Shown here: positions 1 through 64,000 of the stretch, one piece after another
Layout of the letters: every line of letters starts with the position of its first letter
Position numbering within the stretch: the first letter of the stretch is position 1
NCBI GenBank assembly: GCA_963741205.1
Contig: CAVUHW010000018.1
Span: forward strand, 32,001-96,000
Source of the DNA: Nitrospirota bacterium
GTDB taxonomy: Bacteria; Nitrospirota; UBA9217
Direction of reading: 5' to 3'
DNA length: 64,000 nt
Notes under the pieces: model-generated
What the model was told of the DNA's origin: nothing
The model's database searches: none
Seen by the model: only the letters and a program-made list of their open reading frames with translations
Translations under genes and position numbers: made by a program

Positions 1-878
1 GGCAAGGAGAGGAGGCCATTTGTCATCGGGATCCTCGCTACCGGAAGCACCTTCGGCGTTTCGCTCGCCTATCTCGTAGGCGGCTGGGTGAATCAGCACT
101 ATGGCTGGCGTTCCGCCTTTTACGTGGCCGGGATCCCAGGGATTCTGGTCGCCGTTCTCTTTTTGTTTACCGTAAAGGAACCACGCCGAGGGGCCTATGA
201 CCGGGCAAACTCACGGAAACGCAGCACGTTTAAGGAAACCATCGGTTTTCTCGCCGGATCCAGAGCCTACATCTTCGTGCTCATCGGGTTCAGCCTCATG
301 GGAATCAGCGTCCATGCCCAAAGCGTCTGGAGCGCCGCATTCCTGATCCGGGTTCATCATCTCAATTCCAGCTGGGCGGGAATATTGATCAGCATCGGAC
401 AGCTAATGACCCTGCCGGGATATCTGGCCGGCGGAGCGTTGGCCGAACGATTGGGACGCGCAAAGACGGGCGATGGAAGGTCTGGGTGCCGGCCTGGGCT
501 ATGCCCTGACTGCTCCCACAACCATGATCTTCCTGATGTCCGACTGCCGCGCTGGCCCTGCTTCGCAGGGCTTTGCTTGTCGTCATTTGTCGGCCCGTTC
601 ATTTCGGTCCCGTGTTGGCTGTCTGCATGAACGTTGCGAAGGTGCGCATGCGCGCGGTATCCTCGGCGACGCTGATGTTCTTTGGGAATATCGTTGGCCA
701 GATCGTAGGGCCATTGGGCGTGGGTTATCTCAATGACATCATGATGTCAGCATTCGGCGACCTCGCCATCCGATATTCGATGACCCTAGGGGCATTATGC
801 GCGCTGATTGCCGCTGCTATTACGTTGATGGGTTCGCGATATGTTGTGGGGGATACCAGGCGCGCCGCAGAAGCTTGA
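1..878 (+). CDS. MFS transporter (Spinster-like), 5'-partial, frameshifted near 470-570
   Basis: ORFs 88..630 and 573..878; GWRSAFYVAGIPG..EPRRG motif and successive TM helices. Confidence 0.8.
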
Positions 879-893
879 AGACACCCCGACATC

Positions 894-969
894 AACCGCA
901 GAGGCGCAAAGATCGCAAAGGAAAACAGAGCTCTGCGTTTTTCTCTGCGATCTTTGCGCCTCTGCGGTT
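894..969. repeat. Intergenic palindrome (REP-like hairpin)
   Basis: aaccgcagaggcgcaaagatcgca (894-917) is the exact reverse complement of tgcgatctttgcgcctctgcggtt (946-969). Confidence 0.8.
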
Positions 970-981
970 TGCTTTTGTTTC

Positions 982-1756
982 ATGGTCCTGATTGCGATCC
1001 TCCTGATGCCGGCATCCTTATGGTCTTGGGGACCCCTCGGCCATCGCGTAGCCTCCAGGATCGCCGAGGTGCATCTAAGTCCTGCGGCCCGGTCAGCCGT
1101 TCGTGATCTGCTCGGCCCGGGCGTCACGCTGGCCGACGTAGCCAACTGGGCGGACGAACAAGCGGACTTCCGTGAGAGCCTCCCGTGGCATTATGTCAAC
1201 GTCCCGATTGCCGAATCCCCCTACAACCCCAAATTCTGCCAGCCCGCCGGCTGCGTGGTCGGTAAGATCGAAGACTTCATGAACGTGTTGCGGGACCCAA
1301 AGCAGCGCAGGCCCGAAAAGCAGCAAGCCCTCAAATTCCTGATTCACTTCATAGAGGATCTCCACCAACCTCTACATGTGGGGGACACGGGCAGCCGCGG
1401 CGGGAACCTGATTCCAGTGCGTTTCCTGGGGGAGGAATCGAACCTCCACAAAGTGTGGGATTCCCAAATCATGGAGCACCATAGCAGGAACGAACAAGTA
1501 TGGCTGTGGGAACTCACCGGCCTGGCAACCCCCAGAATGGTCGCGCAGTGGTCTAAGGGAACGCCGGAGGACTGGGCAACCGAGAGCCTGGCCGATGCGA
1601 AGCTGGCCTACCGCTCGCCTGCGGGCAAGGCTTTACTGAAACCCGGCGCACGACTGGGCAAGGATTACTGCAATTTCGCTTTGCCTGTCATTCAGGAACA
1701 GCTCGCAAAGAGCCGGGGTGAGAGTTGCCGCTGAGCTCAACGCGGTTTTCAAGTGA
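982..1756 (+). CDS. S1/P1 nuclease, secreted; terminal frameshift
   Basis: Signal peptide then WGPLGH, WAD, WHYVN, HFIEDLHQPLH and NLHKVWD motifs; likely start ATG 982. Confidence 0.9.
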
Positions 1757-2087
1757 CCCAAATCATTTGACATGGGCCGCCGGCCTTTGGTATTCCAGAT
1801 CCCAAATGCAGAAGCCAGCATCGACCGCGCCTAACGGCGGGGGCGCTAATGGAAGAAACTTTGCGCGAGCCAGAAGCTCGGAGCAGTCCCTCATGCTACT
1901 CGTTGGGCATCAGGTGACGCGGCGGGCTGAAGCCCGCCACCACATGATTTATTTGTTTTGTTTTACATGTGGGTCCGGGCTTTCAGCCCGGACCGGAATC
2001 GACTCTATTCAGGAGTTTCTGGAGAGAAGCCGGGAGCCGGTAGTCAGAATGCCTTCCCGGCTTCTTTCTTTTTGAGGAGAGGTATCC

Positions 2088-3209
2088 ATGATTCGCCTGA
2101 ACCTGCGGGCTAAGTCTTCCCTATTCTTGTTGCCGGGGGCCATCGCCGGTCTGTTGGTGTGGGCCGCTCTCGCCGAACAGCCCCTGCGCGTGAATGATGC
2201 CGCGTTGAAGAAGGCGGGAAAACGAGGCGATGTCTGGCTGACTTACGGTCTGGATTGGGCGGAGACGCGCTACAGCCCGCTCGAAGCAGATCAATGCGAA
2301 CAACGTCAGCCGGCTGGGACTGGCCTGGTCCTATGAGGTCGGGCCGGGGGGAGGCGGGCAGGAAGCCACACCACTTGTATGGAACGGCATGCTGTTTTCG
2401 ATTACCAATTGGAGCATTACCTTTGCGGTCGACGCCAGGACCGGCAAAGAGATCTGGCGCTGGGATCCGCAGGTCAACCAGACGGCTACCCGGCCGAAGG
2501 TTTGCTGCGGCGTGGTCAATCGCGGCATCGCCCTGTACGAAGGCAAAATCATCGTTCCGGTGATCGACGGACGGCTGGTCGCTCTTGACGCTCTTAACGG
2601 GAAGATCGTGTGGCAGGCGCAGGTGTCCTCGGTTGATGAGCATTACACGCTTACCATGGCACCCCGAATCGCCAAGGGCAAGGTGATCATCGGGGTGGCC
2701 GGCGGAGAATACCCCAACCGCGGATACTTCGACGCCTATGACGCCCAGACCGGCAAGAGAGCCTGGCGATTCTATACTGTCCCAGGGGATCCGTCGAAGC
2801 CGTACGAAAATGAGTGGTTGAAGAAGGCAGCGGAGACCTGGTCGGGCGATTTTTGGAAGGTAGGCGGCGGCGGTTCCGTCTGGGATGGAATGGCCTATGA
2901 CCCCGAGGCGGATCTGTTCTACGTCGGCACGGGCAACGGCGGACCATGGCCGGAAGAACTTCGTCACTCCAAGGGCAAGGACAACCTTTTTATATGCTCG
3001 ATTCTCGCGGTGAGGCCGGAAACCGGCGAGTTGAAGTGGTATTTCCAGGTGGTGCCGGGCGACTCATGGGATTACGACAGCGTCCAGCAACTGACGCTCG
3101 CGGATCTCGTGATCAACGGCAAGAAACGTAAAGTGATCATGCAGGCCAATAAAGATGGATTCTTTTATGTGCTCGACCGGATTACCGGAGAATTCATTTC
3201 CGCTGAACA
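2088..3209 (+). CDS. PQQ-dependent alcohol dehydrogenase family protein, frameshift ~2285, 3'-truncated at ~3209
   Basis: WLTYG..ETRYSPL, CCGVVNRG vicinal cysteines, GGGSVWD, GTGNG, WDYD, QANKDGFFYVLDR; similarity stops abruptly after TGEFISAE. Confidence 0.9.
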
Positions 3210-3602
3210 GAATGGTATGGGGGCTCGGAGCGCCCGCGGCATGTCCGTGGAAGACTACGCCCGCGCGGGACCCGGATTGTCGTGGCCGGAAACGATCCAG
3301 TCGCAGCCGCGCCGACCCCGTTTGCATCCCCAATGGTAAAGAAGTTGTTTATGAGCGTACCGTCGAATGCGGTGTGGGGGTTGTTCTTGTACAAAATCCG
3401 TCTCCACGTATTCGCCGTGTGTCGGCACGCAACCAAGGAGCCGGTGGCGAGACGCATGAATTCCGGGACCGGGTTCGTCGGAAGCAGGATTTTCGGGCGT
3501 GATCGGCGAAGCTGTCGGCGGGTCGAATATCTTTACGAATTCGTTTTCATTCCCGGCCACCGTCCTTCGGGGGATTGTAAATGCTGGAGTAGTGACTGAC
3601 AT
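3210..3602 (-). CDS. Multicopper oxidase chain B, copy 1, 5' fragment only
   Basis: MSVTTPAFTIPRRTVAGNENEFVKIFDPPTASP is nearly identical to the start of the gene at 8701; breaks off at PSPHTI. Confidence 0.8.
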
Positions 3603-3708
3603 GTTATATCTCCTTTCGCTTATCAAAGAAAGTTTGTAGTTTATGGTTTAGATTTTATGGTTTGTAGTTAACTACAAACTCGAAACTACAAACTCGTAAC
3701 AAATTATT

Positions 3709-5191
3709 CTATACCTCAGGTCCTGCAGCCACTCCCGTTCCGGTCTCGGCGGTCCCGGGCTTTGCAAGCGGCCCATTAATAGCCGGTGCGTTCGGGAAGG
3801 TTACGGGGACGCCGGGATGTACCGTCTGCGCCACCGAGGGCGTTCTGGTCGCCGGTGAAATTTATGCCCGAGAGCAAACCGTTATTGTAATTGCCACCCT
3901 GGGCAGTCTGTGTCGGCTCGGAATGGTCGTGCATGGGATAGCACATCGGCGAGAGCTGCACCGCTATAGGGGTTACTCCGGCGTTAATCCCCAGGGCCGG
4001 AAGAAATACAGCATGCTCTTCCGTCGGCGGCCAGACCGGCTTGTCCGGCCGGGATTGGTCGCCGGAGTATCCGCAAACTGCCGCCGAGAGCGGGTATGGC
4101 GACATGATTGGGGCCGATCCCGCAAATGTTCGGGATATCAGGCGGCCTCATGTAGGGCACCGTATAATTCCACACATCCAGCGGATGCAGGGTCATGGTG
4201 TCCACCCAGAGCGGATTGGACTGACCACGCCGTTGATGCTCGTTACCCACACGTGATTGGCATGGATGTGCATGGAATGGAGTTGCAGGCCCGCGTGCAG
4301 ACAGCGGATCAGCGTCGGCTCTCCAACCCGGTGGGTCGGGCAGATGAAGGGATTATTGTGGGAAAAGTGCCCGGACTGACCCGTGATCGTGAAATACTGG
4401 GGCCGATAGTTCCCGGAGGCGTCGAACGGCGCTACGAGGGGGTCTTCAGTAAACTTTTTTACGAAGTCTACCGGGTCGGCAAGGACTCCGGGGGGAAGGT
4501 TACCCACCTCGGCATTCAGTTTCGGGCTGCAATCATGACAGAGCCAGATGTGCTGCCGGAACGGCGGTGTATTGGTGGCCGGATTGCCGTCCTCCCACCT
4601 GAGACCCGGATAGTGGGTGGTGGAGCCGAAGTCGTCGTACATTTTCTGTACGTTCGCCGTCGGTCTGCTGTACGGAGTAAAATTATGCCCCAGACGCGGA
4701 GCTAATGGCATGACGATAAAGGCGCCGTGCAGCCCCATGACCCGGTTGACGGGTTCATTGAGGTTATCGTAGTAGAGATAGGTGCCGCCCCTCGGGGCTA
4801 AGAACCGGACGGTCTTGGTTGTACCCGGAGCGATCGCACCGGTGTCGACCACGCCTTTAATGAAGAAGCTGTGCGGCTCGTCCAGGTCGTTCGTTAAGAC
4901 GACCTTGATCAAGTCCCCCTCGGTGCAAAAGATGCTGGGAGCGGGACATTCGGCCGGGAAACGGTCCTCTTTGAATATCCAGAAATAGTTCAGGGCGGGG
5001 ATATTCGACGCAAGGGTATTGAAAGTGACCATCTGCTTCATCGCGTCGGTAATGTGAAAATTGAGGGTCTGGACCTTGACCGCGGCGTAGGCCTCGTCTT
5101 TGAGCATCCACGACAATCCGTTGCCGAGCACGAGGGCTCCGATGCCTGTTCCCGTATATTTCAAGAAATCACGTCTTTTCATGTCTTTCAT
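3709..5191 (-). CDS. Tat-exported two-domain multicopper oxidase-like protein (chain A), frameshifted
   Basis: KRRDFLK Tat signal; two cupredoxin domains; HSMHIHANH and YPMHDH only in domain 2; ORFs 4193..5191 and 3776..4105. Confidence 0.85.
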
Positions 5192-5200
5192 TTCTTCCTC

Positions 5201-6595
5201 CTATCCTATTTCTGTCCTATTGGACCAAGGCAACCACATTGCCGTGTACTTAATTCCCGCCTGGGCGGGACTTGTTCCAAATTCATCAAAAGCTGCACGC
5301 TCCGCCGGCAGCGTTAAATGCGGCGCAATCGGCAAAGGTTTGCGGAGTACCAGTGCCAACAGCCACCTGGATCGGTTGTCCCACGGGCTCATAATTAACT
5401 GACGCGTTGTTTACATTCACGGTGCCGTTAATCGGGCAGGCGCCGGTCGCTGTTTTGAAGATCCGGGGCGCGGTATCCACGGTTGAAATCGTATATTTAC
5501 CCTGCCGCGCATCCGTCAATCGCGGGCGTCCATAGCATGTCAACGTCGCCGCTTATCTTGTTGTTCGTCGTTCCAGCCGCGTCGTTTAAGGACAGTGTCT
5601 CATCCTTCAGGTTCAAAGCAAGGTCCAGTTTGAACGTCGTGTTGCCGCCTGTAGCGGAGGTCACCGAGAAACTTCCCTGAGTAGTGGTCACAGCAGTGTC
5701 TGACCCATCGGCATTGTGGGTAAAAGTGCTCGTTTCGACCAATCCATTGTAGTTAAAGGTCTCCACCTTTTCAGCCACGGCGCCCTGCGCAGGTGTCGTA
5801 ACTACAAATGTGCCAGTCGAGCTCTTCGCCCCCCTGACGACTTGATTGTCGCTGATGAATTCACCATCCATGACGGCTATCTTGGTCATAACAGCAAGGT
5901 CGACGGCGGAGAACGTCTTTTCCGTCAGCGCTTTCGCAACCAGAGTCGAAGTGACTCCGTTATTGTCCGTGCTCCTCACGCTTTCGATGTGCAGGTTGCC
6001 GTCCAGTTGCGTAAACAAGATATCGTCCTGGCAGTTCTTGAAGTTAATATCATAGGAAGATGTTACAGCCGGGTTGGTAGCCTCATCATAATTATTCGTC
6101 CCGTTTATCGTGACGACAGCGTCGGCGTTGGAGCAGGCATGCGCTGGGCAAGGTAGTGCTGACTGAAGTCGCCCGCATTGCCTTTAATGCCCCAACTTTT
6201 TTCACGACACTTTGGATGGCCGCGGAGCGAGACAGCTTCGTCATTTCCGCCATCATCGTCGCGAGGATCGGGTCTACTTTCCCGATATCGCTGCTCTTGG
6301 ACACGGGTGGCGCAAATCCAGCCGGCTGGGAGTTCAGGCCGAGGGCCACAGCCACTTGAAACTGCGTATCAGCCGCGGCTTGCGTGCCTGCCAACGCCGC
6401 AAATCCCGCTGCTGCCTGCTGGGGCGTATTGAATACCGCAGGCGGGTGTAGCTGAACTGGGGAGTGGGCCAACGGGAACCGTCGGTTCGGGAGTGGTGGT
6501 AGGCGGTGGAGGTGCACTGCTACTGCTCTTATGACAAGCAACACCAACAACCAATATCAAACAAAAATGGCGAATACTGCCAACAACTTCTTCAT
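5201..6595 (-). CDS. Lipoprotein of unknown function, multiple frameshifts
   Basis: ATG 6595 with GGAGG RBS; signal ending VGVA-C then Ser/Pro/Thr linker; fragments 6092..6550, 5497..6018, 5286..5543, 5201..5392. Confidence 0.65.
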
Positions 6596-6830
6596 AAAGA
6601 CCTCCTTTAAACTCAACATTTCAAAAACCTTATCTTCATGTCACATTCTAGCAGACTTTTTTCGTACATGAGTCTTAAAAACCAGTTAAGGCTGACTCAG
6701 CTGCCGTTTTTTTATGTTATTTCCACCTCCCAACGTTTACCGAATTAATAAACAAAGAGTTTTATTAAGGCAATCCATCGTTCAATATATTGGGCATCAG
6801 ATAATAGACAAGTGAAATGATTTAAAATAA

Positions 6831-6846
6831 AGCAAAGTATGTGCCA
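6831..6846 (-). promoter_or_regulatory. sigma54 -24/-12 promoter for the lipoprotein-MCO operon
   Basis: Minus strand TGGCACATACTTTGCT. Confidence 0.8.
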
Positions 6847-6920
6847 GCACTAACAGAATTTAACATTATTTATAAAACAAATGGTTATATAAATTAGCGT
6901 CCCACATTAAGCCCAAACGA

Positions 6921-6965
6921 GTTCATTATAGACCGGCTAAATTGAGCTGTACTGCCATTATGAAC
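6921..6965. promoter_or_regulatory. Putative enhancer (tandem GTTCA-N3-TGAAC-like palindromes)
   Basis: gttcattatagac-c-ggctaaattgagc and tgccattatgaac; the motif recurs at four other sigma54 promoters. Confidence 0.6.
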
Positions 6966-7155
6966 CTCATAATTAATGAAATCATAAGTTGCCATTTTTT
7001 TCATTTTTCTTCATGTTCTTAATTATTTTATCAATATGGCATCAGAAATCTATAGGCAAAAATACCTATTTTTGACAGGCAAGATAGGCAATGAGATTGT
7101 GCCTTTATTGAGGACCTGAGCAATTACATTGCTGAATGGTAACAGGAAATGACTA

Positions 7156-7183
7156 TGCAGGCGGGTTTAAATGCCGCCTGCAT
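7156..7183 (-). terminator. Probable terminator hairpin
   Basis: atgcaggcgg...ccgcctgcat downstream of MCO chain B copy 2; no clear U-tract. Confidence 0.45.
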
Positions 7184-7298
7184 CGCGAATCATTGGCTCT
7201 GCCATAGGGTGATGAATGACATGATTTCGCTCTAGCTCTATGAGTGAGAGGACGATATTATCCTGTTTTTTTCACTCCTCCGAGGCCATAATCAAAGA

Positions 7299-8701
7299 TC
7301 ACGCGATCTTGAACGGAATCACGCCGTTCAGCAGGTGCCTGCCGCCCGAGTTGTGCGTGAAATGGATCCTCGCTACGTCGTTCACGGCCGGTGCGTCGTC
7401 TCCACCCGGATCAGCGCGTCAAAGCGCCGCGCCGTGGAAAGCTCATACGGGGTGCCTTTCGGCAGCAGGAACGGATGGTTGTACTGGTTGAAAGGCGGCA
7501 CGCCCAGGGCCCTGCCGTCGAAGGCGATGATCACGACGTCCACCGGGAAGGTGATCGTGATCGGCACGTATGCCGCGCAGAGGGCGCGGACCAGGATGGT
7601 CTGGCCCCGTACCGCATTGATCGCGGTCTGCATTCCCGTCACGCCGCTGTTCAGTTCCTTGGGAATGACGGGTATGGCAGGGTCAAGAACCGCATCCGCC
7701 GTGCTTCCCCCTTTGCCCAGGAAATTCACACCGGTGCAGACGAAGTAATCGGGGTTGTAGTTGTTGAAGGCAAAAAAGCCTCCCCCGCCCGGGTTCTGGT
7801 GGAAAATATCATTGGTGCCGGGTATGCTTCCCATATGCGGGAAGGTGGTATGGTCGCCCGGCGCGAACTGGTTGTGCCACGCGGAGTCGATGTCGTCGAG
7901 CACCCAGAGGGCCTCCACGTCGTAGGGGACGGTAAAGGCGTGCGGGTCCGTGGGGAAGACTCCGGCCGGATCCGGGGAATGCAGGGGAGTCGAGTTGAAC
8001 CCCGGGAACTGCGGGAAATTGGTCAGGTTGGCCGCTGTCCTGCGCGGATATCCGCCGGCGTTCGGTTGGAATACAGGTTGCCCGGGGCCGCTGTTCGTGT
8101 TGGGGTTATTAACCGTATACGCATCGGGCGGCTCGATGATCAGAAAGCCGTACAGACCGAACTCGAAGTGCTGCACCGTGTTCCTATGGCAGTGGTAGAA
8201 ATAGCTGCCGATGAAATTCGGCTGCCACTGGTAAGTGTAGCTTCCGAACTCCATGGAGCAGTGCCCCACGCCGTCGTTTAAGGGCGTGGGCTCGATGCCG
8301 TGCCAGTGAATGGTATGGGGGCTCGGAGCGCCCGCGGCATGTCCGTGGAAGACCACCCCGCGCGGAACCCGGATGGTCGTGCGCCGGATAAGGTCCGACC
8401 GCGGCCGCGCCGACCCCATTCGCCATCCTCAATAGTAAAGAAGTTGCTTATGATCGTGCCGTCGAATGCAATGTGGGGGTTGTTATCGTACAAAGTCCTT
8501 TCCACGGTATGCGCAGTTGTCGCCACGATCAACAGGGAGCCGTTCGCGCAGAGCCATGAATTCCGGGACCGGGTTTGTCGGATTCAAGAGCTCGGGCGTG
8601 GCCGGCGAGGCTGTCGGCGGATCGAATATCTTGACGAATTCGTTTTCATTACCGGCTACCGTTCTTCGGGTGATGAGAAAAGCAGGGTTACTGACTGACA
8701 T
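7299..8701 (-). CDS. Two-domain multicopper oxidase-like protein (chain B, copy 2), no signal peptide, frameshifted
   Basis: HTIHWHG and YHCHRNTVQHFEFGL in domain 1; domain 2 lacks Cu motifs; ORFs 8483..8701, 8278..8532, 7382..8419. Confidence 0.85.
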
Positions 8702-8734
8702 GCTTGTTATCCTTTCTTGTTGCCGGAATATTCA

Positions 8735-9425
8735 TTAACGTGGTCTTGATTGTGTCATGTATGAGGGAGCGACCTCGATATACCCTTTGCTGACGGCATA
8801 TTTTACGAGATCGGCTATATTTCTCATTTTCAATTTTTTTGTGATAGAGGCGCGATGAGAGCTTACCGTGCGAACGCTGATGAAAAGAAGCCCGGCAATC
8901 TCCATGGATGATTTTCCTTCGGCAATGAGCTTTAACACTTCCCGCTCACGGGTCGTCAGGCATTCATGCGAAATAACGAGTTTGACAATCCTCCAGTACG
9001 GTCTTTCCCCAGCATTCGGCCAACTCCTGTGAAAGGGAGGGAGAAACGTACAATCCCCCTCGCCGGATCCTTTCTATGGCCTTGAAGAGTTCCGTATCGG
9101 CATCTTCTTTCAAAAGGTAACCATCGGCTCCTGAGGAAAGCGCCTGGTGGAGATAATTCCGGTCCCTGTGCATGGTCAGGATCAGCACCTTCACGCCGGG
9201 ATGCCGGGACTTGATCTCGCTGACAGCCTCGATCCCCCGCATTTTCGGCATCGAGATATCGACGACGGCCATGTCGGTGACGATCTTGTTCAGGAGACCG
9301 ATGAGCTCCAAACCGTCTCCTGCCTCGCCTACGACTTCCATCTCCCTCGATTCCTCGACGATCCGCCTCAAGCCCTGTCGAAGCAGGACGTGATCGTCAG
9401 CCAATGTGATGCGATAGGGGTTCAT
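8735..9425 (-). CDS. NarL/LuxR-family response regulator, frameshift ~8965
   Basis: REC domain (ADDH, DISMP, YLLKE) plus LuxR HTH (LKLIAEGKSS..IAGLLFISVRTV..HRA). Confidence 0.9.
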
Positions 9426-9426
9426 T

Positions 9427-9651
9427 TCAAATGCTTTCCCGTTTTACTGCGCTCCGGTAGATCTCGCACTCTTCAAAGTTCTTGCCGCAATAATAGATCG
9501 CCAGATCGATGTTCTGGCTGTTAATGCTGGCGACGAAACAATCAGCGAAAGGGTCCCCGACGAAGGGGCAATGCCCTCCTGCTACGGATGAGATCCGGTC
9601 CTTTATTCCCTGCTTATGAGGTCGGTTTTCCTGCAGCATAGAGAACGTCAA
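9427..9651 (-). CDS. Small four-cysteine protein
   Basis: 74 aa ORF filling the gap between two co-oriented regulators; CPF..DCF..YYC..FEEC. Confidence 0.55.
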   Translation of the reverse strand: MTFSMLQENRPHKQGIKDRISSVAGGHCPFVGDPFADCFVASINSQNIDLAIYYCGKNFEECEIYRSAVKRESI

Positions 9652-9673
9652 AACCCTTTCGTTACAATAATCA

Positions 9674-11041
9674 TTATTGCTCTGCTCGTCCCGACTCCCT
9701 GAGTTTCCTCTTAAGAGTGGACAGGGAGATTCCCAGGACCTTGGCGGACTTAGTCAGATTCCCGGAGAGCGATGTAAGGGCGCACTGGATGGTCTCCTGC
9801 TCCACCTCCGCGAGGGTCTTAAAACTATTGCCGGACGATGAAGCGGCCTTCGGCATGCACATATTCACGGCTCCGGGTCTCCCGAGAAGAAGCGAAGGCG
9901 TAAGGACCGAGTCCTTTTGCAGGAACAGCGCACGCTCAAGGATGTTCCGCAGTTCGCGCACGTTGCCAGGCCAGTCGTATAGCTGGAGCTTCGCAAGCTC
10001 CGTTTCGGGCAATTCGACGCTCCGTCCCCGCGTGATCTTCGAGAGCAGGTAGGAGCAGAGCTGGGGGATGTCCTCCCGGTGCTCCCGTAGCGGCGGGATA
10101 TGGATGCGGACCACGCTCAAGCGGTAGTACAGGTCCTTGCGGAAGGTCTTTCCGAGCGCGCTTTCCAGTTCCGCGTTCGTCGCGGCGATTACGCGCACGT
10201 TTACGGGCGTGACGGCCGTGCTGCCGATGCGGCGCATGGTCCCTGTCCTCGAGGACCCCCAGGAGCTTGGACTGGAGGTGAATGGGCATGTCGCCGATCT
10301 CATCCAGGAAGACCGTGCCGCCTTCGGCCACTTCAAAGAGGCCTTTTTTCGCGCCCGCAGCGCCGGTAAAGGCGCCTTTTTCGTGGCCGAAAAGCTCGGC
10401 CTCGATCAGGTTTTCCGGCAGTGCGGCGCAGTTGATGCTGACGAAGGCGGAGCCCCCGAAGGGGCTCTTGTAGTGGATCGCCTTTGCCACGAGGTTTTTA
10501 CCGGTGCCGGTCTCGCCGGTAATCAGGACCGGCCCGTCCATTTCCGAGGCCATGTCTACGAGCGTGAGGACCTCGGCGAAGGCGCCGCTTGCCCCCGACG
10601 ATGACCGCCGTCTCGCGGTCCTTTTCGCGGGCAGTAGTTCTGGATCTGCTCCACCCGCTCCAGGTCAAGGGTCCTGAGGGTGTTGTCGACCGTGAGTTTG
10701 AGCTCTTCGATATCGAAGGGCTTCGACAGGTAGTCATGCGCCCCCAGGCGCACCGCTGTCACGGCGTTTTCAAAACTGGGATAGGCGGTAACGAAAATAA
10801 TCTTGGACTGGTCGTTCCTTTCGAGGATGGCCGGGGCAAGGGCGTGCCCTTCCCCGTCGGGAAGCTTCTGGTCCAGAAGGACGATATCTATCTTTCTTTC
10901 GGCGCAGACCGCAAGCCCATCGGCGCTCGTATGCGCGGCCAGGACCTCAAGCCGGTCGTTTTCGAGGTAATCCCGCACGTTATCGCACAATACCTTTTCG
11001 TCGTCGATGATGAGGAGCGTCTTTCTGCTGACTGGCGGCAT
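9674..11041 (-). CDS. NtrC-family sigma54-dependent response regulator, frameshifted
   Basis: REC; [30 protein letters not shown]; Fis HTH. Confidence 0.92.
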
Positions 11042-11064
11042 GGTGTCCCTCCGGAAAGACACTT

Positions 11065-11080
11065 ATCAATTTGTGTGCCA
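11065..11080 (-). promoter_or_regulatory. sigma54-type promoter with variant -12 element
   Basis: Minus strand TGGCACACAAATTGAT. Confidence 0.6.
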
Positions 11081-11176
11081 GCGGGATTCAAATGGAGGGA
11101 CCGGTGCTTCTTCAATGAAATGATGAATTTACGTGGTGCGAGGGAATGCGATCACGTCGAGGAGAGATGTGGTGGG

Positions 11177-11206
11177 CCACACTTATGTGGCGCCTCAGTT
11201 GTGGGG
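11177..11206. promoter_or_regulatory. Putative enhancer (tandem CCACA-N4-TGTGG)
   Basis: ccacacttatgtgg-cg-cctcagttgtgggg; near-identical copy at 19715. Confidence 0.65.
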
Positions 11207-11288
11207 AGCCACGATAAAAGCACTGTCAGTTTACAAATCACGAACAAGTTCCAATATCCAAGAATCAAATGCTAGCTGCTTATGCATC

Positions 11289-12814
11289 CTAGTTGCCCAC
11301 TTGAACAGGGGCGTTTTTTCCTTCCGTGGTGCCATCCCCCAACTGACCATGACTGTTCCCTCCCCATGACCATGGGGTGCCGTCCAGATTTCAATACCAG
11401 GCTATGCATGGCTCCGGTAGAGATTGAGACCCACTTTGTATCCGTCCCTATCCGGACAGGGGAATTCTTATTTTCCGTGGTTCCGTCCCCCAACTGTCCA
11501 CTGTTGTTGAACCCCCATGCCCACAGGGTGCCGTCCTTTTTCAAAGCTATTGAATGATGACTTCCTGCCGAAACTTTGGTCCACATGGTATCCGTCCCGA
11601 TCCGGACCCGGGGATGTCTTATCTGTTGTTGTACCGTCACCAAGCTGCCCATAGTCATTATATCCCCACGCCCATAGCGTGGAGGTTGCCAGGCAGCCAT
11701 CGCACAGATACAGGGCCAGGGTATGATAATCTCCCGCCGAGACTGCAACCCACCTGGCTTCCGTCCCGATCCGGATCGGAGCGGTTTTAGCCGCCGTAGT
11801 CCCGTCTCCCAACTGCCCATGCGAGTTATTTCCCCACGCCCACAGGGTCATGTCCTTTTTCAGGGCCACGGTATGAAAAGCCCCGGCCGAAACCCTGGCC
11901 CATGCGGCATCCTTCCCTATTTGGACAGGCGCGGTTTTGTCGATTGTCGTGCCGTCCCCCAACTGTCCATCAGAGTTATTTCCCCATGCCCACAACGTAC
12001 CGTCGGACTGCAAGCCCACGCTGTGAAGATCTCCAGCCTCGATTTCAATCCATTTTTTGTCTTTTCCTATCCGGACAGGTACGGTTTTATCCGCTTTCGT
12101 TCCGTCTCCCAACTGTCCGTGGGAGTTATTTCCCCACGCCCACAAAGTGCCGTCGGATTTCAACGCCAGGCTGTGGTCCCGTCCCGTCGCGATTGCGACC
12201 CACTTCATGTCTTTCCCGATCCGGACGGGAATTGTTTTGTCCGCCTTCGTGCCGTCCCCCAACTGTCCATGGGAGTTATTTCCCCACGCCCACAGAGTGC
12301 CGTCGGATTTCAGGGCCAGGGAATGTGCCGCGCCGGATGCCACCGGTTCACTCCTCGCGATGAGGATCCGGCTCCCCGCAAGGGAGTTGTTGCTCTCGTT
12401 AGATTCAGCGACTTGATTTCGATAGTCCGCGACAGCTCCGATGTAATAGACGCCCGCATTCACGGAGATGAGGTTTGTCCTGTAGACGAATGAATCCGCC
12501 TCCCCCGCTTTCAGGGAGTCCGTCTCGTTTCCCTTCGGAGATCCTATCCGGAAATCGCTCGTTGTGATGACAGGGCCTGTTGAGAGGAAAAATCCGGTCC
12601 TGAAGTAGCCCGCGTCGCCGTCGCCCTGATTCTGCACGGTGGCCGTTATTGTTACGAGGTCTCCGGGGGCTATAATTGACGGGGACGCGGAGATCGAGGT
12701 CACGACCAGATCCGGGGAACCGGCGGCCGCGACGCGGGGCGAGAATAGAAATATAAGAAAGAGAATAAAGAACGAAAGTATCTGGCCTTTCGAAAATACG
12801 CGCATGCCATGCAT
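11289..12814 (-). CDS. Secreted CARDB + RCC1-repeat protein, frameshifted near 3' end
   Basis: Signal peptide; [19 protein letters not shown] (CARDB); about seven [25 protein letters not shown] repeats. Confidence 0.9.
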
Positions 12815-12847
12815 AGATTATTTCCGCCCTCCTATTGGCATAAAAAA

Positions 12848-12947
12848 CTCCCTCTCCTTCAAGGAGAGGGCTGGGGTGAGGATGGGTCAACAGCGGGAGA
12901 CACGAGACCCATCCCCCTCTCGATCTCCCCCTTGAAGGGGGAGAAGG
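12848..12947. repeat. Pair of REP-like palindromes (CCCTCTCC..GGAGAGGG..GGATGGG type)
   Basis: Two inverted copies here; related pair at 36132-36223. Confidence 0.6.
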
Positions 12948-14193
12948 TTAATTCGTCGGCACGTTCCTGATCTGCCCCCTGATTTCTCCGTCGGGATTGG
13001 CCGCGGTGTGAATGTTCAGATACAGCCTGTCGCTGATCAACGAGCCGAGTCGTTCCGCGCTCAGGAAGGTATCTGCTGGAACGTGTCCAGGTCCCCGACG
13101 TGCTGGGTGTTCCCCACCCTGCAGAGCTAATGAGGGTCGGCCCGTTCACCCCCGCAAAACCTTGATGGATGTGCGCACGGTCCGCGAGGCTGCTCGGCGT
13201 GTTGAACGCGATCGATCCGCTAATCTTTCCGGTCCCCAGGTTGACGGTCAGATTCCCCGTGCCGCTGCTGACCGGCGCGTTCACGGGCGGCACTTCCTGG
13301 TTGCCGGAGAGCGACACGGCCGGGATGGTCGTGACCGGATAAACGATGTTCCCCGCGAGTTCGCTTACGGGAAGCTGGAAGTTTTGTGAGTTGACGGTGA
13401 AATAGAGGCCGTCATTCACCAGGGCCGTGAGCTGCGGGGCGTTCAGGGACGCGCCTGCCGGAAAGGTAAAGGTTCCCGCTGTCGTGCCACCACCCTCCAA
13501 GGTGATGATGGATGGAGTTGTCGGACCGCAGGTGGATGTGCGCCTCCGTGGCATTGCTCGTGAGGCCGGAGAAAGTTATAGACCCGCTGATCGCTCCAGT
13601 CCCGAGGTTGACCGTCATGGTAGCTGAGCCGGCCCCCGTGCTCCCCGTGCCCGCGACAGGAGTCAGCGGCGTCGTTATGGTGATGTTCGGTAACACGATA
13701 TCACCGCGTTTTGCGTTCGGAAAAGATTGCGTGTCGACCCGGAAGAAGAGCCCGCCGAACCCGAGGGCGCTCAGCTGCAATTGGTTCAGGACTTCGTGCC
13801 CGCCGGAACGGTCCATGCCCCTGTTGTGCTGGTGCTGCTGACGAGGGAGACGATGAGACTTGTTGCGGGAGCCGCTGTGCTGTCATGGATGCCAACCGCG
13901 AGCGTGGTGCTCGAGAGTCCTGAAACCAGAACTGCTCCCCCGATCTCACCGTTATCCATATTTGCCGCAAGCTTCCCAATGGCCGTGCCTGAAGCGGGCG
14001 CCCCGGTCGTGGTCAGCATCGATGTTGTGAACGCGACGAGCCGCGCTGCTGTGCCGACAGGTGTAGGCGTCGGAGGCACGGGCCCTCCGCCTCCGCCGCC
14101 GTCCCCGCCGCTGCTGCAGGATACAATAAATACGGCCGATATGAGGAACGCGCTCAGTGCAATCGCAAATTTTACGAAACTATGCTGCTTCAT
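12948..14193 (-). CDS. CHRD-domain lipoprotein, frameshifted
   Basis: Lipobox IVS-C; LSGNQEVPPV, AHIHQG, GLYFTV and terminal HT..NP.GEIRGQI CHRD signatures; two to three repeats. Confidence 0.8.
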
Positions 14194-14295
14194 AATTATT
14201 CCCCTCCTGATGTATTTGCGCCACTCACGTTAATACAACAGCGAACTTTTTGGAATAAAAATGTCAAACCCGTAATAATGCTCATAGCACCCCGT

Positions 14296-14377
14296 TGTCA
14301 TACCCGCGAAAGCGGGTATCCATTGGCTTTTTTTAACTCTAAATTCAAAATGGATTCCCGCTTTCGCGGGAATGACA
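14296..14377. repeat. Composite REP-like element (TGTCAT-hairpin-ATCCA...TGGAT-hairpin-ATGACA)
   Basis: tgtcatacccgcgaaagcgggtatcca ... tggattcccgctttcgcgggaatgaca; four more copies in the window. Confidence 0.8.
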
Positions 14378-14473
14378 AAAAAACGTGCAGTTGATGTTTC
14401 CATTTTATCACGAGTCCACCGGTCTTTTTTCCCATCTTCTCCCTGGGCGGTAGAGGAACGAAAAAATCAAAAG

Positions 14474-14502
14474 AGAAGCCGGGGAAAGCATCCCCGGCTT
14501 CT
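14474..14502 (-). terminator. Terminator hairpin after Ig-repeat gene 1
   Basis: agaagccgggg...ccccggcttct followed by a T-rich stretch on the minus strand. Confidence 0.65.
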
Positions 14503-14541
14503 TCATATGGTCCGGTTTATCGATTGACGAATCGGCCTGGA

Positions 14542-16771
14542 CTACTGAGTCGTGAACGTCATCACTGGCGTCGCGGCCACGCCCTCTTTGCCGTCATCGG
14601 CTTCCATTTTCCAGAAGTAGGTCACATTCGGCGAAAGACCCTCCACCTTGAAGGTAAGGTCGGTCGACACGGCCGTCGCAGCCGTGCCACTGCTGCTCTT
14701 GCTGTGGCACGAAGCAATGAACAGACCGGAGACGACCAACACTGCGATCATGCAGAAGTATTCTCTTTCTGCCCTTGAAGCCGAAGGCGAAGCCCAGCCC
14801 GAACAGGGTAAACAGCATGCCCGCGCTGTAGACGCTCGCGTAGTAGACGCCCTTCGCTTGAGCGGTCGCCGGCGTGATCTTCACATCCTGGACGCAATTA
14901 GGCGGCGTACCGATGAAAGCCTGGTTATTGCAAACGAACAGGTGATATGCGATCGTGTCCCCGTCCTGGTCAACCGAAGGCTTCCACCGCAGGACAACAG
15001 GCCTCGCCACCCCCGTTGCTCCGTTTGCCGGGGCCACTATCTCCGGGGCCAGGGGCGCGAAGTTGGTAATGAAATTGATCACCTGACCCACCGCGAGCGC
15101 GTTGCTCGCGAAATCGAGAGCTCCAGTGGTAACCGTGACCGTGTATGCAGTGCCGAAGGCCAGCGGCCGCGTCGGCGTGAACGTGGCGACATCACCGGCG
15201 ACTGTCACCGTCCCATCCACGGGAATGCCTCCGGAGGTTACCTGCATCACGCTGTTGGTGATGGAGGTCGAAAGCATCGGCTCGCTGAAGGTCACGGTAA
15301 TCGGCTCGTCGGTCACCACTCCGGTGGCGTTGTCGGGCGGGTCGAACACGGCTATCGTCGGCGGGGTCCTGTCGGGCACTGTCGCGGTGAAGCTGATGGT
15401 GACGGCAGTGCTCAAGGGGTTCCCGACGAGGTCGGTCATGCCGGTCGTCGTCTGGGCGGTTATGACGGTGCCGACCAATGCCGTTTCCTGGGCTACGGGA
15501 AGGGCAATGGACGCGGTTTTGTTCGCATCGCTATACACCGGTGTGCGGCTAGCGCGGTAGTGACGCCGCTATTGTTCGATAGTCACCGTGAAGGTCGTTG
15601 CATTGATCGTTGCCGGGTCCATCGACTCGCTGAAGGTGGCCGTTATGTTGATGTTGGCGGGCGCGGTCGGCGTGGTGGGAAACGTGGACAGCACCGAGGG
15701 CGGGATCGCATCGATAATGCCCGTTATCGGAGCTACGGTAACGCTCGGGACCGTTCCCACAGTAGCGGAAACTAAAACGGTCGCGGTCCTGGCCACCGGA
15801 CCGGCCGCCGCGCCGCTGAAGACCACGTTAAAGGTGCAATTGCCGGCCGGGGCAATGGTACTGGTGGGCGGAGTCAAACAGGGGCTTGCGGGATCAATCA
15901 CAAAATCCGCGGCGTTCGCCCCCTGCGAGATTATTGAAGCGATAGTCAGCGGGCTCGCCGCGTTCAGGTTTGTCACGGTTACCGTGGCCGTCGCTGTTGA
16001 AAACGGAGCAGGGCGCTGCGCCGGGAAGGCTATGGTTGAGGGCGTAACCGACATCCCGATCACTTTCCCCTCGAGGATGAACGTATTTGCCGTTGCATTA
16101 AGCGCTCCCGCAATGGTCACGGAGGTAACGGGAGTTCCGGTGACGGCAACGGGCGTGACGGAATTCCCGATGTAGACATTTCCGTCCGGAGACTTTACCA
16201 GGCCCGCGGCAGTCTGGAGAAACGGCCCGATGCGTCCTCCCAGCGCTCCGGTAAAGACGCCGGCTGCAAGGCCGATGTCCTCCGTGAAATTGATCCCCTT
16301 CAGCCGGATCGGCAGTGATCGTATCAACGCCGTAAGGATGAGTGACGGTTATTGTGCCCGCCAGCACATCTCTATTCCTTATCCTTATCCTCGCGAACGT
16401 AACCTGGTCCCCGGCGCGGACCACGCCGTTGGCAAAAGAAAACTCAAGCGCCGCAATGTAGAGCATTTTCGGGATCCACGAAGCTGGCGCTGGCGAAAAA
16501 ATAGAAACCTTCTCCCGGGAAGTTAAGGGGAATAGCGAGGGGCAAGGCCGGATCGAAACCCGGGGCAGCCACCATGGTATTGGCGCAGAACCCGTTGTTA
16601 TCGAAGCACGGCGCGAGCGAAAGCCCGGTGGCGTCCTGGTAGAACGCCGGGAATCGTGGTCGCGGGATCGACGGGGCCCACCGTCGTCAGCGCCGCATGG
16701 GACGTCGGCGCGAAAACGAGGGACAACAGCAACATCGCCACGAATGGAACTATTTTAAACTTTGTACGCAT
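14542..16771 (-). CDS. Secreted Ig-like (Big_5-type) repeat protein, paralog 1, frameshifted
   Basis: Signal MRTKFKIVPF..SHA; ITATFSESMDPATI and ITVTFSEPM repeats; C-terminal FN3-like region with internal TM and lipobox. Confidence 0.8.
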
Positions 16772-16835
16772 GGCGCATCCTCCTCTCAATTGCATGATGG
16801 TTGAGGCGAACTAAACTTTTCAACCATTTAAATAT

Positions 16836-16851
16836 AGCAAGAGTAATACCA
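16836..16851 (-). promoter_or_regulatory. sigma54 promoter
   Basis: Minus strand TGGTATTACTCTTGCT. Confidence 0.7.
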
Positions 16852-16925
16852 GACACGGTTGCTTTCTATTTCCCCTGTTGTTATAGAAACTTATAAGACA
16901 AGCGACTCTTATTTTGATGCACTCT

Positions 16926-16952
16926 GTCCATTATGAACAGTCCATTTTAAGC
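16926..16952. promoter_or_regulatory. Putative enhancer (tandem GTTCA-N3-TGAAC-like)
   Basis: gtccattatgaac-a-gtccattttaagc. Confidence 0.6.
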
Positions 16953-17129
16953 AACACTATTCGTTTTGGTTGCATTTTTTAAACCGGCTATGGTTTAAAA
17001 CGGAATTCTGCTTCCTAATAAATTTTACCACATCAGCGTTTGATTTACACTGGCAACAAGTACCTGTTTCGGAATTAAAGATCACACCAATTCCAATCCA
17101 TGGTGGAGCTTCCGCGTCTTTACATAAAA

Positions 17130-17159
17130 GAGAAGCCGGGACATCTTCCCCGGCTTCTT
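17130..17159 (-). terminator. Terminator hairpin after Ig-repeat gene 2
   Basis: agaagccggga...ccccggcttct; paralogous to the hairpin at 14474. Confidence 0.6.
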
Positions 17160-17198
17160 GCTCTGGTTCAAATCTGTCCTGTGATGAAGCGACACGGG

Positions 17199-19461
17199 CT
17201 ACTGCGTTGTGAACGACATAACAGGGGTCGTGGTCACGCCTCCCTTGCCGTCATCGGCTTCCATTTTCCAGTAGTAGATCACATTCGCCGCAAGACCATC
17301 TACCTGGAAGGCAAGTTCGGTCGGAGCCGGCGGAGCCGAATTATCGCTGCTACTGCTGCACGAGACGATGAACAAGCCGCTGATTACCAGCACCGCGATC
17401 ATCAGGAGTATCTTCTTCCTGCCCTTGATGCCTGCGGCAAAGCTCAAACCGAACAGGGTGAACAGCATGCCCCCGCTGGCAACGCTTGCATAGTAGATTC
17501 CCTTCGCACTCGCGGCCGTCGGCGTAATGGGCTCGTTCTGTCTGCAATTAGGGGCAGAGCCGATGAAGTTCTGGTTATTGCACAGGAACAGGTGATAGGT
17601 TACCACGTCCTGGTCCTGATCGGACGAAGGTTTCCACCGCAGAACAACCGGCCTCCCCACTCCCGTTGCACCGTTCGCCGGTGACACGACCTCCGGCGCT
17701 ACGGGCGCGAAGTTCGTGACGAAGTTGATCACCGGACTCACTCCCGGCGATGACGCCGCCAGGGCGTTCCTCGCCAGGTCGACAGGTCCGGCCGAGAGCG
17801 TGATCGTATAGGCAGTGCCGAATTCCAACGGCCGCGCCGGGGTGAACGCAGCAATCGCTTTATTGTTCACCTCGTCATTGGTGGTTGTCACCGTACCATC
17901 TACCGCGACGCCGTTGACGGTGAGCTTTATCGTGGTGCCGGTGATGGAGGTCCCCAGCATCTGCTCGCTGAAGGTGACGGTGATCGGCAAATCGGTCCGA
18001 ACTCCGGTTGCATTGTTAATCGGGTTGACCGAAGATATCGTCGGTGCTACCCTGTCAGCAGCCGAAGCGGTGAAGGTGAAGGTGAGCGCTGACAAGGGAT
18101 TTCCGACCACGTCGGTCATGAGGGTAGTCGTCTGGGCGGTTATGACGGCCGTTTCCGTCAGGTCAGCATTCGGAGTAAAAGTCGCCGTATTGTTCGCTGC
18201 ATCGTACGCCACGATACCCTGGACCGGGGTCCCGTTGGAAAGCACCGTGAAGCTCGTGGCGGGGCTGATGATCGTTGCCGGATCCATGGCTTCGCTGAAC
18301 GTGGCCGTTATGGTCATGTTGGCGGGCGCTTTGGCAATGTCGGGAAAATGAGAAAGCACCGTGGGCGGAACCGCATCGATTGTCCCGATAATCGGCGTAA
18401 CGAAGGCCTTCGGAACTGTGGCCAATGTTGCGTTAATTGTAACGGTCCCGGTCCTGGCCGCCGGCCCGGCTGCTGCGCCGTTGAAGATCACGTTGAAGGT
18501 GCAGGAACCGGTACCGCCAGACTAACTGGAATAACAGGCGCGGTCAAACAATCGACGTCAACAACCTTGAAAATCCGGTACGTTCGGAGTTATCGTGGCG
18601 ATAGTCACAGTGTTCACCGTAGTTCAGGTTGGTCACTGTTACCGGGACCGGCGGCACTGAATCTATCGCGGGGCGCTGCGCCGGGAAGACTATTGTTGTG
18701 GGCGTTACCGACATCCCGAGTACTTTCCCCTCGAGTGTGAACAGGTTTGTCGTGCCGCTGATCGGTCCCGCAACGGTAAAGGAATTAGGATTGGGAGCTA
18801 CGGCTCCGGTGACGGTAACGAGCGCGATGGAATCCCCCACGTAGACATTCCCATCCGGAGATGTTATTAAACCGGTGGCTTTCCTGAGAAAGGGCCCGAC
18901 GCGTCCTCCCAGCGTTCCGTCAAAGGCGCCGTTGACAGGAAGGATATCTTCCGTGAATCCGAGCCCCTGGTTCTTCGCAATGTTGTCCGGTGTGACAGTG
19001 ACCGTATCAACACCGAAAGGATGAGTCATAACATAGTCGCCCGCCACTATAGCGGGGTTGCGTCTATTAGTGAATCTTATCCTGGCAAACGTAACCTGAG
19101 GGGGTACCGTAGGGCCGGCGGGCAGTAATGCAAACTCCAGCGCAGCTATGTAGAGAGTCCCATCCGGCTGAGAGGTGGCAGTGGAGTAAAAATAGAAACC
19201 TTCTTCCGGGAAATTCGTGGGAAAAACAGCTGGCAGGGCTGGATCGAAAGCCGGACCCGCCACCGCGGTGATGGAGCAGAACCCGTTGTTATCGAAACAC
19301 GGCGCGAGCGAAAGTCCGGTGGCATCCTGGTACCACGCAGGGACCCGGGTTGCCGCGTCCGTCGGCCCCACCGCGGTCAATACCGCATGGGACGTGGGCG
19401 CGAAAACGAGGGACAACAGTAACATTATCAGTAATGGAACTATCTTAATCCTTGTACGCAT
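17199..19461 (-). CDS. Secreted Ig-like repeat protein, paralog 2, frameshift ~18500-18600
   Basis: ORFs 18544..19461 and 17199..18491; collinear with paralog 1. Confidence 0.85.
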
Positions 19462-19601
19462 TGTGCATCCTCCCTATTCTTGGCATAGTCATTTAAAGTC
19501 GCGGGTTACCGAACATATTCCAAGGCAGGCATAAATTTCACTCGATTTTTATCCTGCCATGACAAGATCCGATCCAAAAAAATATGCCACATTAGACTAT
19601 T

Positions 19602-19617
19602 ATCAATTTGCGTGCCA
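19602..19617 (-). promoter_or_regulatory. sigma54-type promoter with variant -12 element
   Basis: Minus strand TGGCACGCAAATTGAT. Confidence 0.6.
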
Positions 19618-19714
19618 GCGTGTTTCTCCTGAGGGAACAGGTGCTTTTTTCAATGAAATAAAGAAGTTGGATATTATCGGAGGGCAGAATCAAAGGAAGA
19701 AGATTAGTGGAGCG

Positions 19715-19744
19715 CCACACTTATGGGGCGCCTCAGTTGTGTGG
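19715..19744. promoter_or_regulatory. Putative enhancer (tandem CCACA-N4-TGTGG)
   Basis: ccacacttatgggg-cg-cctcagttgtgtgg; same spacing to the promoter as the 11177 copy (98 vs 97 bp). Confidence 0.65.
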
Positions 19745-19882
19745 CGTTTCAGAGTCACAAGAGGGGGCCGATGGTTCTGACATGAAACGGACAGGGTTGG
19801 TATTAACTTGAGCGTGCGATGAGAAGACACCTGACGCAGGTGGGGCTCAACAGTTGTGCGGCGCTGTCGTGTTGTCAACTCT

Positions 19883-21573
19883 TTATTGTGAAATATGGTA
19901 TTTTTCGATGTTCCGGTAAAGCGTCTTCCGGTCCATGCCGAGGAGCCTTGCCGCTTTCGCCTTGTTCCAGGCGGTCTTCTCGAGGGCCCGGAGGATCGCC
20001 TGTGCATCGACGTTCCCGGTCGCTCCCCGGGAAGCGTCTCCGGCCTCCCGAGAGGCGGTAAGATGAGAAGGCAGGAGCTCGGCGGTAATCGTGTCCGCGC
20101 GGCAGAGGATAAAGGCGTGCTCCAGGGCGTGCTTCAACTCCCGCACGTTGCCGGGCCAGGGGTAGTTCATGAAGATCTTTTCCACCTCGGCCGACACAGC
20201 GTCAATCTGCTTATGAAATTTCGCGTTGAACTGCTTCAAATAGTGCTCCACCAGAAGAGGAATGTCTTCTTTTCTGTCCCGCAGAGGCGGAAGGGACAAC
20301 TCCACGACCTTCAGACGGTAGTAGAGGTCCTCCCGGAACTCGCCCCGCTTCACCTTTTCCTCGAGGTCCTTGTTGGTGGCGGCGATGACCCGGACATCCA
20401 CCCTGAGCGGCTTCGAGTCTCCCACGCGCTCGAACTCCTTTTCCTGGAGCACCCGGAGGAGGCTCGACTGCATCCTCGGCGAGATGTCGCCGATCTCGTC
20501 CAGGAAAATGGTGCCCCCGTCGGCCTTCTGGAACCTTCCGATCCGGTCGCTTACGGCCCCGGTAAAGGCGCCCTTCACGTGTCCGAAGAGTTCGCTTTCA
20601 AGGAGATTCTCCGACAGGGTCGAGCAGTTCACCTTGACCAGGGGCTTGTCTTTCCGCCCGCCCATGAAGTGCAATGCCTCGGCGACAAGCTCTTTCCCCG
20701 TCCCGCTTTCCCCGGTGATGAGGACGGTGGTCTCGACGTCGGCAAGACTCTCGATGAGGGAGTAAACTTCTGCATCCGCTCGCTGACGCCGACCAGGTTA
20801 TGGAACCGGCGGCGCTCATGGAGGTCTTGTTCGAGAGAGGCGAGGCGCGTTTCATCCCTCACCACCATGACGGCGCCCGTGAACAGACCCTGCCGGTCGA
20901 TGAGAGGATAGGTGGAAAAGGTGAGAATTTTCGGGGTGCGCGCGCCCTGGGCGCATTCGAAACGCTCTATCCTCACGGACTTTCTTTCCGCGACGGTCTC
21001 TTTCAGCGCACCCAGAAACTTCTCTTTGCAGTGCATCGACGAGGCGGCCAGGTCCCGGCCGATATCCTCGCGGGAAAGACCGCAGATCTTCACGGCGGCG
21101 TCATTCATTTCGAGCACCGTAAGATCCTTGTCCACGGTCAGGATGCCGTCTTCGACGCTCCGGAAAACCGCATCAAGGTGCGCGCGGTATCTTTCATTTT
21201 CCTTGAGCACTCTCGTGTGCTCCAGTGCCAGGCGGGTGATGTGGAGCAGCGCTTCCTGTTCCACGGGCTTCGGAAGGTAATCGAATGCCCCGAGGCGTAC
21301 GGCCTCGGCTGCGGTCTCAACGGTGGGATAGCCGGTGACCATCACGACCGGACAGATGAGGTTTCTCTCCCTCGTCTCGCGCAGGATATCGATCCCCGTC
21401 CTGCCTCCCAGAATGATGTCCGAAAATATGAGATCGAAGTTCTTTTCGGAAATCCTCGCGAGCCCCTCGGCGTAGTTCGACGCGGTAGTCACCGCATGAC
21501 CTTCCTCGGAGAGAAAACTCGCAAAGGTGTATCTGATGCTTTCCTCGTCGTCGATTACCAGAATCTCAGCCAT
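19883..21573 (-). CDS. sigma54-dependent regulator REC-PAS-AAA+-HTH, frameshifted ~20700-20770
   Basis: REC; PAS ([13 protein letters not shown]); [15 protein letters not shown]; WPGNVRELK; Fis HTH. Confidence 0.92.
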
Positions 21574-21649
21574 GTCTACCTCCCTTGGAAAAATCGTGAT
21601 TTGGACGATAGAGGACGCGGACTGTCGCAAGGGTGATGGATGTGATAAT

Positions 21650-23205
21650 TTATACGCCTATCGGACACTTCTCACTTCGTTTCTCTTCCGTCATTCTCTG
21701 CGCATCTCTGCGTCTCCGTGCAATCTCACGTCGTATTTTCGCTCGCTCTGTCGTCCCTGCCGCGGGCAGGTCGATAAGGACCTTCGTATATGCTCCCTGG
21801 ACGCTCTGTACGGCCAGCTTGCCGCCGTGATCGGCGACGATCCCGTGACTGATGGAGAGCCCGAGACCGGTCCCCTCGCCCTTGGGCTTGGTGGAGAAGA
21901 AGGGATTCATGATCTTGTCCAACGCGTCGGGCGCTATGCCGATGCCGCGGTCATGAAAGGTGATGCGGACGAAAGAACCGTCATCGGTCGCTGACCTCTT
22001 CGCAGTTGATATCGAGGGCCTTGTCTTCGTGTTCTCCCGGATACTTCTGATGCAAGGCATACTGGGCGTTGTTGATAATGTTCATGAACACCTGCTGGAT
22101 CTGCTGTGGATTCGCCGTTATTTCGGGCAGGCCTGGCGGAAGGTCGATCCGTAAATGCACCCCTTCCTTCCTCATCTGCGACTCCGTGAGGATGAGGGCC
22201 TCGCGGAGGATGTTCTCCACGCGCACGGGCCTTTTTTCTTCTTTTCTGTCCCGGGCGAAGGAGAGGAGGCTCTTGACGATGCCGGCGATGCGGCGTCCTT
22301 CTTTGGATATCCTCTCGGCCACGTCGTTTTCGGCGCTTCCCTTGACGCTCTTGTTCGACAGGATCCTGGCGTAATTGATGATCCCGTTTATGGGATTATT
22401 GATCTCATGGGCCACACCGGCCGCGAGTTTGCCGATCGATGCGAGATGCGCGGCCCTGAGCGTTTCGACCTGCAGGGCGATATTGCGAGCAGTGGCGGTC
22501 CTTATCCTTTGGTCCATTTCCTCATTCGACCTCTGCAGCGCCTGTTCAGCCCGCCTGCGCCCGAGTTCCCGATGATAAAGCCCGACCATCGATACCATCA
22601 CGATCAAGGCCCATATGAGAACAGTGATGAAGAAGAGACGTTTCGTCTCGGCCTGGTCGTTCAAACGGTCCTTCTCGACGGCATATTTCGAGGGCCCGGG
22701 CGTTTCTCTGGAATTCATTGAATACAGCGTTGAACCGGTCATCCAGGGCGGATCCGGTTCCTCCCCCACGCTCCAGGTCCCGGGAGCGTTTTTGGGCAAG
22801 ATCCTTCAAACTGTCAAGGTGGAGTCTGATGTTTCTCGCAAGCTCGATAAAGGCGGGATCTTCGAAGGGGACAAGATGTGTGCCGTTTTCCGCTGCTCCG
22901 CCGAACAGGAGCGCATCTGAAAATTTAATGGCTTCATCGATATCCGTAAAGGACTTCTCCACGTCCTCTCTCGCACCTTCTGCAATGGCCTCTTCAAACC
23001 AGAGATGAAAGGTCGCCGTCCGCACCTGGATGTCCATGATGTCATCGACATATTCGAAAGCCATCTTCTGTCTCTCCGCGATCGAAAAACAGCCAGAAAA
23101 GCATGACAATCGAGAGGATTCCCAGGAGGAATACCGCCGTGGGCATCCAGTACCACTGCCTGAATATTTGATGACCTTTCACCGGTGATCTCCAGACGTC
23201 TTCAT
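21650..23205 (-). CDS. Membrane sensor histidine kinase (HisKA, NtrB type), frameshifted
   Basis: AGVAHEINNP H-box, QQVFMNIINNA, GEGTGLGLSISHGI; periplasmic FHLWFEE domain. Confidence 0.85.
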
Positions 23206-23206
23206 A

Positions 23207-24860
23207 TGAATAACCCGCCCCTGAACCATTTACATGGTTGCAGTGGGGGTTTCACGGATCATAGAAGCATGCAGTCCCTGAGTAGTTCCCAAGGCCTGTC
23301 TTATCTGCCTCTCCCCGCGCGTGACTTCGGCCGGTTCCCGGCCTAGTTTTTCCTTCTTCCTTAGCCGCATGGCGCGCTTGTGATACTTTACGGCAATTTC
23401 GCCGGACACAAGCATTTTTATGCCGCGCTTCTTGATAACGATAGACGCATTGGTATCGGCGTTTTCCGTAAAGCCACAGCTCTGGCAATCGAACACCGCC
23501 TGTGACTGGCGATTGTCCGGGTGAGTGTGCGAACACTTCGAACACTCCTGTGAGGTGCCGTGCGGCGGTATGGCGATAACGAGCTTGTTGCGTCGTGAGG
23601 CTTTGTACGTCGTAAAGAGTTTTACCTTGCCCCACGCTGATTCGAGTATGGACTTGTTGAGACCGGCCTTGGCCTTTGCCCCGTTCGCAATATACGTCCC
23701 GCCGGCTGACTTCTTAGGTTTTGGCGCTCTGGTCATGTTCTTGACCTTGAGGTCCTCGAAGACGAACACCTCTGCGGGTGAATCCACGAGCTTGCGGCTG
23801 GCCTTATGCGCGAAATCATGCCTCACGTTGGCAGCATACGCCTGGCACCGGGCTGATTTCGCAACTGATTGCCTAAAGCGGCCGGATCCTTTGCTCCGCC
23901 TCGCCATTTGCCTCTGATATCTCTTCTTCCGGGCATCCTTTTTTAACAGACGCTCTTGTTGGATGCTGGAGAAGTCATACATAAATCCGTCGCTCGTTGC
24001 CAGCGGGATTTTCACCCCTCGGTCCATTCCCAGGGCAACGGTATTGAGACTCTCTGATGACATGCCGCCGTAAAGCTCGAGAAGTTCCTGCTCGCTTAAA
24101 ACTGCGCCTTGCTTCTCATAGGAGAAGGAGACATACCATTTCCCGGACTCCCGGGAAATGGTGATAGCCGCCGGAACCTCGTACTCATCATGAGCCTTGA
24201 ACTTAAGTTCGCCCAGATCGACCGACTTCGTGCCAAGCATCAGCCGGTGCTCATATATTGTTTTGTCTTGCCGCTGTTTTGAGCCTCCAGTAGGAACGAA
24301 CCTGAACAGCTCGCTGGTAATCCAGACGGACTGCCGTCCTGCCTTCTTTTTATAAGCAGGGCGACCAGCCAGTCCTGTCAGGTACCTCTTGCAGGCGCCC
24401 ATGAACCTGGTTGCGCCATTCCTTAGGATATGAGACGGCACATCATACAGAAACGGGGCGAGTTTCTTGTCCTTGAACTGGGCGTATTGCTGATCAATCG
24501 GCGGCTGTAGTCCGGTTAGCGACAGTGAATGATTCCGGAAAGTACGGAAATAACGCTCCTCGGCAACCTTGGCGTTGTAGATAAACCGCTGGCAGCCCAT
24601 CCACTGCGCGAGAATATCGGGCTGCTCCGTTGTCGGGTAGCAACGGAATTTTATGCCGCTTGAAAATCGCCATATCTCTAATATAGGTGATGAATCCTGA
24701 TAGTGCAACTCAATAATACGCTGCAGCCATCGGTACTATATTATAAGATTGCATATCGTTTCGTAGCACAGACAACGCACCAATCCACATCCAAAACAAG
24801 TCCGCTTGACCCCCTCCTGGCGCTTCACCCCTAGCAGGGGGAATGCGCGGACTTTAGTTC
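23207..24860 (-). mobile_element. IS200/IS605-family element carrying tnpB, with a possible tnpA remnant
   Basis: tnpB ORF; the minus-strand right end reads ..ggcgggttaTTCA; hairpin-forming left-end region ~24810-24860; boundaries inferred. Confidence 0.7.
23230..24708 (-). CDS. tnpB: TnpB RNA-guided endonuclease
   Basis: KFRCYPT N-terminus; RuvC GMDRG, FEDL, NADTNA; zinc finger CSKC..CQSC; true start possibly 24673. Confidence 0.93.
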   Translation of the reverse strand: MHYQDSSPILEIWRFSSGIKFRCYPTTEQPDILAQWMGCQRFIYNAKVAEERYFRTFRNHSLSLTGLQPPIDQQYAQFKDKKLAPFLYDVPSHILRNGATRFMGACKRYLTGLAGRPAYKKKAGRQSVWITSELFRFVPTGGSKQRQDKTIYEHRLMLGTKSVDLGELKFKAHDEYEVPAAITISRESGKWYVSFSYEKQGAVLSEQELLELYGGMSSESLNTVALGMDRGVKIPLATSDGFMYDFSSIQQERLLKKDARKKRYQRQMARRSKGSGRFRQSVAKSARCQAYAANVRHDFAHKASRKLVDSPAEVFVFEDLKVKNMTRAPKPKKSAGGTYIANGAKAKAGLNKSILESAWGKVKLFTTYKASRRNKLVIAIPPHGTSQECSKCSHTHPDNRQSQAVFDCQSCGFTENADTNASIVIKKRGIKMLVSGEIAVKYHKRAMRLRKKEKLGREPAEVTRGERQIRQALGTTQGLHASMIRETPTATM

Positions 24861-24895
24861 ATGAAACATTTTCAGGCTTCGTGTATGAGGCAAGG

Positions 24896-25546
24896 TCAAA
24901 CATACCCATTGTGAATCGCGTATTTTACGAGGTCGGCAGTTTTTCTGAGTTTCAGTTTGTCCATGAGGTTTGCGCGATGATGGTCTACGGTGCGGACGCT
25001 TATACAAAGAATTTCGGCGGTCTCCCGGGATGATTTTCCTTCCGCTATAAGCTTGAGTACCTCCCTTTCGCGGGTGGACAGGCATTCGCCTTGACCGGAG
25101 GGTTGGCCATCTCCCTTCTCCTCCAGTTTCCGGAACGCAATCAACTCCTGCGAGAGCGAAGGAGACGCGTAAAACGCCCCTTGCCGGATTTTTTTTATGG
25201 CGGAAAAGAGCTCCGTGTCGGCGTCTTCCTTCAGGAGATAGCCGTCGGCGCCTGACGCGAGCGACTGATAGAAATATTCCTTGTCCTTGTGCATCGTGAG
25301 GATCAGCACCTTCACCCCGGGCTGCCGGGATTTGATCTCGCAAACGGCCTCGATTCCGCGAAGATGCGGCATCGAGATATCGAGGACAACCATATCGGGG
25401 ACCGTCTTATTCAGCAGACTGATGAGTTCCAGGCCGTTTCCTGCCTCCCCAACGACCTCCATTTCAGGCGACTCCTCGACTATCCGTCTCAGTCCCTGGC
25501 GAAGCAGGACATGATCATCAACCAATACAATGCGATAGGGGCTCAT
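24896..25546 (-). CDS. NarL/LuxR-family response regulator (paralog of 8735..9425)
   Basis: Intact REC + LuxR HTH. Confidence 0.93.
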   Translation of the reverse strand: MSPYRIVLVDDHVLLRQGLRRIVEESPEMEVVGEAGNGLELISLLNKTVPDMVVLDISMPHLRGIEAVCEIKSRQPGVKVLILTMHKDKEYFYQSLASGADGYLLKEDADTELFSAIKKIRQGAFYASPSLSQELIAFRKLEEKGDGQPSGQGECLSTREREVLKLIAEGKSSRETAEILCISVRTVDHHRANLMDKLKLRKTADLVKYAIHNGYV

Positions 25547-25674
25547 GGCTTTCTTCTCCCTGATTTCGTGCCCGTTAACGGCTCTCAAAACAGTAAACGA
25601 ATGTATCGGCGATTAACGTGTTCGGGATGACAGCAGCAAGTAACGGCTGCCCGTGCAGTTTCTATTACCGAATA

Positions 25675-27187
25675 TTATTGGTACTTTGCAATTCGCTCTC
25701 GGGAGTTTGCGTACCAGCCCACGGGAATATTGAACGCGATATGCGTACCCTTTCCCTGCTCGCTCCAGACTGACAGGCCCCCCCCCAGCATGCTGACCCG
25801 CTCCTCCATGCTCACCAATCCCAGGCCCCTGACAGTCGCACCCCGGGCGTTGACCTCCGTCTTCTCGAACCCTTTCCCGTCGTCTTCGATGATGACAGTG
25901 ACGCTCCCCCGGCCACTTCCGATGGCCAGTCTGGCGCTTCCGGCCCCGGAATGCTTTACAATGTTCGTGAGGGCCTCCTGCACGATCCGGTAGATGCTCG
26001 TTTGTGCCTCCTTGGAAAGAAGAGGATCGACGTCCTTTATGTTTAGGGTGAGCCGTATGCCGTAGGCTCTTCGTAAAGTCGTCGGCCAGCAACTTGAGCG
26101 CCCGCGTGAGGCCGAGATCTTCAAGAATGAGCGGGCACAGGTCCCGCGAAAGCCTGCGCACGTTTTCGATGACCGTATTGATATACTTCAGGGTGCTCTC
26201 GCACTCCCCGCGGAGCGCGCCCTGATCTTCCCGTAATTGTTTTTCGAACGGATCGCAGTTGGAATTTCATAAGGGTCAGGGACTGCCCCAGATCATCATG
26301 GAGTTCCCGGGAAACCTTTTTCCGTTCCTCTTCCTGGGCCGAGAGAAGCCTCGAAGAGAGGTACCGGAGCTGTGTCTGCGAGTCCTTCAGCGCCGTCTCT
26401 GTCTGTACGCGCTCGGCGATTTCAAGCGTGAGTCTCGCATTCGACGAGGTCAGTTCCTTCGTCCGCGCGTCAACCAGTTCAGTCAGGTGTTCGCGGTGGC
26501 CCTTCAATTCTTCAGCCTGGGACAGGAGCTTTTGGTTGGCCAAAAGCAGAGCATCCTCCGAAGCCTTGCGCCGCTGCTCCCTGTACAGGAGACCCCATGC
26601 CGCGCTGATCACGATAAACATCCAGACAAGGACAATGCCCACAAAGAGTTGGCCCGACTGCCGTTGATTTCTGACCAGATCGGCCTGGACGCTATCTTCC
26701 AGTTCCCTGGCCTGCTTCAGGATTGTACCAAAGATATCGTCAAACCTCTGGTCAAGTTCCGAGCCGATCCCCGCCTTTTCGGGTTGTTGCTGCCTCACAA
26801 GTGCCAGCGCTTTAAAGCTTTTCAGAAGAGTCTGAATGCCCTCCGCCTGCCTCCTCTGGTCCGCATCTTTAAGAGGCTGCGGGATCCGGCCATGTTCTGA
26901 TTCGCCGCCAATCGAGAAGGGTATTGCAAAGCGTGACTGCCCGCGTCATAGTCTTCCCAGGCCTTCTTCATGTCTATATTCGTGTCACCCGCAAGGGCCT
27001 CCTCGAACCAGAGATGGAAGGTCGAAGTGTGTATTTGCACATCCATGATTGCATCGATCATCAAATAATTGTTGCGCTGCTTTTCGTGGATACGGTCGGT
27101 CCAGAGGAGCAAGACAGCCGCAAGCGCTCCGAGCAGCAAAACGACGGCCGGCATCCAGTTCGGGTGTAACAACGTTTTCCGGATCAT
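25675..27187 (-). CDS. Membrane sensor histidine kinase (HisKA_3, NarX type), frameshifted
   Basis: QEEERKKVSRELHDDLGQ, YRIVQEALTNIVKHS, GLGLVSMEERV; periplasmic FHLWFEE domain. Confidence 0.88.
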
Positions 27188-27297
27188 AGGTCGATCCCCA
27201 TTTTCTTCATGACAAGCTGATGCCAGGACTTATTCATCTTTTACGTTGACTTCTTCTTGGAACTATCTTAAGGCGCTATAACTCAATAGTCCTTCGC

Positions 27298-27313
27298 AGC
27301 AAAGCTTATGCCA
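27298..27313 (-). promoter_or_regulatory. sigma54 promoter for the regulatory operon
   Basis: Minus strand TGGCATAAGCTTTGCT. Confidence 0.8.
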
Positions 27314-27387
27314 GAAGTGATTGATATAAATGTATATTAAAAAACAGCTAGTTATAATAGCTGAAAAAACAAAAAAACACACAACAC

Positions 27388-27414
27388 GTTCACTATGGGC
27401 CGGTCAATTTGAAT
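27388..27414. promoter_or_regulatory. Putative enhancer (tandem GTTCA-N3-TGAAC-like)
   Basis: gttcactatgggc-c-ggtcaatttgaat. Confidence 0.55.
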
Positions 27415-27428
27415 GAGTCATTCAATTC

Positions 27429-28808
27429 TTACTGTCGTTTTATGATCTCTCGCGCCGCAACGATTCCCGAAATAGACGCCTGAACAAGCCCTCTCGTAAT
27501 CCCCGCCCCATCCCCGACGGCGAACAGGTTTTTAACCTCTGTTTCGAGAACGCCGTTCAGCTTCAGTCTCATTGAATAAAACTTCACTTCCACTCCGTAC
27601 AGGAGGGTATCGCCGGAATTCACGCCGGGGGCGACGTTATCGAGGACCTCGAGCATTTCGGTGATATTGTGGAGATGACGGTAGGGAAGGACGAAACTCA
27701 GGTCCCCCGGCGTCGCATCTTCGAGCGTAGGCCGTACCGAGCCGTCGGCAATGCGTCCGTGCGTGGAGCGCCTTCCCATTTTGAGGTCGCCGAGCCGCTG
27801 GAGGATCACTCCCCTGCCGATGAGGTTCGCCAAACCCGCGATGTACTTGCCGTATGATATGGGATCATCAAAGGGCTCGGTAAAGTCCGTGCTCACGAGA
27901 AGCGCGAAGTTCGTATTCTCCGTCCTGCGGTTTCTGTAGCTGTGGCCGTTCACGCTGTAAATGCCCTCGCTGTATTCCTTCACCACTTCACCGAAGGGGT
28001 TCATGCAGAAGGTGCGCACCTTGTCGCGGAATCGCTTTGTGGAATAGAGAAACTTTCCTTCATATGCCGCGTCGGTGATCTCTCTCATGACCGTCGCCGG
28101 AAGTTCAACCCGCACGCCGATGTCAACGGGGTTCTTTTGGAGCGAAAGCCCTACCCGCTTTGCCTCGGCGGAAAGCCATGAAGACCCTTCCCTGCCGACC
28201 GCGATGACGACGTATCGCGCTTCATAGGTGTCTCCGCGATCGGTCGTTACTCCGGAAACAGTGCCGTTCTGCGACGCGATGAGACGAACGGACGTGTCAA
28301 AGAGAACGTCCGCCTTGCCATTCAGTTCGTCCTTGAGGTTCTGCAAAACCTCTTTGCAGAGGTCGGTGCCGATATGCCTGATCCGCGCCGGGATCAAATC
28401 GAGGTTGTATCCTGCAGCCTTTTTCTTGAGATGGGACAAGGCTGCGCTGTTTTCGCCATGCACATTGCCCCCGGCGCCGAAAGAACAGTATATCGAATCC
28501 ACATAATCGATGAAGGATAGGAGGTCTTCCGCAGGGAGATACTCTTTAAGCCGGCCGCCGAAATCAGGAGTGAGCGTGAGTTTGCCGTCGCTGTAAGCGC
28601 CCGCGCCTCCCCAGCCGCAGAGGATGCTGCAAAGCCCGCATTGTACGCAGGATGTCGATGATTCAATCATGGGGCAGGCGCGGTGCTCGAGATCGCCGCC
28701 CTTTTCAATCATCAGAATTTTGAAGTGATTTTTTTTGGTGAGTTCGAGGGCCGTGAAGATGCCCGCCGGGCCCGAGCCGATGATGATGACATCGTAGGAG
28801 GAAGGCAT
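27429..28808 (-). CDS. FAD-dependent oxidoreductase (uncharacterised, COG2509-like)
   Basis: IIGSGPAG, Cys cluster, GWGGAGAYSDGKL, RTFCMNP, VNGHS, GDGAGITRG. Confidence 0.88.
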   Translation of the reverse strand: MPSSYDVIIIGSGPAGIFTALELTKKNHFKILMIEKGGDLEHRACPMIESSTSCVQCGLCSILCGWGGAGAYSDGKLTLTPDFGGRLKEYLPAEDLLSFIDYVDSIYCSFGAGGNVHGENSAALSHLKKKAAGYNLDLIPARIRHIGTDLCKEVLQNLKDELNGKADVLFDTSVRLIASQNGTVSGVTTDRGDTYEARYVVIAVGREGSSWLSAEAKRVGLSLQKNPVDIGVRVELPATVMREITDAAYEGKFLYSTKRFRDKVRTFCMNPFGEVVKEYSEGIYSVNGHSYRNRRTENTNFALLVSTDFTEPFDDPISYGKYIAGLANLIGRGVILQRLGDLKMGRRSTHGRIADGSVRPTLEDATPGDLSFVLPYRHLHNITEMLEVLDNVAPGVNSGDTLLYGVEVKFYSMRLKLNGVLETEVKNLFAVGDGAGITRGLVQASISGIVAAREIIKRQ

Positions 28809-28848
28809 GGTTTTATTCTACCATGGAATGCGTGACAATGGACGAGAG

Positions 28849-29045
28849 ACAGAAGGGACGACGGACGAGGGATGACGGACGAGGGATGACGGACGAGGGA
28901 CGAAGGTCGAGAGATGCAGGAAGCAAACGCTTTTTCGTCCATCGTCCTAGCGAACGAAGTGAGCGGTAGTCCATCATCCCTCATACATTATCTGTCCGTC
29001 GTCCACCGTCCGAGGGAGCGAAGCGAACGCTCGTCCTTCGTCCCT
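28849..29045. repeat. Short tandem repeats arranged as inverted arms
   Basis: (gacggacgagggat) about three times, followed by tcgtcc-rich complementary tracts. Confidence 0.7.
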
Positions 29046-29062
29046 GTCTTTTTTCGGCCCCC

Positions 29063-29518
29063 TCATTTGCGCGTCCGCAGGAAATTGACCAGACTCCACC
29101 TTTCCTCGGGCTCAAGCTTGTCCTGAAAGGCGGGCATGCGGCCGAAACCGAAGGTGACGGCCTTGAAGATGGTCGAGTCACTGAGGCCCTGCACCATGTC
29201 ATGGTCGAGGCCGGGCGGGGGCGGAACAAGCTTCTTGCCGACCGGACCGCGTTCCGCCGAGGTCTGGCCGTGGCACATGGCGCAGTTGATGTCGAAAAGC
29301 GCTTTCCCCAGGGCCAAAGACCCGGCGTCCGGCTTGACGGGATTCTTCAGCTCCATTTCCTGTGATACGATCTCCTTGCCCGAAACCGGCACGGCATCGG
29401 CCGGCGGGGACAGGACCGGCGCTTTGTACGGTTTATAAGACTGCTGGTCGTCCATCCAGATCGCCGCCATGAGCAAAGGCGCAGCGGCCAGTATGATCAG
29501 GCGAGCAATATATTTCAT
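29063..29518 (-). CDS. actE: Alternative complex III monoheme cytochrome c (ActE-like)
   Basis: MDDQ..KPY, CAMCH, GRMPAF; position in the operon. Confidence 0.8.
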   Translation of the reverse strand: MKYIARLIILAAAPLLMAAIWMDDQQSYKPYKAPVLSPPADAVPVSGKEIVSQEMELKNPVKPDAGSLALGKALFDINCAMCHGQTSAERGPVGKKLVPPPPGLDHDMVQGLSDSTIFKAVTFGFGRMPAFQDKLEPEERWSLVNFLRTRK

Positions 29519-30024
29519 AGCGCAGCCTCCGTAGTGATTCGCAACGCACCTGCATCCTGCATGATCTTCTCGGCCCGGCTGCTCTCCCACGTAGAGGGAG
29601 TGAAAACGCTGATCCCGATGGAGCCTTCGCCGATTGACGGGTCGTATACGCGCGCGCTCCGGGGCGGGAGATTCATTTCGACAAACATGCCTATGATAGC
29701 TCCCAGAATGGCAAAAAGCATCGTGAGCTCGTAGGCGATGATGCTGGTCGGGAAATAGGCGATGATCGGCTTGTCGCCCGTCTGGACCGGATACAGATAA
29801 GCAGTCCCTGCCGCCAGAAGAAAACCTGCACAGGCGCCGAAGATGCCGCCTGCCAGGGAGACCCGGCGAAACCGGGTGCGCTGGTCGGTCTTTACGATCA
29901 CACCGTCGGGATAGGGAACGGAGGTGAGCGACGTGATCGTCTTCTCAGAAAACCCCGCCTTGACCAGGCTGTCAACTGCCTTCGCTGCAGCCTGAACGTC
30001 TATGAATGTTCCGAGTGTTTCCAT
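29515..30024 (-). CDS. actD: Alternative complex III subunit D (DUF3341)
   Basis: Two TM helices, YPVQTGDKP, IAYELTMLFA. Confidence 0.8.
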   Translation of the reverse strand: METLGTFIDVQAAAKAVDSLVKAGFSEKTITSLTSVPYPDGVIVKTDQRTRFRRVSLAGGIFGACAGFLLAAGTAYLYPVQTGDKPIIAYFPTSIIAYELTMLFAILGAIIGMFVEMNLPPRSARVYDPSIGEGSIGISVFTPSTWESSRAEKIMQDAGALRITTEAAL

Positions 30025-30107
30025 TCGTTCACCTCTTGCGCATAGCGCATAGAGCATGGCGTTTGAATCTTTTTTGCTATGCGCTTAGCGCTATGCGATC
30101 TAACCGC

Positions 30108-31476
30108 TTACTCTTCTTCCGTAAGCGAATGCACTTCTGCCCGTCCGAGCCTGACATCGGCATGGCGGACCCCGAGTTCCCGCACATCGGTCACCGCCAC
30201 CATCGGGAAAAATTTTGCAAAAAGCGTATACATGAGCATGAACCCGGCGAAGGCAGCCGCGGTCACGGAAAGCTCCACCCACGAGGGAGAATAGGTGCCC
30301 CAGACGAAGGGCATGTTCTTATGAGAAAGCGACGGAATGATGATAAGGTAGCGTTCGATGAACATGCCCACGTTGACCAGGACGGTGATCGCGAGCATGG
30401 CTTTCACCGAACGCCTGATCTTCTTGAAGCAGAGGGCCGTGATGGGCAGCACGGCGTTGCCGATAAGCATAAGGATGAGCAGCGGCGTATATTTTCCTGC
30501 CATGAAGCTGAAGACCTCCCATTCGATCGGATGATGAGCGTACCACGTTGTCTGGACCTCGACGAAATAAGCATAGGCCCAGAGCAGGCAGATGACAAGC
30601 AGGAGCTTCCCCATGTTGTCGAAATGCAGCGGAGTGAGATAATCCTCCAGATGGAAAACCCTCCGGATGATGATCATGAGCGTGATGACCGCTGCAACGC
30701 CGGAGGTGATCGCGCCGATCACGAAGTAGGGAGGAAAGATCGTGCTGTGCCATCCCGGGACCACGGTGACGGCGAAGTCCCAGGCAACGATCGAATGCAC
30801 CGAGACGGCCACCGGGATGATGAGTGCCGCCATGAGCGTCGAGGCCTGGCGGAACACCACCCACTCCCGGGCCGTTCCCCGCCACCCCATGGCAAGGACG
30901 GCATAGATCTTTTTTCGCCAACCCGGAGGATCGGTCGCGGACCACGGCAAGGTCGGGAAGCATCCCCAGGTAGAGAAAGAGGCTGCTGCCGATGATATAG
31001 GTCGTGATCGCCGTCACATCCCACAAAAGCGGAGACCGGAAATTCGGCCAGAGCCCGCGCTGGTTGGGATAGGGCATGAAATAGTAGACGACCCAGTTGC
31101 GGCCCAGGTGAATGACCGGGAAGAGGCCGGCAACGGTGATGCTGAAAACGGTCATTGCCTCGGCGGCGCGCAGGATCGGTCTGCGCCAGTTGGCCTGGGA
31201 GAGGCGCAGGATAGCGGACACCATGGTCCCCGAATGGGAAAGGCCGACCCAGAAAACAAAATTGACGATGTAGATGCCCCACATGACCGGCCGGTCCAGG
31301 CCGGTTACGCTCAAGTCGGTCATCACCTGGTAGGTGAAGGCGGCGAGTCCCCACGCAACCACTGCCCCGAGGAAGAAGGCAAGCCCGTACCACTGCCAGG
31401 TCGGAGTGCGCATTGAGGAAAGCAGCTCGTCGTTAAGCTGTCCAGCGCTTTTTTCAGCGATTGCATGTTCAGACAT
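30108..31476 (-). CDS. actC: Alternative complex III NrfD-family membrane subunit C, frameshift ~30930
   Basis: WGIYIVNFVFWVGLSHSGT, RAAEAMT, HLGR, NFRSPLLWD, VHSIVAWDF, GWHSTIFPPYF. Confidence 0.9.
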
Positions 31477-31498
31477 ATGAATAACCTCAGATTCAATC

Positions 31499-31579
31499 TG
31501 TCATTCCTGCGGAAGCAGGAATCCATTTTGAAGATTATTTGATAAAAGCCATTGGATACCTGCTTTCGCAGGTATGACA
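31499..31579. repeat. Composite REP-like element
   Basis: tgtcattcctgcggaagcaggaatcca...tggatacctgctttcgcaggtatgaca. Confidence 0.8.
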
Positions 31580-31604
31580 AGCAATGAATTCGCTGTCAAT
31601 TGCC

Positions 31605-32325
31605 TCAGACATGCTCGCGTCCCCCTCCCTTGAGATAGGTGATCGACGGATGCGTGCCCAGGTGTTCCAGGAGCCGGAAGCCGCGCGGACTGCGGGAGAG
31701 CCTGCTGACCTGGCTCCGGGGGTCGGCAATGTTGCCGAAGACCAGGGCATCAGCGGGGCAGGTCTGGGCGCAGGCAGGCTGCACCTCGCCGTCCCTGATC
31801 AGCCGTCCTTCGGCCTTGGCCTCTTCCTTGGCCCGCCGGATGCGCTGGATGCAGAAGGAGCACTTTTCCATCACCCCGCGGCTGCGCACGGTGACGTCCG
31901 GGCTTAACTGGTTGTTGAGCGGGGACGGCCAGGCATGCTCATGATCGTAGAAGTTGAAGACCCGCACGGCGTAAGGGCAGTTGTTGCCGCAGTAACGGGT
32001 GCCGACGCAGCGGTTGTAGACCTGGCCGTTCAGCCCGTCGGGATTGTGGTAGCTGGCATAGACCGGGCAGACCGGCTCGCAGGGAGCATCGTGGCAGTGC
32101 TGGCAGAGTACGGGCAGGAAGCGCACCCGCACGTCCGGGTACTCGCCCACCCAGAAGCGCTCGATCCTGAGCCAGTGCATATCTGCGGCCCTGGGCGATC
32201 TCCTTCTTGGCGCAGATGGCCACGTTGTTCTCCGCCTGGCACGCGACCACGCAGGCGCCGCAGCCGGTGCAGCGGTCAAGGTCCACCACCATGCCCCATT
32301 TGTACGGGCTCGTCAGTTTTTCCAT
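31605..32325 (-). CDS. Alternative complex III iron-sulfur subunit (ActB2), frameshift ~32185
   Basis: CTGCGACVVAC, CQHC..PCEPVCP, CVGTRYCGNNCP, CSFC..CAQTCP. Confidence 0.9.
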
Positions 32326-32357
32326 TCTTGATGATCCTTATGCCATGTAAGGTATTG

Positions 32358-32412
32358 TCCTGACTCCTGACTCCTGCCTACTCCTGACTCCTGACTCCTG
32401 ATCTCTCTGACT
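32358..32412. repeat. Heptamer tandem repeat (TCCTGAC)n
   Basis: tcctgactcctgactcctgcctactcctgactcctgactcctg. Confidence 0.75.
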
Positions 32413-32415
32413 CTT

Positions 32416-34618
32416 CTATATCTCTATCAGTTCGCTTCGAAAGCTCCCTCGCGGGTTCCCCGCGGTCACCAGTTCCCCCTTCTCCGAGATCCGCTTTACC
32501 CGCACCCGGGTTGCATTCCATGCCGGTAGAGGCTTCGTTCCTTCCATTGTCATAGCCAAAAGCTGGAGCGGGTTCACTCCCCTGCCCTTTGCATAGCGTC
32601 CCATGTCCCGGTGTCCCTGTCCCAAGGGCATCGCAACCATGTCAGGACGGATGCCGGGGTAGATCACCGCTGGTACACGGAGCGAACCTTGGGGGGAAGT
32701 TACCTCTACTAAGTCGCCGAAGTTGATACCCAGCTCTGTCCGCGGTCTTGGGGTTGATCTCGACCCAACTATCCCAGACCACCGTGGTCATCGGGTCAGG
32801 GAGCTGCTGGAGCCACGGAAGCGGAGCGCCCCGTCCGTCATAAAATGCTGTGGAGGGGTACACCTGAAGATGGAGCGGAAATTCCTTTTCATCTCCGGCA
32901 AACACGAGGCTTGGCAGGCTCTGGCACGCTCGGGCCTGCCGACCAGCGATAACCCCTGCCCTCCTCAACGTTCGCTTTGAAAAGTCCACCCTTCCTGAGA
33001 AGGTCCACCCATGTTGCTTCGAAATCCCTGACAGCGGCGGGACCCACTCTCTTTTTCATCTCAGCCTTCAACATATCCAGGTAACTCTGAGACGGGAATG
33101 CAGTCTTCATGTCCCCGCCCAGTTCATGGGCCGCGGTCAACAGCACCTCGGGAAACTGGCGCGTGTCGAACACAGGCACGACAACCGGCTGCATCAGCCC
33201 GATCACCTCATTCCGCGTGCCGGCCAGCGGAATCGCATCCCCCCAGCTTTCGAGAGCAGCGTGATCCGGCAGGATCAGATCGGCCATGAGCGCCGTGTCA
33301 TCCATGAGCGAGGAGAAGCTGACGATGAACGGGACTTTGGCCAGTGACTCCTGGAAACCGGTGGCCGGAGGAATGGTATGGACCGGGTCTCCGTATATCA
33401 GGGCCAGCTGAATCTGGCCTTCCTTCATTTTTTTCACAAGGGAAAGGAGTTCGTCGAAAGAATTTGCCGGGCCGTCCGGGGACCCCATGTCCGGATAGAC
33501 ACCGCCGGTCTTGTTCAGGTTCCCTGCCAGAACGTTCAGGAGTTGGATTGCGCGGATTGTTTCCGGTCCGTTGCTCTGGAAGGCCACCGTCTCCCCGGCC
33601 ATGGCCAGGGCCGGACGCGTTGAAGCAAACTCATGCGCCACCTCGGCTATGGTCTTTTGCGACAGGCCGGTCTCTTCCGCCACCCGGGGAAGGGTCGTAG
33701 GCTGAAAGCCGCTGAAGCAGCTTTTCCGCCGGGAGCCCGTTCGCCGCAAGGCTCGCCTTGTCGTAAAGGGACTCGGCCAGAATCAGCCGGGCCATGCCCA
33801 GAGCCAGGATCCCTTCGCTTCCCGGGCGAGCCGGCATCCAGCGATCTGCAGAGGCAGCGGTCAAAGACAGGCGGCCGCCGACGTAGGTGAAATGACCGCG
33901 GACCGTGTCCCTGCCCTGGCGCATCCTGCCGAAGGCATAGCCGTACTGAACAGGCGACAGGTGGCTCTCCACGAAATCGGCGCCGAAGCTCAAGAGGTAA
34001 CGTGTCTCGGCCAGGTCGTAAAAGGGAAGGCTTGGCTGACCGAAGTTTTGGCGAGTTGGCCTGCCGCAGCCAGTCGGGGCCGAGCAGCTCGTAGGAAATA
34101 TGATGCGAAGAACCGAAGGTGCGCATGAAGCGCGTTGTCAACGAAGAGAGTGTGCCCCGAAGCTCCGGCGTCAAGAGGGCCAGACGGTCGGCGGCCTTTT
34201 CCTGCTTGAGGGCCTTGAGCCTGCTCGACGAGCAGGTCCAGCGCCTCTTCCCAGGAGATCTTCGTGAATTGTCCTGAGCCGCGCGGTCCGCTGCGCTTCA
34301 TCGGCTGCGGCACACGGTCGGGATGGTAAAGCTCCTGCAGGCGGCCTGCCCCCGTGCGCAGAGTTTCCCCTGTTGACCGGGTGAGCGGGGTTCCCCTCGA
34401 TCTTTTTTGGCCCGCCCTTCGGACACCCGGACCAGGATTCCGCATCCGGCCGGACAGGAACGGCAGGAACTGGCATAATACTTGGCCCTGCCCGGGGTCA
34501 CACCCTCGTCAGGCGGGATCAGGTAGGGGATCAGTTTCTCGTTTGCCGACTTGCAGCCCGCGAGCAAGCTGCCGGCGGCCGTCAATCCGCTGAGCTGCAA
34601 AAAGGTTCTGCGATCCAT
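32416..34618 (-). CDS. Alternative complex III molybdopterin-oxidoreductase-like subunit (ActB1), multiple frameshifts
   Basis: Tat-lipoprotein signal DRRTFL..LAGC; KLIPYL.PP; IEGNP.HP; ESWGD; PWLQQLPDPMT.VVWDSW. Confidence 0.85.
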
Positions 34619-34637
34619 AGTGTAAAACCTCAATCTT

Positions 34638-34712
34638 TGTCATTCCTGCGGAAGCAGGAATCCACATTTGTATCGAAAGGCAAATGGATTCCGGGTCAAG
34701 CCCGGAATGACA
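34638..34712. repeat. Composite REP-like element
   Basis: tgtcattcctgcggaagcaggaatcca...tggattccgggtcaagcccggaatgaca. Confidence 0.8.
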
Positions 34713-34868
34713 CGATAAGACCTACGCGGTTTTTACTAACGACGTACTTAATACAACGCATTCAGATTCGTTCTGCTTTGCCCTTCCTTGTCCTCTCCCA
34801 GAGAGTTGGTGAGGGGACTTGCCGTGTAACAACGTTCGCATTAGATTTCCTTAACTCGAATCGACAGA

Positions 34869-35383
34869 TCATTTATGACACGTCCAGCAATCGATACTGG
34901 CCTTATGCTGCTTATGACAGTTCAGGCACCAGCCCATCTTGATCTTGACTGACCGGGTGATCCGCTGCATAGCGGCCACTTCGCCGTGGCAGGTCGTACA
35001 GACGAGTCCGGCGCGGATATGCATCATGTGCGGGAAATAGACGTGGTCCGGAACTCCGTAGACCCTGACCCAGGGGATCGGCTCTTTCTTCTCCCAGTAC
35101 GTCATCAGCTTCTTGATTTCCGGAGCGTTCTGCGCAATGAACAGTGGCAGGCCCGGCAGTCCGCAACTGCCGGGATGCCGGCAACGGTCGACTTCGGAGC
35201 GTAGCGGTGACAAAAGAGGCAAGGGATGCCGTTGTCGCCGGCATGTATCTTATGGCTGAAGGCGATCGGTTGGATGGGAGAGCGGTCCCGAAGATCCAGC
35301 GGCAGAATGTACATAAACACCAGGACGGCGATAAGAACAGCCGCCGCGACGATCAGCCCGCCGATGAGCCACGATAGTTTCAC
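34869..35383 (-). CDS. actA: Alternative complex III pentaheme cytochrome c (ActA), frameshift ~35140
   Basis: N-terminal TM, QPIAFSHKIHAG, five CxxCH, PDHVYFPH, MGWCLNCH. Confidence 0.88.
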
Positions 35384-35417
35384 CTGATGATGCCTTTCTC
35401 CTACAACGGCCCTTTTC

Positions 35418-35511
35418 TGTCATTCCCGAATGACTCTATCGGGAATCCATTTTTTATAGAGATAACAAAAATCACGACACTGGATTCCGGCTGGAACCAT
35501 GCCGGAATGAC
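35418..35511. repeat. Composite REP-like element
   Basis: tgtcattcccga..tcgggaatcca...tggattccggc..gccggaatgac. Confidence 0.75.
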
Positions 35512-35713
35512 GAACTAAGGTGTGCATTGGGAAATAAATTCAACGAAGTATGATCCAAAACTACTCAAAGTTTATCTTAATTGTGCTGATAGTCAAGTCG
35601 GATGACATGGACGGCGCTTCGACTCCCTGTTTCCCGTCATTTGACAAACCCTGACGCCGCTGTTATAGTTCATTACAATCGACCTGACGCCTGCCGGAGA
35701 TCGCACAACAACC

Positions 35714-36126
35714 ATGACGAACCGACGCCAATTTTTACAAAAAGCACTTGCAGTCCTGGGTCTGACGACCCTCGCTTCCTTCCTTTATCCCCTTTTCAAA
35801 TATTTCTCGCCGCCGGCCGGGGAAGCCGGGGCAAGACGGCTTGTCCTCGGCAAAACAGAAATTCCCGTCGGTGAGGCGAAAGAGATTGTTTTTAACAACA
35901 CTCCTGCCATCGTCATCAACAGGCCGGACAAGGGGTATGTTGTACTTTCCCGCGTCTGCACTCATCTCGGGTGCCTTGTGGATTATCAAAAAGATATGAA
36001 GAGGTTTCTTTGTCCCTGCCATGGAGGGACGTATGACCTTTCGGGAAGCGTCATTTCAGGACCTCCCCGAAGCCTTTGCAGCAGTTTCCGCTCAAGGTCG
36101 AGGGAGACTCCATTATTATAGGATGA
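35714..36126 (+). CDS. Rieske iron-sulfur protein, terminal frameshift
   Basis: NRRQFL Tat anchor, CTHLGC, CPCHGG, GPP. Confidence 0.93.
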
Positions 36127-36131
36127 TAAAA

Positions 36132-36223
36132 ACCCATCCCCACCGTTTGTCCTCCCGCTTCGAAGTTGGAGGAAACTTCTATCCTTCTCCCCCTTCAACG
36201 GGGAGACTCGAGAGGGGGATGGG
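36132..36223. repeat. Pair of REP-like palindromes
   Basis: Related to 12848-12947 (tctcccccttcaacggggaga..gagggggatggg). Confidence 0.55.
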
Positions 36224-36241
36224 TGAACCAGGGAAAGCGCC

Positions 36242-37333
36242 ATGTGGAAAACCATAAAAAACTGGATCGAGGTCAGGATCGGCCTCGATGAGCTCGTAAG
36301 GACCCATCTCACCGGATATCTGGTCCCGAGGAGCATCAACCTTTTTTATACCCTCGGGTTCGTCGCGCTCGCCGGGTTCATCGTCCAGATCCTCACCGGT
36401 TTTCTCCTGCTCATCTACTACGTCCCGCTTCCGGACCATGCCTTCAGGAGCGTCCAGAACATCATGGTGAACGTGCCCTACGGCTGGCTTTTCAGGCTGA
36501 TGCACGTGGTGGGAAGTAACCTCATCGTGGTCGCGGTCGGGTGCCACATGCTCTCGGTCTTTTTCATGAACAGCTACAAGAAGCCGCGGGAACTGACCTG
36601 GTTCGCGGGCGCCTGCATGCTGCTTATCACGCTTACCTTCTGCCTGAGCGGCTACCTCCTGCCCTGGAGCCAGCTCTCCTATTGGGCCACGACGATCGTG
36701 ACGAACATCCCCTCCGCGCTTCCGTACGTCGGCGCATTCGCCGTGACATGCCTGCAGGGGGGCCAGAGCCTGTCCGGGATCACACTCGGAAGGTTCTTCG
36801 CCCTCCACGTGGTCGTCCTGCCGGCCCTTCTTTTGACTCTCGTAAGCATCCACCTCTTTCTCGTGAGACGAATCGGCATCTCGTCGCCCCCCTTCGATAG
36901 GGCGGGAGTTAAAGAGCCGTGGACCGGTTTCAGACATGAGGACCATCCGGACGGCTATCCCTTCTTTCCGCACTTCGTGCTGAAGGAAACATACATGGTT
37001 ATGGCCCTCTTCGCGCTCATGTTTCTCATCATCACCTTCGCCCCGGCCCTGTTTTTACCTGAGGACGCGAACATCCCGGCGGACCCGCTGAAGACCCCGA
37101 TGCACATCAAGCCTGAATGGTATTTTCTCGCCCCCTATCAGATGCTGAAACTGGTTCCGAACAAGTTCGTGGGCGTCAGCCTGCAGATCATCATGGTCAC
37201 GCTGTTTATCCTGTGGCCTTTTCTTGACGTAAAAAAAGAGGACAATATCCTGAAGCGACGAGGCCTGTTCGCCTTTTTCATCGTCGCGCTCATCGGGTGG
37301 GTCGTACTTACGATATGGGGAAAATATTCGTAA
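36242..37333 (+). CDS. Cytochrome b of a Rieske/cytochrome b complex (unsplit)
   Basis: Four heme-ligand His, GYLLPWSQLSYWA, KPEWYF. Confidence 0.95.
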   Translation: MWKTIKNWIEVRIGLDELVRTHLTGYLVPRSINLFYTLGFVALAGFIVQILTGFLLLIYYVPLPDHAFRSVQNIMVNVPYGWLFRLMHVVGSNLIVVAVGCHMLSVFFMNSYKKPRELTWFAGACMLLITLTFCLSGYLLPWSQLSYWATTIVTNIPSALPYVGAFAVTCLQGGQSLSGITLGRFFALHVVVLPALLLTLVSIHLFLVRRIGISSPPFDRAGVKEPWTGFRHEDHPDGYPFFPHFVLKETYMVMALFALMFLIITFAPALFLPEDANIPADPLKTPMHIKPEWYFLAPYQMLKLVPNKFVGVSLQIIMVTLFILWPFLDVKKEDNILKRRGLFAFFIVALIGWVVLTIWGKYS

Positions 37334-37419
37334 ACATGGACCAAGCCATCCGCCTGCACCCAGCGTTTTCGAGTGCCGATGCGCGAGAGCAGGGCGTGAT
37401 GGCGTGAATTAAATTTGGT

Positions 37420-37504
37420 TGTCATACCCGCGAAAGCGGGTATCCATTGGCTTCTATCAAATAAACTTCAAAATGGATTCCCGATAAAAGCATTCGGGAA
37501 TGAC
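37420..37504. repeat. Composite REP-like element
   Basis: tgtcatacccgcgaaagcgggtatcca...tggattcccga..tcgggaatgac. Confidence 0.8.
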
Positions 37505-37551
37505 GGTTTATTTTTATTTTAGCAGTATAAATATTTACGCGGATACATCAA

Positions 37552-38365
37552 ATGCCACGCAGAAAAAAAATAATATTCCTGTCTGCTGCTATCTTTGCCC
37601 TCGTTCTCGCAGCCGCGGCCCAAGGTGCGGAAAACCGGGAGCCGATCTGCATCCAATGCCATGACTCCGATATGATGAAGCCGGCATTCCGGAAGATTCC
37701 GGCGGAGTGGAGGCAGAGCTGGCACTATCAGAACGGCGTCGCCTGCAACGACTGCCACGGCGGCGACCCCGTGGACGCGGCCATGGCCATGTCGCCGCAG
37801 CGGGGGTTCGTCGGCGCCCCGAAATATAAAGATGTGCCCGAATTCTGCGGCAAATGCCATATCGGCATCCTGAAGAACTACACGGAGAGCGGCCACGGGA
37901 AGGCGCTCAAGGCCTCGGGCAGGGGCCCGAACTGCGTCACCTGCCACGGCTCCCACGGCATCCAAAAGGCGAACATCGACATCATCAACGAAGTGCGGTG
38001 CTCGCAGTGCCACACCTACGAGAGGGCCAGAATCATGAAGCAGGCCCTTTCCGCGACGGAGCAGAAGATAGGGGACATCAGGAACGCACTGAAGAAGCTG
38101 TCATCACAGGGGATCTATACCGGGGGAGGAAGACAAGGAGCTGTTCCGCACCGAAGCGGAATTCCGCACGCTTTTTCATACGGTCGACGTTTCCCTCGTG
38201 AAGCAGAAGACAGATAGTTTTCACGAGCGGCTGGATGCGATCCAGAAAAAGGCGGATGCCCTCTTTGCCGATCTCCGCTCCAGAAGGAACTTCTCCGGCT
38301 TCCTTTTGTTCCTCTTTCTCGGCACGGGAGTGATTGTTTATTTGCTCGCAAAGTCCTACCGGTGA
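37552..38365 (+). CDS. Pentaheme cytochrome c with C-terminal helical region and TM anchor, frameshift ~38125
   Basis: Signal peptide; CIQCH, CNDCH, CGKCH, CVTCH, CSQCH. Confidence 0.88.
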
Positions 38366-39045
38366 GAACACACTTCGAAGGCGGAGAAGCGAAGACGTTT
38401 TCTCCTGCCGGCCTTTCTCATCGTAAGCCGCGGTCCCCCGAAGAGATGCAGATTACAACCTTCACAAGGTCTTGTCGCGATCGTCAACCAGTCGAATGTT
38501 TTCGCGTATGTCTAACTTCCTTGCTTCCCCTGATGCAGCGAATAAATCCTAAGTTCTCCCCACAAAATCCCAACCAAGCGTCAAATTCAACCCAATTCCC
38601 CAGTGATAAAAATTCGCATGCCCTTTCACAGTCGAGGTAAGTGTCAAAGCAGCGTTCTCGTTTGGCGAGTTCATAACACATCACACTGGATGAGAGTACG
38701 CAGACTTGTCGGCTGGCCGATTTATGTCGAATATGCCTCTTCTTATTTTGCATTGGCGTATCACTTTATCTCGACAAATCAGTATTCGTTTTAAAATAGG
38801 TAATTATACTCATTTACTTTCTGCGCTGATTTTATAAAATTGTTTCAGATAAGTTCATGGGAGTGCATGAGAGCAAAAAATGGTATGCATTTTTCTGCAC
38901 TCTATCGTAAGCGATTTATCATCACGCTTAATTTTACTTCCTGAATGTGCTTTATCGTTATTTAATGATTTTCCGCGAGTCGCGGCCGGTTGAAATTTCA
39001 GACGCATATAGCGGCATCCGCGCAGCTTACAGGCCTGCACGGCAG

Positions 39046-39091
39046 GTTCAAATTGAATGAGTCCGTTCAAATTAAACGGGCGAATATGAAC
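39046..39091. promoter_or_regulatory. Putative enhancer (three GTTCA-N3-TGAAC-like sites)
   Basis: gttcaaattgaat; gttcaaattaaac-g-ggcgaatatgaac. Confidence 0.65.
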
Positions 39092-39175
39092 CTGCCACGA
39101 ATAATTCAACGGCGCAGTTTCTTATAATCATAGGCTTTGCAAGTAATTATTCACACGCGACTAGTCAACTGCTTC

Positions 39176-39191
39176 TGGCACACACTTTGCT
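39176..39191 (+). promoter_or_regulatory. sigma54 promoter
   Basis: TGGCACACACTTTGCT. Confidence 0.85.
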
Positions 39192-39389
39192 TGCGTTACA
39201 CAAGTAGTATTTATGAAAGGAGGGAGAGAAAAAATTAGATTTTTCTGTGTACCCCATTGGAGATTCATCACGGCGACATCAGCGCTGCGTGTCGGATGGT
39301 CGTCATATGGGGACTCAGCAGCAGGTCTCACACGATGATTAACCTCTAACAGGGTTCAATTCAGCAGCGCCAAATTATAGGAGGGTATT

Positions 39390-42052
39390 ATGAAGAAAGG
39401 ATTTTACAGGAAGTCGAGTGCGACCGTGCGGTTCACGGCATGGGTCGTAATCTACGCGTTTCTCATGCTGCCGAGCGGCGTGGCATTTGCAAACCCACCC
39501 GCGCTCAGCACGGTGAAGATTCCCTCACCGCCGAATCTGGATGATTTCGTGAAGGACAAGAAGGCGGCCATCATGCTGGGCAAGGCCCTGTTCTGGGACA
39601 GCAGGTGGGCGGCGACGGCGGTCAGGCCTGTGCCAGTTGCCACTACATGGCGGGCGCTGACCCCTATGATGTAAGAAACAAGAACCAGGTCAATCCCGGT
39701 CCGAACGGGGCCTTCGACGTGGTGACCGGTCCCAACCAGACCCTGGCAGATCGGCCTTCCCGTTCTGTGCAGGTGTCGGACCCCGCCGGCGCGAAACTGG
39801 AGAACGGCCTCGGGGTTCTGTGCACCGGCACACCCTGCACCGGCACGACGTATAAGGACGACGTCGTCGGCTCCCAGGGTGTCAGCTTCGACCATCTTCA
39901 CCAGTTTATCCGGCACCGCACGGGACACCGGGAACGCCGTTGATGACCCGACGTTCCACTTCTCGCGGCAGGGTGACCGGACGCAACACCCCGCCCGCGG
40001 TCAACGCGGTGTTCAACTACGCCAACTTCTGGGACGGCCGGGCCAACAATATCTTTAACGGCTGCAAGCCCCATCGGTCCCCTCGATGGAAGCGCGGGAA
40101 TCTGGGTCAATCTGGCAGGGCCTACGGAAACGCCGAATCTTCAGTTCCAGAAGGTCGCCATACCCAACGCGAGCACTCGCTTCCCAGGCAGTCGGTCCCC
40201 CGAACAATGGCACTGAGATGTCGTGGGACGGCCGCAACTTCCCGCAGCTCGGCCGCAAACTGCTCGACCCTCACCCCGCTCGGGCAGCAGCATCGTGGAT
40301 CCCAATGACAGCGTGCTGGGGGGACTCTCTCCAACGCAGACACACGGGACTCAACACCACGACCTACGCCCAGATGATCCAGAACGCTTTCTATGAAAAA
40401 TACTGGGATTCGTTCGGCCAGACCATCGTCATCAACGGCACGGCCTACAACCAGATGGAGGCGAATTTCTCCCTGTTCTGGGGCCTTTCGGTCATGCTCT
40501 ACGAGTCGACCCTGGTCTCTGACCAGACGCCCTTTGATCTGGGCACCATGACCGCCATACAGCAGCAAGACGGGCTTCTCGGTATTTAACGGGAAAGGCA
40601 AGTGCACCAAATGCCACAGCGGCTCCGAGCTCAGCGACGCTACGGTCTCCGACGCCCTTGCGAACGGCCTGATCGAGAAGGGCGCAGACCAGGACCAGCG
40701 AGGCCATCAGCGACAACGGCTTCCACAATCTCGGCGTAAGCCCCACGGCGGCTGACATCGGCCGGGGCGGCGTCGGCGGCTCTCCGTTCATACAGAACAG
40801 TTTCTCGATTTCGTCCTTTGCGCAACAGGCGATCGCCCAGGCCAACGGCGGGCTTCTGTTTACCGCGCCGCAGGCGATCTTCGGCGGGATCACAGCCAAC
40901 ACGCCGGTCGCGGTGAACGGCTCCTACAAGACCCCGCAGCTCCGAAACGTGGCCTTGACCGCACCCTATATGCACAACGGCAGCATGCTCACCCTCGCCG
41001 AGGTGGTGGAGTTCTACGCCCGCGGCGGGAATTTCGCCAATGCTGAACAGGCCAAGGACATGAGCGGGCCTTTCGGCGGAGGCGCCCTGGCTCCGGCCGA
41101 TCGTAACCGCTATCGTGGACTTCCTCCAGAACGCCCTGACCGACCCGCGGGTAGCTGCGGAGACGGCCCCCTTCGACCATCCGACGCTGACGATCCCCGA
41201 CGGCAACGGTTGCGGATACCAGAATCACTCTGCCGGCCACGGGCGGCAGCCTGGCGGGCTACACCTTCGATCTCGACAATTACCTAGCAACACGCCTTTG
41301 CGACACTTGTGTCGAGACCACGACCCTGGCCGGCCTGCCGAAGGCTGAGATCACCGGCGCCCCGGCCGGCGTGACCAATCAGACCGGCGCGACCATAACC
41401 GTCGGAGGAGCGGACGTCGTGGCCTTCATGTACAAGCTCGACAACGGTGTGTACAGCGCGGAAACTCCGACAACCTCGCCGATTGCCTTGACTGGCCTGG
41501 CCAACGGCGCCCACACCGTATCAGTTGTCGGCAAGAATGCGGCCGGGAGCTGGCAGCTTGACGCATTCGCGACTACCGCGAGCTGGACCGTTAACACCAC
41601 CCCGCCGCCGGTTAGTATCAATCCCGTCGCTTCGAACACCAGGAACACAACCCAGACCATCGCCGGCACGATGGAAGCAGGGGCTACGGTAACGGTGAGA
41701 GTGAATACCGGGGCCACGGTCGGACCCGTCACGGTCAGCGGCAACTACCTGGACCTGCCAGGTGAGCGGATTGGCAAACGGCGACAACACCATTACGGTC
41801 ACCGCCACCAACGCCAGCGGCAACACGAACAGCTCGACGGCCACTATAAAAGTAGTCATCGCGGACGGGTGCTTCAGGGGTACAGGAAGCCCGGACATCA
41901 CCGACGCCCTGAAGGCCTTGAAAATGGCGGTCGGGATCATAGCGCCGACAAACGACGATCTGCTGCACGGGGATGTCACGTCAGACGGCAGGATCGACAC
42001 CGGCGACGCATTGCTGATCCTGAGGAAATCGGTCGGCATGGCGGCGTTCTAG
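39390..42052 (+). CDS. Secreted diheme bCcP/MauG-superfamily protein with Ig-like domains and C-terminal dockerin, many frameshifts
   Basis: Signal peptide; [52 protein letters not shown]; terminal [19 protein letters not shown]. Confidence 0.85.
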
Positions 42053-42134
42053 CGAGTTGTGAGACCGGCTTGTCAGTGCAAGCTTGCAGGCCTGCAAGCC
42101 GGACATTTAACGGGTTATTAACGAGGAGGAAGCC

Positions 42135-43325
42135 ATGAAATTAAGGAACTTACTAGTGTTGGTCTTAAGTCTGGCGGTGCTTGCGCTGGCGGGCTGCGGC
42201 AGTTCGAGCAGCAATAACACGCCGGTGTCGACTCAACCAGGAACCCAACCCGCCTTATCGACGGTCATAAACGGCCTGGCCTCAAAGGGGCCGATCAATA
42301 CGGGGACGGTGAAGGTCTTTGCCGTACGGAACGGCGTCACGGACACGTCCGTGCCGATAGCCACGGGAACAACGGACGCCAACGGAAACTTCACCGTTGA
42401 CGCCGGCGGCTTCAATGGTCCGGTCGTCGTGGAAGTGACTGACGGCTCGTTCACGGACGAGGTGACCGGCGCGAAGGTGACCCTGAAGACGCCGCTGCGG
42501 ACAATGGTAGCCGACGTCTCAACCGGGACGTCAACGGTGGCGGTTACCCCGCTGACCGAACTGGCCGCGAAAAGAACGGAAACTCACGCGGCAATAACGC
42601 CCGACGTGATTAACGAAAGCAACAAAAACGTCGGCGCCACCTTCCAGCTCGCCGACATCGTAACGACCCTGCCGATCGCGACCGGCACCGCGGAGCAGAA
42701 AAAGCACGCCTCAGCCTGCGGCGCCATTTCGCAGCTCGTGAACAGCAGCAGGCATGCGGGAGAGTCTACGGACGATGCCCTGTCAAGGGTCATGGGCGAA
42801 ATGGAAACCGAGATAGAAAATAGCGGCGGTTTATCGGATGACTCCATCAGCAAAATAAACACCGCGGTAACGGAGTTCAACAGCAGCGGTAAAGGCAGCG
42901 GCGCTCCGGTGGCAGCTCCGACCGACGGCGTGCTCAAAATCAGCACATCGGGTGCGAGCTTCATGGGCGCCCTCGACATGACGCTCAATTTACCGGCCGG
43001 AGTGACGGTGACTGTTGCCGACCCGGCCACGGGTGAAGCGGCAGCAGGGACTGTCACGAATTCAGGCGCAGCCGGCACCGGTACGCAGGTGGCGGCCAAG
43101 GTCATCCCGACAACCGGCGGTACTCCGGGTCAAGTGGTAATAGGCATGATTAACCCGGCCGGGTTCGGCGGCGGCGAGTGCCTCACGATCGACTTCAAAA
43201 TTGCCACGGGGGTGAACTTGCCGGCCGCGGCCGACTTCACCATCACCGGCGTCTCAGCCAAGGATCTCGGCGCCAAGCTGATCAATGGTGTGACTGCCGC
43301 GCCGAAATCAGTGGCAGCAATGTAA
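42135..43325 (+). CDS. Lipoprotein with putative C-terminal cohesin-like domain
   Basis: Intact 396 aa ORF; LAG-C lipobox; GLASKGPI..VTPLTELA domain; beta-rich C-terminal ~130 aa. Confidence 0.8.
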   Translation: MKLRNLLVLVLSLAVLALAGCGSSSSNNTPVSTQPGTQPALSTVINGLASKGPINTGTVKVFAVRNGVTDTSVPIATGTTDANGNFTVDAGGFNGPVVVEVTDGSFTDEVTGAKVTLKTPLRTMVADVSTGTSTVAVTPLTELAAKRTETHAAITPDVINESNKNVGATFQLADIVTTLPIATGTAEQKKHASACGAISQLVNSSRHAGESTDDALSRVMGEMETEIENSGGLSDDSISKINTAVTEFNSSGKGSGAPVAAPTDGVLKISTSGASFMGALDMTLNLPAGVTVTVADPATGEAAAGTVTNSGAAGTGTQVAAKVIPTTGGTPGQVVIGMINPAGFGGGECLTIDFKIATGVNLPAAADFTITGVSAKDLGAKLINGVTAAPKSVAAM

Positions 43326-43346
43326 TGATGTAAGAACCACTGTTAA

Positions 43347-43371
43347 GGGGCGGCCATCCACGGCCGCCCCC
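43347..43371 (+). terminator. Terminator hairpin
   Basis: ggggcggcc...ggccgcccc. Confidence 0.55.
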
Positions 43372-43387
43372 TCCCTTATTCTTAGGT

Positions 43388-43432
43388 AACCACTCTGAAC
43401 CGCAGGTTCAGAATAAACCGTTCAAAATGAGC
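43388..43432. promoter_or_regulatory. Putative enhancer (GTTCA-N3-TGAAC-like sites)
   Basis: aaccactctgaac; gttcagaataaac-c-gttcaaaatgagc. Confidence 0.65.
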
Positions 43433-43506
43433 TTGTCGATAATATTCTCTTCTTATCCTTTTATTAACTTCTCTTAAACAAAAGGATTATTCACCTTATG
43501 ACCTAA

Positions 43507-43522
43507 TGGCATTGCTTTTGCT
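43507..43522 (+). promoter_or_regulatory. sigma54 promoter
   Basis: TGGCATTGCTTTTGCT. Confidence 0.8.
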
Positions 43523-43770
43523 TACAGATTACAGATATGTAAAGCAATTATAATTCAATTGCGTTCTCCGAGCTGCACTGCAGTGAGGCTGCAATCACAA
43601 CTGCATCGGTTTTTATCCGGGATACCGATGTCTTCTTAACAAATCGGCATGTCTACCCATTTATTTCGAAAATTTTGTAATAGACTTGATATAATAGAGA
43701 ATAAAAAATCGAGTGTTCGATTTAGCGGTCTTTGACGGTACAGATATCATAGCTTGAAAAGGAGAAAGCC

Positions 43771-44993
43771 ATGAAAATAAAGAGCTTAATTGTTTCGGTC
43801 CTCAGTCTGGCAATATTGGCATTGTCAGGTTGCAGTAAGAGTAGCGATAGCACGCCGGCGCCGGTTAGCCAGCCCACGTCAACGACTGCAATCGCCGGCG
43901 TGGCCTCGAAGGGTCCGATCGCGGGAGCGGTGGTACAGGTGTTTGCCATAAGGAGCAATGTCACGGACACGGTCCCGTTCGGAACGGGGCGGACGGACGC
44001 CAGGGGAAACTATGCCGTTCAGACGTTCGGCTACAAAGGTCCGGTCGTAGTCGAAGTGACCCAAGGCGCGTACAATGATGAGATTTCCGGCACGCAGGTG
44101 ACCATGAAGACCCCGCTGCGGGCGATGTTCTCGAGCGTCGGAACCGGCACGACATCAATAGCGGTAACACCCCTGACCGAGCTGGCCGCTAAAAATGCCG
44201 AAGGGCGTCCGACATTATCGACAGATGCGATCGACGCCGCGAACAACTATATCGGCGTTAACTTCGGTGTCCCCGGTATTGTTACGACGTTGCCGATTGC
44301 CAATTCCGGCGACGCGAACCAGACAAACTATGTCAACCAATTGAAAGTCTTTCAGCAGCTTGTATACAACAGCATGCAGCCGGGCGAATTGGCCGCAGGC
44401 CAGGTCAAGGGATGACGCCTTGGCAACGGTCATGGACGGTCTGGGCAATGAGCAACTACAAGACCCCCTCCATATGACGGCCACGACCACAGCCGCGTGG
44501 GCCTTCGCGACAGCTGTGTGCAATGACGCCTCTCGGCTGCAGGGAAACGCCGCCGGTTCAGAATCCCCCCGCTAATCCTGTTGGAGGAATCCTCAAATTA
44601 GCTACAGCCGGACCGGCTACTACGACTATCTTTCAAATCACACTGACGCTTGCGTTGCCGGCCGGGGTGACAGTGAATACCGCTCCGGGTTCAACCGAAG
44701 CGGGAGGAATTTCAGTCAACCTCTCCAAACTTCTAGACCCCAAGACTACCACGTTAACGGCATTAGTTACGCAGTCAACACTTACGACACCGGGTAAGAT
44801 CAACATCGTCGTCGGGGCCACGAAAAGCTTCCCTCCTGGTCAGTTTCTTATTGTTAACTTTAACCTGGATCCTGCGACCCCCCCCCCGCCTCCCGGAATT
44901 CCTGATTTCGCAATGACCGGCGTACTTATCCAGGGATTAAAGTTGGTTACACTCGACGGGATAACCATTTCGCCGGCGCTGACATATCTTTAG
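43771..44993 (+). CDS. Lipoprotein paralog with putative cohesin-like C-terminus, frameshifted
   Basis: LSG-C lipobox; GVASKGPI..VTPLTELA; ORFs 43771..44415 and 44523..44993 collinear with 42135..43325. Confidence 0.78.
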
Positions 44994-45007
44994 CAATAGA
45001 AAGATGG

Positions 45008-45041
45008 GAGGCGGCCTTTCTCAGGCCGCCTCTTTTTTTTT
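45008..45041 (+). terminator. Rho-independent terminator
   Basis: gaggcggcc..ggccgcctc followed by a T-run. Confidence 0.85.
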
Positions 45042-45265
45042 CAAACTAGTCACACGGGCTGTCACCTAACTCAGCATTAAATCCTCGGGCAACTACTCAG
45101 ACGGTCTTCTCTTGCAGACGTCATTCCTAAACGTTTTAATCAATCCCATGCTTCCAAAATAAACTGGGGTCTCCATGGCTTTATGCATACCGGTAAGGGT
45201 TTTATTGGCATTCGGGGACGATGAACTATAGATACTTGAGTAGTTGCTTTTTCGATACATCGAGG

Positions 45266-45905
45266 TTAGATCAAAAGCAGTTCGCGGTCGCCTTGAAGAT
45301 ATCGACGGCTGAGCAGGAGGAGTTTGAGGTAGTAGTTGTCGAGGCAGGGAACGAAGTCGTCTGCTGAAACCTTGACCGCTTCGGTGCGGTAATCAGACCT
45401 GTGGAGAATGACCTCGATTTTCGCGGCGGTGCCCGCGAACAGGGCTATCCCCTTCTCCAGTTCCATCTCGATCACGCCGTCTAGTTCATCCCGCTGGAGT
45501 GAAAGCTCATGCGGGACGGACATCGCGGGGCAGCAGGAAGATGTCCTGGAACTCGTATTCTTTGATGCCGGGAGTGAAACAGTACACGAAGACCCTGCGG
45601 CCGACGGGAATGAGTTCGTCAAACCGAACGTCCAGCCCGAGTTCTTCCCTGATCTCTCGAGGACCGGCGACCTTCGCATCTTCTCCCGCGGCATAGTGGC
45701 CGCCGACGCTCACGTCGAACATCCCCGGCGCGATCTTCTTCGTCAGGGACCGTTTCTGGAAAAGCGCATACCCCTGTCCGCCCCGCTCGCTGATAATGAG
45801 GCAATGAAAGGCGCCGTGCCACGCGCCGGTGCGGTGCGCTTCATCGCGCTCGATGATCTCGCCGGTCTTCCCGCCGCGGCAGTCCAGGATATCGAAGGTT
45901 TCCAT
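45266..45905 (-). CDS. NUDIX hydrolase, frameshifted
   Basis: AHRTGAWHGAFH, QKRS..K...PG.FDVSVGGH..AGE, REIREELG. Confidence 0.85.
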
Positions 45906-46201
45906 AATGCGGCCTCCGGCATGAAGGCGCATGGCGAGAGCGCAAGGCGTCAAGCTTTTACGCTATGCACTATGCGATATGCGCTTTGCGAATCATCTGA
46001 GTGAATCTGCGATCTGATCCAATCGCAGCTCGGGTTGGACGGCATCTCATTATAATCTGAACCCCATTTCCATTGCACGATAATTCCCCGTCCTGAAAAC
46101 TTCTCTGGCGCCCCCCTGGTGATTCCGGTATAATAGTGCACACAGGAGGCGGACATGGCCGCTTCGCCAAGCATGAAATGCCGGATTATGCACCATGCAT
46201 T

Positions 46202-47195
46202 ATGAGCATATCAACCTTCTTCAGCTCCTTTGCGGGCATGTATGTCGCGCAGTCGTTCTTTCACTCGTTCATAACGGCGCTTCTCGTTGACGCCGCGCTC
46301 CGGGCGTGGAGGATTGAGAACCCAGTCGTGCGCCAGCGCTTCCGTCTCCTCATCATAATCCTGCCGATTCTTTCGTTTCCCCTGTACCAGTCAATAAACC
46401 CGGAGCGGGGCCGGCTCGTCTTCAGGCTGGACGCCCTGTTCGATACAGCCCGCTGGATGAACCTGGAAATCTGGCGGGACATCCCGGCGGGGATGCTGTT
46501 CCTCCTGCTGTTGCTCCTGACAACGCTTGTTTTCATCGCTCAAGAGCTGCTCCCCATCATCAAGCATGCTGTCGCTTCGAGAAGGACCGAAGCGGCATGG
46601 CGAAAAACCCGGTGAGGATTCCGTGGTCGGCAGGGCCTTGTCGGCCCTCCCCGACCCAAAACCCGAGGTCTTCATCATCGACGACGATGATCTGGTCCTG
46701 TTCGTTACCACGGGAAAGCGGCCTATGGTATTTATTTCCACCGGGACCGTGGATGCGCTTTCGCAGGAAGAGATCGAGGCGGCCATAGCCCATGAGATAG
46801 CCCATATCGAACGAAACAAGCGGCCCATGCTCATCATCGTTTTCCTGCTCCGGATCGTTCAGTTCTTCAACCCGATCGCCCTCATGGAATTCCGGATGAT
46901 CGTACAGGAAGAAGAAAAAATATGCGATGATTCCGCGGTTGCTCTGACGGGAAAGTCACGGGCGCTCGCGGCCACGCTCCGCAAGTTCCACGGCCCCGCC
47001 TCCGGCGGGCAAGCGGAGCAAGCGCGTGTCGCCGCACCGCTCGGGGAACGCCTGGAGGATTACAGCCACGCGCTCATCATCGAGAACAGGGTTGCGCGCC
47101 TGGAAACAAACCATATGCAGAATACCAAGGGATATCGTTTCGCGTTCGTCCTCACGGTCGCCGCGATCCTCGCCATCAACTACTCCATCGTCTGA
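46202..47195 (+). CDS. M56/M48-family membrane zinc metallopeptidase, frameshift ~46605
   Basis: TM helices; AHEIAH; FFNP; EKICDD. Confidence 0.85.
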
Positions 47196-47212
47196 CGTCA
47201 CAAGGAGGCCCC

Positions 47213-47767
47213 ATGCGGGAACGAATAAAGGGTTTCATCGTGTTCGTCATTGCGGTTGTTGCTTTGTTCGGCTTGCTCAAAGCGCTCAACTGGGTCCCTG
47301 GCGCTCTGCAGGAAGGCCTTCCGAGCGCCTACAGCAGCATAGAAGAGGTAACGGCGAAACTGCATATCCGCGACATCTCCGTCCCAACCTATTACCCCCA
47401 GGGGCTGCGCTGGCCCCCCTCCCGGATAACGGCTCAGTCCAAGCCCTACACCATGGTCTTGATGGAATTCCAGCGCAAGGAAGACAATCGTGTTTCCCTC
47501 GTCATCTCACAGACGGCGCTTTCCCATCCGGCGCCGGAGCCGGGAGTCGAGCTGATCCGCACGATGGAAACGGTCCGCTATCCTTTCAAGGGAAGAAATG
47601 CCTTGCTCGAAGTGGGCCAATGTCGGAACAACGAGCAGTGCAGCCGTATCTCGTGGAGCGAGCCTCCCTACCGCGTGGATATCATCATGCTGTCCCCCCC
47701 TTCGGAGATCGTAAAAATTGCGGACAGCATGGTCTCTGAACATGAGCCGTACGAGCACGCGAAGTAG
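47213..47767 (+). CDS. Membrane-anchored hypothetical protein
   Basis: AGGAGG RBS, N-terminal TM, 184 aa. Confidence 0.7.
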   Translation: MRERIKGFIVFVIAVVALFGLLKALNWVPGALQEGLPSAYSSIEEVTAKLHIRDISVPTYYPQGLRWPPSRITAQSKPYTMVLMEFQRKEDNRVSLVISQTALSHPAPEPGVELIRTMETVRYPFKGRNALLEVGQCRNNEQCSRISWSEPPYRVDIIMLSPPSEIVKIADSMVSEHEPYEHAK

Positions 47768-47964
47768 CCTGTCGCCGCATTTCCTCCTCCGAACCAGATC
47801 CCTTATCATCCTTGCCGGCCTCTCTCCCCGCGCTCTCTGCTGTTTTTCTCCTAAGAACTAATACCCTGTCGAATACGAGTTTATCCCGATTCACACGGCG
47901 CCCGTTCTTTGGTATGTTTCAATCAACAATACAATAAACCACAATCGAAAGGAGGGAACACACC

Positions 47965-48333
47965 ATGTTTAAACACACGGGAGGACAGCAGGTCGGGAGC
48001 GGAACCTATTGGGATGTTATGACCGGACTCAGGGTCGACATGGATCAGGAAGGCATGCTCCCCGGAGGAAAGGGTGCCAGGTACATGAAAGCATCATCGG
48101 GCGCAATAGTGTTATGGGGGCCTGTTCTTGGATTGGCCTACATCATTCTTCTGCCGATCATGGGCATCGTGACAGCGTTCAGTCTCCTGCTGCAAACGAC
48201 GCTCGGCGGAGTGTTCAACCTGGGCAAGAGCATCGTCTCCTTCGGGTGGAGGCCCAGCGAGGCGTATCTGGGCGGTAAAAACAAAAAGAAAGATGATAAC
48301 AGCAGGCCTGAAAGATCACCCGACCACAAGTGA
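47965..48333 (+). CDS. Small membrane protein A, copy 1
   Basis: GGAGG RBS; near-identical paralog at 49156. Confidence 0.8.
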   Translation: MFKHTGGQQVGSGTYWDVMTGLRVDMDQEGMLPGGKGARYMKASSGAIVLWGPVLGLAYIILLPIMGIVTAFSLLLQTTLGGVFNLGKSIVSFGWRPSEAYLGGKNKKKDDNSRPERSPDHK

Positions 48334-48407
48334 GTGGTGTCCATGCAGACAGTATCGCGATGATCCGCGACAGCAGTTAACGTATAGACTCCAAGGAGGA
48401 GCATGCT

Positions 48408-48809
48408 ATGAATACCATGTTTGATTTTGTCACGCATGTAAAAGGGATCGAGTACATCCTATCCCTGGCCTTGATTGCCGGGTATCTTCTGTTCTGGGAA
48501 GCACTGAAGCCCAAGCCGTTCCAAAAGGTGAAGGAGACCGGCCAGGAGGACCTGGAGCACGTCAAACAGACCGGGTTCAAGAACATGCTGAAGTTGGCGG
48601 GAAAGGTGGCCACCGCGCCCTTCGTCGGGCTGCTCTATATCATCCTTCTCCCCGTCGGCATGGTCAGCGCGCTGTTCTACACCCTGATCACGGGTTTGGC
48701 CGGGAAAGGCACGTCATTTTCCTGGAGACCGGCGGAAGCGTATCTCTCCGGCCAAAAGAAGACCAAGAAGCACGGACCTGACGACATCAAGCCGGATGAG
48801 AAGAAATAA
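48408..48809 (+). CDS. Small membrane protein B (HmcD-like N-terminus), copy 1
   Basis: FDFVTHVKGIEYIL..LFW resembles Hmc operon protein 4; paralog at 49599. Confidence 0.7.
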   Translation: MNTMFDFVTHVKGIEYILSLALIAGYLLFWEALKPKPFQKVKETGQEDLEHVKQTGFKNMLKLAGKVATAPFVGLLYIILLPVGMVSALFYTLITGLAGKGTSFSWRPAEAYLSGQKKTKKHGPDDIKPDEKK

Positions 48810-49155
48810 CTCTTATGAGAGGAAAGGGCGCTTAAAACAAGCGACCCTTTCTTTTTTTGTGCATATGGGCATACTGATATCGGGCCATCCTGACGTTGTC
48901 AACTGTTTCCTTCTTTTTTTGATAATGTTACGGGTTACAAGAGGACAGACCGCGCTGATATGAGGACGGCAGGAACGCCCCGACGAAGAAACATTGCTAT
49001 CCTTTGCTAAGAAAGCAGTCATAAGCGTTACTTTTTGTTACTACGAGTATATTCCCTGTCAACTACGAATTTATCCCGATTCACACGGCACCGTTTCGCT
49101 GATATGTTTTCAATCAACAACATGATAAACCCCAATCGAAAGGAGGGAACACACC

Positions 49156-49524
49156 ATGTTGAAATATACGGGAGGACAGCAGGTCGGAAGCGGAACCTAT
49201 TGGGATGTTATGACCGGACTGAGGGTAGACATGGATCAGGAAGGCATGCTCCCCGGAGGAAAAGGGGCCAGGTACATGAAAGCATCCTCGGGAGCAATAG
49301 TGTTATGGGGGCCTGTTCTTGGATTGGCCTACATCGTTATTCTGCCGATCATGGGCATCGTGACGGTGTTCAGTCTCCTGCTGCAAAGAACGCTCGGAGG
49401 AGTGTTCAACCTGGGCAAGAGCATCGTCTCCTTCGGATGGAGGCCCTCCGTGGCATACCTGGGCGGCAAAAACAGAAAGAAAGATAACCGCGACGAGTCA
49501 AAGAAAGCACCCCTTGGAAAATGA
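49156..49524 (+). CDS. Small membrane protein A, copy 2
   Basis: Paralog of 47965..48333. Confidence 0.8.
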   Translation: MLKYTGGQQVGSGTYWDVMTGLRVDMDQEGMLPGGKGARYMKASSGAIVLWGPVLGLAYIVILPIMGIVTVFSLLLQRTLGGVFNLGKSIVSFGWRPSVAYLGGKNRKKDNRDESKKAPLGK

Positions 49525-49598
49525 GCGGATCAGACACGGAAACATCACGATCATAAACCGACAGCATAGAAAATCCAAAACCGAAGAAAGGACACCCT

Positions 49599-50001
49599 AT
49601 GAATACCATGTTTGATTTTGTCACCCATGTTAAGGGGATCGAGTACATCCTATCCCTGGCCTTAATTGCCGGATATCTTCTGTTCTGGGAAGCACTGAAG
49701 CCCAAACCGTTCCAGAAGGTGAAGGAGACAGGCCAGGAGGACCTGGAGCACGTTAAACAGACCGGCTTCAAGAATACGCTGAAGTTGGCGGCAAAGGTGG
49801 TCTCCGCGCCCTTCGTCGGACTGCTCTATGTCATCCTCCTCCCCGTCGGGATGGTCAGCGCGCTGTTCTACACCCTGATCACGGGTTTGGCCGGGAAAGG
49901 CACGTCATTTTCCTGGAGACCGGCGGAAGCGTACCTCTGCCGGTAAGAAGAAAACCAAGAAGCAGGATGCTGACGAAAACAAGGACTCCGAGAAGAAGTA
50001 A
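49599..50001 (+). CDS. Small membrane protein B, copy 2, terminal frameshift
   Basis: Paralog of 48408..48809. Confidence 0.75.
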
Positions 50002-50076
50002 TAGGTCCGCAGAAGGAGGGGTGCGAGCAAGCACAGCATCCCTCTCCTGAATGCTCGTTAAGGAGGAAGGGAAAGA

Positions 50077-50580
50077 ATGAAAACTCTTGTCGTGGTCACC
50101 GTATCGTTGTGCTTTATCCTGCTTTTGTTGCCCTTCGCAAACGCCGAAACCGGATCACCGCCGCCCGCTGCGTCGGGGGCTGCAGCCGCACCGAAGACCG
50201 TTAAACTGGACAGTCTGGTCAATTCGTACAAGCCCGTACTTTTCAATCATGAAAAACATATTGCCATTGCCGGCGATTGTGGTACCTGTCATCATCAGCA
50301 TGGAAACAATGCAAGCCTGCCTTGTCATGAATGTCATCGCGTCACGGCGTCTTCGTTTAAAAGCTCGGTCACGGGAAATTTCATGGCATGCAAAAATTGC
50401 CATGGCGCCTATGATCCCGCAACACCCCAGATGCCGGGACTCAAGGTCGCCTATCACCGCCAGTGCTTTCAGTGCCACCGCGGCATGGCCGGAGTAGGTG
50501 TTGATCCCAGGGGCTGCACCGTCATGTGTCATGACAAGCGTGAACAGAAGTCGAGCGCGAAGGTGAATCTCGCTCACTAA
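50077..50580 (+). CDS. Cytochrome c3-family multiheme protein
   Basis: Signal peptide; PVLFNHEKH; four CxxCH plus one CxxxCH; LKVAYH. Confidence 0.9.
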   Translation: MKTLVVVTVSLCFILLLLPFANAETGSPPPAASGAAAAPKTVKLDSLVNSYKPVLFNHEKHIAIAGDCGTCHHQHGNNASLPCHECHRVTASSFKSSVTGNFMACKNCHGAYDPATPQMPGLKVAYHRQCFQCHRGMAGVGVDPRGCTVMCHDKREQKSSAKVNLAH

Positions 50581-50621
50581 CGGCAGCGCATACCGCGTTT
50601 TACCAAAGAGGAGGAAGTATC

Positions 50622-51620
50622 ATGATGGATAAGAACGAAAAAAAACCCTCTGCCGGCGATTTGGTGTCCGAGAAGACCGAGGACGGCCGAAAGAAGTCCG
50701 CACCCGGCGAGATGGGTGACAGTCTGAACTTTACCCGGAGAAGATTCATGGGCACCGTCGCGGCGATAGGCGGAGCTCTCGGGGTGGCCGGCCTGGTGTC
50801 AAAGGCAAAGACCGCAAGCGCCAAGGAATTCAACGGCGCGGCCGACCGCTACGGCGTCTTGTACGATCTCACCGCCTGCGTGGGCTGCCGCAGCTGCGAA
50901 AAGGCCTGCAACGCGGAGAACAAACTGGCGCCGCCCAAAGTGCCCTTCGACGATCCCTCGGTCTTCGAGGAGACGCGAAGGCCGATGGTCGAGTCCTATA
51001 CGGTGGTCAACCGGTACCCGAACCCCAAGGACCCCGACAAACCGCTCTACCGGAAGATCCAATGCAATCATTGCAATGAACCGGCATGCGCCAGCGCCTG
51101 TCCTATCCATGCGTACACAAAAACGCCGGAAGGTCCGGTCACGTATGACGTGAATCTCTGTTTCGGCTGCCGGTATTGCATGGTCGCCTGCCCCTACTAT
51201 ATCCCGGCGTATGACTACGACAGCGCCCTGGAGCCGCGGATTTCCAAGTGCACCATGTGCAGTCACCGTGTGAAAGAGGGCCGTCCGACGGCATGCTCCG
51301 AGGCCTGTCCCACGGGGGCGCTCACCTTCGGGAAACGCAACGACCTGATCAAGCTCGCGCGGGAGCGTATGATGAAGAACCCCGATAAGTACGTAGACCA
51401 CATTTTCGGCGAGAACGAGGGCGGAGGAACGAGCTGGCTCTATATTTCCGGCGTCCCCTTCGAACACTACGGGTTCCCGACGCATATCCAGAAGGCCCCG
51501 ATGCTGGAAAACACAAAGGGGTTCCTGGCGAGCGTTCCGCTGGTGTTCACCATTTGGCCCGCCCTCTTCGGCATGCTCTACTCCGCGACCCAGCACCGGA
51601 GCGATTCTAAGAACAGATGA
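50622..51620 (+). CDS. HmcB/HybA-like 4Fe-4S protein with Tat signal and C-terminal TM
   Basis: TRRRFM; CVGCRSCEKAC, CNHC..PACASACP, CFGCRYCMVACP, CTMC..CSEACP; GGTSWLY. Confidence 0.9.
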   Translation: MMDKNEKKPSAGDLVSEKTEDGRKKSAPGEMGDSLNFTRRRFMGTVAAIGGALGVAGLVSKAKTASAKEFNGAADRYGVLYDLTACVGCRSCEKACNAENKLAPPKVPFDDPSVFEETRRPMVESYTVVNRYPNPKDPDKPLYRKIQCNHCNEPACASACPIHAYTKTPEGPVTYDVNLCFGCRYCMVACPYYIPAYDYDSALEPRISKCTMCSHRVKEGRPTACSEACPTGALTFGKRNDLIKLARERMMKNPDKYVDHIFGENEGGGTSWLYISGVPFEHYGFPTHIQKAPMLENTKGFLASVPLVFTIWPALFGMLYSATQHRSDSKNR

Positions 51621-51638
51621 AGAAACGGAGGGGAAGAA

Positions 51639-52878
51639 ATGAGCAACGAAAACATGGCACAAACGGAAAACTTCCGCGGTACGTTCATGGATAAACTGCG
51701 GATGGGCATGACATGGCAGGAGTATACGCGCAGCCTGATCACGCCCTTTAACATCATCGCGGCGATCATCCTCGCCATCGGCATCCCGGTGATCGTCATA
51801 CGCTTCATGCAGGGGCTGTCCTTCGCGACCCATGCATCCAACGAGTATCCCTGGGGACTGCTGCTCGGGTGGGGCCTCTTCGGGGGCGTTCCCCTCTCAG
51901 CCACCGGGTTTGTCATGGCCACGGCCTATTATATCTTCGGGTTCAAGGCCTATCACCCGCTGGTGCGGCTCGGCGTTCTGACGGGCCTGCTCGGGTATTT
52001 CTTCGCCGTCATCTATCTCATGATCGACCTCGGACGGCCATGGCGTATCTATTTCCCGATGATCATCGGGTTCGGAACGGCCTCGGTCCTCTTTCTCGTG
52101 GCATGGCATGTGGCGACGTATCTCACGGTCCAGATCCTCGAGTTCAGCCCTGCAATCCTCGAGTGGCTGAAATCAAAGCGCATCCGCCGCTGGGCCCTCA
52201 TGACCACCATCGGCATGACGATCGCGGGCATCATCCTCTCGACGCTGCACCAGTCGGCGCTCGGCGCCATGTTCCTGCTGGCGCCCGGGAAACTACACCC
52301 GCTCTGGTATTCGACCTACATCCCCGTCCTGTTCCTGAGTTCGAGCATCTACGCGGCGCTTTCCATGGTAATCGTCGTCAGCACGCTCGCCGCGCGATAC
52401 CTCAGCCACAGGGCGGATCATACGTTCCTCAGCAACCTGGACAGCCTGACGCTGGGACTGGGCAAGGGCGCCGTGGTCGGGATCTACGTCTACTTCGCGC
52501 TGAAGCTGATCGCCGTGGCCCACGACGACAACTGGGCGCTTCTGATGACGCCGTACGGATACTGGTTCCTCGTTGAGCTCTTCGGCTTCGTACTCCTTCC
52601 CGCCGTCGTGCTGAGCTACGGGGTCAAGTCGGAACGCGCGGGACATCGTGAGGTTCGGCGCCTTTTTCGCCGTCCTCGGCATTCTGGTGAACAGGATGAA
52701 TGTATCCATCGTGGCCTTTAACTGGAACCTGCCGGATCACCTGCATCACATCGTTCCGCCGTGGCAGGAGGTCGCCATCGTGGCAGCGGTTGCAACGATG
52801 CACATACTCATATTCCGGTGGATTGTGAACAGGATGCCGGTCATTCGCGAGGACACGAGCTACCACGAACTTCATTAG
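51639..52878 (+). CDS. HmcC/HybB-like NrfD-family membrane protein, frameshift ~52635
   Basis: YPWGL, DLGRPWR, LSTLHQSALG, KLHPLWYS. Confidence 0.9.
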
Positions 52879-52885
52879 AACCCCG

Positions 52886-52923
52886 AGGGAGGGTGCATTT
52901 TCGTTCGGAGAATGCACCCTCCC
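52886..52923 (+). terminator. Strong intergenic hairpin
   Basis: gggagggtgcatt...aatgcaccctccc; no U-tract. Confidence 0.45.
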
Positions 52924-53101
52924 ATCTCCCCGGATGACGATAAGAGACCCCGAATGCCGGTCAGATCCCGGGGCAGCTCTCGATAGGAGTCGTGATGGAT
53001 TCCTCCAAACCGGCCATCAGAAGTGTCACGAGACGAGACATGCGGCCGCCGGGTCGTTGAGTACGAACCAGCGGTGGGATGTCGATAGCGGGGGATGCGT
53101 T

Positions 53102-54547
53102 ATGAAAATCCGGAACATAGTACTGCTTACCGCGCTGTTATTATCACTACTGGTCACGCGGCCGATTGACCGCGTAGAGGCGAATGACGCCCCCCCGGAG
53201 AAGAACAGGCAATGCCTCGGTTGCCACGGCAAGCAGGAAATCACCATACACTTCCAGGACGACGAGTCGGTATCAGGCCAGATTGATGAAAAAAAACTAA
53301 ACTCGTCAGTCCATTCCTCGTTTTTCTGTACCGATTGTCATTCCGAATTCTCGGCATACAGCCACCCAAAAAGGAATTTCCGCAACCGGGAGCAATACCG
53401 GGTCCGTGCTTCCCTCGCCTGCAGACGCTGTCATTCGGACGAACAGATCAGGACCAGGCCCGTTCATCTCGACGTGTTACGCGGCGAGAAGTCGGGCAAT
53501 CCGCCGGTCTGCGTCGACTGCCACGGGGCACACACCGTCATTCGCGTCACGAGAAAAAAATCGCTGAGTGACGAGGCAAAACGCTGCCTTCAGTGCCACC
53601 GGCAGGATGTCCAGCTGTCATATCAGAACGGTGAGCGCCGTTCTGTATCCGTCGACCCCGCGCACCTCGAGGCATCCGCCCACAATAAACTCAGTTGTTC
53701 CGACTGCCATTATGGCTTTTCCTCAGAAGAACACCCGAAACGGCACTTCCGGACCCAGCGGGATATGACGATAGCGTCCGCCGAACTGTGCAGGCGGTGT
53801 CATTTCGACATATACACCAAGTTCCAGGACAGCATCCACTATACCAAACTCAGCCAGGGAATGCTCAATGCCCCGGTCTGTACCGACTGCCATGGAGCTC
53901 ACTCAATCGCGTCGGTCGGCAAGGAGCGCATAGCAAGCGCCGGCCGCTGTCGGAAATGCCATCTCGACACGTACAATGTTTACGCGAAAAGCGTTCACGG
54001 AGGCGCACTGCTGAACGAGCACAACAAGGACGTACCCGTTTGCGTGGACTGCCATAAAACTCACGATATCCAGAGTCCAGGCACCATTGAATACCGGGAG
54101 CGGATCCCGGAAATGTGCAGTAAGTGCCACGCCAATAAAGAAATCATGGGAAGATACGGACTGTCCACGGACGTCATGAAGACCTACCTCTCAGATTTTC
54201 ACGGCGTCACGCTGGGGTTTTACATAAAACAGAAAAACCTGCTCCCCAAACAAATGAAGTCAATCGCCGTGTGTACCGACTGTCATGGCACGCACAACAT
54301 CAACAGTACGGTAGGTCCTGACGCGACCATCGTCAAGGCGAACCTCGTACAGCGATGCCGAAAATGCCATGCTGACGCAACCGAGGACTTTCCCGATGCG
54401 TGGATATCCCACTACAAGTCGAGCCTGCAGCGGGCGCCGCTTATTTTTATCATCAGCATATTTTACCGGATATTCACGCCTATCATGGTCATCGGTCTGG
54501 TGCTGCAGATACTGCTGCACATCTGGCGTTATGCGGTAAACCGGTGA
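53102..54547 (+). CDS. 13-heme cytochrome c with C-terminal TM anchor
   Basis: Signal peptide from ATG 53102; 13 CxxCH motifs counted. Confidence 0.92.
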   Translation: MKIRNIVLLTALLLSLLVTRPIDRVEANDAPPEKNRQCLGCHGKQEITIHFQDDESVSGQIDEKKLNSSVHSSFFCTDCHSEFSAYSHPKRNFRNREQYRVRASLACRRCHSDEQIRTRPVHLDVLRGEKSGNPPVCVDCHGAHTVIRVTRKKSLSDEAKRCLQCHRQDVQLSYQNGERRSVSVDPAHLEASAHNKLSCSDCHYGFSSEEHPKRHFRTQRDMTIASAELCRRCHFDIYTKFQDSIHYTKLSQGMLNAPVCTDCHGAHSIASVGKERIASAGRCRKCHLDTYNVYAKSVHGGALLNEHNKDVPVCVDCHKTHDIQSPGTIEYRERIPEMCSKCHANKEIMGRYGLSTDVMKTYLSDFHGVTLGFYIKQKNLLPKQMKSIAVCTDCHGTHNINSTVGPDATIVKANLVQRCRKCHADATEDFPDAWISHYKSSLQRAPLIFIISIFYRIFTPIMVIGLVLQILLHIWRYAVNR

Positions 54548-54563
54548 TACGGAGGTAAAGAAA

Positions 54564-55319
54564 ATGAACAGGATCACGGCAAAGAGCGGGCGGACCGACG
54601 AGCCGCATCAGGCGTTTCGGTCCGTACCGGATCATTGAGCACTGGATGCACGCGATGGTTTTCATCATACTCGTCATCACGGGATTGTCTCAGAGGTTTT
54701 ATACCTATGACCTCTCGCAGTGGATCGTATTACGCCTCGGTGGAATAGATGCTGTCAGGCTCATGCACCGCGTCCCGGATTTATCCTCATCCTCTTGTTC
54801 GTCCAGCACGTTCTTATCGCCGCCTGGGGGGTCATCCAGATGAGGTGGCAGGCATCGATGGTCATCCAGGTAAAAGACTATCAGAACGCGATTGCGAACC
54901 TCAGGTATTACTTCGGGCAGAGAAGCCATCCTGCCTCCTGCGATCGTTACGATTACAAACAAAAATTCGATTACTGGGGGGTCCTGGTCAGCAATATCAT
55001 CATGATCTTCACCGGGCTCATACTCTGGTTCCCCATAACGACGACAAAGTTTTTTTACGGTGAATTTATCCCCGCGGCAAACGTCATACATACGAACCAG
55101 TCGTTGCTCGTTATCCTCATTATCGTTATATGGCACATCTATAACTCCATCTTCAGCCCTGATATTTTCCCCTTCGACACGAGCATCCTGACGGGATACC
55201 TTACGAGGGAGAGGATGGTCCGTGAACATCCCGTTGAACTCGCTCGGATGGAAGCGCCCGCGGGGAAAAAAATCAATCCGCATCTTCCCTTGCGTGAAAA
55301 GGAAATAAGCACCGGATAG
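54564..55319 (+). CDS. Cytochrome b, FdnI/HyaC-like (Cbc-type), frameshift ~54775
   Basis: RIIEHW, ITGLSQRF, MHR, RYDYKQKFDYWG, IH..WHIYN, EHP. Confidence 0.85.
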
Positions 55320-55444
55320 ACGCCTCTTTTGACCTTGCCATTCCGCATTGTGGCCCAATCCGTATTTGCCTATTCCCCGATAAAGGAGTATACTTTATAA
55401 GTTTCCTTGCCGGCATTCCGCAGAGAGGCGAGGAATGATCTCCC

Positions 55445-57254
55445 ATGCAGAAGAAGCTGATTATCGCACTCATTATCTATGTCATCGTTCTGTCAGCGGG
55501 TCTCGGCATCGTCAGCACGATTGCCGTCAACGACGCCATAGACCGGACATTGCAGAAAAGCATCACCTCGACGCAGACCATTGCAAACCAACTGGATTTT
55601 CTCCTCCAAACAAACATCACCAGATTATACGATATCTCGCTCTCGGGTAAGATAAACCTCGATGAGAAAAACTGGTCGCCGGTAAAACGGCTGCTCGAAT
55701 CAATTTATCAGTACTCGATCTTCACGGAAGGGGTTTTTCTCCTGGACAGGCACGGCAACACCATCCTTACCTATCCGGCCCGTGATTACAGCAGGGAAAA
55801 CCTGCTATTCATCCCCTGGGTGAGCCGGGTCCTGACCGAGGGCAAGCCGATCATATCCAACGTGTACACTATCGAACCGATCAAAAAACCGCTCATATTC
55901 GTCCTCGTCCCCCTGAGAAATACGGCGGGAGAAATCGTTGGCGCGGCGGGCGGCGCGGTCAATCCGACCAATTCCGTCATGAGCAGGATTCTCCGCGCCG
56001 TTTCTTCGGAGACAGAGAACCATTACCTGGAAATTATCGACTCCAACGAGGTCGTCGTGGCAGCCGACAAGAGTTCCCGCGTCCTGGGACATCACGACCA
56101 CGACGGAGCCCTGGCGAAAATGATCAAGGAGTGCAAGTCGGGCATAAAAAGCTGCGCCCATGGTTTTTCCCAGGGTGTTGGAGCGGAGAAAACGGAGGAT
56201 GTTCTGGTGGTTGTGCCGCTTCAGTCGGTATCCTGGGCCGTCGTCTTCGGTCAGCCCAAGGATGAAGTCTCCCTGCCGGCGCGGCAGCTGCGAAACAAGT
56301 TTATTTTGCTTGCCTTGATCTTCACCGGCATGGCGATCATCTTTTCGCTCGGCATCAGCAGGAACATCGTAAGTCCCATTCGACTCGCTCATCGCCGCGA
56401 CGGACCGAATCGGACAGGGTGATCTCTCGGTTCCCGTGGGAAATATCGGCAGCGACGAAATTGCCGTGCTCGGAAAGAGTTTTGACGACATGCGGGAGCA
56501 GTTGGCAAGATCACTCGAAAGCATCCAGCGCCAGAACAGTGAGCTTGAAGAGCGGGTAAAGAGTCGGACTCAACAGCTGGAGGAAAAACAGCACGCGAAT
56601 ATAGCCCTCCTGAAGCAGTTGATCACCTCCCAGGAGGACGAACGAAAGAGGATCGCCCGGGAACTCCATGACGAGTCGCTCCAGACGCTCTCGGCCATAC
56701 TCATGAATATCGAGATGTGCCGGCTTCGTCCCGAGTTGATAAATCAGGAAAAGGTGACCCAGATGAAAGATACCGTCACGACGGTCATCAATGAAATGAG
56801 CAAGGTCATCCAGAACCTCCGTCCGACGGTGCTCGATGATCTCGGATTCGAAGCGGCAATTGTCTGGCTGGCGGACCGGAACCTCAAGGACAAGAGCATC
56901 CACTGCACCCTGAATATGAGCGGACTGGCCGAAGAACGGATCTCGCCGGAGCTCCAGATCACACTCTTCCGGATCATTCAGGAAACGACCATGAATATTG
57001 CCAGGCATTCCAGAGCGACGCATGTCTTCATCGATATCAAGACGGACAGGGAAAGATTCACCATGACCATCCAGGATGACGGCATCGGGTTCGATCCTTC
57101 GGCACCGATGGAGAATTTACAGACGGGGCGTGGGCTGGGGGTCCAAGGCATGAGGGAAAGGGCCGCGCAGATAAACGGCGAATTGCAAATCTGTTCCACG
57201 CCCACCGGGGGAACGACCATTCAGTGCAGCGTCCCGCTCAAACTGGAGGCATAA
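55445..57254 (+). CDS. Sensor histidine kinase (Cache-HAMP-HisKA_3), frameshift ~56385
   Basis: QEDERKRIARELHDE, LRPTVLDDLG, FRIIQE, GLGVQGMRER. Confidence 0.9.
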
Positions 57255-57255
57255 T

Positions 57256-57918
57256 ATGGGTTTGAAGACAAGAATTCTGATCGCCGACGATCATGCCCTG
57301 GTGCGCCAGGGAATCGCCTCGTTTCTTCATATATCAGACGCCTATGAGGTCGTAGGAGAGGCGGCGGACGGCGTGGAAGCCATCCAGTCGGTAAAGAAAT
57401 ACAAACCGGATGTTGTACTCATGGACATTTCCATGCCGAAGCTCGGCGGGCTCGAAGCGACCCTGGAAATCAAAAAGATCAATCCCGCCATCAAGATCCT
57501 GGTGCTGACTCAGTATGAGGACACGGTGTACATCAGGCGCTTTTTCAAGGCCGGCGCGTCCGGCTACCTGCTCAAAAAAGCAGTTGGCTTGGAACTGCTC
57601 ACCGCGATCGAGACCGTTATGTCGGGAAAGATGTACGTTCATCCTTCCATCGCAACAAGCGTGGTGGACGGCTACCTCGGTGTGCAAAAGGGGGAGCCGG
57701 TTGAGGATACGTACGATTCACTGACGGATCGTGAAAAACAGGTCCTGAAGCTCATCGCGGAGGGATGTACGCAAAAAGAGGCGGCCGACATGCTTGCTAT
57801 CAGCGTGAAAACCGTCATCACTCACCAAACCAACATCAGTGAAAAACTCAAGATTCACACTCGTGCCGGCCTGATCAAGTTTGCGATTCAGAAGGGAATC
57901 ATCAAGATAGAGGGGTGA
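57256..57918 (+). CDS. NarL/LuxR-family response regulator
   Basis: Intact REC + HTH (LTDREKQVLKLIAEG). Confidence 0.93.
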   Translation: MGLKTRILIADDHALVRQGIASFLHISDAYEVVGEAADGVEAIQSVKKYKPDVVLMDISMPKLGGLEATLEIKKINPAIKILVLTQYEDTVYIRRFFKAGASGYLLKKAVGLELLTAIETVMSGKMYVHPSIATSVVDGYLGVQKGEPVEDTYDSLTDREKQVLKLIAEGCTQKEAADMLAISVKTVITHQTNISEKLKIHTRAGLIKFAIQKGIIKIEG

Positions 57919-57928
57919 GACGAAGCAG

Positions 57929-58213
57929 CTATATCCTGCCGTCAACCATCTCCCGCATCTCTTTGCCGGCCTTGAAGAAGGGCACTTTTTTCGGCGGCAC
58001 CTGGACTGTCTCGCCGGTCTTGGGGTTCCTGCCTTCCTTGGCCCGCCGGTGGCGGACCCGAAAGCTCCCGAACCCCCGGATCTCGACCTTGTCTTCCCGG
58101 GACAGGGCGTCCTTGATGCCGTCGAGCACGGTATTCACGACGACCTCCACCTGTTTCCTGGTCAATCCTGGCTTCTTCTCGGCTATCTTGTCTACCAACT
58201 CCGCCTTTGTCAT
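57929..58213 (-). CDS. ihfB: Integration host factor beta / HU family
   Basis: MTKAELV, VEIRGFGSF, GRNPKTG, VPFFKAGKE; rpsA-sppA-ihfB synteny. Confidence 0.9.
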   Translation of the reverse strand: MTKAELVDKIAEKKPGLTRKQVEVVVNTVLDGIKDALSREDKVEIRGFGSFRVRHRRAKEGRNPKTGETVQVPPKKVPFFKAGKEMREMVDGRI

Positions 58214-58317
58214 GCAAAACCCTCCTGGAAGTAAAAAAGTACAGAGTTCAACGTTCAGCGTTCAGAGTAGGGGTGTCCCGCAACTATGAGCTATGAACTT
58301 TGAACCGGTTCTGGTTT

Positions 58318-59214
58318 CTAGCGATACTGTAACGACAGCGTGTTTCCGCTGAGCCCCCTGGTGATGACATCGCCGATCCAGGCCGCGGATTCTTCTTTTA
58401 AGTAATCGAGAAACGGGATCTTTTTCTTTTTCTCGATGATCTTCGGTTTTCCCTTGATACCCGCCAGCGTCCCCGCGAGCTGAATGCTGTCCGAAAGGTC
58501 TCCCAGCTTGTCAACGAGTTTAAGCGTGAGCGCCTGGCGACCGGTGAAGATGCGGCCGTCGGCAATGGCCTTCACCTCCGCCGCAGGCAGGCCCCGCCCT
58601 TCGGAAACGGCTTCGATGAACTGACTGTGAACGTCGTCGATGACGTCCTGGAGCAACTGCTTCTCGTGATCGGTCATGTCCCGGAACGGAGATCCGATGT
58701 CCTTGTATTCCCCCGCCTTCACTACCATCCCCTTGACGCCGATCTTCTCCAGGAGCTTCTCGACGCTGGCAAACTCCATCTTAACGCCGATGCTGCCGGT
58801 GAGCGTCCCCGGGTTTGCCACGATCTTGTCCGCGGCGGCCGCCACATAGTACCCTCCCGACGCAGCGACGGTTCCCATTGACGCGACGATCTTTTTCCCT
58901 TCCCGTTTGGCGTTCTTGACGGCGTTATAGATTTCCTGCGACGCCACGACGCCGCCCCCGGGACTGTCGATCCGGAGCACGATGGCTTTGATGGACGAGT
59001 CTTCGGCATAGTCCGTCAGTTCGTCCACCACGTCGTCGGAGTTCACGAGGAGTCCTTCGATCTTTACGAGCGCCACGTTTCCCCCTCCCACCGTCAGGGG
59101 AACGGAGGTCCGCCTGCCCCCGGAGAGAAACGAGGCAAGCGCCAGAATAGCGACGAACAAAACTCCCAGCGCCGCGGCGGTCGCGATGATGATCAGGAAA
59201 GGATTCCGCTTCAT
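58318..59214 (-). CDS. sppA: Signal peptide peptidase SppA (36K type)
   Basis: RIDSPGG, AASGGYY, TGSIGV, ADGRIFTG. Confidence 0.95.
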   Translation of the reverse strand: MKRNPFLIIIATAAALGVLFVAILALASFLSGGRRTSVPLTVGGGNVALVKIEGLLVNSDDVVDELTDYAEDSSIKAIVLRIDSPGGGVVASQEIYNAVKNAKREGKKIVASMGTVAASGGYYVAAAADKIVANPGTLTGSIGVKMEFASVEKLLEKIGVKGMVVKAGEYKDIGSPFRDMTDHEKQLLQDVIDDVHSQFIEAVSEGRGLPAAEVKAIADGRIFTGRQALTLKLVDKLGDLSDSIQLAGTLAGIKGKPKIIEKKKKIPFLDYLKEESAAWIGDVITRGLSGNTLSLQYR

Positions 59215-59220
59215 GGCGAA

Positions 59221-60915
59221 TCAGCTCCGTTCTTTCAGCAGCGCCCCGATGCTCATATCGGGTTTTTCCTGCTGGTTCGAATATTCCCGCAGGCTCGACC
59301 GGTCCTGGCCTTTGACCTGCGCCTTGATGGAAAGCGCGATCTTGCGGTCGCCCCGGTCCACTTTGATGACGCGGGCGGTCACTTCGTCGCCCTCCTTGAT
59401 CTCCGGGGAGTCCTTCGGGACCTCCGATGCAGGTATCAGCCCCTCGATGCCGTGCTCAAGCCCAACGAACATGCCAAAATCGGCCTTTTTCGTCACCTTC
59501 ACCTTTTCATCCTGGCCGACCTTGTACCGCTCCGGAATGGCCTTGTCCCAGGGGTCCGGGGTCAGCTGCTTGAGCCCCAGCGAAATCCGCTCTTTCGCGG
59601 GGTCAAGGGCGAGGACCACGGCCTTGGTCTTCTGGCCTTTCTTGAGCACCTCGGAAGGGTGCTTGACGTGCCTGGTCCATGACAGGTCGGAGATATGGAT
59701 GAGGCCGTCGATGCCTTCCTCGATGCCGACGAATGCGCCGAAATCGGTGACGGTCTTGACCTTGCCCTCGACCTCGGAGCCCACGGGATACCGTTCACCG
59801 ATAGTCTGCCAGGGATTGGGCATGTTCTGTTTCATCCCGAGGGAAATACGCTTGCCCGCGGGATCGACGGAAAGCACATGCGCCTCGATCACTTCACCTG
59901 CGGTCACGACCTTGGACGGATGCTTGATCTTCTGGGTCCAGGACATCTCGGAAACATGGACCAGCCCTTCAATGCCTTGTTCCAGTTCCACAAATGCGCC
60001 ATAGTCGGTCAGGCTCATCACCTTGCCCCGTACCCTGCTGCCGACGGGGTACTTCTCCGCGACCGAGAGCCAGGGGTCCTGGGTCTTCTGCTTCATGCCG
60101 AGCGACACCTTCTGTTTTTCCCGGTCGTATTTAAGCACGACAACCTCGACCCGGTCGCCGACCTTGAGCGCCTCGGAGGGATGGTTGATCCTGCTCCAGG
60201 ATATATCGGTAATGTGCATGAGACCGTCGATGCCGCCAAGATCGACAAATGCGCCGTAGTCGGTAATGTTCTTGATGACGCCGCTCACGATCTGACCTTC
60301 GGCGAGAGAAGAGAGGGTCGCTTCTTTCTTCAGGTTCTGCTGTTGCTCCAGGATGGCCCTGCGGGAGAGCACGATATTGCCGCGGCCGGAGTTCATCTTG
60401 ATGATTTTCATCTCAAGGGTCTGGCCGACCAAACGGCCCAGGTTCTGAGTGGGCTTGGTGTCCACCTGGGAGCCTGGCAGGAACGCCTCTACGCCGCCGA
60501 TATCGACGGACAGTCCTCCCTTGATGGCGGCGAGCACTTTTCCCTTCACCGGGGCACCGGTCTGATAGGCGCTGTTCAGGTCGTCCCAGACTTGAAGTTT
60601 TTTGGCTTTGTCGCGGGAGAGCATGATGTTCCCGTTCGAGTCTTCTGCCGCCTCGAGCAGGACTTCCAGCTCGTCGCCCGGCTTCATCGTCCTTAGCTCG
60701 TCTTCCGTGAACTGTTCCACGGGGATGATGCCGTCTGATTTATACCCCAGGTCCAGCATGACAAAGCCGGACCGGATCTGCAGCACCCGTCCGCGGACCA
60801 GGGTCCCGGACTTGAACTGCTTTATGGACTGGCTGTAGAGTTTTTCAAACTCCGTTTCCTGTCCGGATGTCTTACTGTTCTCTTCGTGATCGATGTGCTC
60901 TCCTGTATCGCCCAT
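59221..60915 (-). CDS. rpsA: 30S ribosomal protein S1
   Basis: Six S1 repeats (TDYGAFVDLGGIDGL.HITD.SW). Confidence 0.97.
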   Translation of the reverse strand: MGDTGEHIDHEENSKTSGQETEFEKLYSQSIKQFKSGTLVRGRVLQIRSGFVMLDLGYKSDGIIPVEQFTEDELRTMKPGDELEVLLEAAEDSNGNIMLSRDKAKKLQVWDDLNSAYQTGAPVKGKVLAAIKGGLSVDIGGVEAFLPGSQVDTKPTQNLGRLVGQTLEMKIIKMNSGRGNIVLSRRAILEQQQNLKKEATLSSLAEGQIVSGVIKNITDYGAFVDLGGIDGLMHITDISWSRINHPSEALKVGDRVEVVVLKYDREKQKVSLGMKQKTQDPWLSVAEKYPVGSRVRGKVMSLTDYGAFVELEQGIEGLVHVSEMSWTQKIKHPSKVVTAGEVIEAHVLSVDPAGKRISLGMKQNMPNPWQTIGERYPVGSEVEGKVKTVTDFGAFVGIEEGIDGLIHISDLSWTRHVKHPSEVLKKGQKTKAVVLALDPAKERISLGLKQLTPDPWDKAIPERYKVGQDEKVKVTKKADFGMFVGLEHGIEGLIPASEVPKDSPEIKEGDEVTARVIKVDRGDRKIALSIKAQVKGQDRSSLREYSNQQEKPDMSIGALLKERS

Positions 60916-60974
60916 GAAACTTCCCTACCTCCCAAAAGTAAATTCCGCTCTTAATATCGATACCCCAAATTTTG

Positions 60975-61826
60975 TCATGTGATATGTGATTTGGTCTCAA
61001 TGGCCCGTAATCTTTCCAAAACCCCTTCCACGATCCAGTCGGGCGTTGATGCCCCCGCCGTCACCCCGATCGAGCTGACGCCCTCCAGCCACTCAGGCTG
61101 GATTTCTTCGGCCAGCTCGATATGATAGGTGGGTTTGCCCTCCTGCCGGCAGAGATCCGCCAGCCTGCTCGTATTAGCGCTGTTGCGACCTCCTACCACC
61201 AGCATGACATCAACCTGGCTGGCGAGGACGCGGGCCGCTTCCTGTCGTTCCTTTGTTGAGCTGCAGATCGTATTAAAGACCTTTAATTCCTTGGAAAGCC
61301 GCAATAACTTTAGCACAATTTCGGAAAAATTGCTATAAGATTGCGTGGTTTGCGCCACAATGCCGAGCCGGGTCCGAAGTTTCATGCCGTCGGCATCCTC
61401 GGCCGTTTCCAGGACGACGGCAGTCATCACCGGCATGGCCGAGGATGCTCTGCACCTCCGGATGCTTTTTCTCCCCCACCACGATCACCTGGTATCCTTC
61501 TTTATTAAGCGCCTCCGCGTAGCGCTGCGCCTTTCCGACAAAGGGGCAGGTCAAGTCGATGATCGTAAGGCCGATGCCGCGGGCCTGGTCAAGGACGCGG
61601 GGAGGCACCCCGTGCGATCGGATAATGAGGGAGTCCCCGGCTTCAACGTGGAAAAATCGTCAATGGTCTCGATGCCGGCGCGGCGCAACCGCTCGACTTC
61701 CTGCGGGTTGTGAATGAGCGGTCCGAAACAGTAGACGCGCCCCTTGCCTGCCGCTTCGTAAGCCGTATTGATCGCCCGCTTTACGCCGAAGCAAAACCCC
61801 GCTTTGTCTGCAAGAAAAATTTCCAT
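60975..61826 (-). CDS. ispH: 4-hydroxy-3-methylbut-2-enyl diphosphate reductase, frameshifted
   Basis: AGFCFGVKRA, LIHNP, DLTCPFV, AQTT, NTICSST, SANT, TAGASTP. Confidence 0.95.
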
Positions 61827-61832
61827 CGTACC

Positions 61833-62512
<680 letters not shown>

Positions 62513-62658
62513 TAGTCTTATGCGTCAAGCTACTCCAGGTCATGTAAGTTCCCGCGCAAGCGCGTAGAGTCCAATGGCTGTTTAAAGACTATTCGAAATG
62601 CGCTTCCCGATGCGTCTTATTTCGGCCATGCGCTATAAGAACAGTCTTATACCTACAA

Positions 62659-63959
62659 TCAGTATGCCGCCTGTCTCAGCAGCCGTTCGAATCCCGGAAA
62701 GGATGTTTCGATCCACCCGGCGTCGCGCACGAACGTATCTCCCCGGGCGGCAAGGCCGGCGACGGCCATGGACATGGCGATGCGGTGGTCTCCGTGGCTC
62801 TCGCATACCGCGCCCTGAAGCGTCTCCTGCCCGGTGATTTCCATCCCGTCGGGGAACTCCGTCACTACGACGCCCATCTTGCGCAGTTCGGCAGCCATCG
62901 TCGCGATCCGGTCGGACTCCTTGACCCGGAGTTCGGCGGCGTCCCTGATGACGGTCTTGCCCTCGGCATAGGAGGCCGCAACGCACAGGACCGGGATTTC
63001 GTCGATGGCCCGCGGGATGATGTCTCCCGCGATCTCGACACGGCCCGGAGCCTGTCCGTACCTGTACACGGATGTCGGCCACCGGCTCTCCCGCCTGTTC
63101 CCGCCTGTTCTCAAGGCCGATATCGGCCCCCATGCCCGCGAAGGACATCGATGACGCCGGTGCGCGTGGGATTGACGCCGACGTTTCTTATCGTGAGGTC
63201 CGACCCGGGAACAATCGAGGCGGCAACCATGAAGAACGCCGCTGATGAAATGTCGGAGGGAATGGCGAGCGGTCCCGGTGCGCGAAGCCGCTGCCGTCCG
63301 CGCACGGTCACCCGGTTCCCCTCTTCCTTCACCTCAACGCCGAAGAACCGGAACAGGCGCTCTGTGTGGTCCCGCGACTTGGACGGTTCGCTGACCGATG
63401 TCGCGCCGTCCGCATACAGACCGGCCAGAAGCAGCGCCGACTTGACCTGGGCGCTGGCTATCGGGCTGGTGTAATCGATGGCCCTGATGCCCCTGCCTCC
63501 GCGGATCGCGAGCGGGGCAAGCCTGCCGCCGGAACGGCCGTCGATCCGTGCGCCCATCTGCCGGAGCGGCTCCACGATCCTGGCCATGGGCCTCTTTCGC
63601 AGGTACTCGTCGCCCGAAAGGACGGAGAAAAAATCCTGTCCCGCGAGCAGGCCCGCCAGGAGCCGCATGCCGGTGCCCGAGTTCCCGAGATCGAGCACGC
63701 CGTCGGGCTCGGACAGGCCATCAAGCCCCTTTCCGTGCACCACGAGGCTGTCGGTCCCGATCCCCTCGACTCCGATTCCGAGCATCCGCATCGCCCTTGC
63801 CGTATTCATCGTATCTTCGCCGGTCAAAAACCCGGCGATGTGCGTGTCCCCTTCGGCAATGGCGGCGAACATCGACAGCCCGGTGCGAGATGGACTTGTC
63901 CCCGGCAGCCCGATCTCTCCGCGAAGTCCGCGCGAGGGTTGTATCACGAGGTCGGACAT
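62659..63959 (-). CDS. aroA: EPSP synthase, frameshifted
   Basis: [56 protein letters not shown]. Confidence 0.96.
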
Positions 63960-64000
63960 TTAGCCCAATCCCCTGCGAAGCACGCTGGCCGCTTGGAACA
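63960..64000 (-). CDS. 3' end of an upstream gene (possibly prephenate dehydrogenase, by synteny)
   Basis: Reading ..FQAASVLRRGLG* stops immediately before the aroA start; too short to identify. Confidence 0.3.
   Translation of the reverse strand, partial: FQAASVLRRGLG

Follow-up and report, generated by a model that had tools for sequence, protein, structure and literature searches.

The 64,000-nucleotide stretch of a Nitrospirota contig analysed here, referred to below as the window, contains one gene for a chain designated A, one for a chain designated B and one remnant of a B paralogue (B'), all on the minus strand (Table 1). Both chains are homologues of multicopper oxidases. Each matches the Pfam family Cu-oxidase_3 (PF07732; E 5.5e-9 for A and 1.2e-9 for B), database searches returned 572 matches for chain A and 1032 for chain B, and many solved multicopper oxidases match both chains in Foldseek with probability 1.00. 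The gene ends agree with those of intact relatives: P0002 (493 aa) spans 5191 to 3712 in alignment and shares 89% identity with the first 323 residues of chain A, and P0122 (462 aa) spans 8701 to 7302, with 86% identity to chain B over 329 residues. The motifs listed for the two chains in a preliminary description of this DNA are all present on the minus strand.

Table 1. Features of the A-B region in the window (coordinates of the window)
Feature	Position	Strand	Remarks
B', truncated 5' part of second B paralogue	3211..3602	-	84% DNA identity to 8701-8308
Chain A gene	3709..5191	-	ORF pieces; Pfam Cu-oxidase_3 match; Tat-signal-bearing, two-domain multicopper-oxidase fold
YPMHDH, second His motif in domain 2 of chain A	3923..3940	-	would supply two further cluster ligands
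HSMHIHANH, first His motif in domain 2 of chain A	4253..4279	-	proposed source of two trinuclear-cluster ligands
Chain A domain 1 ligand positions	4763..4879	-	EPHSFFIKG 4879-4853, YLYYDN 4780-4763; ligands lost
Chain A twin-arginine signal region	5084..5191	-	RRDFLKY 5176-5156, AYA-AV 5092-5078
Frameshifted lipoprotein-like gene	5295..6595	-	located by tblastn; query, the 440-aa protein that precedes A in locus L001
Candidate sigma-54 promoter match	6831..6846	-	some 240 nt upstream of the genes for the lipoprotein, A and B'
Chain B gene	7299..8701	-	Pfam Cu-oxidase_3 match; signal-less, two-domain multicopper-oxidase fold; start MSVSNPAFLITRR at 8701
Chain B domain 1 YHCHRNTVQHFEFGL	8153..8197	-	YHCH-x5-H-x4-L; proposed T1/cluster ligands
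Chain B domain 1 HTIHWHG	8297..8317	-	first His proposed T1 ligand; HWH two proposed cluster ligands
Chain B N-terminal arm, about 42 residues, conserved	8576..8701	-	not a signal peptide; lies on chain A in the model

Reading frames in the region are broken. Chain A changes frame four times (at about 4223, 4080, 4050 and 3805), chain B three times (at about 8555, 8375 and 7392), and B' has internal frame changes as well. B' lies directly downstream of A, in the position canonical for B, and stops at 3211, after the PHTI codons, inside the first copper motif, where it adjoins a 3'-truncated PQQ-dehydrogenase gene on the opposite strand. The preliminary description had treated the copy starting at 3602 as another chain B; its origin as a B paralogue is borne out, but, truncated as it is, it is not a second functional B. 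The intact-length B of the window has no A before it. The frame changes in both genes, together with a B' that breaks off within the first copper motif and runs into a truncated neighbour, might indicate that the locus is dead in this genome, with A and B surviving as pseudogenes of a family that functions elsewhere. We regard this as unlikely. Unrelated genes of the window, encoding a sigma-54 activator, RCC1, CHRD and MFS proteins and a LuxR-type regulator, are split in the same manner, so that indel errors of the assembly fit better than the decay of one locus, and identity to intact relatives is kept at 85-94% between the shifts. The frameshifts in A and B are thus probably assembly errors. 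The absence of particular copper motifs from each chain is not due to them, since the intact relatives also lack these motifs.

Directly upstream of A, three collinear tblastn pieces (E 7.6e-56) delineate the lipoprotein-like gene. Its homologue accompanies A in L001 only among 78 loci, and its membership of the A-B system is uncertain. The sigma-54 promoter consensus TGGCAC-N5-TTGCT is matched twice in the window, where 0.07 matches would be expected, and a sigma-54 activator gene is found at 11062-9674.

The copper-ligand motifs are distributed unequally between the two chains. In chain B, HTIHWHG aligns with PHTIHWHG in domain 1 of the solved oxidase 3g5w, and YHCHRNTVQHFEFGL aligns with YHCHVNVNEHVTMRGM of the same protein. 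The T1 copper is proposed to be bound by the Cys and the later His of YHCHRNTVQHFEFGL, and the cluster by the two flanking His, while the axial position is occupied by Leu, opposite Met in 3g5w. For chain A, sequence alignment pairs HSMHIHANH with HAMHSHGH in the second domain of 2zwn. The fragment around YPMHDH has no PDB match by sequence; from its position and from the model described below, this motif may be the counterpart of the second HxH motif in two-domain oxidases, its HDH occupying the place of HCH in a T1-bearing domain. By fold, the best matches are 2zwn and 3g5w for chain A, and 3g5w and 2zwn for chain B.

The complementary ligand sets proposed in the preliminary description hold across both families, each represented by 119 relatives. 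HWHG and HCH-x5-H-x4-L occur in 119/119 B relatives, the axial residue thus being Leu throughout and, as expected earlier, not Met. HCH is found in none of the 119 A relatives, which instead carry H..H.H..H (117/119, all four His invariant) and HDH (105/119, both His of YPMHDH invariant). Copper motifs are absent from domain 1 of A and from domain 2 of B in both families. Judged by these motifs, domain 1 of B would supply one T1 site (His, Cys, His and the axial Leu) and four cluster histidines, and domain 2 of A the other four. The full set of a T1 site and eight cluster histidines, borne by four HxH-type motifs, is assembled only when A and B are combined. Outside the motifs, the only other His or Cys residues conserved in at least 90% of relatives are C65, H110, H158, H228 and C446 in A and H114, H143 and H230 in B. 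A profile-profile alignment of A with B (probability 78.7%, E 1.7e-5) places each retained motif of one chain opposite a degenerate stretch of the other; the EPHSFFIKG and YLYYDN positions of A pair with PHTIHWHG and YHCH...L of B. By this pattern, A and B are distant paralogues with complementary ligand loss.

Two other identities were considered and rejected. SufI/FtsP is a copper-less relative of multicopper oxidases, and a similar assignment for A alone disagrees with its retention of the invariant H..H.H..H and HDH. The nitrite reductase NirK has a T1 site and a three-histidine T2 site between chains, to which domain 2 contributes one histidine only. The chains score 30-32 bits against TIGR02376, for which the cut-off is 296, NirK entries match domain 1 only (E 1e-7 to 1e-9), and domain 2 of A has at least four invariant histidines.

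The export signal is confined to A, in agreement with the preliminary description. A Tat-like N-terminus is present in 107/119 A relatives against 0/119 B relatives, and no Sec-like N-terminus was found in the 119 B relatives. The RR motif occurs in 77 of the 80 A reading frames from genome loci, and A relatives pass the NCBIfam model TAT_signal_seq (TIGR01409) with 20.6 and 20.5 bits (cut-off 16.7). This distribution suggests that B would be exported by Tat through hitchhiking on the signal of A; the literature search returned no description of a multicopper oxidase exported in this way.

Gene order ties the two families together. We collected 78 genome loci with A, a selection made through A that would miss B genes without A. 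B is the next gene after A on the same strand in all 73 testable loci, which answers the earlier call for a co-occurrence check; five loci (L014, L044, L058, L065 and L078) end at most 113 nt from the end of A and were left out as not testable. The gap between the genes has a median of 56.5 nt and is at most 131 nt in 63/66 cases, five loci contain tandem A-B-A-B pairs, and the loci span at least 11 phyla and include two Methanoperedens archaea. Copper-efflux and copper-chaperone genes adjoin A-B in some genomes. In three proteins, A-like and B-like halves are fused in the order of the genes: P0310 (931 aa), P0370 (598 aa) and P0279 (792 aa). P0310 and P0370 begin with a Tat motif and are collinear across both halves, with 36% and 55% identity. 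All three fusion proteins are diverged.

Over three runs, the modelled A+B pair has a median ipSAE of 0.95; the best of three controls scores 0.00. The ipSAE mark is reached by 58/80 solved complexes and 2/110 mismatched pairs, counts that are rough for this model because our own alignments were used for A+B, and the score may derive in part from the predictor's memory of solved two-domain oxidase trimers. The three runs share at least 82% of contacts, with partner pLDDT of at least 87, and the interface comprises about 420 contacts. It includes H311, H314, H316, H319, C446 and H452 of A and H128, H130 and H143 of B (numbering of L001), and thereby the residues of HSMHIHANH, the second His of YPMHDH and the HWH histidines of B. 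Five of the eight proposed cluster histidines are in the interface list, from which H450 of A and H166 and H168 of B are absent. Residues 1-42 of B touch residues 48-61 and 416-417 of A with the lowest expected errors (numbering of L001), and this N-terminal arm is without order when B is modelled as a monomer. More widely, residues 1-34 and 134-149 of B and much of 357-469 of A have pLDDT below 50 in single-chain AlphaFold2 and yet belong to the interface, a comparison that is only suggestive because the two predictors differ. Conservation is slightly higher in the interface than in the rest of the chain, both in A (0.693 vs 0.644, p 0.035) and in B (0.746 vs 0.705, p 0.054). The modelling supports the view that A and B would bind each other.

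A and B each form a two-domain fold that is complete in itself, and copper-less Tat-exported relatives exist (SufI, PDB 6syy-type entries). The two proteins could accordingly act separately, A in the periplasm without redox copper and B as a cytoplasmic blue-copper protein, their adjacency reflecting co-regulation. We consider such an arrangement very improbable: the invariant half-sets of cluster histidines would be purposeless in isolated chains, and separate action agrees poorly with the A-B fusions, the strict synteny, the modelled complex, whose interface contains the motifs, and the monomer-disordered segments that turn into interface. A heteromer of other than 1:1 composition is a better candidate, though still an unlikely one. 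Among solved structures the nearest relatives are 3g5w and 2zwn, two-domain oxidases of a kind described as homotrimeric in PMC3192119, and the window has a B remnant besides its single A and single B, so that A and B might build a ring of A2B, AB2 or larger, possibly with further partners and with one productive interface per ring. Yet the gene ratio is 1:1 in 73/73 loci and the pair is duplicated as a unit, each natural fusion contains a single A-like and a single B-like half, and the 1:1 model already buries its roughly 420 contacts. The ~130-170 extra residues of each chain, relative to a 300-aa two-domain oxidase, could replace a third subunit.

We therefore favour, as a fairly probable explanation, an obligate heteromeric multicopper oxidase of A and B derived from a type-C two-domain oxidase, with one T1 site, one inter-chain cluster and Tat hitchhiking. 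An ancestral gene would have been duplicated, and each copy would have lost the half of the copper sites that the other kept. In B, domain 1 would have retained the blue T1 copper, its axial Leu non-coordinating, and four histidines of the trinuclear cluster; in A, domain 2 would have retained the other four histidines, and A would have kept the Tat signal as well. The chains would fold and dock in the cytoplasm, the N-terminal arm of B lying on domain 1 of A and the long C-terminal insert of A wrapping domain 1 of B, so that domain 2 of A and domain 1 of B form a single inter-chain trinuclear cluster. The complex would then pass through Tat on the signal of A with B as the hitchhiker. Outside, electrons from the substrate would enter the T1 site of B and travel over the Cys-His bridge to the cluster, where O2 would be reduced to water. 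Motif complementarity, gene order, the fusions, the one-sided signal and the modelled interface are seen directly in sequence or model, whereas we infer from them that the chains bind copper, assemble before export, hitchhike and act as an oxidase, and on what substrate. Given the copper-efflux and copper-chaperone neighbours in some genomes, the substrate may reasonably be guessed to be a metal ion, Cu(I) for example. All parts of the earlier interpretation that are testable by computation turned out as predicted, and the natural fusions and the confidently modelled heterodimer add support that it had not foreseen. Its remaining proposals, that neither chain is active alone, that the pair has the expected copper content, that B is exported and that the T1 site has a high potential, are likewise inferences.

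The A-B arrangement is widespread and seemingly undescribed, as no account of a two-chain split-site oxidase of this kind was found in the literature searches. The preliminary description had drawn an analogy to the small laccase of Streptomyces, SLAC, in which an inter-chain cluster forms from HxH/HDH-type and HxxHxH/HCH-type domains. The idea of the inter-chain cluster carries over, but SLAC is a type-B two-domain oxidase, a homotrimer of one chain with the T1 site in domain 2, and it is not among the top sequence or fold matches of either chain; the closest relatives are of type C. In its proposed export, the system resembles Tat hitchhikers, the NiFe hydrogenases and pairs of the DMSO-reductase family such as NxrAB, where the twin-arginine signal resides on one subunit only. 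In NiFe hydrogenase, with its small and large subunits, the signal-less partner is carried along in this way. NxrB is described in PMC3578206 as a signal-less partner that travels with the signal-bearing subunit. Fungal novel laccases, POXA3/PeNL, share with A/B the state of a laccase-like heterodimer, but without a split cluster. Their large subunit bears all copper sites. The small subunit is described in the abstract of PMC10443355 as a small protein of unknown function. Unlike chains also occur in the two-domain oxidase Nmar_1354 of Nitrosopumilus maritimus (9cck), an alpha-alpha-alpha' trimer that is among the fold and sequence matches; there the unlike chain comes from the same gene and lacks the extra cupredoxin domain (PMC11761707), and every chain holds both half-sites, unlike A and B.

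The best sequence and fold matches remain the type-C two-domain oxidases 3g5w (the blue copper oxidase of Nitrosomonas europaea) and 2zwn (the metagenomic laccase mgLAC). Like B, they have the T1 site in domain 1 with the HTIHWHG and YHCH motifs, and like A, an H..H.H.H motif in domain 2; their trinuclear cluster lies between domain 1 and domain 2 of different chains, and oxidases of this kind are homotrimers with the active site between monomers, as described in PMC3192119. B fits the definition of type C (two cupredoxin domains, T1 in domain 1), while domain 1 of A is degenerate. The definition as a homotrimer of one product, with a cluster at each interface between subunits, does not extend to the pair: in type-C oxidases one gene product carries both half-sites, whereas here they are split over two paralogous chains. 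These chains, of about 430-510 aa, are also longer, contain long inserts and arms for docking, have Leu in the axial position where type-C oxidases have Met, and bear an export signal on one chain only.

Sequence comparison and structural modelling support the view that the locus encodes a heteromeric multicopper oxidase, in which chain B would carry the sole T1 (blue copper) site together with half of the trinuclear cluster, and chain A would carry the other half. The preliminary description had proposed complementary copper ligands on the two chains, and this pattern extends to their closest relatives. Of 1669 candidates retrieved for A, 572 proved to be relatives, as did 1032 of 3907 for B, and motifs were counted in the best 120 listed for each chain excluding the window's own protein, that is, in 119 each. 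HWHG and HCH-x5-H-x4-L are present in all 119 B relatives (best 119 of 1032); the axial position is therefore always Leu among them, in line with the non-Met ligand suggested earlier. HCH is found in none of the 119 A relatives (best 119 of 572), of which 117 carry H..H.H..H and 105 carry HDH; 11 of the 14 without HDH are at least 440 aa long. The motif His residues are invariant in alignments of 37 and 50 sequences, and the family alignment of B reveals no conserved His or Cys in the second domain. The possibility that corrected sequence would restore the missing motifs is not borne out by the listed intact relatives, which lack them too; to judge from these sequences, the absence of motifs is a family trait and not gene damage. 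A and B are distant paralogues (profile-profile comparison: probability 78.7%, E 1.7e-5), and their profile-profile alignment places the kept motif of one chain opposite a degenerate stretch of the other: PHTIHWHG of B is paired with ENHNFFIKG of A, YHCH...GL of B with LYHD...GL of A, and HSLHVHANH of A with TLKVSFPVD of B.

In the window, all motifs initially listed for A and B were found (see the table). Both genes contain frame changes, at approximately 4223, 4080, 4050 and 3805 in A and 8555, 8375 and 7392 in B, or about one per 400 nt, and the segments between the shifts display 85-94% identity to intact database relatives (P0002, 493 aa, for A; P0122, 462 aa, for B). Unrelated genes of the window are likewise split into overlapping ORFs of different frames (1-14000 and beyond), and assembly indel errors are therefore a likelier cause of the frameshifts in A and B than real damage; the splitting of so many genes suggests an indel-rich assembly. 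The additional copy of B reported earlier, B', is indeed a B paralogue, with 84% DNA identity to the 5' end of B, but it is cut off at 3211, directly past the PHTI codons, and has therefore lost all copper ligands but one. At this point it abuts an opposite-strand, 3'-truncated PQQ-dehydrogenase gene, which covers only positions 60-335 of 595 of the Pfam PQQ profile. The two convergent genes are thus both cut at one point, and the junction reflects a true rearrangement or deletion, or else a chimera of the assembly. A search of the whole window found no A or B fragments besides A, B and B'.

Features of the window (coordinates in nt; a blank cell means no value is available)
Feature	Position	Strand	Remarks
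Chain A gene	5191-3709	-	Pfam Cu-oxidase_3, E 5.5e-9
Chain A RRDFLKY	5176-5156	-	translated sequence
Chain A EPHSFFIKG	4879-4853	-	translated sequence
Chain A YLYYDN	4780-4763	-	translated sequence
Chain A HSMHIHANH	4279-4253	-	translated sequence
Chain A YPMHDH	3940-3923	-	translated sequence
Chain B gene	8701-7299	-	Pfam Cu-oxidase_3, E 1.2e-9
Chain B HTIHWHG	8317-8297	-	translated sequence
Chain B YHCHRNTVQHFEFGL	8197-8153	-	translated sequence
B'	3602-3211	-	remnant of B paralogue
PQQ-dehydrogenase gene	2088 to ~3200	+	3'-truncated
B'/PQQ-dehydrogenase junction	3195-3225		both genes cut
Lipoprotein-like gene	5295-6595	-	frameshifted
AT-rich stretch	6600-7300		~700 nt, GC 0.42-0.46 vs ~0.57 around
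Sigma-54 consensus match	6831-6846	-
Sigma-54 consensus match	39176-39191	+
MFS gene	1-878		overlapping ORFs
LuxR-type regulator gene	8735-9425		overlapping ORFs
Sigma-54 activator gene	9674-11062 (11062-9674)		overlapping ORFs
RCC1 gene	11272-12814		overlapping ORFs
CHRD gene	12859-13816		overlapping ORFs
TnpB-like 492-aa ORF	23230-24708	-	IS605 OrfB / Cas12f1-like TNB domains; mobile-element gene
NrfD-like membrane protein	30319-31476	-
Multihaem cytochrome c	52934-54547	+	c7/c3-type domains

Folds were compared by sequence profiles and by Foldseek on AlphaFold2 models (pLDDT 81.5 for B and 73.1 for A). For A and B alike, 3g5w and 2zwn, two-domain oxidases presumably of type C, match best, and next come 3gdc, 7rab and copper nitrite reductases. 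The motifs of B correspond residue for residue to PHTIHWHG and YHCHVNVNEHVTMRGM in domain 1 of 3g5w, Leu standing where 3g5w has Met, and HS.H.HANH of A aligns to HAMHSHGH of 2zwn domain 2. The C-terminal HDH segment of A found no match in the PDB, either as a single sequence or as a 28-sequence profile, and its equivalence to the second HxH motif is therefore positional only. The two-domain laccase SLAC, to which the locus had been likened, was rejected as the closest analogue, since the profile and Foldseek matches favour the type-C enzymes. Identity with NirK was rejected, the TIGR02376 score being 30-32 bits against a cut-off of 296, and NCBIfam has no specific family model for A, B or the upstream lipoprotein.

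Co-occurrence of the two genes was assessed in a genome scan with the A alignment, which gave 145 pattern matches, 131 of them confirmed and 80 kept, in 78 loci. In 73 of these loci B lies directly after A, on the same strand; the remaining five (L014, L044, L058, L065 and L078) stop where A ends or within 113 nt of that point and are not countable, so that the expected pairing is found in 73 of 73 countable loci, all located through A. The gap between the genes has a median of 56.5 nt and does not exceed 131 nt in 63 of the 66 pairs with both genes above 500 bits. Five loci (L018, L038, L056, L075 and L077) hold two tandem A-B pairs each, one pair being strongly diverged in L056 and L077 (A 295-322 bits, B 165-256 bits). 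A B-like ORF without A ahead of it was found in none of the 78 loci, a sample biased by the choice of loci through A. Partial support comes from the B side: 12 listed B relatives lie on size-matched contigs with listed A relatives, and 7 more on contigs size-matched to A-holding loci. The loci belong to Thermodesulfobacteriota (24), Bacillota (17), Myxococcota (8), Chloroflexota (8), Nitrospirota (6), Methanobacteriota (2, both Methanoperedens), Actinomycetota (2) and four other phyla (1 each), with 7 assigned to no phylum.

The two chains also occur as one protein. A profile search with B among 1.84 billion representatives returned 2671 clusters at E <=1e-3 and 161 at <=1e-30, and the best 150 of the 2671 include three fusion proteins in which an A-like half precedes a B-like half, as the genes do, each a single chain of four cupredoxin domains: P0310 (931 aa), P0370 (598 aa, incomplete) and P0279 (792 aa). 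P0310 and P0370 start with MKRREFIKY and carry HIH and HPH in the A-like half, and HTIH.HG and YHCH with an axial Met in the B-like half. In P0279 the axial residue is Leu and HCH occurs, unusually, in both halves, so that this protein may hold a second T1 site. The three fusions are collinear across the linker and both halves, at 36% and 55% identity, and therefore do not represent a single gene-calling accident; the linker replaces the B arm. P0310 additionally bears a C-terminal tail of ~220 residues with two similar Lys-rich segments. No fused forms appeared among the 864-2465-aa proteins of the P0002 search, which is weak evidence; the fusions emerged in the B profile search. Most of the remoter B-like matches have motifs confined to domain 1 and no signal, and the two-gene design may for this reason reach well beyond the A/B subfamily.

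A complex was modelled for the adjacent genes of the Nitrospirota locus L001, whose numbering is used here, from A residues 37-512 and B residues 1-430 with a 50-sequence alignment each. The ipSAE of A+B is 0.95 (median of three runs) against 0.00 for the best of three controls; 58 of 80 solved complexes attain the ipSAE mark, as do 2 of 110 mismatched pairs, a rough guide since own alignments were used. At least 82% of contacts agree between runs, partner pLDDT is at least 87, and the interface is very large, with ~420 contacts. The model supports binding of A to B, and its score may in part be a memory of solved two-domain oxidase trimers. Interface residues include H311, H314, H316, H319, C446 and H452 of A and H128, H130 and H143 of B. 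H450 of A and H166 and H168 of B are absent from the contact list. In the model, A 48-61 and 416-417 are covered by B 1-42, and B 130-176 by A 356-466. Segments below 50 pLDDT in the single-chain models (B 1-34, B 134-149 and much of A 357-469) form interface in the complex, which fits A and B ordering each other, with the qualification that single-chain and complex predictors differ. Interface residues are more conserved than the rest, but so weakly that this carries little weight.

The confinement of the export signal to A proved to be a property of both families. With a hydropathy cut-off of 2.0, only 13 of 119 A relatives pass, so that 0 of 119 for B is uninformative; this overly strict criterion was replaced by a motif-plus-uncharged-run test, which takes as Tat-like an RR or KR within the first 35 residues followed, at most 8 residues on, by a stretch of 13 or more residues that is uncharged and moderately hydrophobic. 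Such a start is present in 107 of 119 A relatives (best 119 of 572), while the other 12 have a truncated gene call, an RR motif that comes too late or a run interrupted by a single charge. Neither a Tat-like nor a Sec-like start occurs in any of the 119 B relatives (best 119 of 1032), and the 94 of them with a complete N-terminus likewise have no such signal. The RR motif is seen in 77 of the 80 A ORFs of the genome loci, and A relatives pass the TIGR01409 Tat-signal model. The N-terminus of B is itself conserved (MS..P...IPR.S..G.E.EWVKMFDPP), without conservation of the twin arginine, that pair being RR, RQ or RK. B is 650-830 aa long, still without a signal peptide, in Geomonas, Citrifermentans and part of the Chloroflexota and Nitrospirota; the extra domains, of CarboxypepD_reg/SdrD_B-type beta-sandwich kind, are added at the C-terminus and not at the N-terminus (L030 4454-6703, L031 11523-13739, L038 11473-13962 and others). 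Because only A has a signal, because fusions carry both halves behind a single one and because the modelled complex looks obligate, we infer that B would be exported by hitchhiking on A through Tat.

The A-B pair has no universal neighbour, and no family is found in more than 28 of the 78 loci. Neighbours include NHL/PKD propeller proteins (28 loci), di-haem cytochrome c peroxidase/MauG-like proteins (18), a CusB-like protein with a YHS domain (12), a CusA-like pump (10) and SCO1/SenC with YtkA (10); the copper-efflux and copper-chaperone genes hint at a tie to copper handling. Ten loci, Bacillus/Neobacillus and Methanoperedens among them, encode a ~1390-aa multicopper oxidase (Cu-oxidase_3 + Cu-oxidase_2) just downstream of the pair (L025 14700-18884, L035 13119-18575, L040 13291-18363 and seven others). 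The order in the window is sigma-54 activator, LuxR-type regulator, B, AT-rich gap, lipoprotein-like gene, A and B'. The lipoprotein-like gene, directly upstream of A, matches no Pfam or NCBIfam family, and among the 78 loci L001 (6540-7862) alone has a homologue at this position; on this ground, and with no neighbour family in more than 28 loci, a conserved third subunit was rejected. The AT-rich stretch between B and the lipoprotein gene contains no ORF of at least 50 aa between 6560 and 7240, and Rfam gave no match there or elsewhere in the window. The sigma-54 promoter consensus TGGCAC-N5-TTGCW has two perfect matches in the window against 0.07 expected, one of which, in the AT-rich gap, precedes the lipoprotein-A-B' genes by ~240 nt and has the sigma-54 activator gene nearby. 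A TnpB-like mobile-element gene lies elsewhere in the window, and the multihaem cytochrome c and NrfD-like protein fit an anaerobic, metal- or sulfur-respiring host.

Taken as a whole, these observations make it somewhat more probable than otherwise that A and B represent an unrecognised class of multicopper oxidase: an obligate two-gene, four-cupredoxin-domain enzyme with one T1 site, one inter-chain trinuclear cluster and Tat-hitchhiking export, also existing as a single-chain four-domain fusion, and represented in at least 11 phyla, most of them anaerobic, with Methanoperedens among the carriers. In the same reading, the invariant axial Leu would confer a high potential, suited to the oxic-anoxic boundary, for instance to oxidation of Cu(I), Fe(II) or Mn(II) or to O2 scavenging. 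If so, the catalytic cluster would be split over two paralogous gene products with matching single-chain fusions, a new architecture; it would also show plainly, in nature, how duplicated genes can degenerate in complementary ways until each depends on the other. Tat hitchhiking would here be proposed for a multicopper oxidase for the first time, with a bearing on the place and time of copper insertion. Hundreds of entries named 'multicopper oxidase domain-containing protein' would be predicted inactive alone, and expression of one chain by itself as a laccase would fail. The family is carried by Geobacteraceae, Syntrophobacteraceae, Nitrospirota, Chloroflexota, Neobacillus and Methanoperedens, and its substrate may therefore be relevant to the way metals or oxygen are handled in groundwater and sediments.

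The known multicopper oxidases consist of one chain with three or six domains or of three identical two-domain chains, and no description of such a heteromer was found in open-access PubMed Central or bioRxiv, the Methanoperedens literature included. Two-domain oxidases of types A, B and C are described as homotrimers with the active site between monomers (PMC3192119). The product of the A/B locus would work like a type-C enzyme, but there both half-sites reside on one gene product, whereas here they are placed on two. Fungal laccase-like heterodimers differ in that the partner is a small subunit of unknown function (PMC10443355), and Nmar_1354 differs in being one gene product that occurs in two lengths (PMC11761707).

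Follow-up and report, generated by a model that had tools for sequence, protein, structure and literature searches.

A C-terminal FN3-type module split by a membrane hairpin carries an invariant cysteine in a candidate internal lipoprotein signal

Lipoprotein processing is understood as an N-terminal event, and Lgt and LspA are not known to act on any but N-terminal signals. Two neighboring genes in a 64,000-nucleotide stretch of Nitrospirota bacterium contig CAVUHW010000018.1 (the window) raise the question of whether such a signal can also lie inside the last domain of an exported protein. The initial annotation read both genes as encoding an FN3-like domain interrupted by a hydrophobic helix, a basic stretch, and a full lipoprotein signal. 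The arrangement, which recurs in numerous proteins exported by sediment bacteria, looks like an undescribed way of fastening a protein tail to the cell envelope. Our search of openly accessible article text turned up no description of either an internal lipobox or an FN3 domain split to serve as an anchor, and a 2023 preprint by Haft (10.1101/2023.06.07.544157) contains none of the terms lipobox, Lgt, hairpin, fibronectin, lipoprotein, or internal.

The clearer copy is gene A (17199..19461, minus strand, as are all features below), which encodes an exported protein of about 750 amino acids; the assembly breaks its frame once, near 18491/18544, and intact homologs measure 725 to 750 amino acids. 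The protein opens with a Sec (type I) signal peptide (19384..19461) whose last residues are SHA, and the same type of N terminus is found in full-length homologs. Its passenger includes a Big_5 bacterial Ig-like domain (17748..18056, the best of two matched stretches; PF13205, 7.7e-27). The C-terminal end is a module of 173 residues that runs in the order FN3 N-half, Gly-rich helix, basic loop, second helix with the lipobox Cys, Ser-rich linker, and FN3 C-half. The N-half (17505..17720, residues 1 to 72) supplies strands A, A', B, C, and C', as placed by AlphaFold and structure alignment. It is followed by the stop-transfer-like helix 1 (17427..17501, residues 74 to 98), predicted to run N-out/C-in, and by the putatively cytoplasmic loop KGRKK (17412..17426), which by its sequence doubles as the n-region of a putative internal lipoprotein signal. 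Helix 2 (17361..17411), the h-region of that putative type II signal, ends in the lipobox residues I-V-S directly before the Cys (17358..17360, residue 121). A flexible Ser/Pro-rich linker (17319..17357) leads to strands E, F, and G of the C-half (17202..17318, pLDDT 92 to 98), and the stop codon follows at once (17199..17201). A single frame, open reading frame (ORF) 17199..18491, reads through every part of the module, with helix 2 ending in IVSC. This is as first described, and the Cys codons proposed for gene A (17358..17360) and gene B (14707..14709) and the N-terminal Sec-type signals of both genes, which end in SHA, were likewise confirmed.

We evaluated the extent to which these parts are conserved in a sample of 83 unique split modules, from which 38 representatives with less than 60% pairwise identity (median, 36%) were drawn. 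Besides the window's own phylum, Nitrospirota, Deferrimicrobiota, and Thermodesulfobacteriota are represented. The Cys, which the initial annotation expected to be conserved, occurs across phyla in all 83 modules and all 38 representatives. Every one of the 83 modules places S, G, or A directly before it; among the representatives, 20 have S there, 9 have A, and 9 have G. At position -3, 30 of the 38 representatives carry L, F, or I, and 7 carry a noncanonical residue (A, V, T, N, or Y). Asp never occurs at position +2, which is always G, S, or H. The other positions of helix 2, which is 15 to 21 residues long, vary with an entropy of 2.2 to 3.1 bits. In every representative, the net charge of the loop lies between +2 and +6, as expected of a type II n-region, and the hydrophobic stretch and lipobox with its invariant Cys conform to the pattern [LVI][ASTVI][GAS]C. 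Its location departs from that of a type II signal, being not N-terminal but internal, in the last domain and behind a separate type I signal. The linker residues +2 to +13 consist of 24% G, 20% S, 12% A, and 12% P, and the 97 ORFs of the same genome that a regular expression predicts to be N-terminal lipoproteins have a lipobox and G/S tail of the same kind. The neighboring gene at 13786..14193 also has such a lipobox and tail. A domain-blind expression describing a helix, a basic loop, a second helix, a lipobox Cys, and a G/S tail was applied to the six-frame translation of the 4.27-Mb genome (every ORF of 120 amino acids or more) and gave four matches, all four of which are these modules.

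The module is found at the end of otherwise dissimilar proteins. Its end lies 0 to 5 residues from the protein end in 108 of 108 matches, and there is one module per protein. Carriers range from 330 to more than 3,000 amino acids, and their passengers are mutually unrelated, comprising Big_5, HYDIN/ASH, GSDH (sugar dehydrogenases), Peptidase_S8, NHL propellers, PA14/MopE, and TSP3/HYR. All complete N termini examined look like Sec type I signals. The window's own genome holds at least seven copies; 10 of 41 relatives have a match, with a whole module in 9 of them, and among 301 genomes of the phylum there are 25 with a match, 23 of which contain the whole module. These genome searches are the basis for counting the split family. 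A profile search of 1.84 billion representatives, by contrast, showed only that the halves are normally contiguous, as its best 150 matches were almost all giant unsplit tandem-repeat proteins. The profile matched 18,896 proteins at an E value of 1e-3 or less, the top matches being tandem repeats matched as two stretches.

The two halves were expected to co-fold, and the AlphaFold model bears this out: it yields one FN3 sandwich from which a helical hairpin sticks out (mean pLDDT, 83.1). The FN3 parts score 87 to 98, and helices are modeled at residues 83 to 95 and 102 to 116, with a pLDDT of only 52 to 72 in the hairpin region itself. Residues 2 to 173 of the model form a seven-strand FN3-type sandwich and align to single FN3 domains (VIA-align) over 92 to 98 residues, with Z scores of 9 to 10.7 and root mean square deviations of 2.4 to 3.2. 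When the halves were run as separate chains, they scored 0.51, against 0.00 for the best of three controls, which weakly supports their pairing. Of 80 solved complexes, 58 passed the mark used, as did 2 of 110 mismatched pairs; the passes at scores of 0.60 or less comprised only 7 of the 80 solved complexes but both of the mismatches. Partner pLDDT was at least 69 and contact agreement between runs at least 87%; likeness to solved FN3 folds may be a source of this pass. In the model, strands E to G pair with both sheets, from which we infer that neither half would fold alone.

Sequence comparison relates the module to unsplit FN3-like repeats and sets it apart from them at one point. Curated FN3 models give weak partial matches below the cutoff, with Pur_ac_phosph_N matched over positions 57 to 93 of 93 (E value of 0.0022) and, in a relative, fn3 over positions 42 to 82 of 84 (3.6e-6), and the nearest ESM Atlas clusters are ordinary FN3 proteins at 0.80 to 0.82, below the level that counts. 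Both halves share their sequence signature with the unsplit FN3-like repeats (Pfam fn3/Ig_Rha78A_N type) of very large surface proteins. The earlier statement that the halves are normally contiguous agrees with spacing: the C-strand Tyr and the F-strand YYW lie a median of 103 residues apart in 77 split modules, compared with 34 in 683 unsplit repeats. The module is thus not a contiguous domain, as the insert between strands C' and E adds about 70 residues relative to related unsplit domains, whose shorter connection has neither helices nor a Cys. A split FN3 domain has a eukaryotic counterpart in FnIII-2 of the insulin receptor family, a sandwich with a long loop insert that is cut there by furin to give one domain from two chains. 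The module model aligns with 8guy_E over 92 residues within the chain range 592..806, which is consistent with the FnIII-2 insert. Unlike the module, the FnIII-2 insert is soluble, is processed by a secretory-pathway protease, and involves neither a lipid nor a membrane hairpin.

We consider it probable that helix 2 is an internal lipoprotein signal, in which case Lgt and LspA would produce a two-chain, lipid-anchored FN3 domain. The module would then be a C-terminal membrane-anchoring cassette, an FN3-type sandwich with a two-helix membrane hairpin in its C'-E loop. The protein would be exported via Sec by its N-terminal type I signal until helix 1 halts transfer and leaves the basic loop in the cytoplasm. 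Helix 2 would reinsert N-in/C-out and take the last 50 to 70 residues outside, allowing the FN3 halves to combine into one fold at the outer surface of the inner membrane. With the basic loop, helix 2 would make a complete type II signal, on which Lgt would add diacylglycerol to the Cys and LspA would cut before it. The product would be two chains joined by the shared sandwich: the passenger with strands A to C', and a lipidated peptide of about 50 residues comprising the Cys, linker, and strands E to G. Since the lipidated chain would run from the Cys to strand G, the lipid would sit at the tail end of the protein. The genome encodes one LspA, two copies of Lgt, an Lnt in pieces, and LolA. 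The second Lgt copy was considered as a dedicated enzyme and rejected, as carrier genomes G031 and G037 have one Lgt and many noncarriers have two or three.

The proposed signal shares with a canonical type II signal (Lgt, LspA, Lnt) the basic n-region, an h-region of 15 to 21 residues, the lipobox Cys, and the G/S-rich tether, and it would share the N-in/C-out orientation; the enzymes are in the genome. It differs in lying 50 to 70 residues from the C terminus, behind 400 to more than 3,000 residues and helix 1, and inside a folded domain. Cleavage would leave two chains and no discarded signal peptide, and the joining of the n-region to helix 1 might hinder Lgt or LspA. Also to be weighed against an internal signal are the noncanonical -3 residue in 7 of the 38 representatives, the pLDDT of only 52 to 72 in the hairpin, and the weak two-chain result. 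In addition, helix 2 is long enough for a stable membrane span, the lipid looks redundant as an anchor if helix 1 stays, and no specific partner enzyme co-occurs with the module.

An alternative reading, which we regard as possible but improbable, is that the uncut chain is held at the inner membrane by both helices, with the Cys either unmodified or lipidated without cleavage. Both helices are sufficiently hydrophobic to span a membrane (median Kyte-Doolittle values of 1.70 for helix 1 and 2.37 for helix 2), the loop fits the positive-inside rule, and an extra enzyme is neither needed nor found. This reading nevertheless leaves unexplained why all 83 modules, whose helices otherwise vary freely, keep the Cys and place S, G, or A ahead of it, and why a lipoprotein-type G/S tail follows; moreover, a correctly oriented lipobox would be expected to be in use where Lgt and LspA exist.

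The initial annotation went further and proposed that the hairpin is cut and the passenger tethered by the lipopeptide. In its full form, helix 1 would be cut after LspA by a rhomboid or another intramembrane protease, and the passenger, held by the lipopeptide alone, would be passed by Lol or type II secretion to the outer membrane or surface. Helix 1 is indeed Gly rich (Gly fraction, 0.22 versus 0.06 in helix 2), and 25 of the 38 representatives have a motif of two hydrophobic residues, Ala, and Gly or Ser just ahead of it, a small and helix-weakening start of the kind found in rhomboid substrates and C-terminal sorting signals. The absence of Asp at +2 and the presence of LolA fit as well, and a general rhomboid occurs in 34 of 41 relatives, including 9 of 10 module genomes. 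Genomes that lack the module have a rhomboid nearly as often (25 of 31), so this co-occurrence is uninformative, and the motif before helix 1 is loose, 13 of the 38 representatives being without it. Among 19 ORFs of the window and 67 ORFs around 10 other loci, no protease or transferase recurred as a neighbor; sigma-54 two-component genes recur beside module loci but are common in these genomes.

The initial annotation compared helix 1 to GlyGly-CTERM-type signals. With the basic cluster, helix 1 resembles the tripartite motif-helix-Arg/Lys tail layout of GlyGly-CTERM/rhombosortase, PEP-CTERM/exosortase, and LPXTG/sortase systems, which also share passenger sorts with the module, including the HYDIN/ASH "choice-of-anchor D" type. 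Unlike those signals, the segment is not terminal, as helix 2, the lipobox, and 50 to 70 residues follow it, and neither a model match nor a cognate sortase was found for it. No NCBIfam CTERM family matched any of five ORFs at an E value of 0.1 or less, although short models can miss; in the genome, which is 84% complete, no exosortase was found, and the rhombosortase model reached at best 27.9 bits against a cutoff of 84. Because there is no CTERM match, exosortase, above-cutoff rhombosortase, neighboring enzyme, or co-occurring enzyme, removal of helix 1 with the passenger tethered afterwards is something that we only infer, and we think the full scheme unlikely.

A close precedent for a lipid at the tail end is MYXO-CTERM, which Guo, Haft, and Wall (mBio 2025, PMC11980579) describe as a C-terminal tag that combines an invariant Cys with a membrane helix and a cluster of basic residues on the cytoplasmic side; its carriers are exported via Sec by an N-terminal signal. 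They propose a tail-end lipid anchor, discuss Lgt as a candidate enzyme, and have the Cys lipidated and the helix removed before the proteins arrive at the cell surface, a course that would favor the full scheme. The module is alike in its Sec-exported carriers, invariant Cys, helix, basic cluster, and proposed tail-end lipid. The MYXO-CTERM Cys, as described there, precedes a single helix in an inverted topology with no defined lipobox, and the tag stands at the extreme end and has a dedicated CPBP protease; in the module, the Cys follows the second helix in canonical orientation with a lipobox, half a domain comes after it, and no dedicated protease was found. The module could conceivably represent a second, enzyme-free C-terminal lipid-anchor route, a doubtful extension in which the hairpin lipobox would be used by housekeeping Lgt and LspA, a lipopeptide of about 50 residues would lock into the FN3 domain, a general intramembrane protease would cut helix 1, and Lol, possibly with type II secretion, would carry the product to the outer membrane or surface.

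If an internal lipobox is indeed used, the substrate range of Lgt and LspA would be wider than understood, a new class of C-terminal anchoring signal would need no dedicated sortase, and nature would provide a case of a domain held together across a cut. For surface display, the cassette could be used as a portable lipid anchor at the tail end of a protein. Signal peptide predictors and annotation pipelines miss the module, as illustrated by a carrier from Geopsychrobacter electrodiphilus (WP_020677382.1) annotated merely as "S8 family serine peptidase." One carrier is a strain that is cultured and nonpathogenic, which makes a direct test of the idea possible.

The architecture had been claimed for both paralogs, and for gene B the claim stands with a qualification. 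Gene B (14542..16795) is a tandem paralog of gene A that the assembly splits into five or more frame pieces. It has the same parts, but they sit in two frames: the FN3 N-half, helix 1, and basic loop (14753..15070) are separated by an extra base at 14752 from helix 2, the lipobox IASC (Cys at 14707..14709), the linker, and the C-half (14545..14751). That the split is an artifact or decay (a frameshift, two-gene fusion, pseudogene, or C-terminal piece translated separately from an internal Met) is highly improbable: the assembly is rich in indels and gene B is broken exactly between loop and helix 2, yet the frame is unbroken and stop-free in gene A as well as in the 83 unique modules, which stem from many assemblies, a Met at position -14 occurs in only 4 of 38 representatives with no internal Met conserved, relatives do not have the extra base, and neither FN3 half would be expected to fold alone. 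Two related genomes were considered as a natural two-gene version, but L063 is frameshifted in the A-rich loop codons and L064 has a truncated C-terminal piece alone, and neither is convincing. The frame breaks number at least four in gene B and one in gene A; other genes of the window are also broken, including sigma-54 activators and an RCC1 protein, and indels occur throughout the assembly. Among the sequencing runs screened for window DNA, the best contained at most 0.11 of the sampled words. Base 14752 is absent from two related metagenome contigs of run X4 (depth, 7.62 of 11.7), which represent a different strain with 82 to 95% likeness, and the same contigs also lack single bases near the gene B breaks at 15546, 15583, and 16470.

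The last 173 residues encoded by gene A (17199..19461, minus strand) and the corresponding end of its tandem paralog gene B (14542..16795, minus strand) form what we call the split module, an FN3-like domain interrupted by a two-helix hairpin that carries a lipobox Cys. Both genes begin with a Sec-type signal peptide, as the initial annotation had read them, followed by about 300 residues and then by Big_5 Ig-like domains (Pfam). The ~300-residue region (window 18544..19383, minus strand) matches no Pfam or NCBIfam model in either gene and is an undescribed passenger domain. It carries a conserved Cys-containing motif common to genes A and B and three tandem paralogs elsewhere in the genome (C43:13908-21580), which likewise finish in a split module.

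In gene A, the module reads in a single frame from an FN3-like N-half through a Gly-rich hydrophobic segment (helix 1), a KGRKK basic loop, a second hydrophobic segment (helix 2), the lipobox IVSC, and a Ser/Pro-rich linker to an FN3-like C-half and the stop codon. The parts of gene B are identical in kind, with the lipobox IASC, and the Cys codons lie at 17358..17360 and 14707..14709 (both minus strand), where they had been placed from the sequence. The split layout with its internal lipobox is thus present in both paralogs, but the continuous frame holds for gene A only, as an extra base at 14752 shifts the frame of gene B after the basic loop. The frame is broken once in gene A and four or more times in gene B. 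Unrelated genes of the window show similar breaks (an RCC1/CARDB protein and two sigma-54 activators), and lnt is in pieces in the same genome. Related metagenome contigs, which come from relatives of a different strain, lack base 14752 and single bases near the other breaks. We therefore read the breaks in genes A and B as assembly indels or recent decay and not as biology. Single-base indels are evidently frequent in this assembly, so any frameshift here deserves distrust. Overlapping frame pieces are found at window 9674..11062, 11272..12814, 19883..21630, and 21981..23109 and at C45:75282-76330 of the genome, and the genes cut in this way include sigma-54 activators, the RCC1/CARDB protein, a histidine kinase, and lnt.

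A module profile retrieved 18,896 proteins at an E value of ≤1e-3. Nearly all of the best 150 are very large tandem-repeat proteins, each aligned as two stretches (profile positions ~1-55 and 125-167), and unsplit repeats could be read directly at four loci (L004, L005, L016, and L019). We measured the split as the distance between the C-strand Tyr and the F-strand YYW motif. Across 683 unsplit repeats (145 proteins), it has a median of 34 residues, versus 103 (range, 88 to 114) for split modules, 77 of the 83 being measurable, which indicates an insertion of ~70 residues and agrees with the earlier statement that the halves are normally contiguous.

The two halves co-fold into one sandwich in the AlphaFold2 model, as had been anticipated. 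With a 36-sequence alignment, the mean pLDDT is 83.1, with both halves at 87 to 98 and the insert forming two helices (residues 83-95 and 102-116) at 52 to 72; a run with 20 sequences agrees. Residues 2-173 of the model align to single FN3 domains, including NCAM FN1 and neogenin FN6, over 92 to 98 residues (Z, 9 to 10.7; root mean square deviation, 2.4 to 3.2 Å), and Foldseek concurs. The insert occupies the C'-E loop of FN3. Judging from FN3 topology, neither half should fold alone, because strands E, F, and G of the C-half pair with both sheets. Modeled as separate chains, the halves scored 0.51 versus 0.00 for the best of three controls, a value that halves of one FN3 domain may reach merely through likeness to solved folds. 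Of 80 solved complexes, 58 passed the mark used, only 7 of them at a score of ≤0.60; among 110 mismatched pairs, 2 passed, both at ≤0.60. Partner pLDDT did not fall below 69, and the agreement between runs was at least 87% of contacts. The test thus lends weak support to the predicted pairing of the halves. A structural analog is FnIII-2 of the insulin receptor, an FN3 domain that contains an insert and is made two-chain by cleavage; such chains appear in the FN3 structure alignment with a long spanned range.

Conservation of the lipobox was assessed in 38 representatives sharing less than 60% pairwise identity (median, 36%). The Cys is kept in every one (column entropy, 0 bits), and the remaining positions of helix 2 vary freely (2.2 to 3.1 bits). 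Position -1 is always small (S in 20, A in 9, and G in 9), position -3 is L, F, or I in 30/38, and position +2 is G, S, or H but never D. Helix 2 spans 15 to 21 residues, the basic loop has a net charge of +2 to +6, and the twelve residues past the Cys are chiefly G, S, A, and P. Ordinary N-terminal lipoproteins of the same genome (97 open reading frames, identified by a crude regex) have the same lipobox repertoire and G/S-rich tails. A domain-blind regex for the full hairpin-lipobox pattern gave four matches in the 4.27-Mb genome, all of them split modules. In sequence, the module conforms to a type II signal peptide but lacks the defining N-terminal position. The gene adjoining gene B (12859..14193, minus strand) encodes a CHRD-domain lipoprotein in three frame pieces. 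At 13786..14193 it starts with an ordinary N-terminal signal whose end, FIVSC and then a G/S run, is nearly the same as the region around the internal lipobox in genes A and B.

An HMM search of the pooled sequences recovered the split architecture widely, with 84 unique full-length matches comprising 83 split modules and one unsplit tandem. Among 27 database proteins other than the window's own, 25 contain the module in one frame over the whole queried region at 57 to 89% identity. The same layout occurs at 30 to 38% identity in one MAG each of Nitrospirota, Deferrimicrobiaceae, and "Deltaproteobacteria" and in several metagenome contigs. At least seven copies are present in the window's own genome (contigs C18, C5, C43, and C10). 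Matches were found in 10 of 41 genomes of relatives (whole module in 9) and in 25 of 301 genomes of a phylum sample (whole module in 23), corresponding in the latter to 17/229 high-quality genomes and 18/121 genera, with at most five matches per genome outside the window's own. A cultured carrier is Geopsychrobacter electrodiphilus (Thermodesulfobacteriota), whose protein WP_020677382.1 is annotated merely as an S8 peptidase.

The module ends 0 to 5 residues from the protein end in all 108 redundant matches, and no protein carries two modules. Passengers, the portions N-terminal of the module, are mutually unrelated (Big_5, HYDIN/ASH Ig-like, glucose/sorbosone dehydrogenase, Peptidase_S8, NHL propeller, PA14/MopE, and TSP3/HYR), and all complete N-termini inspected are type I signals. 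Split-module genes are frequently tandem or clustered paralogs, as in the window, with two adjacent genes at L011:4702-8271, three on one contig in G236:C109, and further cases in G197:C24 and G099:C19. The lysine-codon run of the basic loop is a slippery spot: locus L063 (G100:C214) has a frameshift within these A-rich codons. Locus L064 (G083:C29) retains only helix 2 through the C-half behind unrelated sequence, and both loci are probably errors or remnants.

Given the parts of the module, their order, their conservation, and their co-folding, we consider it reasonably probable that the hairpin inserts an internal lipoprotein signal that is lipidated and cut, giving a two-chain, lipid-anchored FN3 domain. 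The passenger would be exported by Sec until helix 1 halts transfer, the basic loop would remain inside, and helix 2 would re-enter the membrane in signal-peptide orientation. The FN3 halves would join into one fold outside, Lgt would place a lipid on the Cys, and LspA would cleave ahead of it, leaving two chains that a single sandwich locks together and a lipid at the protein's tail end. Genes for LspA, Lnt, LolA, and two copies of Lgt are present in the genome, so the lipoprotein maturation enzymes and the LolA component of the Lol pathway are at hand. The Lgt paralogs are both full length (C26:157274-158675 and C8:53313-54059), one directly adjoining lspA, and two to three copies are common in the genus with or without the split module.

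The initial annotation went a step further, with helix 1 also cut and the passenger held through the lipopeptide alone. The main argument for this step is that the lipid would be redundant were the hairpin to stay. Helix 1 does resemble a sorting signal in being Gly-rich (0.22 versus 0.06 in helix 2), in forming a tripartite-like arrangement with the basic cluster, and in following a loose hydrophobic-hydrophobic-Ala-Gly/Ser pattern in 25/38 representatives, but no NCBIfam CTERM model matches the module. Neither an exosortase nor a rhombosortase above the model cutoff was found in the genome, and no enzyme recurs as a neighbor among the window open reading frames and the other module loci. Neither the presence of a rhomboid nor that of the second Lgt copy tracks the module. 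We keep cleavage of helix 1 as a possible but unlikely step.

The closest functional analog of the split module is MYXO-CTERM, which has an invariant Cys ahead of its one C-terminal helix. This Cys is proposed to be lipidated, Lgt being a candidate enzyme, and myxosortase removes the helix (PMC11980579). The authors describe the topology as inverted and point out that a lipobox is lacking, whereas lipidation and cleavage within the split module would reach the same end with canonical topology and a lipobox, via a hairpin. Neither an internal lipobox nor a split FN3 anchor turned up in the main texts of openly accessible articles or in a targeted check of the Haft 2023 preprint, and NCBIfam release 20 lacks a model for the split module. 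The proposed mechanism amounts to lipoprotein-type anchoring shifted to the protein's tail end and set inside a domain.

At three loci (window 19883..23109, L035:2666-6717, and L003:5652-8163), module-bearing genes have a histidine kinase and a sigma-54 response regulator as neighbors, which may be coincidence, these genomes being rich in such regulators. The window also carries an apparently intact 492-residue IS605-type OrfB/TnpB gene with a Cas12f1-like TNB domain (23230..24708, minus strand).

Follow-up and report, generated by a model that had tools for sequence, protein, structure and literature searches.

We propose, with moderate confidence, that the stretch of DNA analysed here (64 kb, referred to as the window) codes for a tethering cassette with two components, of the cohesin-dockerin kind, in which the dockerin-like tail of a secreted di-haem enzyme would dock, by putative binding, on a cohesin-fold lipoprotein encoded just downstream. 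The organism is Gram-negative and related to Geobacter, and the repetition of this pairing with many cargo types among Geobacter relatives suggests a cellulosome-style tethering of enzymes to the cell envelope. The features are listed in Table 1.

Table 1. Position and basis of the features of the putative tethering cassette
Feature	Position	Strand	Basis or remark
Inverted repeat GCAGGTTCA...TGAACCTGC	39042..39095	+	About 90-130 nt upstream of sigma-54-like site
Sigma-54-type -24/-12 promoter-like site (TGGCAC-N5-TTGCT), upstream of di-haem gene	39176..39191	+	Consensus match
Di-haem enzyme gene	39390..42052	+	Frame map; Pfam CCP_MauG and RoxA-like_Cyt-c matches on pieces
Ig-like spacers, two domains	41191..41857	+	Big_13, Glucodextran_B, Big_6; one frame change near 41740
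Dockerin-like two-repeat C-terminal tail	41858..42049	+	First loop degenerate, second canonical
Perfect 8-bp palindrome, within the 82 nt that separate the di-haem gene from lipoprotein 1	42082..42099	+	Read from sequence
Lipoprotein 1	42135..43325	+	396 aa, intact; signal peptide, lipobox LAGC (Cys21)
Lipoprotein 1, N-terminal domain	42258-42746	+	Part of lipoprotein 1
Lipoprotein 1, helical middle part	42750-42917	+	Part of lipoprotein 1
Lipoprotein 1, cohesin-fold C-terminal domain	42918..43322	+	AlphaFold2 and Foldseek
GC-rich hairpin, then weak T-tract, after lipoprotein 1	43347..43370	+	Read from sequence
Second exact copy of GCAGGTTCA with CCGTTCAAA, upstream of lipoprotein 2	43402..43428	+	Motif count
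Sigma-54-type promoter-like site, upstream of lipoprotein 2	43507..43522	+	Consensus match
Sigma-70-like site, upstream of lipoprotein 2	43666-43695	+	Motif scan
Lipoprotein 2	43771..44993	+	Lipobox LSGC; paralogue of lipoprotein 1; broken gene
Lipoprotein 2, N-terminal domain	43879-44370	+	Frame 0
Lipoprotein 2, cohesin-type domain	44580-44978	+	Frame other than frame 0
Intrinsic terminator after lipoprotein 2	45006..45034	+	12-bp stem and T-run, terminator scan

The cargo enzyme and its dockerin-like tail

The product of the first gene is a secreted bCCP/MauG-superfamily protein in which Ig-like domains precede a dockerin-like tail. Two CXXCH motifs are present in its translations, an intact relative in a related genome (L002) matches Pfam CCP_MauG with 77.9 bits, and P0353, a near-orthologue of 836 aa that is intact, finds di-haem peroxidases of solved structure at E=1e-22. 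The Ig-like spacers that the initial annotation had placed before the tail were confirmed through the L002 relative, where they pass the Pfam cut-offs (Big_13 51 bits, Glucodextran_B 40 bits); the broken pieces in the window stay under them.

The same annotation had described a two-repeat dockerin-like module with a degenerate first calcium loop at the end of the protein, and both observations hold; the sequences that it quoted lie where it had placed them. A profile made from 24 tails of other genomes matches the window once in its 64 kb, at 41858-42043 (E=3.7e-17). Both repeats fall in a plus-strand frame open over 41705-42049; the second has the canonical 12-residue Ca-loop pattern, and the degenerate form of the first is conserved in close relatives. 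The family assignment in Pfam was less direct, since the window tail scores 18.1 bits against Dockerin_1, under the cut-off of 22.9, and a precomputed Dockerin_1 annotation is found in 0/120 of the tail-bearing relatives listed. However, a profile of 33 tails retrieves almost exclusively dockerins from the PDB (11 of the 13 matches at E<=10, best E=0.0044). When the tails were scanned singly, Dockerin_1 was matched by 16/33 with an E-value of 0.1 or lower (best 5.4e-7), whereas the next-best Pfam families matched 4/33, the figure also seen for EF-hand families. Judged by sequence, the tail can be classed as a divergent dockerin.

The lipoproteins with a predicted cohesin fold

Lipoprotein 1, which also carries a Ser/Thr/Pro-rich linker, belongs to no Pfam or NCBIfam family, and its 80 relatives are all nameless or called “hypothetical protein” (0/80 with a descriptive name). 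Modelled with AlphaFold2 on 32 sequences, its last 135 residues are predicted with confidence to form a nine-strand sandwich (pLDDT 95.2, pTM 0.87). Cohesins made up 35 of the 37 rows listed in the Foldseek search of this model against the PDB, the best among them being 2xdh (E=1.3e-4, TM 0.57/0.58), which is of the non-cellulosomal class, and TM-scores to cohesins were moderate (0.47-0.61). At the level of sequence, the profile of the lipoprotein domain found nothing significant among PDB sequences and matched no solved structure, and profile-profile comparison with Pfam-grade cohesins of the same clade gave a probability of only 2-13%. Pfam Cohesin was found at E<=0.01 in 0/150 of the best representatives; scanned singly, 2/32 of the domains matched it, weakly. 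The cohesin call for the lipoprotein C-terminus, originally made by eye, gains support at the fold level from the predicted structure, where cohesins dominate the matches listed; no Pfam family matches the domain of lipoprotein 1.

A different explanation would make the tail a calcium-binding module for stabilisation or export and the lipoprotein domain a generic beta-sandwich, the genes being neighbours through joint export or regulation, with no specific docking of their products. The family similarities below curated cut-offs on both sides, the EF-hand matches of a few tails and the moderate TM-scores agree with it, but the Foldseek matches listed are specifically cohesins (35/37) rather than assorted sandwiches, the PDB matches of the tail profile are specifically dockerins (11/13), and the tandem and mixed architectures described below resemble scaffoldins and adaptors. 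We consider this explanation very unlikely.

Lipoprotein 2 is, as initially annotated, a paralogue of lipoprotein 1. The N-terminal parts share 52% identity over 211 aa (E=3e-67) and the C-terminal domains 34% over 138 aa (E=1e-9); for the stretch joining the two domains no alignment to lipoprotein 1 was obtained. Lipoprotein 2 is transcribed as a unit of its own, and no cargo gene goes with it.

Frame breaks

In the window, neither the di-haem gene nor the gene of lipoprotein 2 is intact. Alignment to intact relatives divides the di-haem gene into 9 frame segments, i.e., 8 frame changes in 2.66 kb. In lipoprotein 2, frame 0 ends at 44413 and the C-terminal domain lies in a different frame, open only from 44478, so that the gene is broken between its N-terminal and cohesin-type domains. 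These breaks were missed in the initial annotation.

Genuine frame changes would mean a decaying cassette that yields lipoprotein 1 alone, with no cargo docked on it. The 8 changes of the di-haem gene and the broken lipoprotein 2 next to an intact lipoprotein 1 would fit such decay, as would the absence of long homopolymers at most break points. Nevertheless, housekeeping genes of the same window are broken in the same way (the EPSP synthase gene is split, and of LytB/IspH and cytidylate kinase there are partial frames), the splits extend to regulators and respiratory genes, and most segments of the di-haem gene keep 60-75% identity to intact orthologues. Decay therefore seems improbable to us, and the frame changes in both genes are probably indel errors of the assembly.

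Conservation of the pair in related genomes

We fetched loci by lipoprotein homology and considered the genes of lipoprotein 1 type in which the two domains, N- and C-terminal, were both present and the upstream region was visible. A tail gene was located directly upstream in 25/28 of them and was missing in 3/28, with gaps that range from about -26 to +130 nt, or reach about 160 nt in the cases mapped by domain starts only. Relatives with the N-terminal domain but without the cohesin-type domain had no tail anywhere in the locus (0/8), and in L006 the tail gene is followed by a lipoprotein of 161 aa that consists of the cohesin-type domain only. The cargo that carries the tail is varied and includes CCP_MauG enzymes, a multicopper oxidase, an S8 subtilase, NHL and sortilin propellers, cadherin/Ig arrays and a beta-helix; giant adhesins are among these proteins. 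CCP/RoxA-like proteins account for 25/120 of the tail-bearing proteins listed, and no carbohydrate-active catalytic family was matched in the cargo proteins scanned. This reuse with many secreted proteins points to a general anchoring device rather than one specific to the haem enzyme. Combinations of modules that are typical of cohesin-dockerin systems are also found: among the 150 best representatives, seven have tandem cohesin-type domains, three combine a cohesin-type domain with Ig domains and a tail, and in one a cohesin-type domain comes after the tail.

The tail and the lipoprotein have diverged in parallel. The correlation of distances is r=0.64 with the C-terminal lipoprotein domain and 0.59 with the N-terminal one, and fails to separate the two. 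The conserved adjacency across cargo types is the strongest evidence added by this analysis and gives independent support to the tail and the lipoprotein domain as a putative functional pair.

The tail might also be a dockerin whose partner is a Pfam-recognisable cohesin encoded elsewhere, on tandem-cohesin, scaffold-like proteins or inside other cargo, with the lipoprotein serving the cargo in another way, for example in export, folding or surface exposure. The clade does have Pfam-grade cohesins (P0232 carries a tandem of five), the subtilase cargo of L026 bears one (28.3 bits, cut-off 24.1) together with a tail, and the nearly equal correlation with the N-terminal domain also speaks for such an arrangement. 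However, the adjacency goes with the cohesin-type domain and not with the N-terminal one, the cohesin fold of the lipoprotein would otherwise be an odd coincidence, and no Pfam cohesin was found in the 137 window frames scanned nor on pieces of the di-haem/lipoprotein region. A distant partner, whether on scaffold-like proteins or within other cargo, thus appears unlikely.

Transcription signals and proposed mechanism

With the -24/-12 consensus that we assumed for sigma-54 promoters, four sites were found in the window against 0.07 expected. The initial annotation had given all three genes the same promoter class, which stands for the di-haem gene and lipoprotein 2 but not for lipoprotein 1, as no such site is present in the 82 nt before it. 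The palindrome in this spacer is without a T-run and was not called by the terminator scan, and the di-haem gene and lipoprotein 1 are probably co-transcribed. The hairpin after lipoprotein 1, also not called by the scan, is a possible terminator. The inverted repeat at the start of the region is a candidate site for an enhancer-binding protein. The GCAGGTTCA motif occurs 8 times in the window with one mismatch allowed (2.1 expected), its exact copies being only those at 39042 and 43402, and CCGTTCAAA alone is no more frequent in the window than expected by chance.

In the proposed docking mechanism, a di-haem enzyme exported by Sec, with two Ig-like spacers and a C-terminal divergent dockerin, would be made together with the lipid-anchored protein, probably from the sigma-54 promoter. 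After export the tail would bind the cohesin-fold domain, probably with a need for calcium in the canonical second loop if not in both, and the lipoprotein would keep the docked enzyme at the cell envelope, the outer membrane being the most likely site, with the N-terminal sandwich and helical parts acting as a putative stalk. Lipoprotein 2 would be another anchor of this type, transcribed separately and with no cargo gene of its own.

Comparison with known systems

The cargo has in common with bCCP/MauG/BthA-type enzymes (PDB 6e1c, 4aal, 3hq6, 3l4m) the two CXXCH haem sites and the CCP_MauG homology, but differs in its larger catalytic part (about 550 aa compared to about 320) and in the Ig-like domains and docking tail. 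It falls far under the cut-offs of the specific NCBIfam families.

Cellulosomes are built on scaffoldins with type I, II or III cohesins to which dockerin-bearing glycoside hydrolases attach. The initial annotation had described the present system as cellulosome-style, and this applies to the docking principle only. Clostridial and ruminococcal cellulosomes also share with it the nine-strand cohesin sandwich and, in the wider family, the tandem-cohesin and adaptor-like cohesin-plus-dockerin architectures. In contrast, the window has no multi-cohesin scaffold, the scanned cargo has no carbohydrate-active catalytic family, consisting instead of redox enzymes, proteases and adhesins, the host is Gram-negative, and the anchor is a lipobox lipid instead of an S-layer-homology module or sortase.

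Non-cellulosomal cohesin-dockerin modules (surveyed by Peer et al. 2009, as cited in the part of PMC9012536 used here) are closer, and we read the present system as a variant of this kind. The Archaeoglobus fulgidus cohesin that is the best structural match of lipoprotein 1 belongs to this class, and the likeness extends to a cohesin-fold partner domain for a two-repeat dockerin-like tail that is borne by non-cellulolytic proteins. The differences are a domain too divergent for Pfam Cohesin, its C-terminal location on a lipid-anchored protein, and an anchor gene directly 3' of the cargo gene as a one-to-one operon pair.

In ANME archaea and their syntrophic sulfate-reducing partners, cohesin/dockerin proteins have been described and proposed to help organise the cell surface, as given in parts of PMC9012536 and PMC10553843. 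These are also non-cellulolytic anaerobes living by extracellular electron transfer; their cohesin and dockerin genes are neighbours too, and the extracellular cargo is likewise varied. Their modules, as presented there, are of Pfam type and come from standard domain annotation, which the lipoprotein domain described here escapes.

Outer-surface multicopper proteins of Geobacter carry a dockerin annotation, and laccase-like oxidases of this same clade have dockerin-type tails and Fn3-type domains (parts of PMC6199725). In Geomonas silvestris (L027) a tailed multicopper oxidase precedes a lipoprotein of the lipoprotein 1 family. The dockerin was taken as a sign of cellulose use in the part of PMC6199725 considered, where no partner is named, whereas we propose the lipoprotein as the putative partner of these tailed proteins.

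Gene Content of the Region and Frame Breaks

Three genes on the plus strand occupy positions 39390-44993, a di-haem gene followed by two lipoprotein genes (see table). Both CXXCH motifs of the former are present in the translations, together with a CCP_MauG domain that scored 22.1 bits on the broken piece of the window and 77.9 bits on the intact relative in L002, one of the loci of other genomes retrieved by lipoprotein homology. The intact near-orthologue P0353 (836 aa, with a signal peptide almost identical to that of the window protein) matched solved di-haem enzymes and bacterial cytochrome c peroxidases with E-values down to 1.2e-22 (6e1c), and MauG at about 1e-7; the specific NCBIfam subfamilies (MbnH, MauG) scored far under their cut-offs. 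By its sequence the enzyme belongs to the cytochrome c peroxidase/MauG superfamily, and "haem oxidant," the term used in the initial annotation, is a fair label, although unproven. The two lipoproteins have a signal peptide that ends in a lipobox with its invariant Cys, and Cys21 of lipoprotein 1 is kept in at least 90% of 65 relatives. Lipoprotein 2 is 52% identical to lipoprotein 1 at the N-terminus (211 aa, E = 3e-67) and 34% identical over the C-terminal domain (138 aa, E = 1e-9). Its gene changes frame between the two halves, where stops interrupt both frames, and the connecting stretch, in the third frame, did not align to lipoprotein 1.

The di-haem gene is also split, into nine frame segments that imply eight frame changes in 2.66 kb when compared with intact relatives. 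Pfam searches with 137 long frames from the window revealed that many other genes are split likewise: EPSP synthase is divided over two frames (profile positions 2-271 and 297-415), LytB/IspH and cytidylate kinase were found only as partial frames, and further split genes encode a sigma-54 activator, NrfD-type subunits and histidine kinases. The assembly of the window seems to carry frequent small indels, and any ORF-based reading of it needs caution. If the genes of the region were truly decayed, their frame changes would be those of pseudogenes, but housekeeping genes of the window are broken alike, which argues for assembly errors rather than gene decay, and we rate the pseudogene reading low. 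Most break points of the di-haem gene are away from long homopolymers, so the source of such errors is not obvious. Since essential genes are broken in the same way and the near-orthologue P0353 is intact, we have treated the di-haem gene and lipoprotein 2 as functional in the organism, with some doubt.

Features of the window discussed in the text
Feature	Position	Strand	Description
Di-haem gene	39390-42052	+	Sec-type signal peptide, catalytic part with two CXXCH, Ig-like region, two-repeat tail
Lipoprotein 1	42135-43325	+	Intact, 396 aa, lipobox LAGC at start
Lipoprotein 2	43771-44993	+	Paralogue of lipoprotein 1, lipobox LSGC
Sigma-54-type site	39176-39191	+	Before di-haem gene
Sigma-54-type site	43507-43522	+	Before lipoprotein 2
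Sigma-54-type site	6831-6846	-	-24/-12 pattern
Sigma-54-type site	27298-27313	-	-24/-12 pattern
Sigma-54 activator gene	about 9677-11062	-	
Sigma-54 activator gene	about 19886-21657	-	
Frame-split or partial genes (examples)	62662-63959, 60978-61484, 9677-11062, 30111-31500	-	Including housekeeping genes
Rieske protein, cytochrome b, multihaem cytochrome c	35669-38214	+	Directly upstream of di-haem gene, 1.1 kb apart
Alternative-complex-III-like set	about 29-34 kb	-	ActD, NrfD, 4Fe-4S, molybdopterin fragments
Multicopper oxidase domain fragments	4196-5200, 7385-8428	-	Near sigma-54-type site 6831
IS605-family OrfB/TnpB-like gene	23233-24735	-	Cas12f1-like TNB domain, apparently intact, 501 aa
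Tandem duplication	47843-50001		1.19-kb period, 73-93% identity; cassette encodes small proteins of about 122 and 133 aa, both predicted to be membrane proteins

Redox genes are abundant around the di-haem gene. With the multicopper oxidase fragments we found no dockerin-like tail. The two small membrane proteins of the tandem duplication matched no Pfam family.

Four sigma-54-type -24/-12 sites were found in the window, against 0.07 expected, and an exact copy of GCAGGTTCA lies upstream of each of the sites 39176 and 43507. The 82-nt spacer before lipoprotein 1 contains no site of this type, only a palindrome lacking a T-run, and a strong terminator is located 3' of lipoprotein 2. From this arrangement of promoter sites, terminator-free spacer and end terminator, there are probably two co-regulated units, one made up of the di-haem gene plus lipoprotein 1 and the other of lipoprotein 2. 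The promoter class that the initial annotation had assigned to all three genes therefore holds for the di-haem gene and lipoprotein 2 but not for lipoprotein 1.

A Divergent Dockerin-like Tail at the End of the Di-haem Protein

A profile built from 24 tails of other genomes matched the window at 41858-42043 (E = 3.7e-17), its sole match in 64 kb. The cut-off of Pfam Dockerin_1 (PF00404; 22.9 bits) was not reached by the window sequence, which scored 16.0 bits within a 115-aa piece and 18.1 bits as tail alone, but when 33 tails were scanned singly this family appeared at E ≤ 0.1 in 16 of them (best 5.4e-7), the runner-up families EF-hand and FG-GAP being found in 4/33. Precomputed PF00404 assignments were absent from all 120 tail-bearing relatives listed, and NCBIfam gave one weak match to a "GC-type dockerin" for one tail (17.7 bits against a cut-off of 29). 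Searching 177,635 PDB sequences with a 33-tail profile returned 13 matches at E ≤ 10, 11 of them dockerins, with 5m2o_B and 5m2s_B as the best (E about 0.0044-0.0045). The single matches are marginal and the set is specific, indicating kinship with solved dockerins.

The duplication into two repeats is clear in the alignment of the 33 tails. In most relatives the first loop is canonical and the second contains an insertion, whereas in the subfamily of the window a longer, degenerate first loop goes with a short, canonical second one. The second loop of the window tail fits the pattern D-x-[DNT]-x-D-G-x-I-D-x-x-D. This combination of a degenerate first and a short canonical second loop is kept in at least seven di-haem relatives. 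The two-repeat module with a degenerate first Ca loop that had been recognized from the sequence at the outset is thus borne out, and judging by sequence the tail is a divergent dockerin.

A Predicted Cohesin-Type Fold in the Lipoproteins

Neither lipoprotein of the window was assigned to any family by Pfam or NCBIfam, so the Pfam Cohesin check proposed earlier came out negative. A profile of the C-terminal domain found nothing significant among PDB sequences, cohesins included, and the homologue P0004 fell in the ESM Atlas into an unnamed cluster of its own without a structure. A profile of the domain retrieved 1353 proteins at E ≤ 0.001 (672 at E ≤ 1e-10) from 1.84 billion representatives, which by these sequence matches make up a large family of its own. 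Pfam Cohesin (PF00963) was detected at E ≤ 0.01 in none of the best 150 of these 1353 representatives, and among 32 lipoprotein domains it gave weak matches in two (best E = 0.025). Comparison by hhalign with ten Pfam-grade cohesins (those recognizable by PF00963) of the same clade was equally weak (probability 8-13%), despite an alignment that was colinear over the "G-x-x-A-T-x-x-F-x-V" strand region. Sequence comparison does not support membership of the cohesin family.

The predicted structure does point to cohesins. AlphaFold2 on the 32-sequence alignment modeled the domain of lipoprotein 1 with nine strands (pLDDT 95.2, pTM 0.87), and in the Foldseek check suggested earlier the best match in the PDB was 2xdh, a non-cellulosomal cohesin of Archaeoglobus fulgidus (E = 1.3e-4, TM 0.57/0.58). 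Cohesin modules or cohesin-dockerin complexes made up 35 of the 37 matches listed (probability 0.97-1.00, TM 0.46-0.61). The model therewith supports a nine-strand flattened beta-sandwich of the cohesin type, and the cohesin likeness that the initial annotation had assigned by eye holds at the level of predicted fold.

We counted domain architectures among the best 150 of the 1353 representatives. The cohesin-fold domain stood alone in 111, and 99 proteins of this set were no longer than 210 aa, 65 of these with a lipobox in the first 50 residues. The N-terminal domain of the window lipoproteins, followed directly or via the middle part by one cohesin-type domain, was found in 26. Seven proteins had two cohesin-type domains in tandem, three combined one with Ig-like domains and a tail, and one had the tail before the cohesin-type domain; the last two were a middle part plus domain and P0087, under all domain thresholds. 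Such tandem and mixed architectures resemble scaffoldins and adaptor scaffoldins. P0087 itself (2325 aa) contains repeats of about 140 aa, about 15 in tandem, whose N-terminal strand motifs all match the lipoprotein-domain profile. With the clean two-repeat dockerin-like segment at its end it looks like a scaffoldin; Pfam called neither cohesin nor dockerin in it. The clade also has Pfam-grade cohesins: P0232 (1200 aa) contains a tandem array of five, and another lies at L026:6554-6883, inside a subtilase that also ends in a tail. This indicates that two kinds of cohesin-fold module coexist in the clade.

Linkage of Tails and Lipoproteins

In a search with the lipoprotein alignment that covered a single genome of each species, we found 40 loci, mostly in Geobacter, Geomonas, Geomesophilobacter and other Desulfuromonadales-type genomes (a few had other labels), and mapped four profiles (tail and N-terminal, middle and C-terminal domains) on all six frames. 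Among genes with N- and C-terminal domains and visible upstream sequence, the lipoprotein directly followed a tail-ending gene in 25/28. As retrieval of the loci was by lipoprotein homology, this is the unbiased figure, uncorrected for shared ancestry. The distance between them went from overlap to about 130 nt, and three lipoprotein genes (L001, L003 and L013) had no tail gene upstream. Where the N-terminal domain was joined to another C-terminus, the tail was present in none of 8 loci. In L006 there was a second tail gene, followed by a lipoprotein of 161 aa that is the C-terminal domain alone. In L007, L021 and L037 a second, shorter tail-bearing gene comes after the lipoprotein, and there one anchor may serve two cargo proteins (secreted proteins ending in the tail). 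The tail-bearing genes flank the lipoprotein on both sides in these three loci (L007 9211-11250, L021 9335-10735, L037 6098-7528) and are followed by a gene for a sigma-54-type regulator.

The cargo is varied. In 20 upstream proteins scanned we found two di-haem CCP_MauG enzymes in tandem (L002), a multicopper oxidase (L027, Geomonas silvestris), an S8 subtilase also holding a Pfam-grade cohesin (L026), NHL and sortilin/BNR propellers, a beta-helix protein, and arrays of cadherin-type and carboxypeptidase-regulatory-type domains of up to 2600 aa. No catalytic family acting on carbohydrates was matched by these 20 proteins; the matches with names taken from carbohydrate-active enzymes were to accessory domains of Ig type. 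Among the 120 listed tail-bearing proteins, 25 were CCP_MauG/RoxA-like, 8 had NHL repeats, 3 were subtilases and 2 multicopper oxidases. This variety suggests that tail and lipoprotein together act as a transferable module attached to many secreted proteins.

A Proposed Docking Pair

We consider it fairly probable that the tail docks on the cohesin-fold domain of the adjacent lipoprotein, tethering the enzyme at the envelope. The cargo would be exported first, its dockerin tail would then bind the cohesin-fold domain of the lipid-anchored protein, presumably in a calcium-dependent manner, and this binding would hold the enzyme at the cell envelope. The giant adhesin-like cargo of other loci favors a cell-surface site for the putative complex. 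What points to the C-terminal domain of the lipoprotein as the candidate dockerin binder is the genomic linkage. In a mirror-tree analysis the tail correlated with the C-terminal domain (partial r = 0.48) and with the N-terminal domain (0.40), both with p = 0.0002 and both inflated by shared ancestry; as it correlates with both, the mirror-tree does not single out the partner domain. The main alternative is that the tails bind the Pfam-type cohesins, which also occur in the clade, and that the lipoprotein has another role; the mirror-tree favors neither this arrangement nor docking on the lipoprotein, and we regard the alternative as improbable.

A wider reading, which we put forward tentatively and with more doubt than belief, is that Geobacter-type bacteria and their relatives possess a large unannotated system of cohesin-fold lipoproteins (1353 clusters at E ≤ 0.001) docking a whole set of dockerin-tailed secreted proteins on the cell envelope. 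Most of its members would be small single-domain lipoproteins, some would be tandem or adaptor-like, and the cargo would include di-haem peroxidases and multicopper oxidases. In effect, each cargo would have an anchor gene dedicated to it, and the whole would be a modular equivalent of the cellulosome for "redox and adhesion."

Multicopper oxidases of Geobacter have long been known as loosely surface-attached and needed for metal-oxide reduction, and for outer-surface proteins of this genus the question of attachment has so far gone no further than "loosely bound." Should the pair bind, this would account for the surface retention of oxidases, peroxidases, proteases and giant adhesins in Gram-negative metal reducers, and the cohesin fold would gain a large family unseen by sequence annotation. 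Directly testable pairs exist in cultured Geomonas and Geomesophilobacter strains, and new orthogonal docking pairs could become available for surface display in Gram-negative hosts.

Comparison with Known Systems

Non-cellulosomal cohesin and dockerin modules are established. Reports on ANME archaea and their sulfate-reducing partners mention them (PMC9012536, PMC10553843). A soil study describes dockerin domains on Geobacter laccase-like proteins, taken as a cellulose signal (PMC6199725). In G. sulfurreducens, according to a table in PMC10599522, expression of ompB (GSU1394, a multicopper oxidase) changes together with that of the gene after it, GSU1395 ("hypothetical"). In full-text searches of the literature we found no dockerin-tailed protein paired with a cohesin-like lipoprotein in Geobacter relatives.

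In a cellulosome, dockerin-bearing carbohydrate-active enzymes assemble on a scaffoldin of several cohesins, which usually also has a carbohydrate-binding module. The lipoproteins of the window have one cohesin-type domain each, an arrangement that does not match a cellulosome. Three things set the present case apart: a family of predicted cohesin fold invisible to sequence annotation, its lipid anchoring in a Gram-negative host and the presence of one anchor gene per cargo gene. In the cellulosome one scaffold gathers many enzymes, while here a gene for one lipid-anchored, putative cohesin would lie beside each cargo gene.
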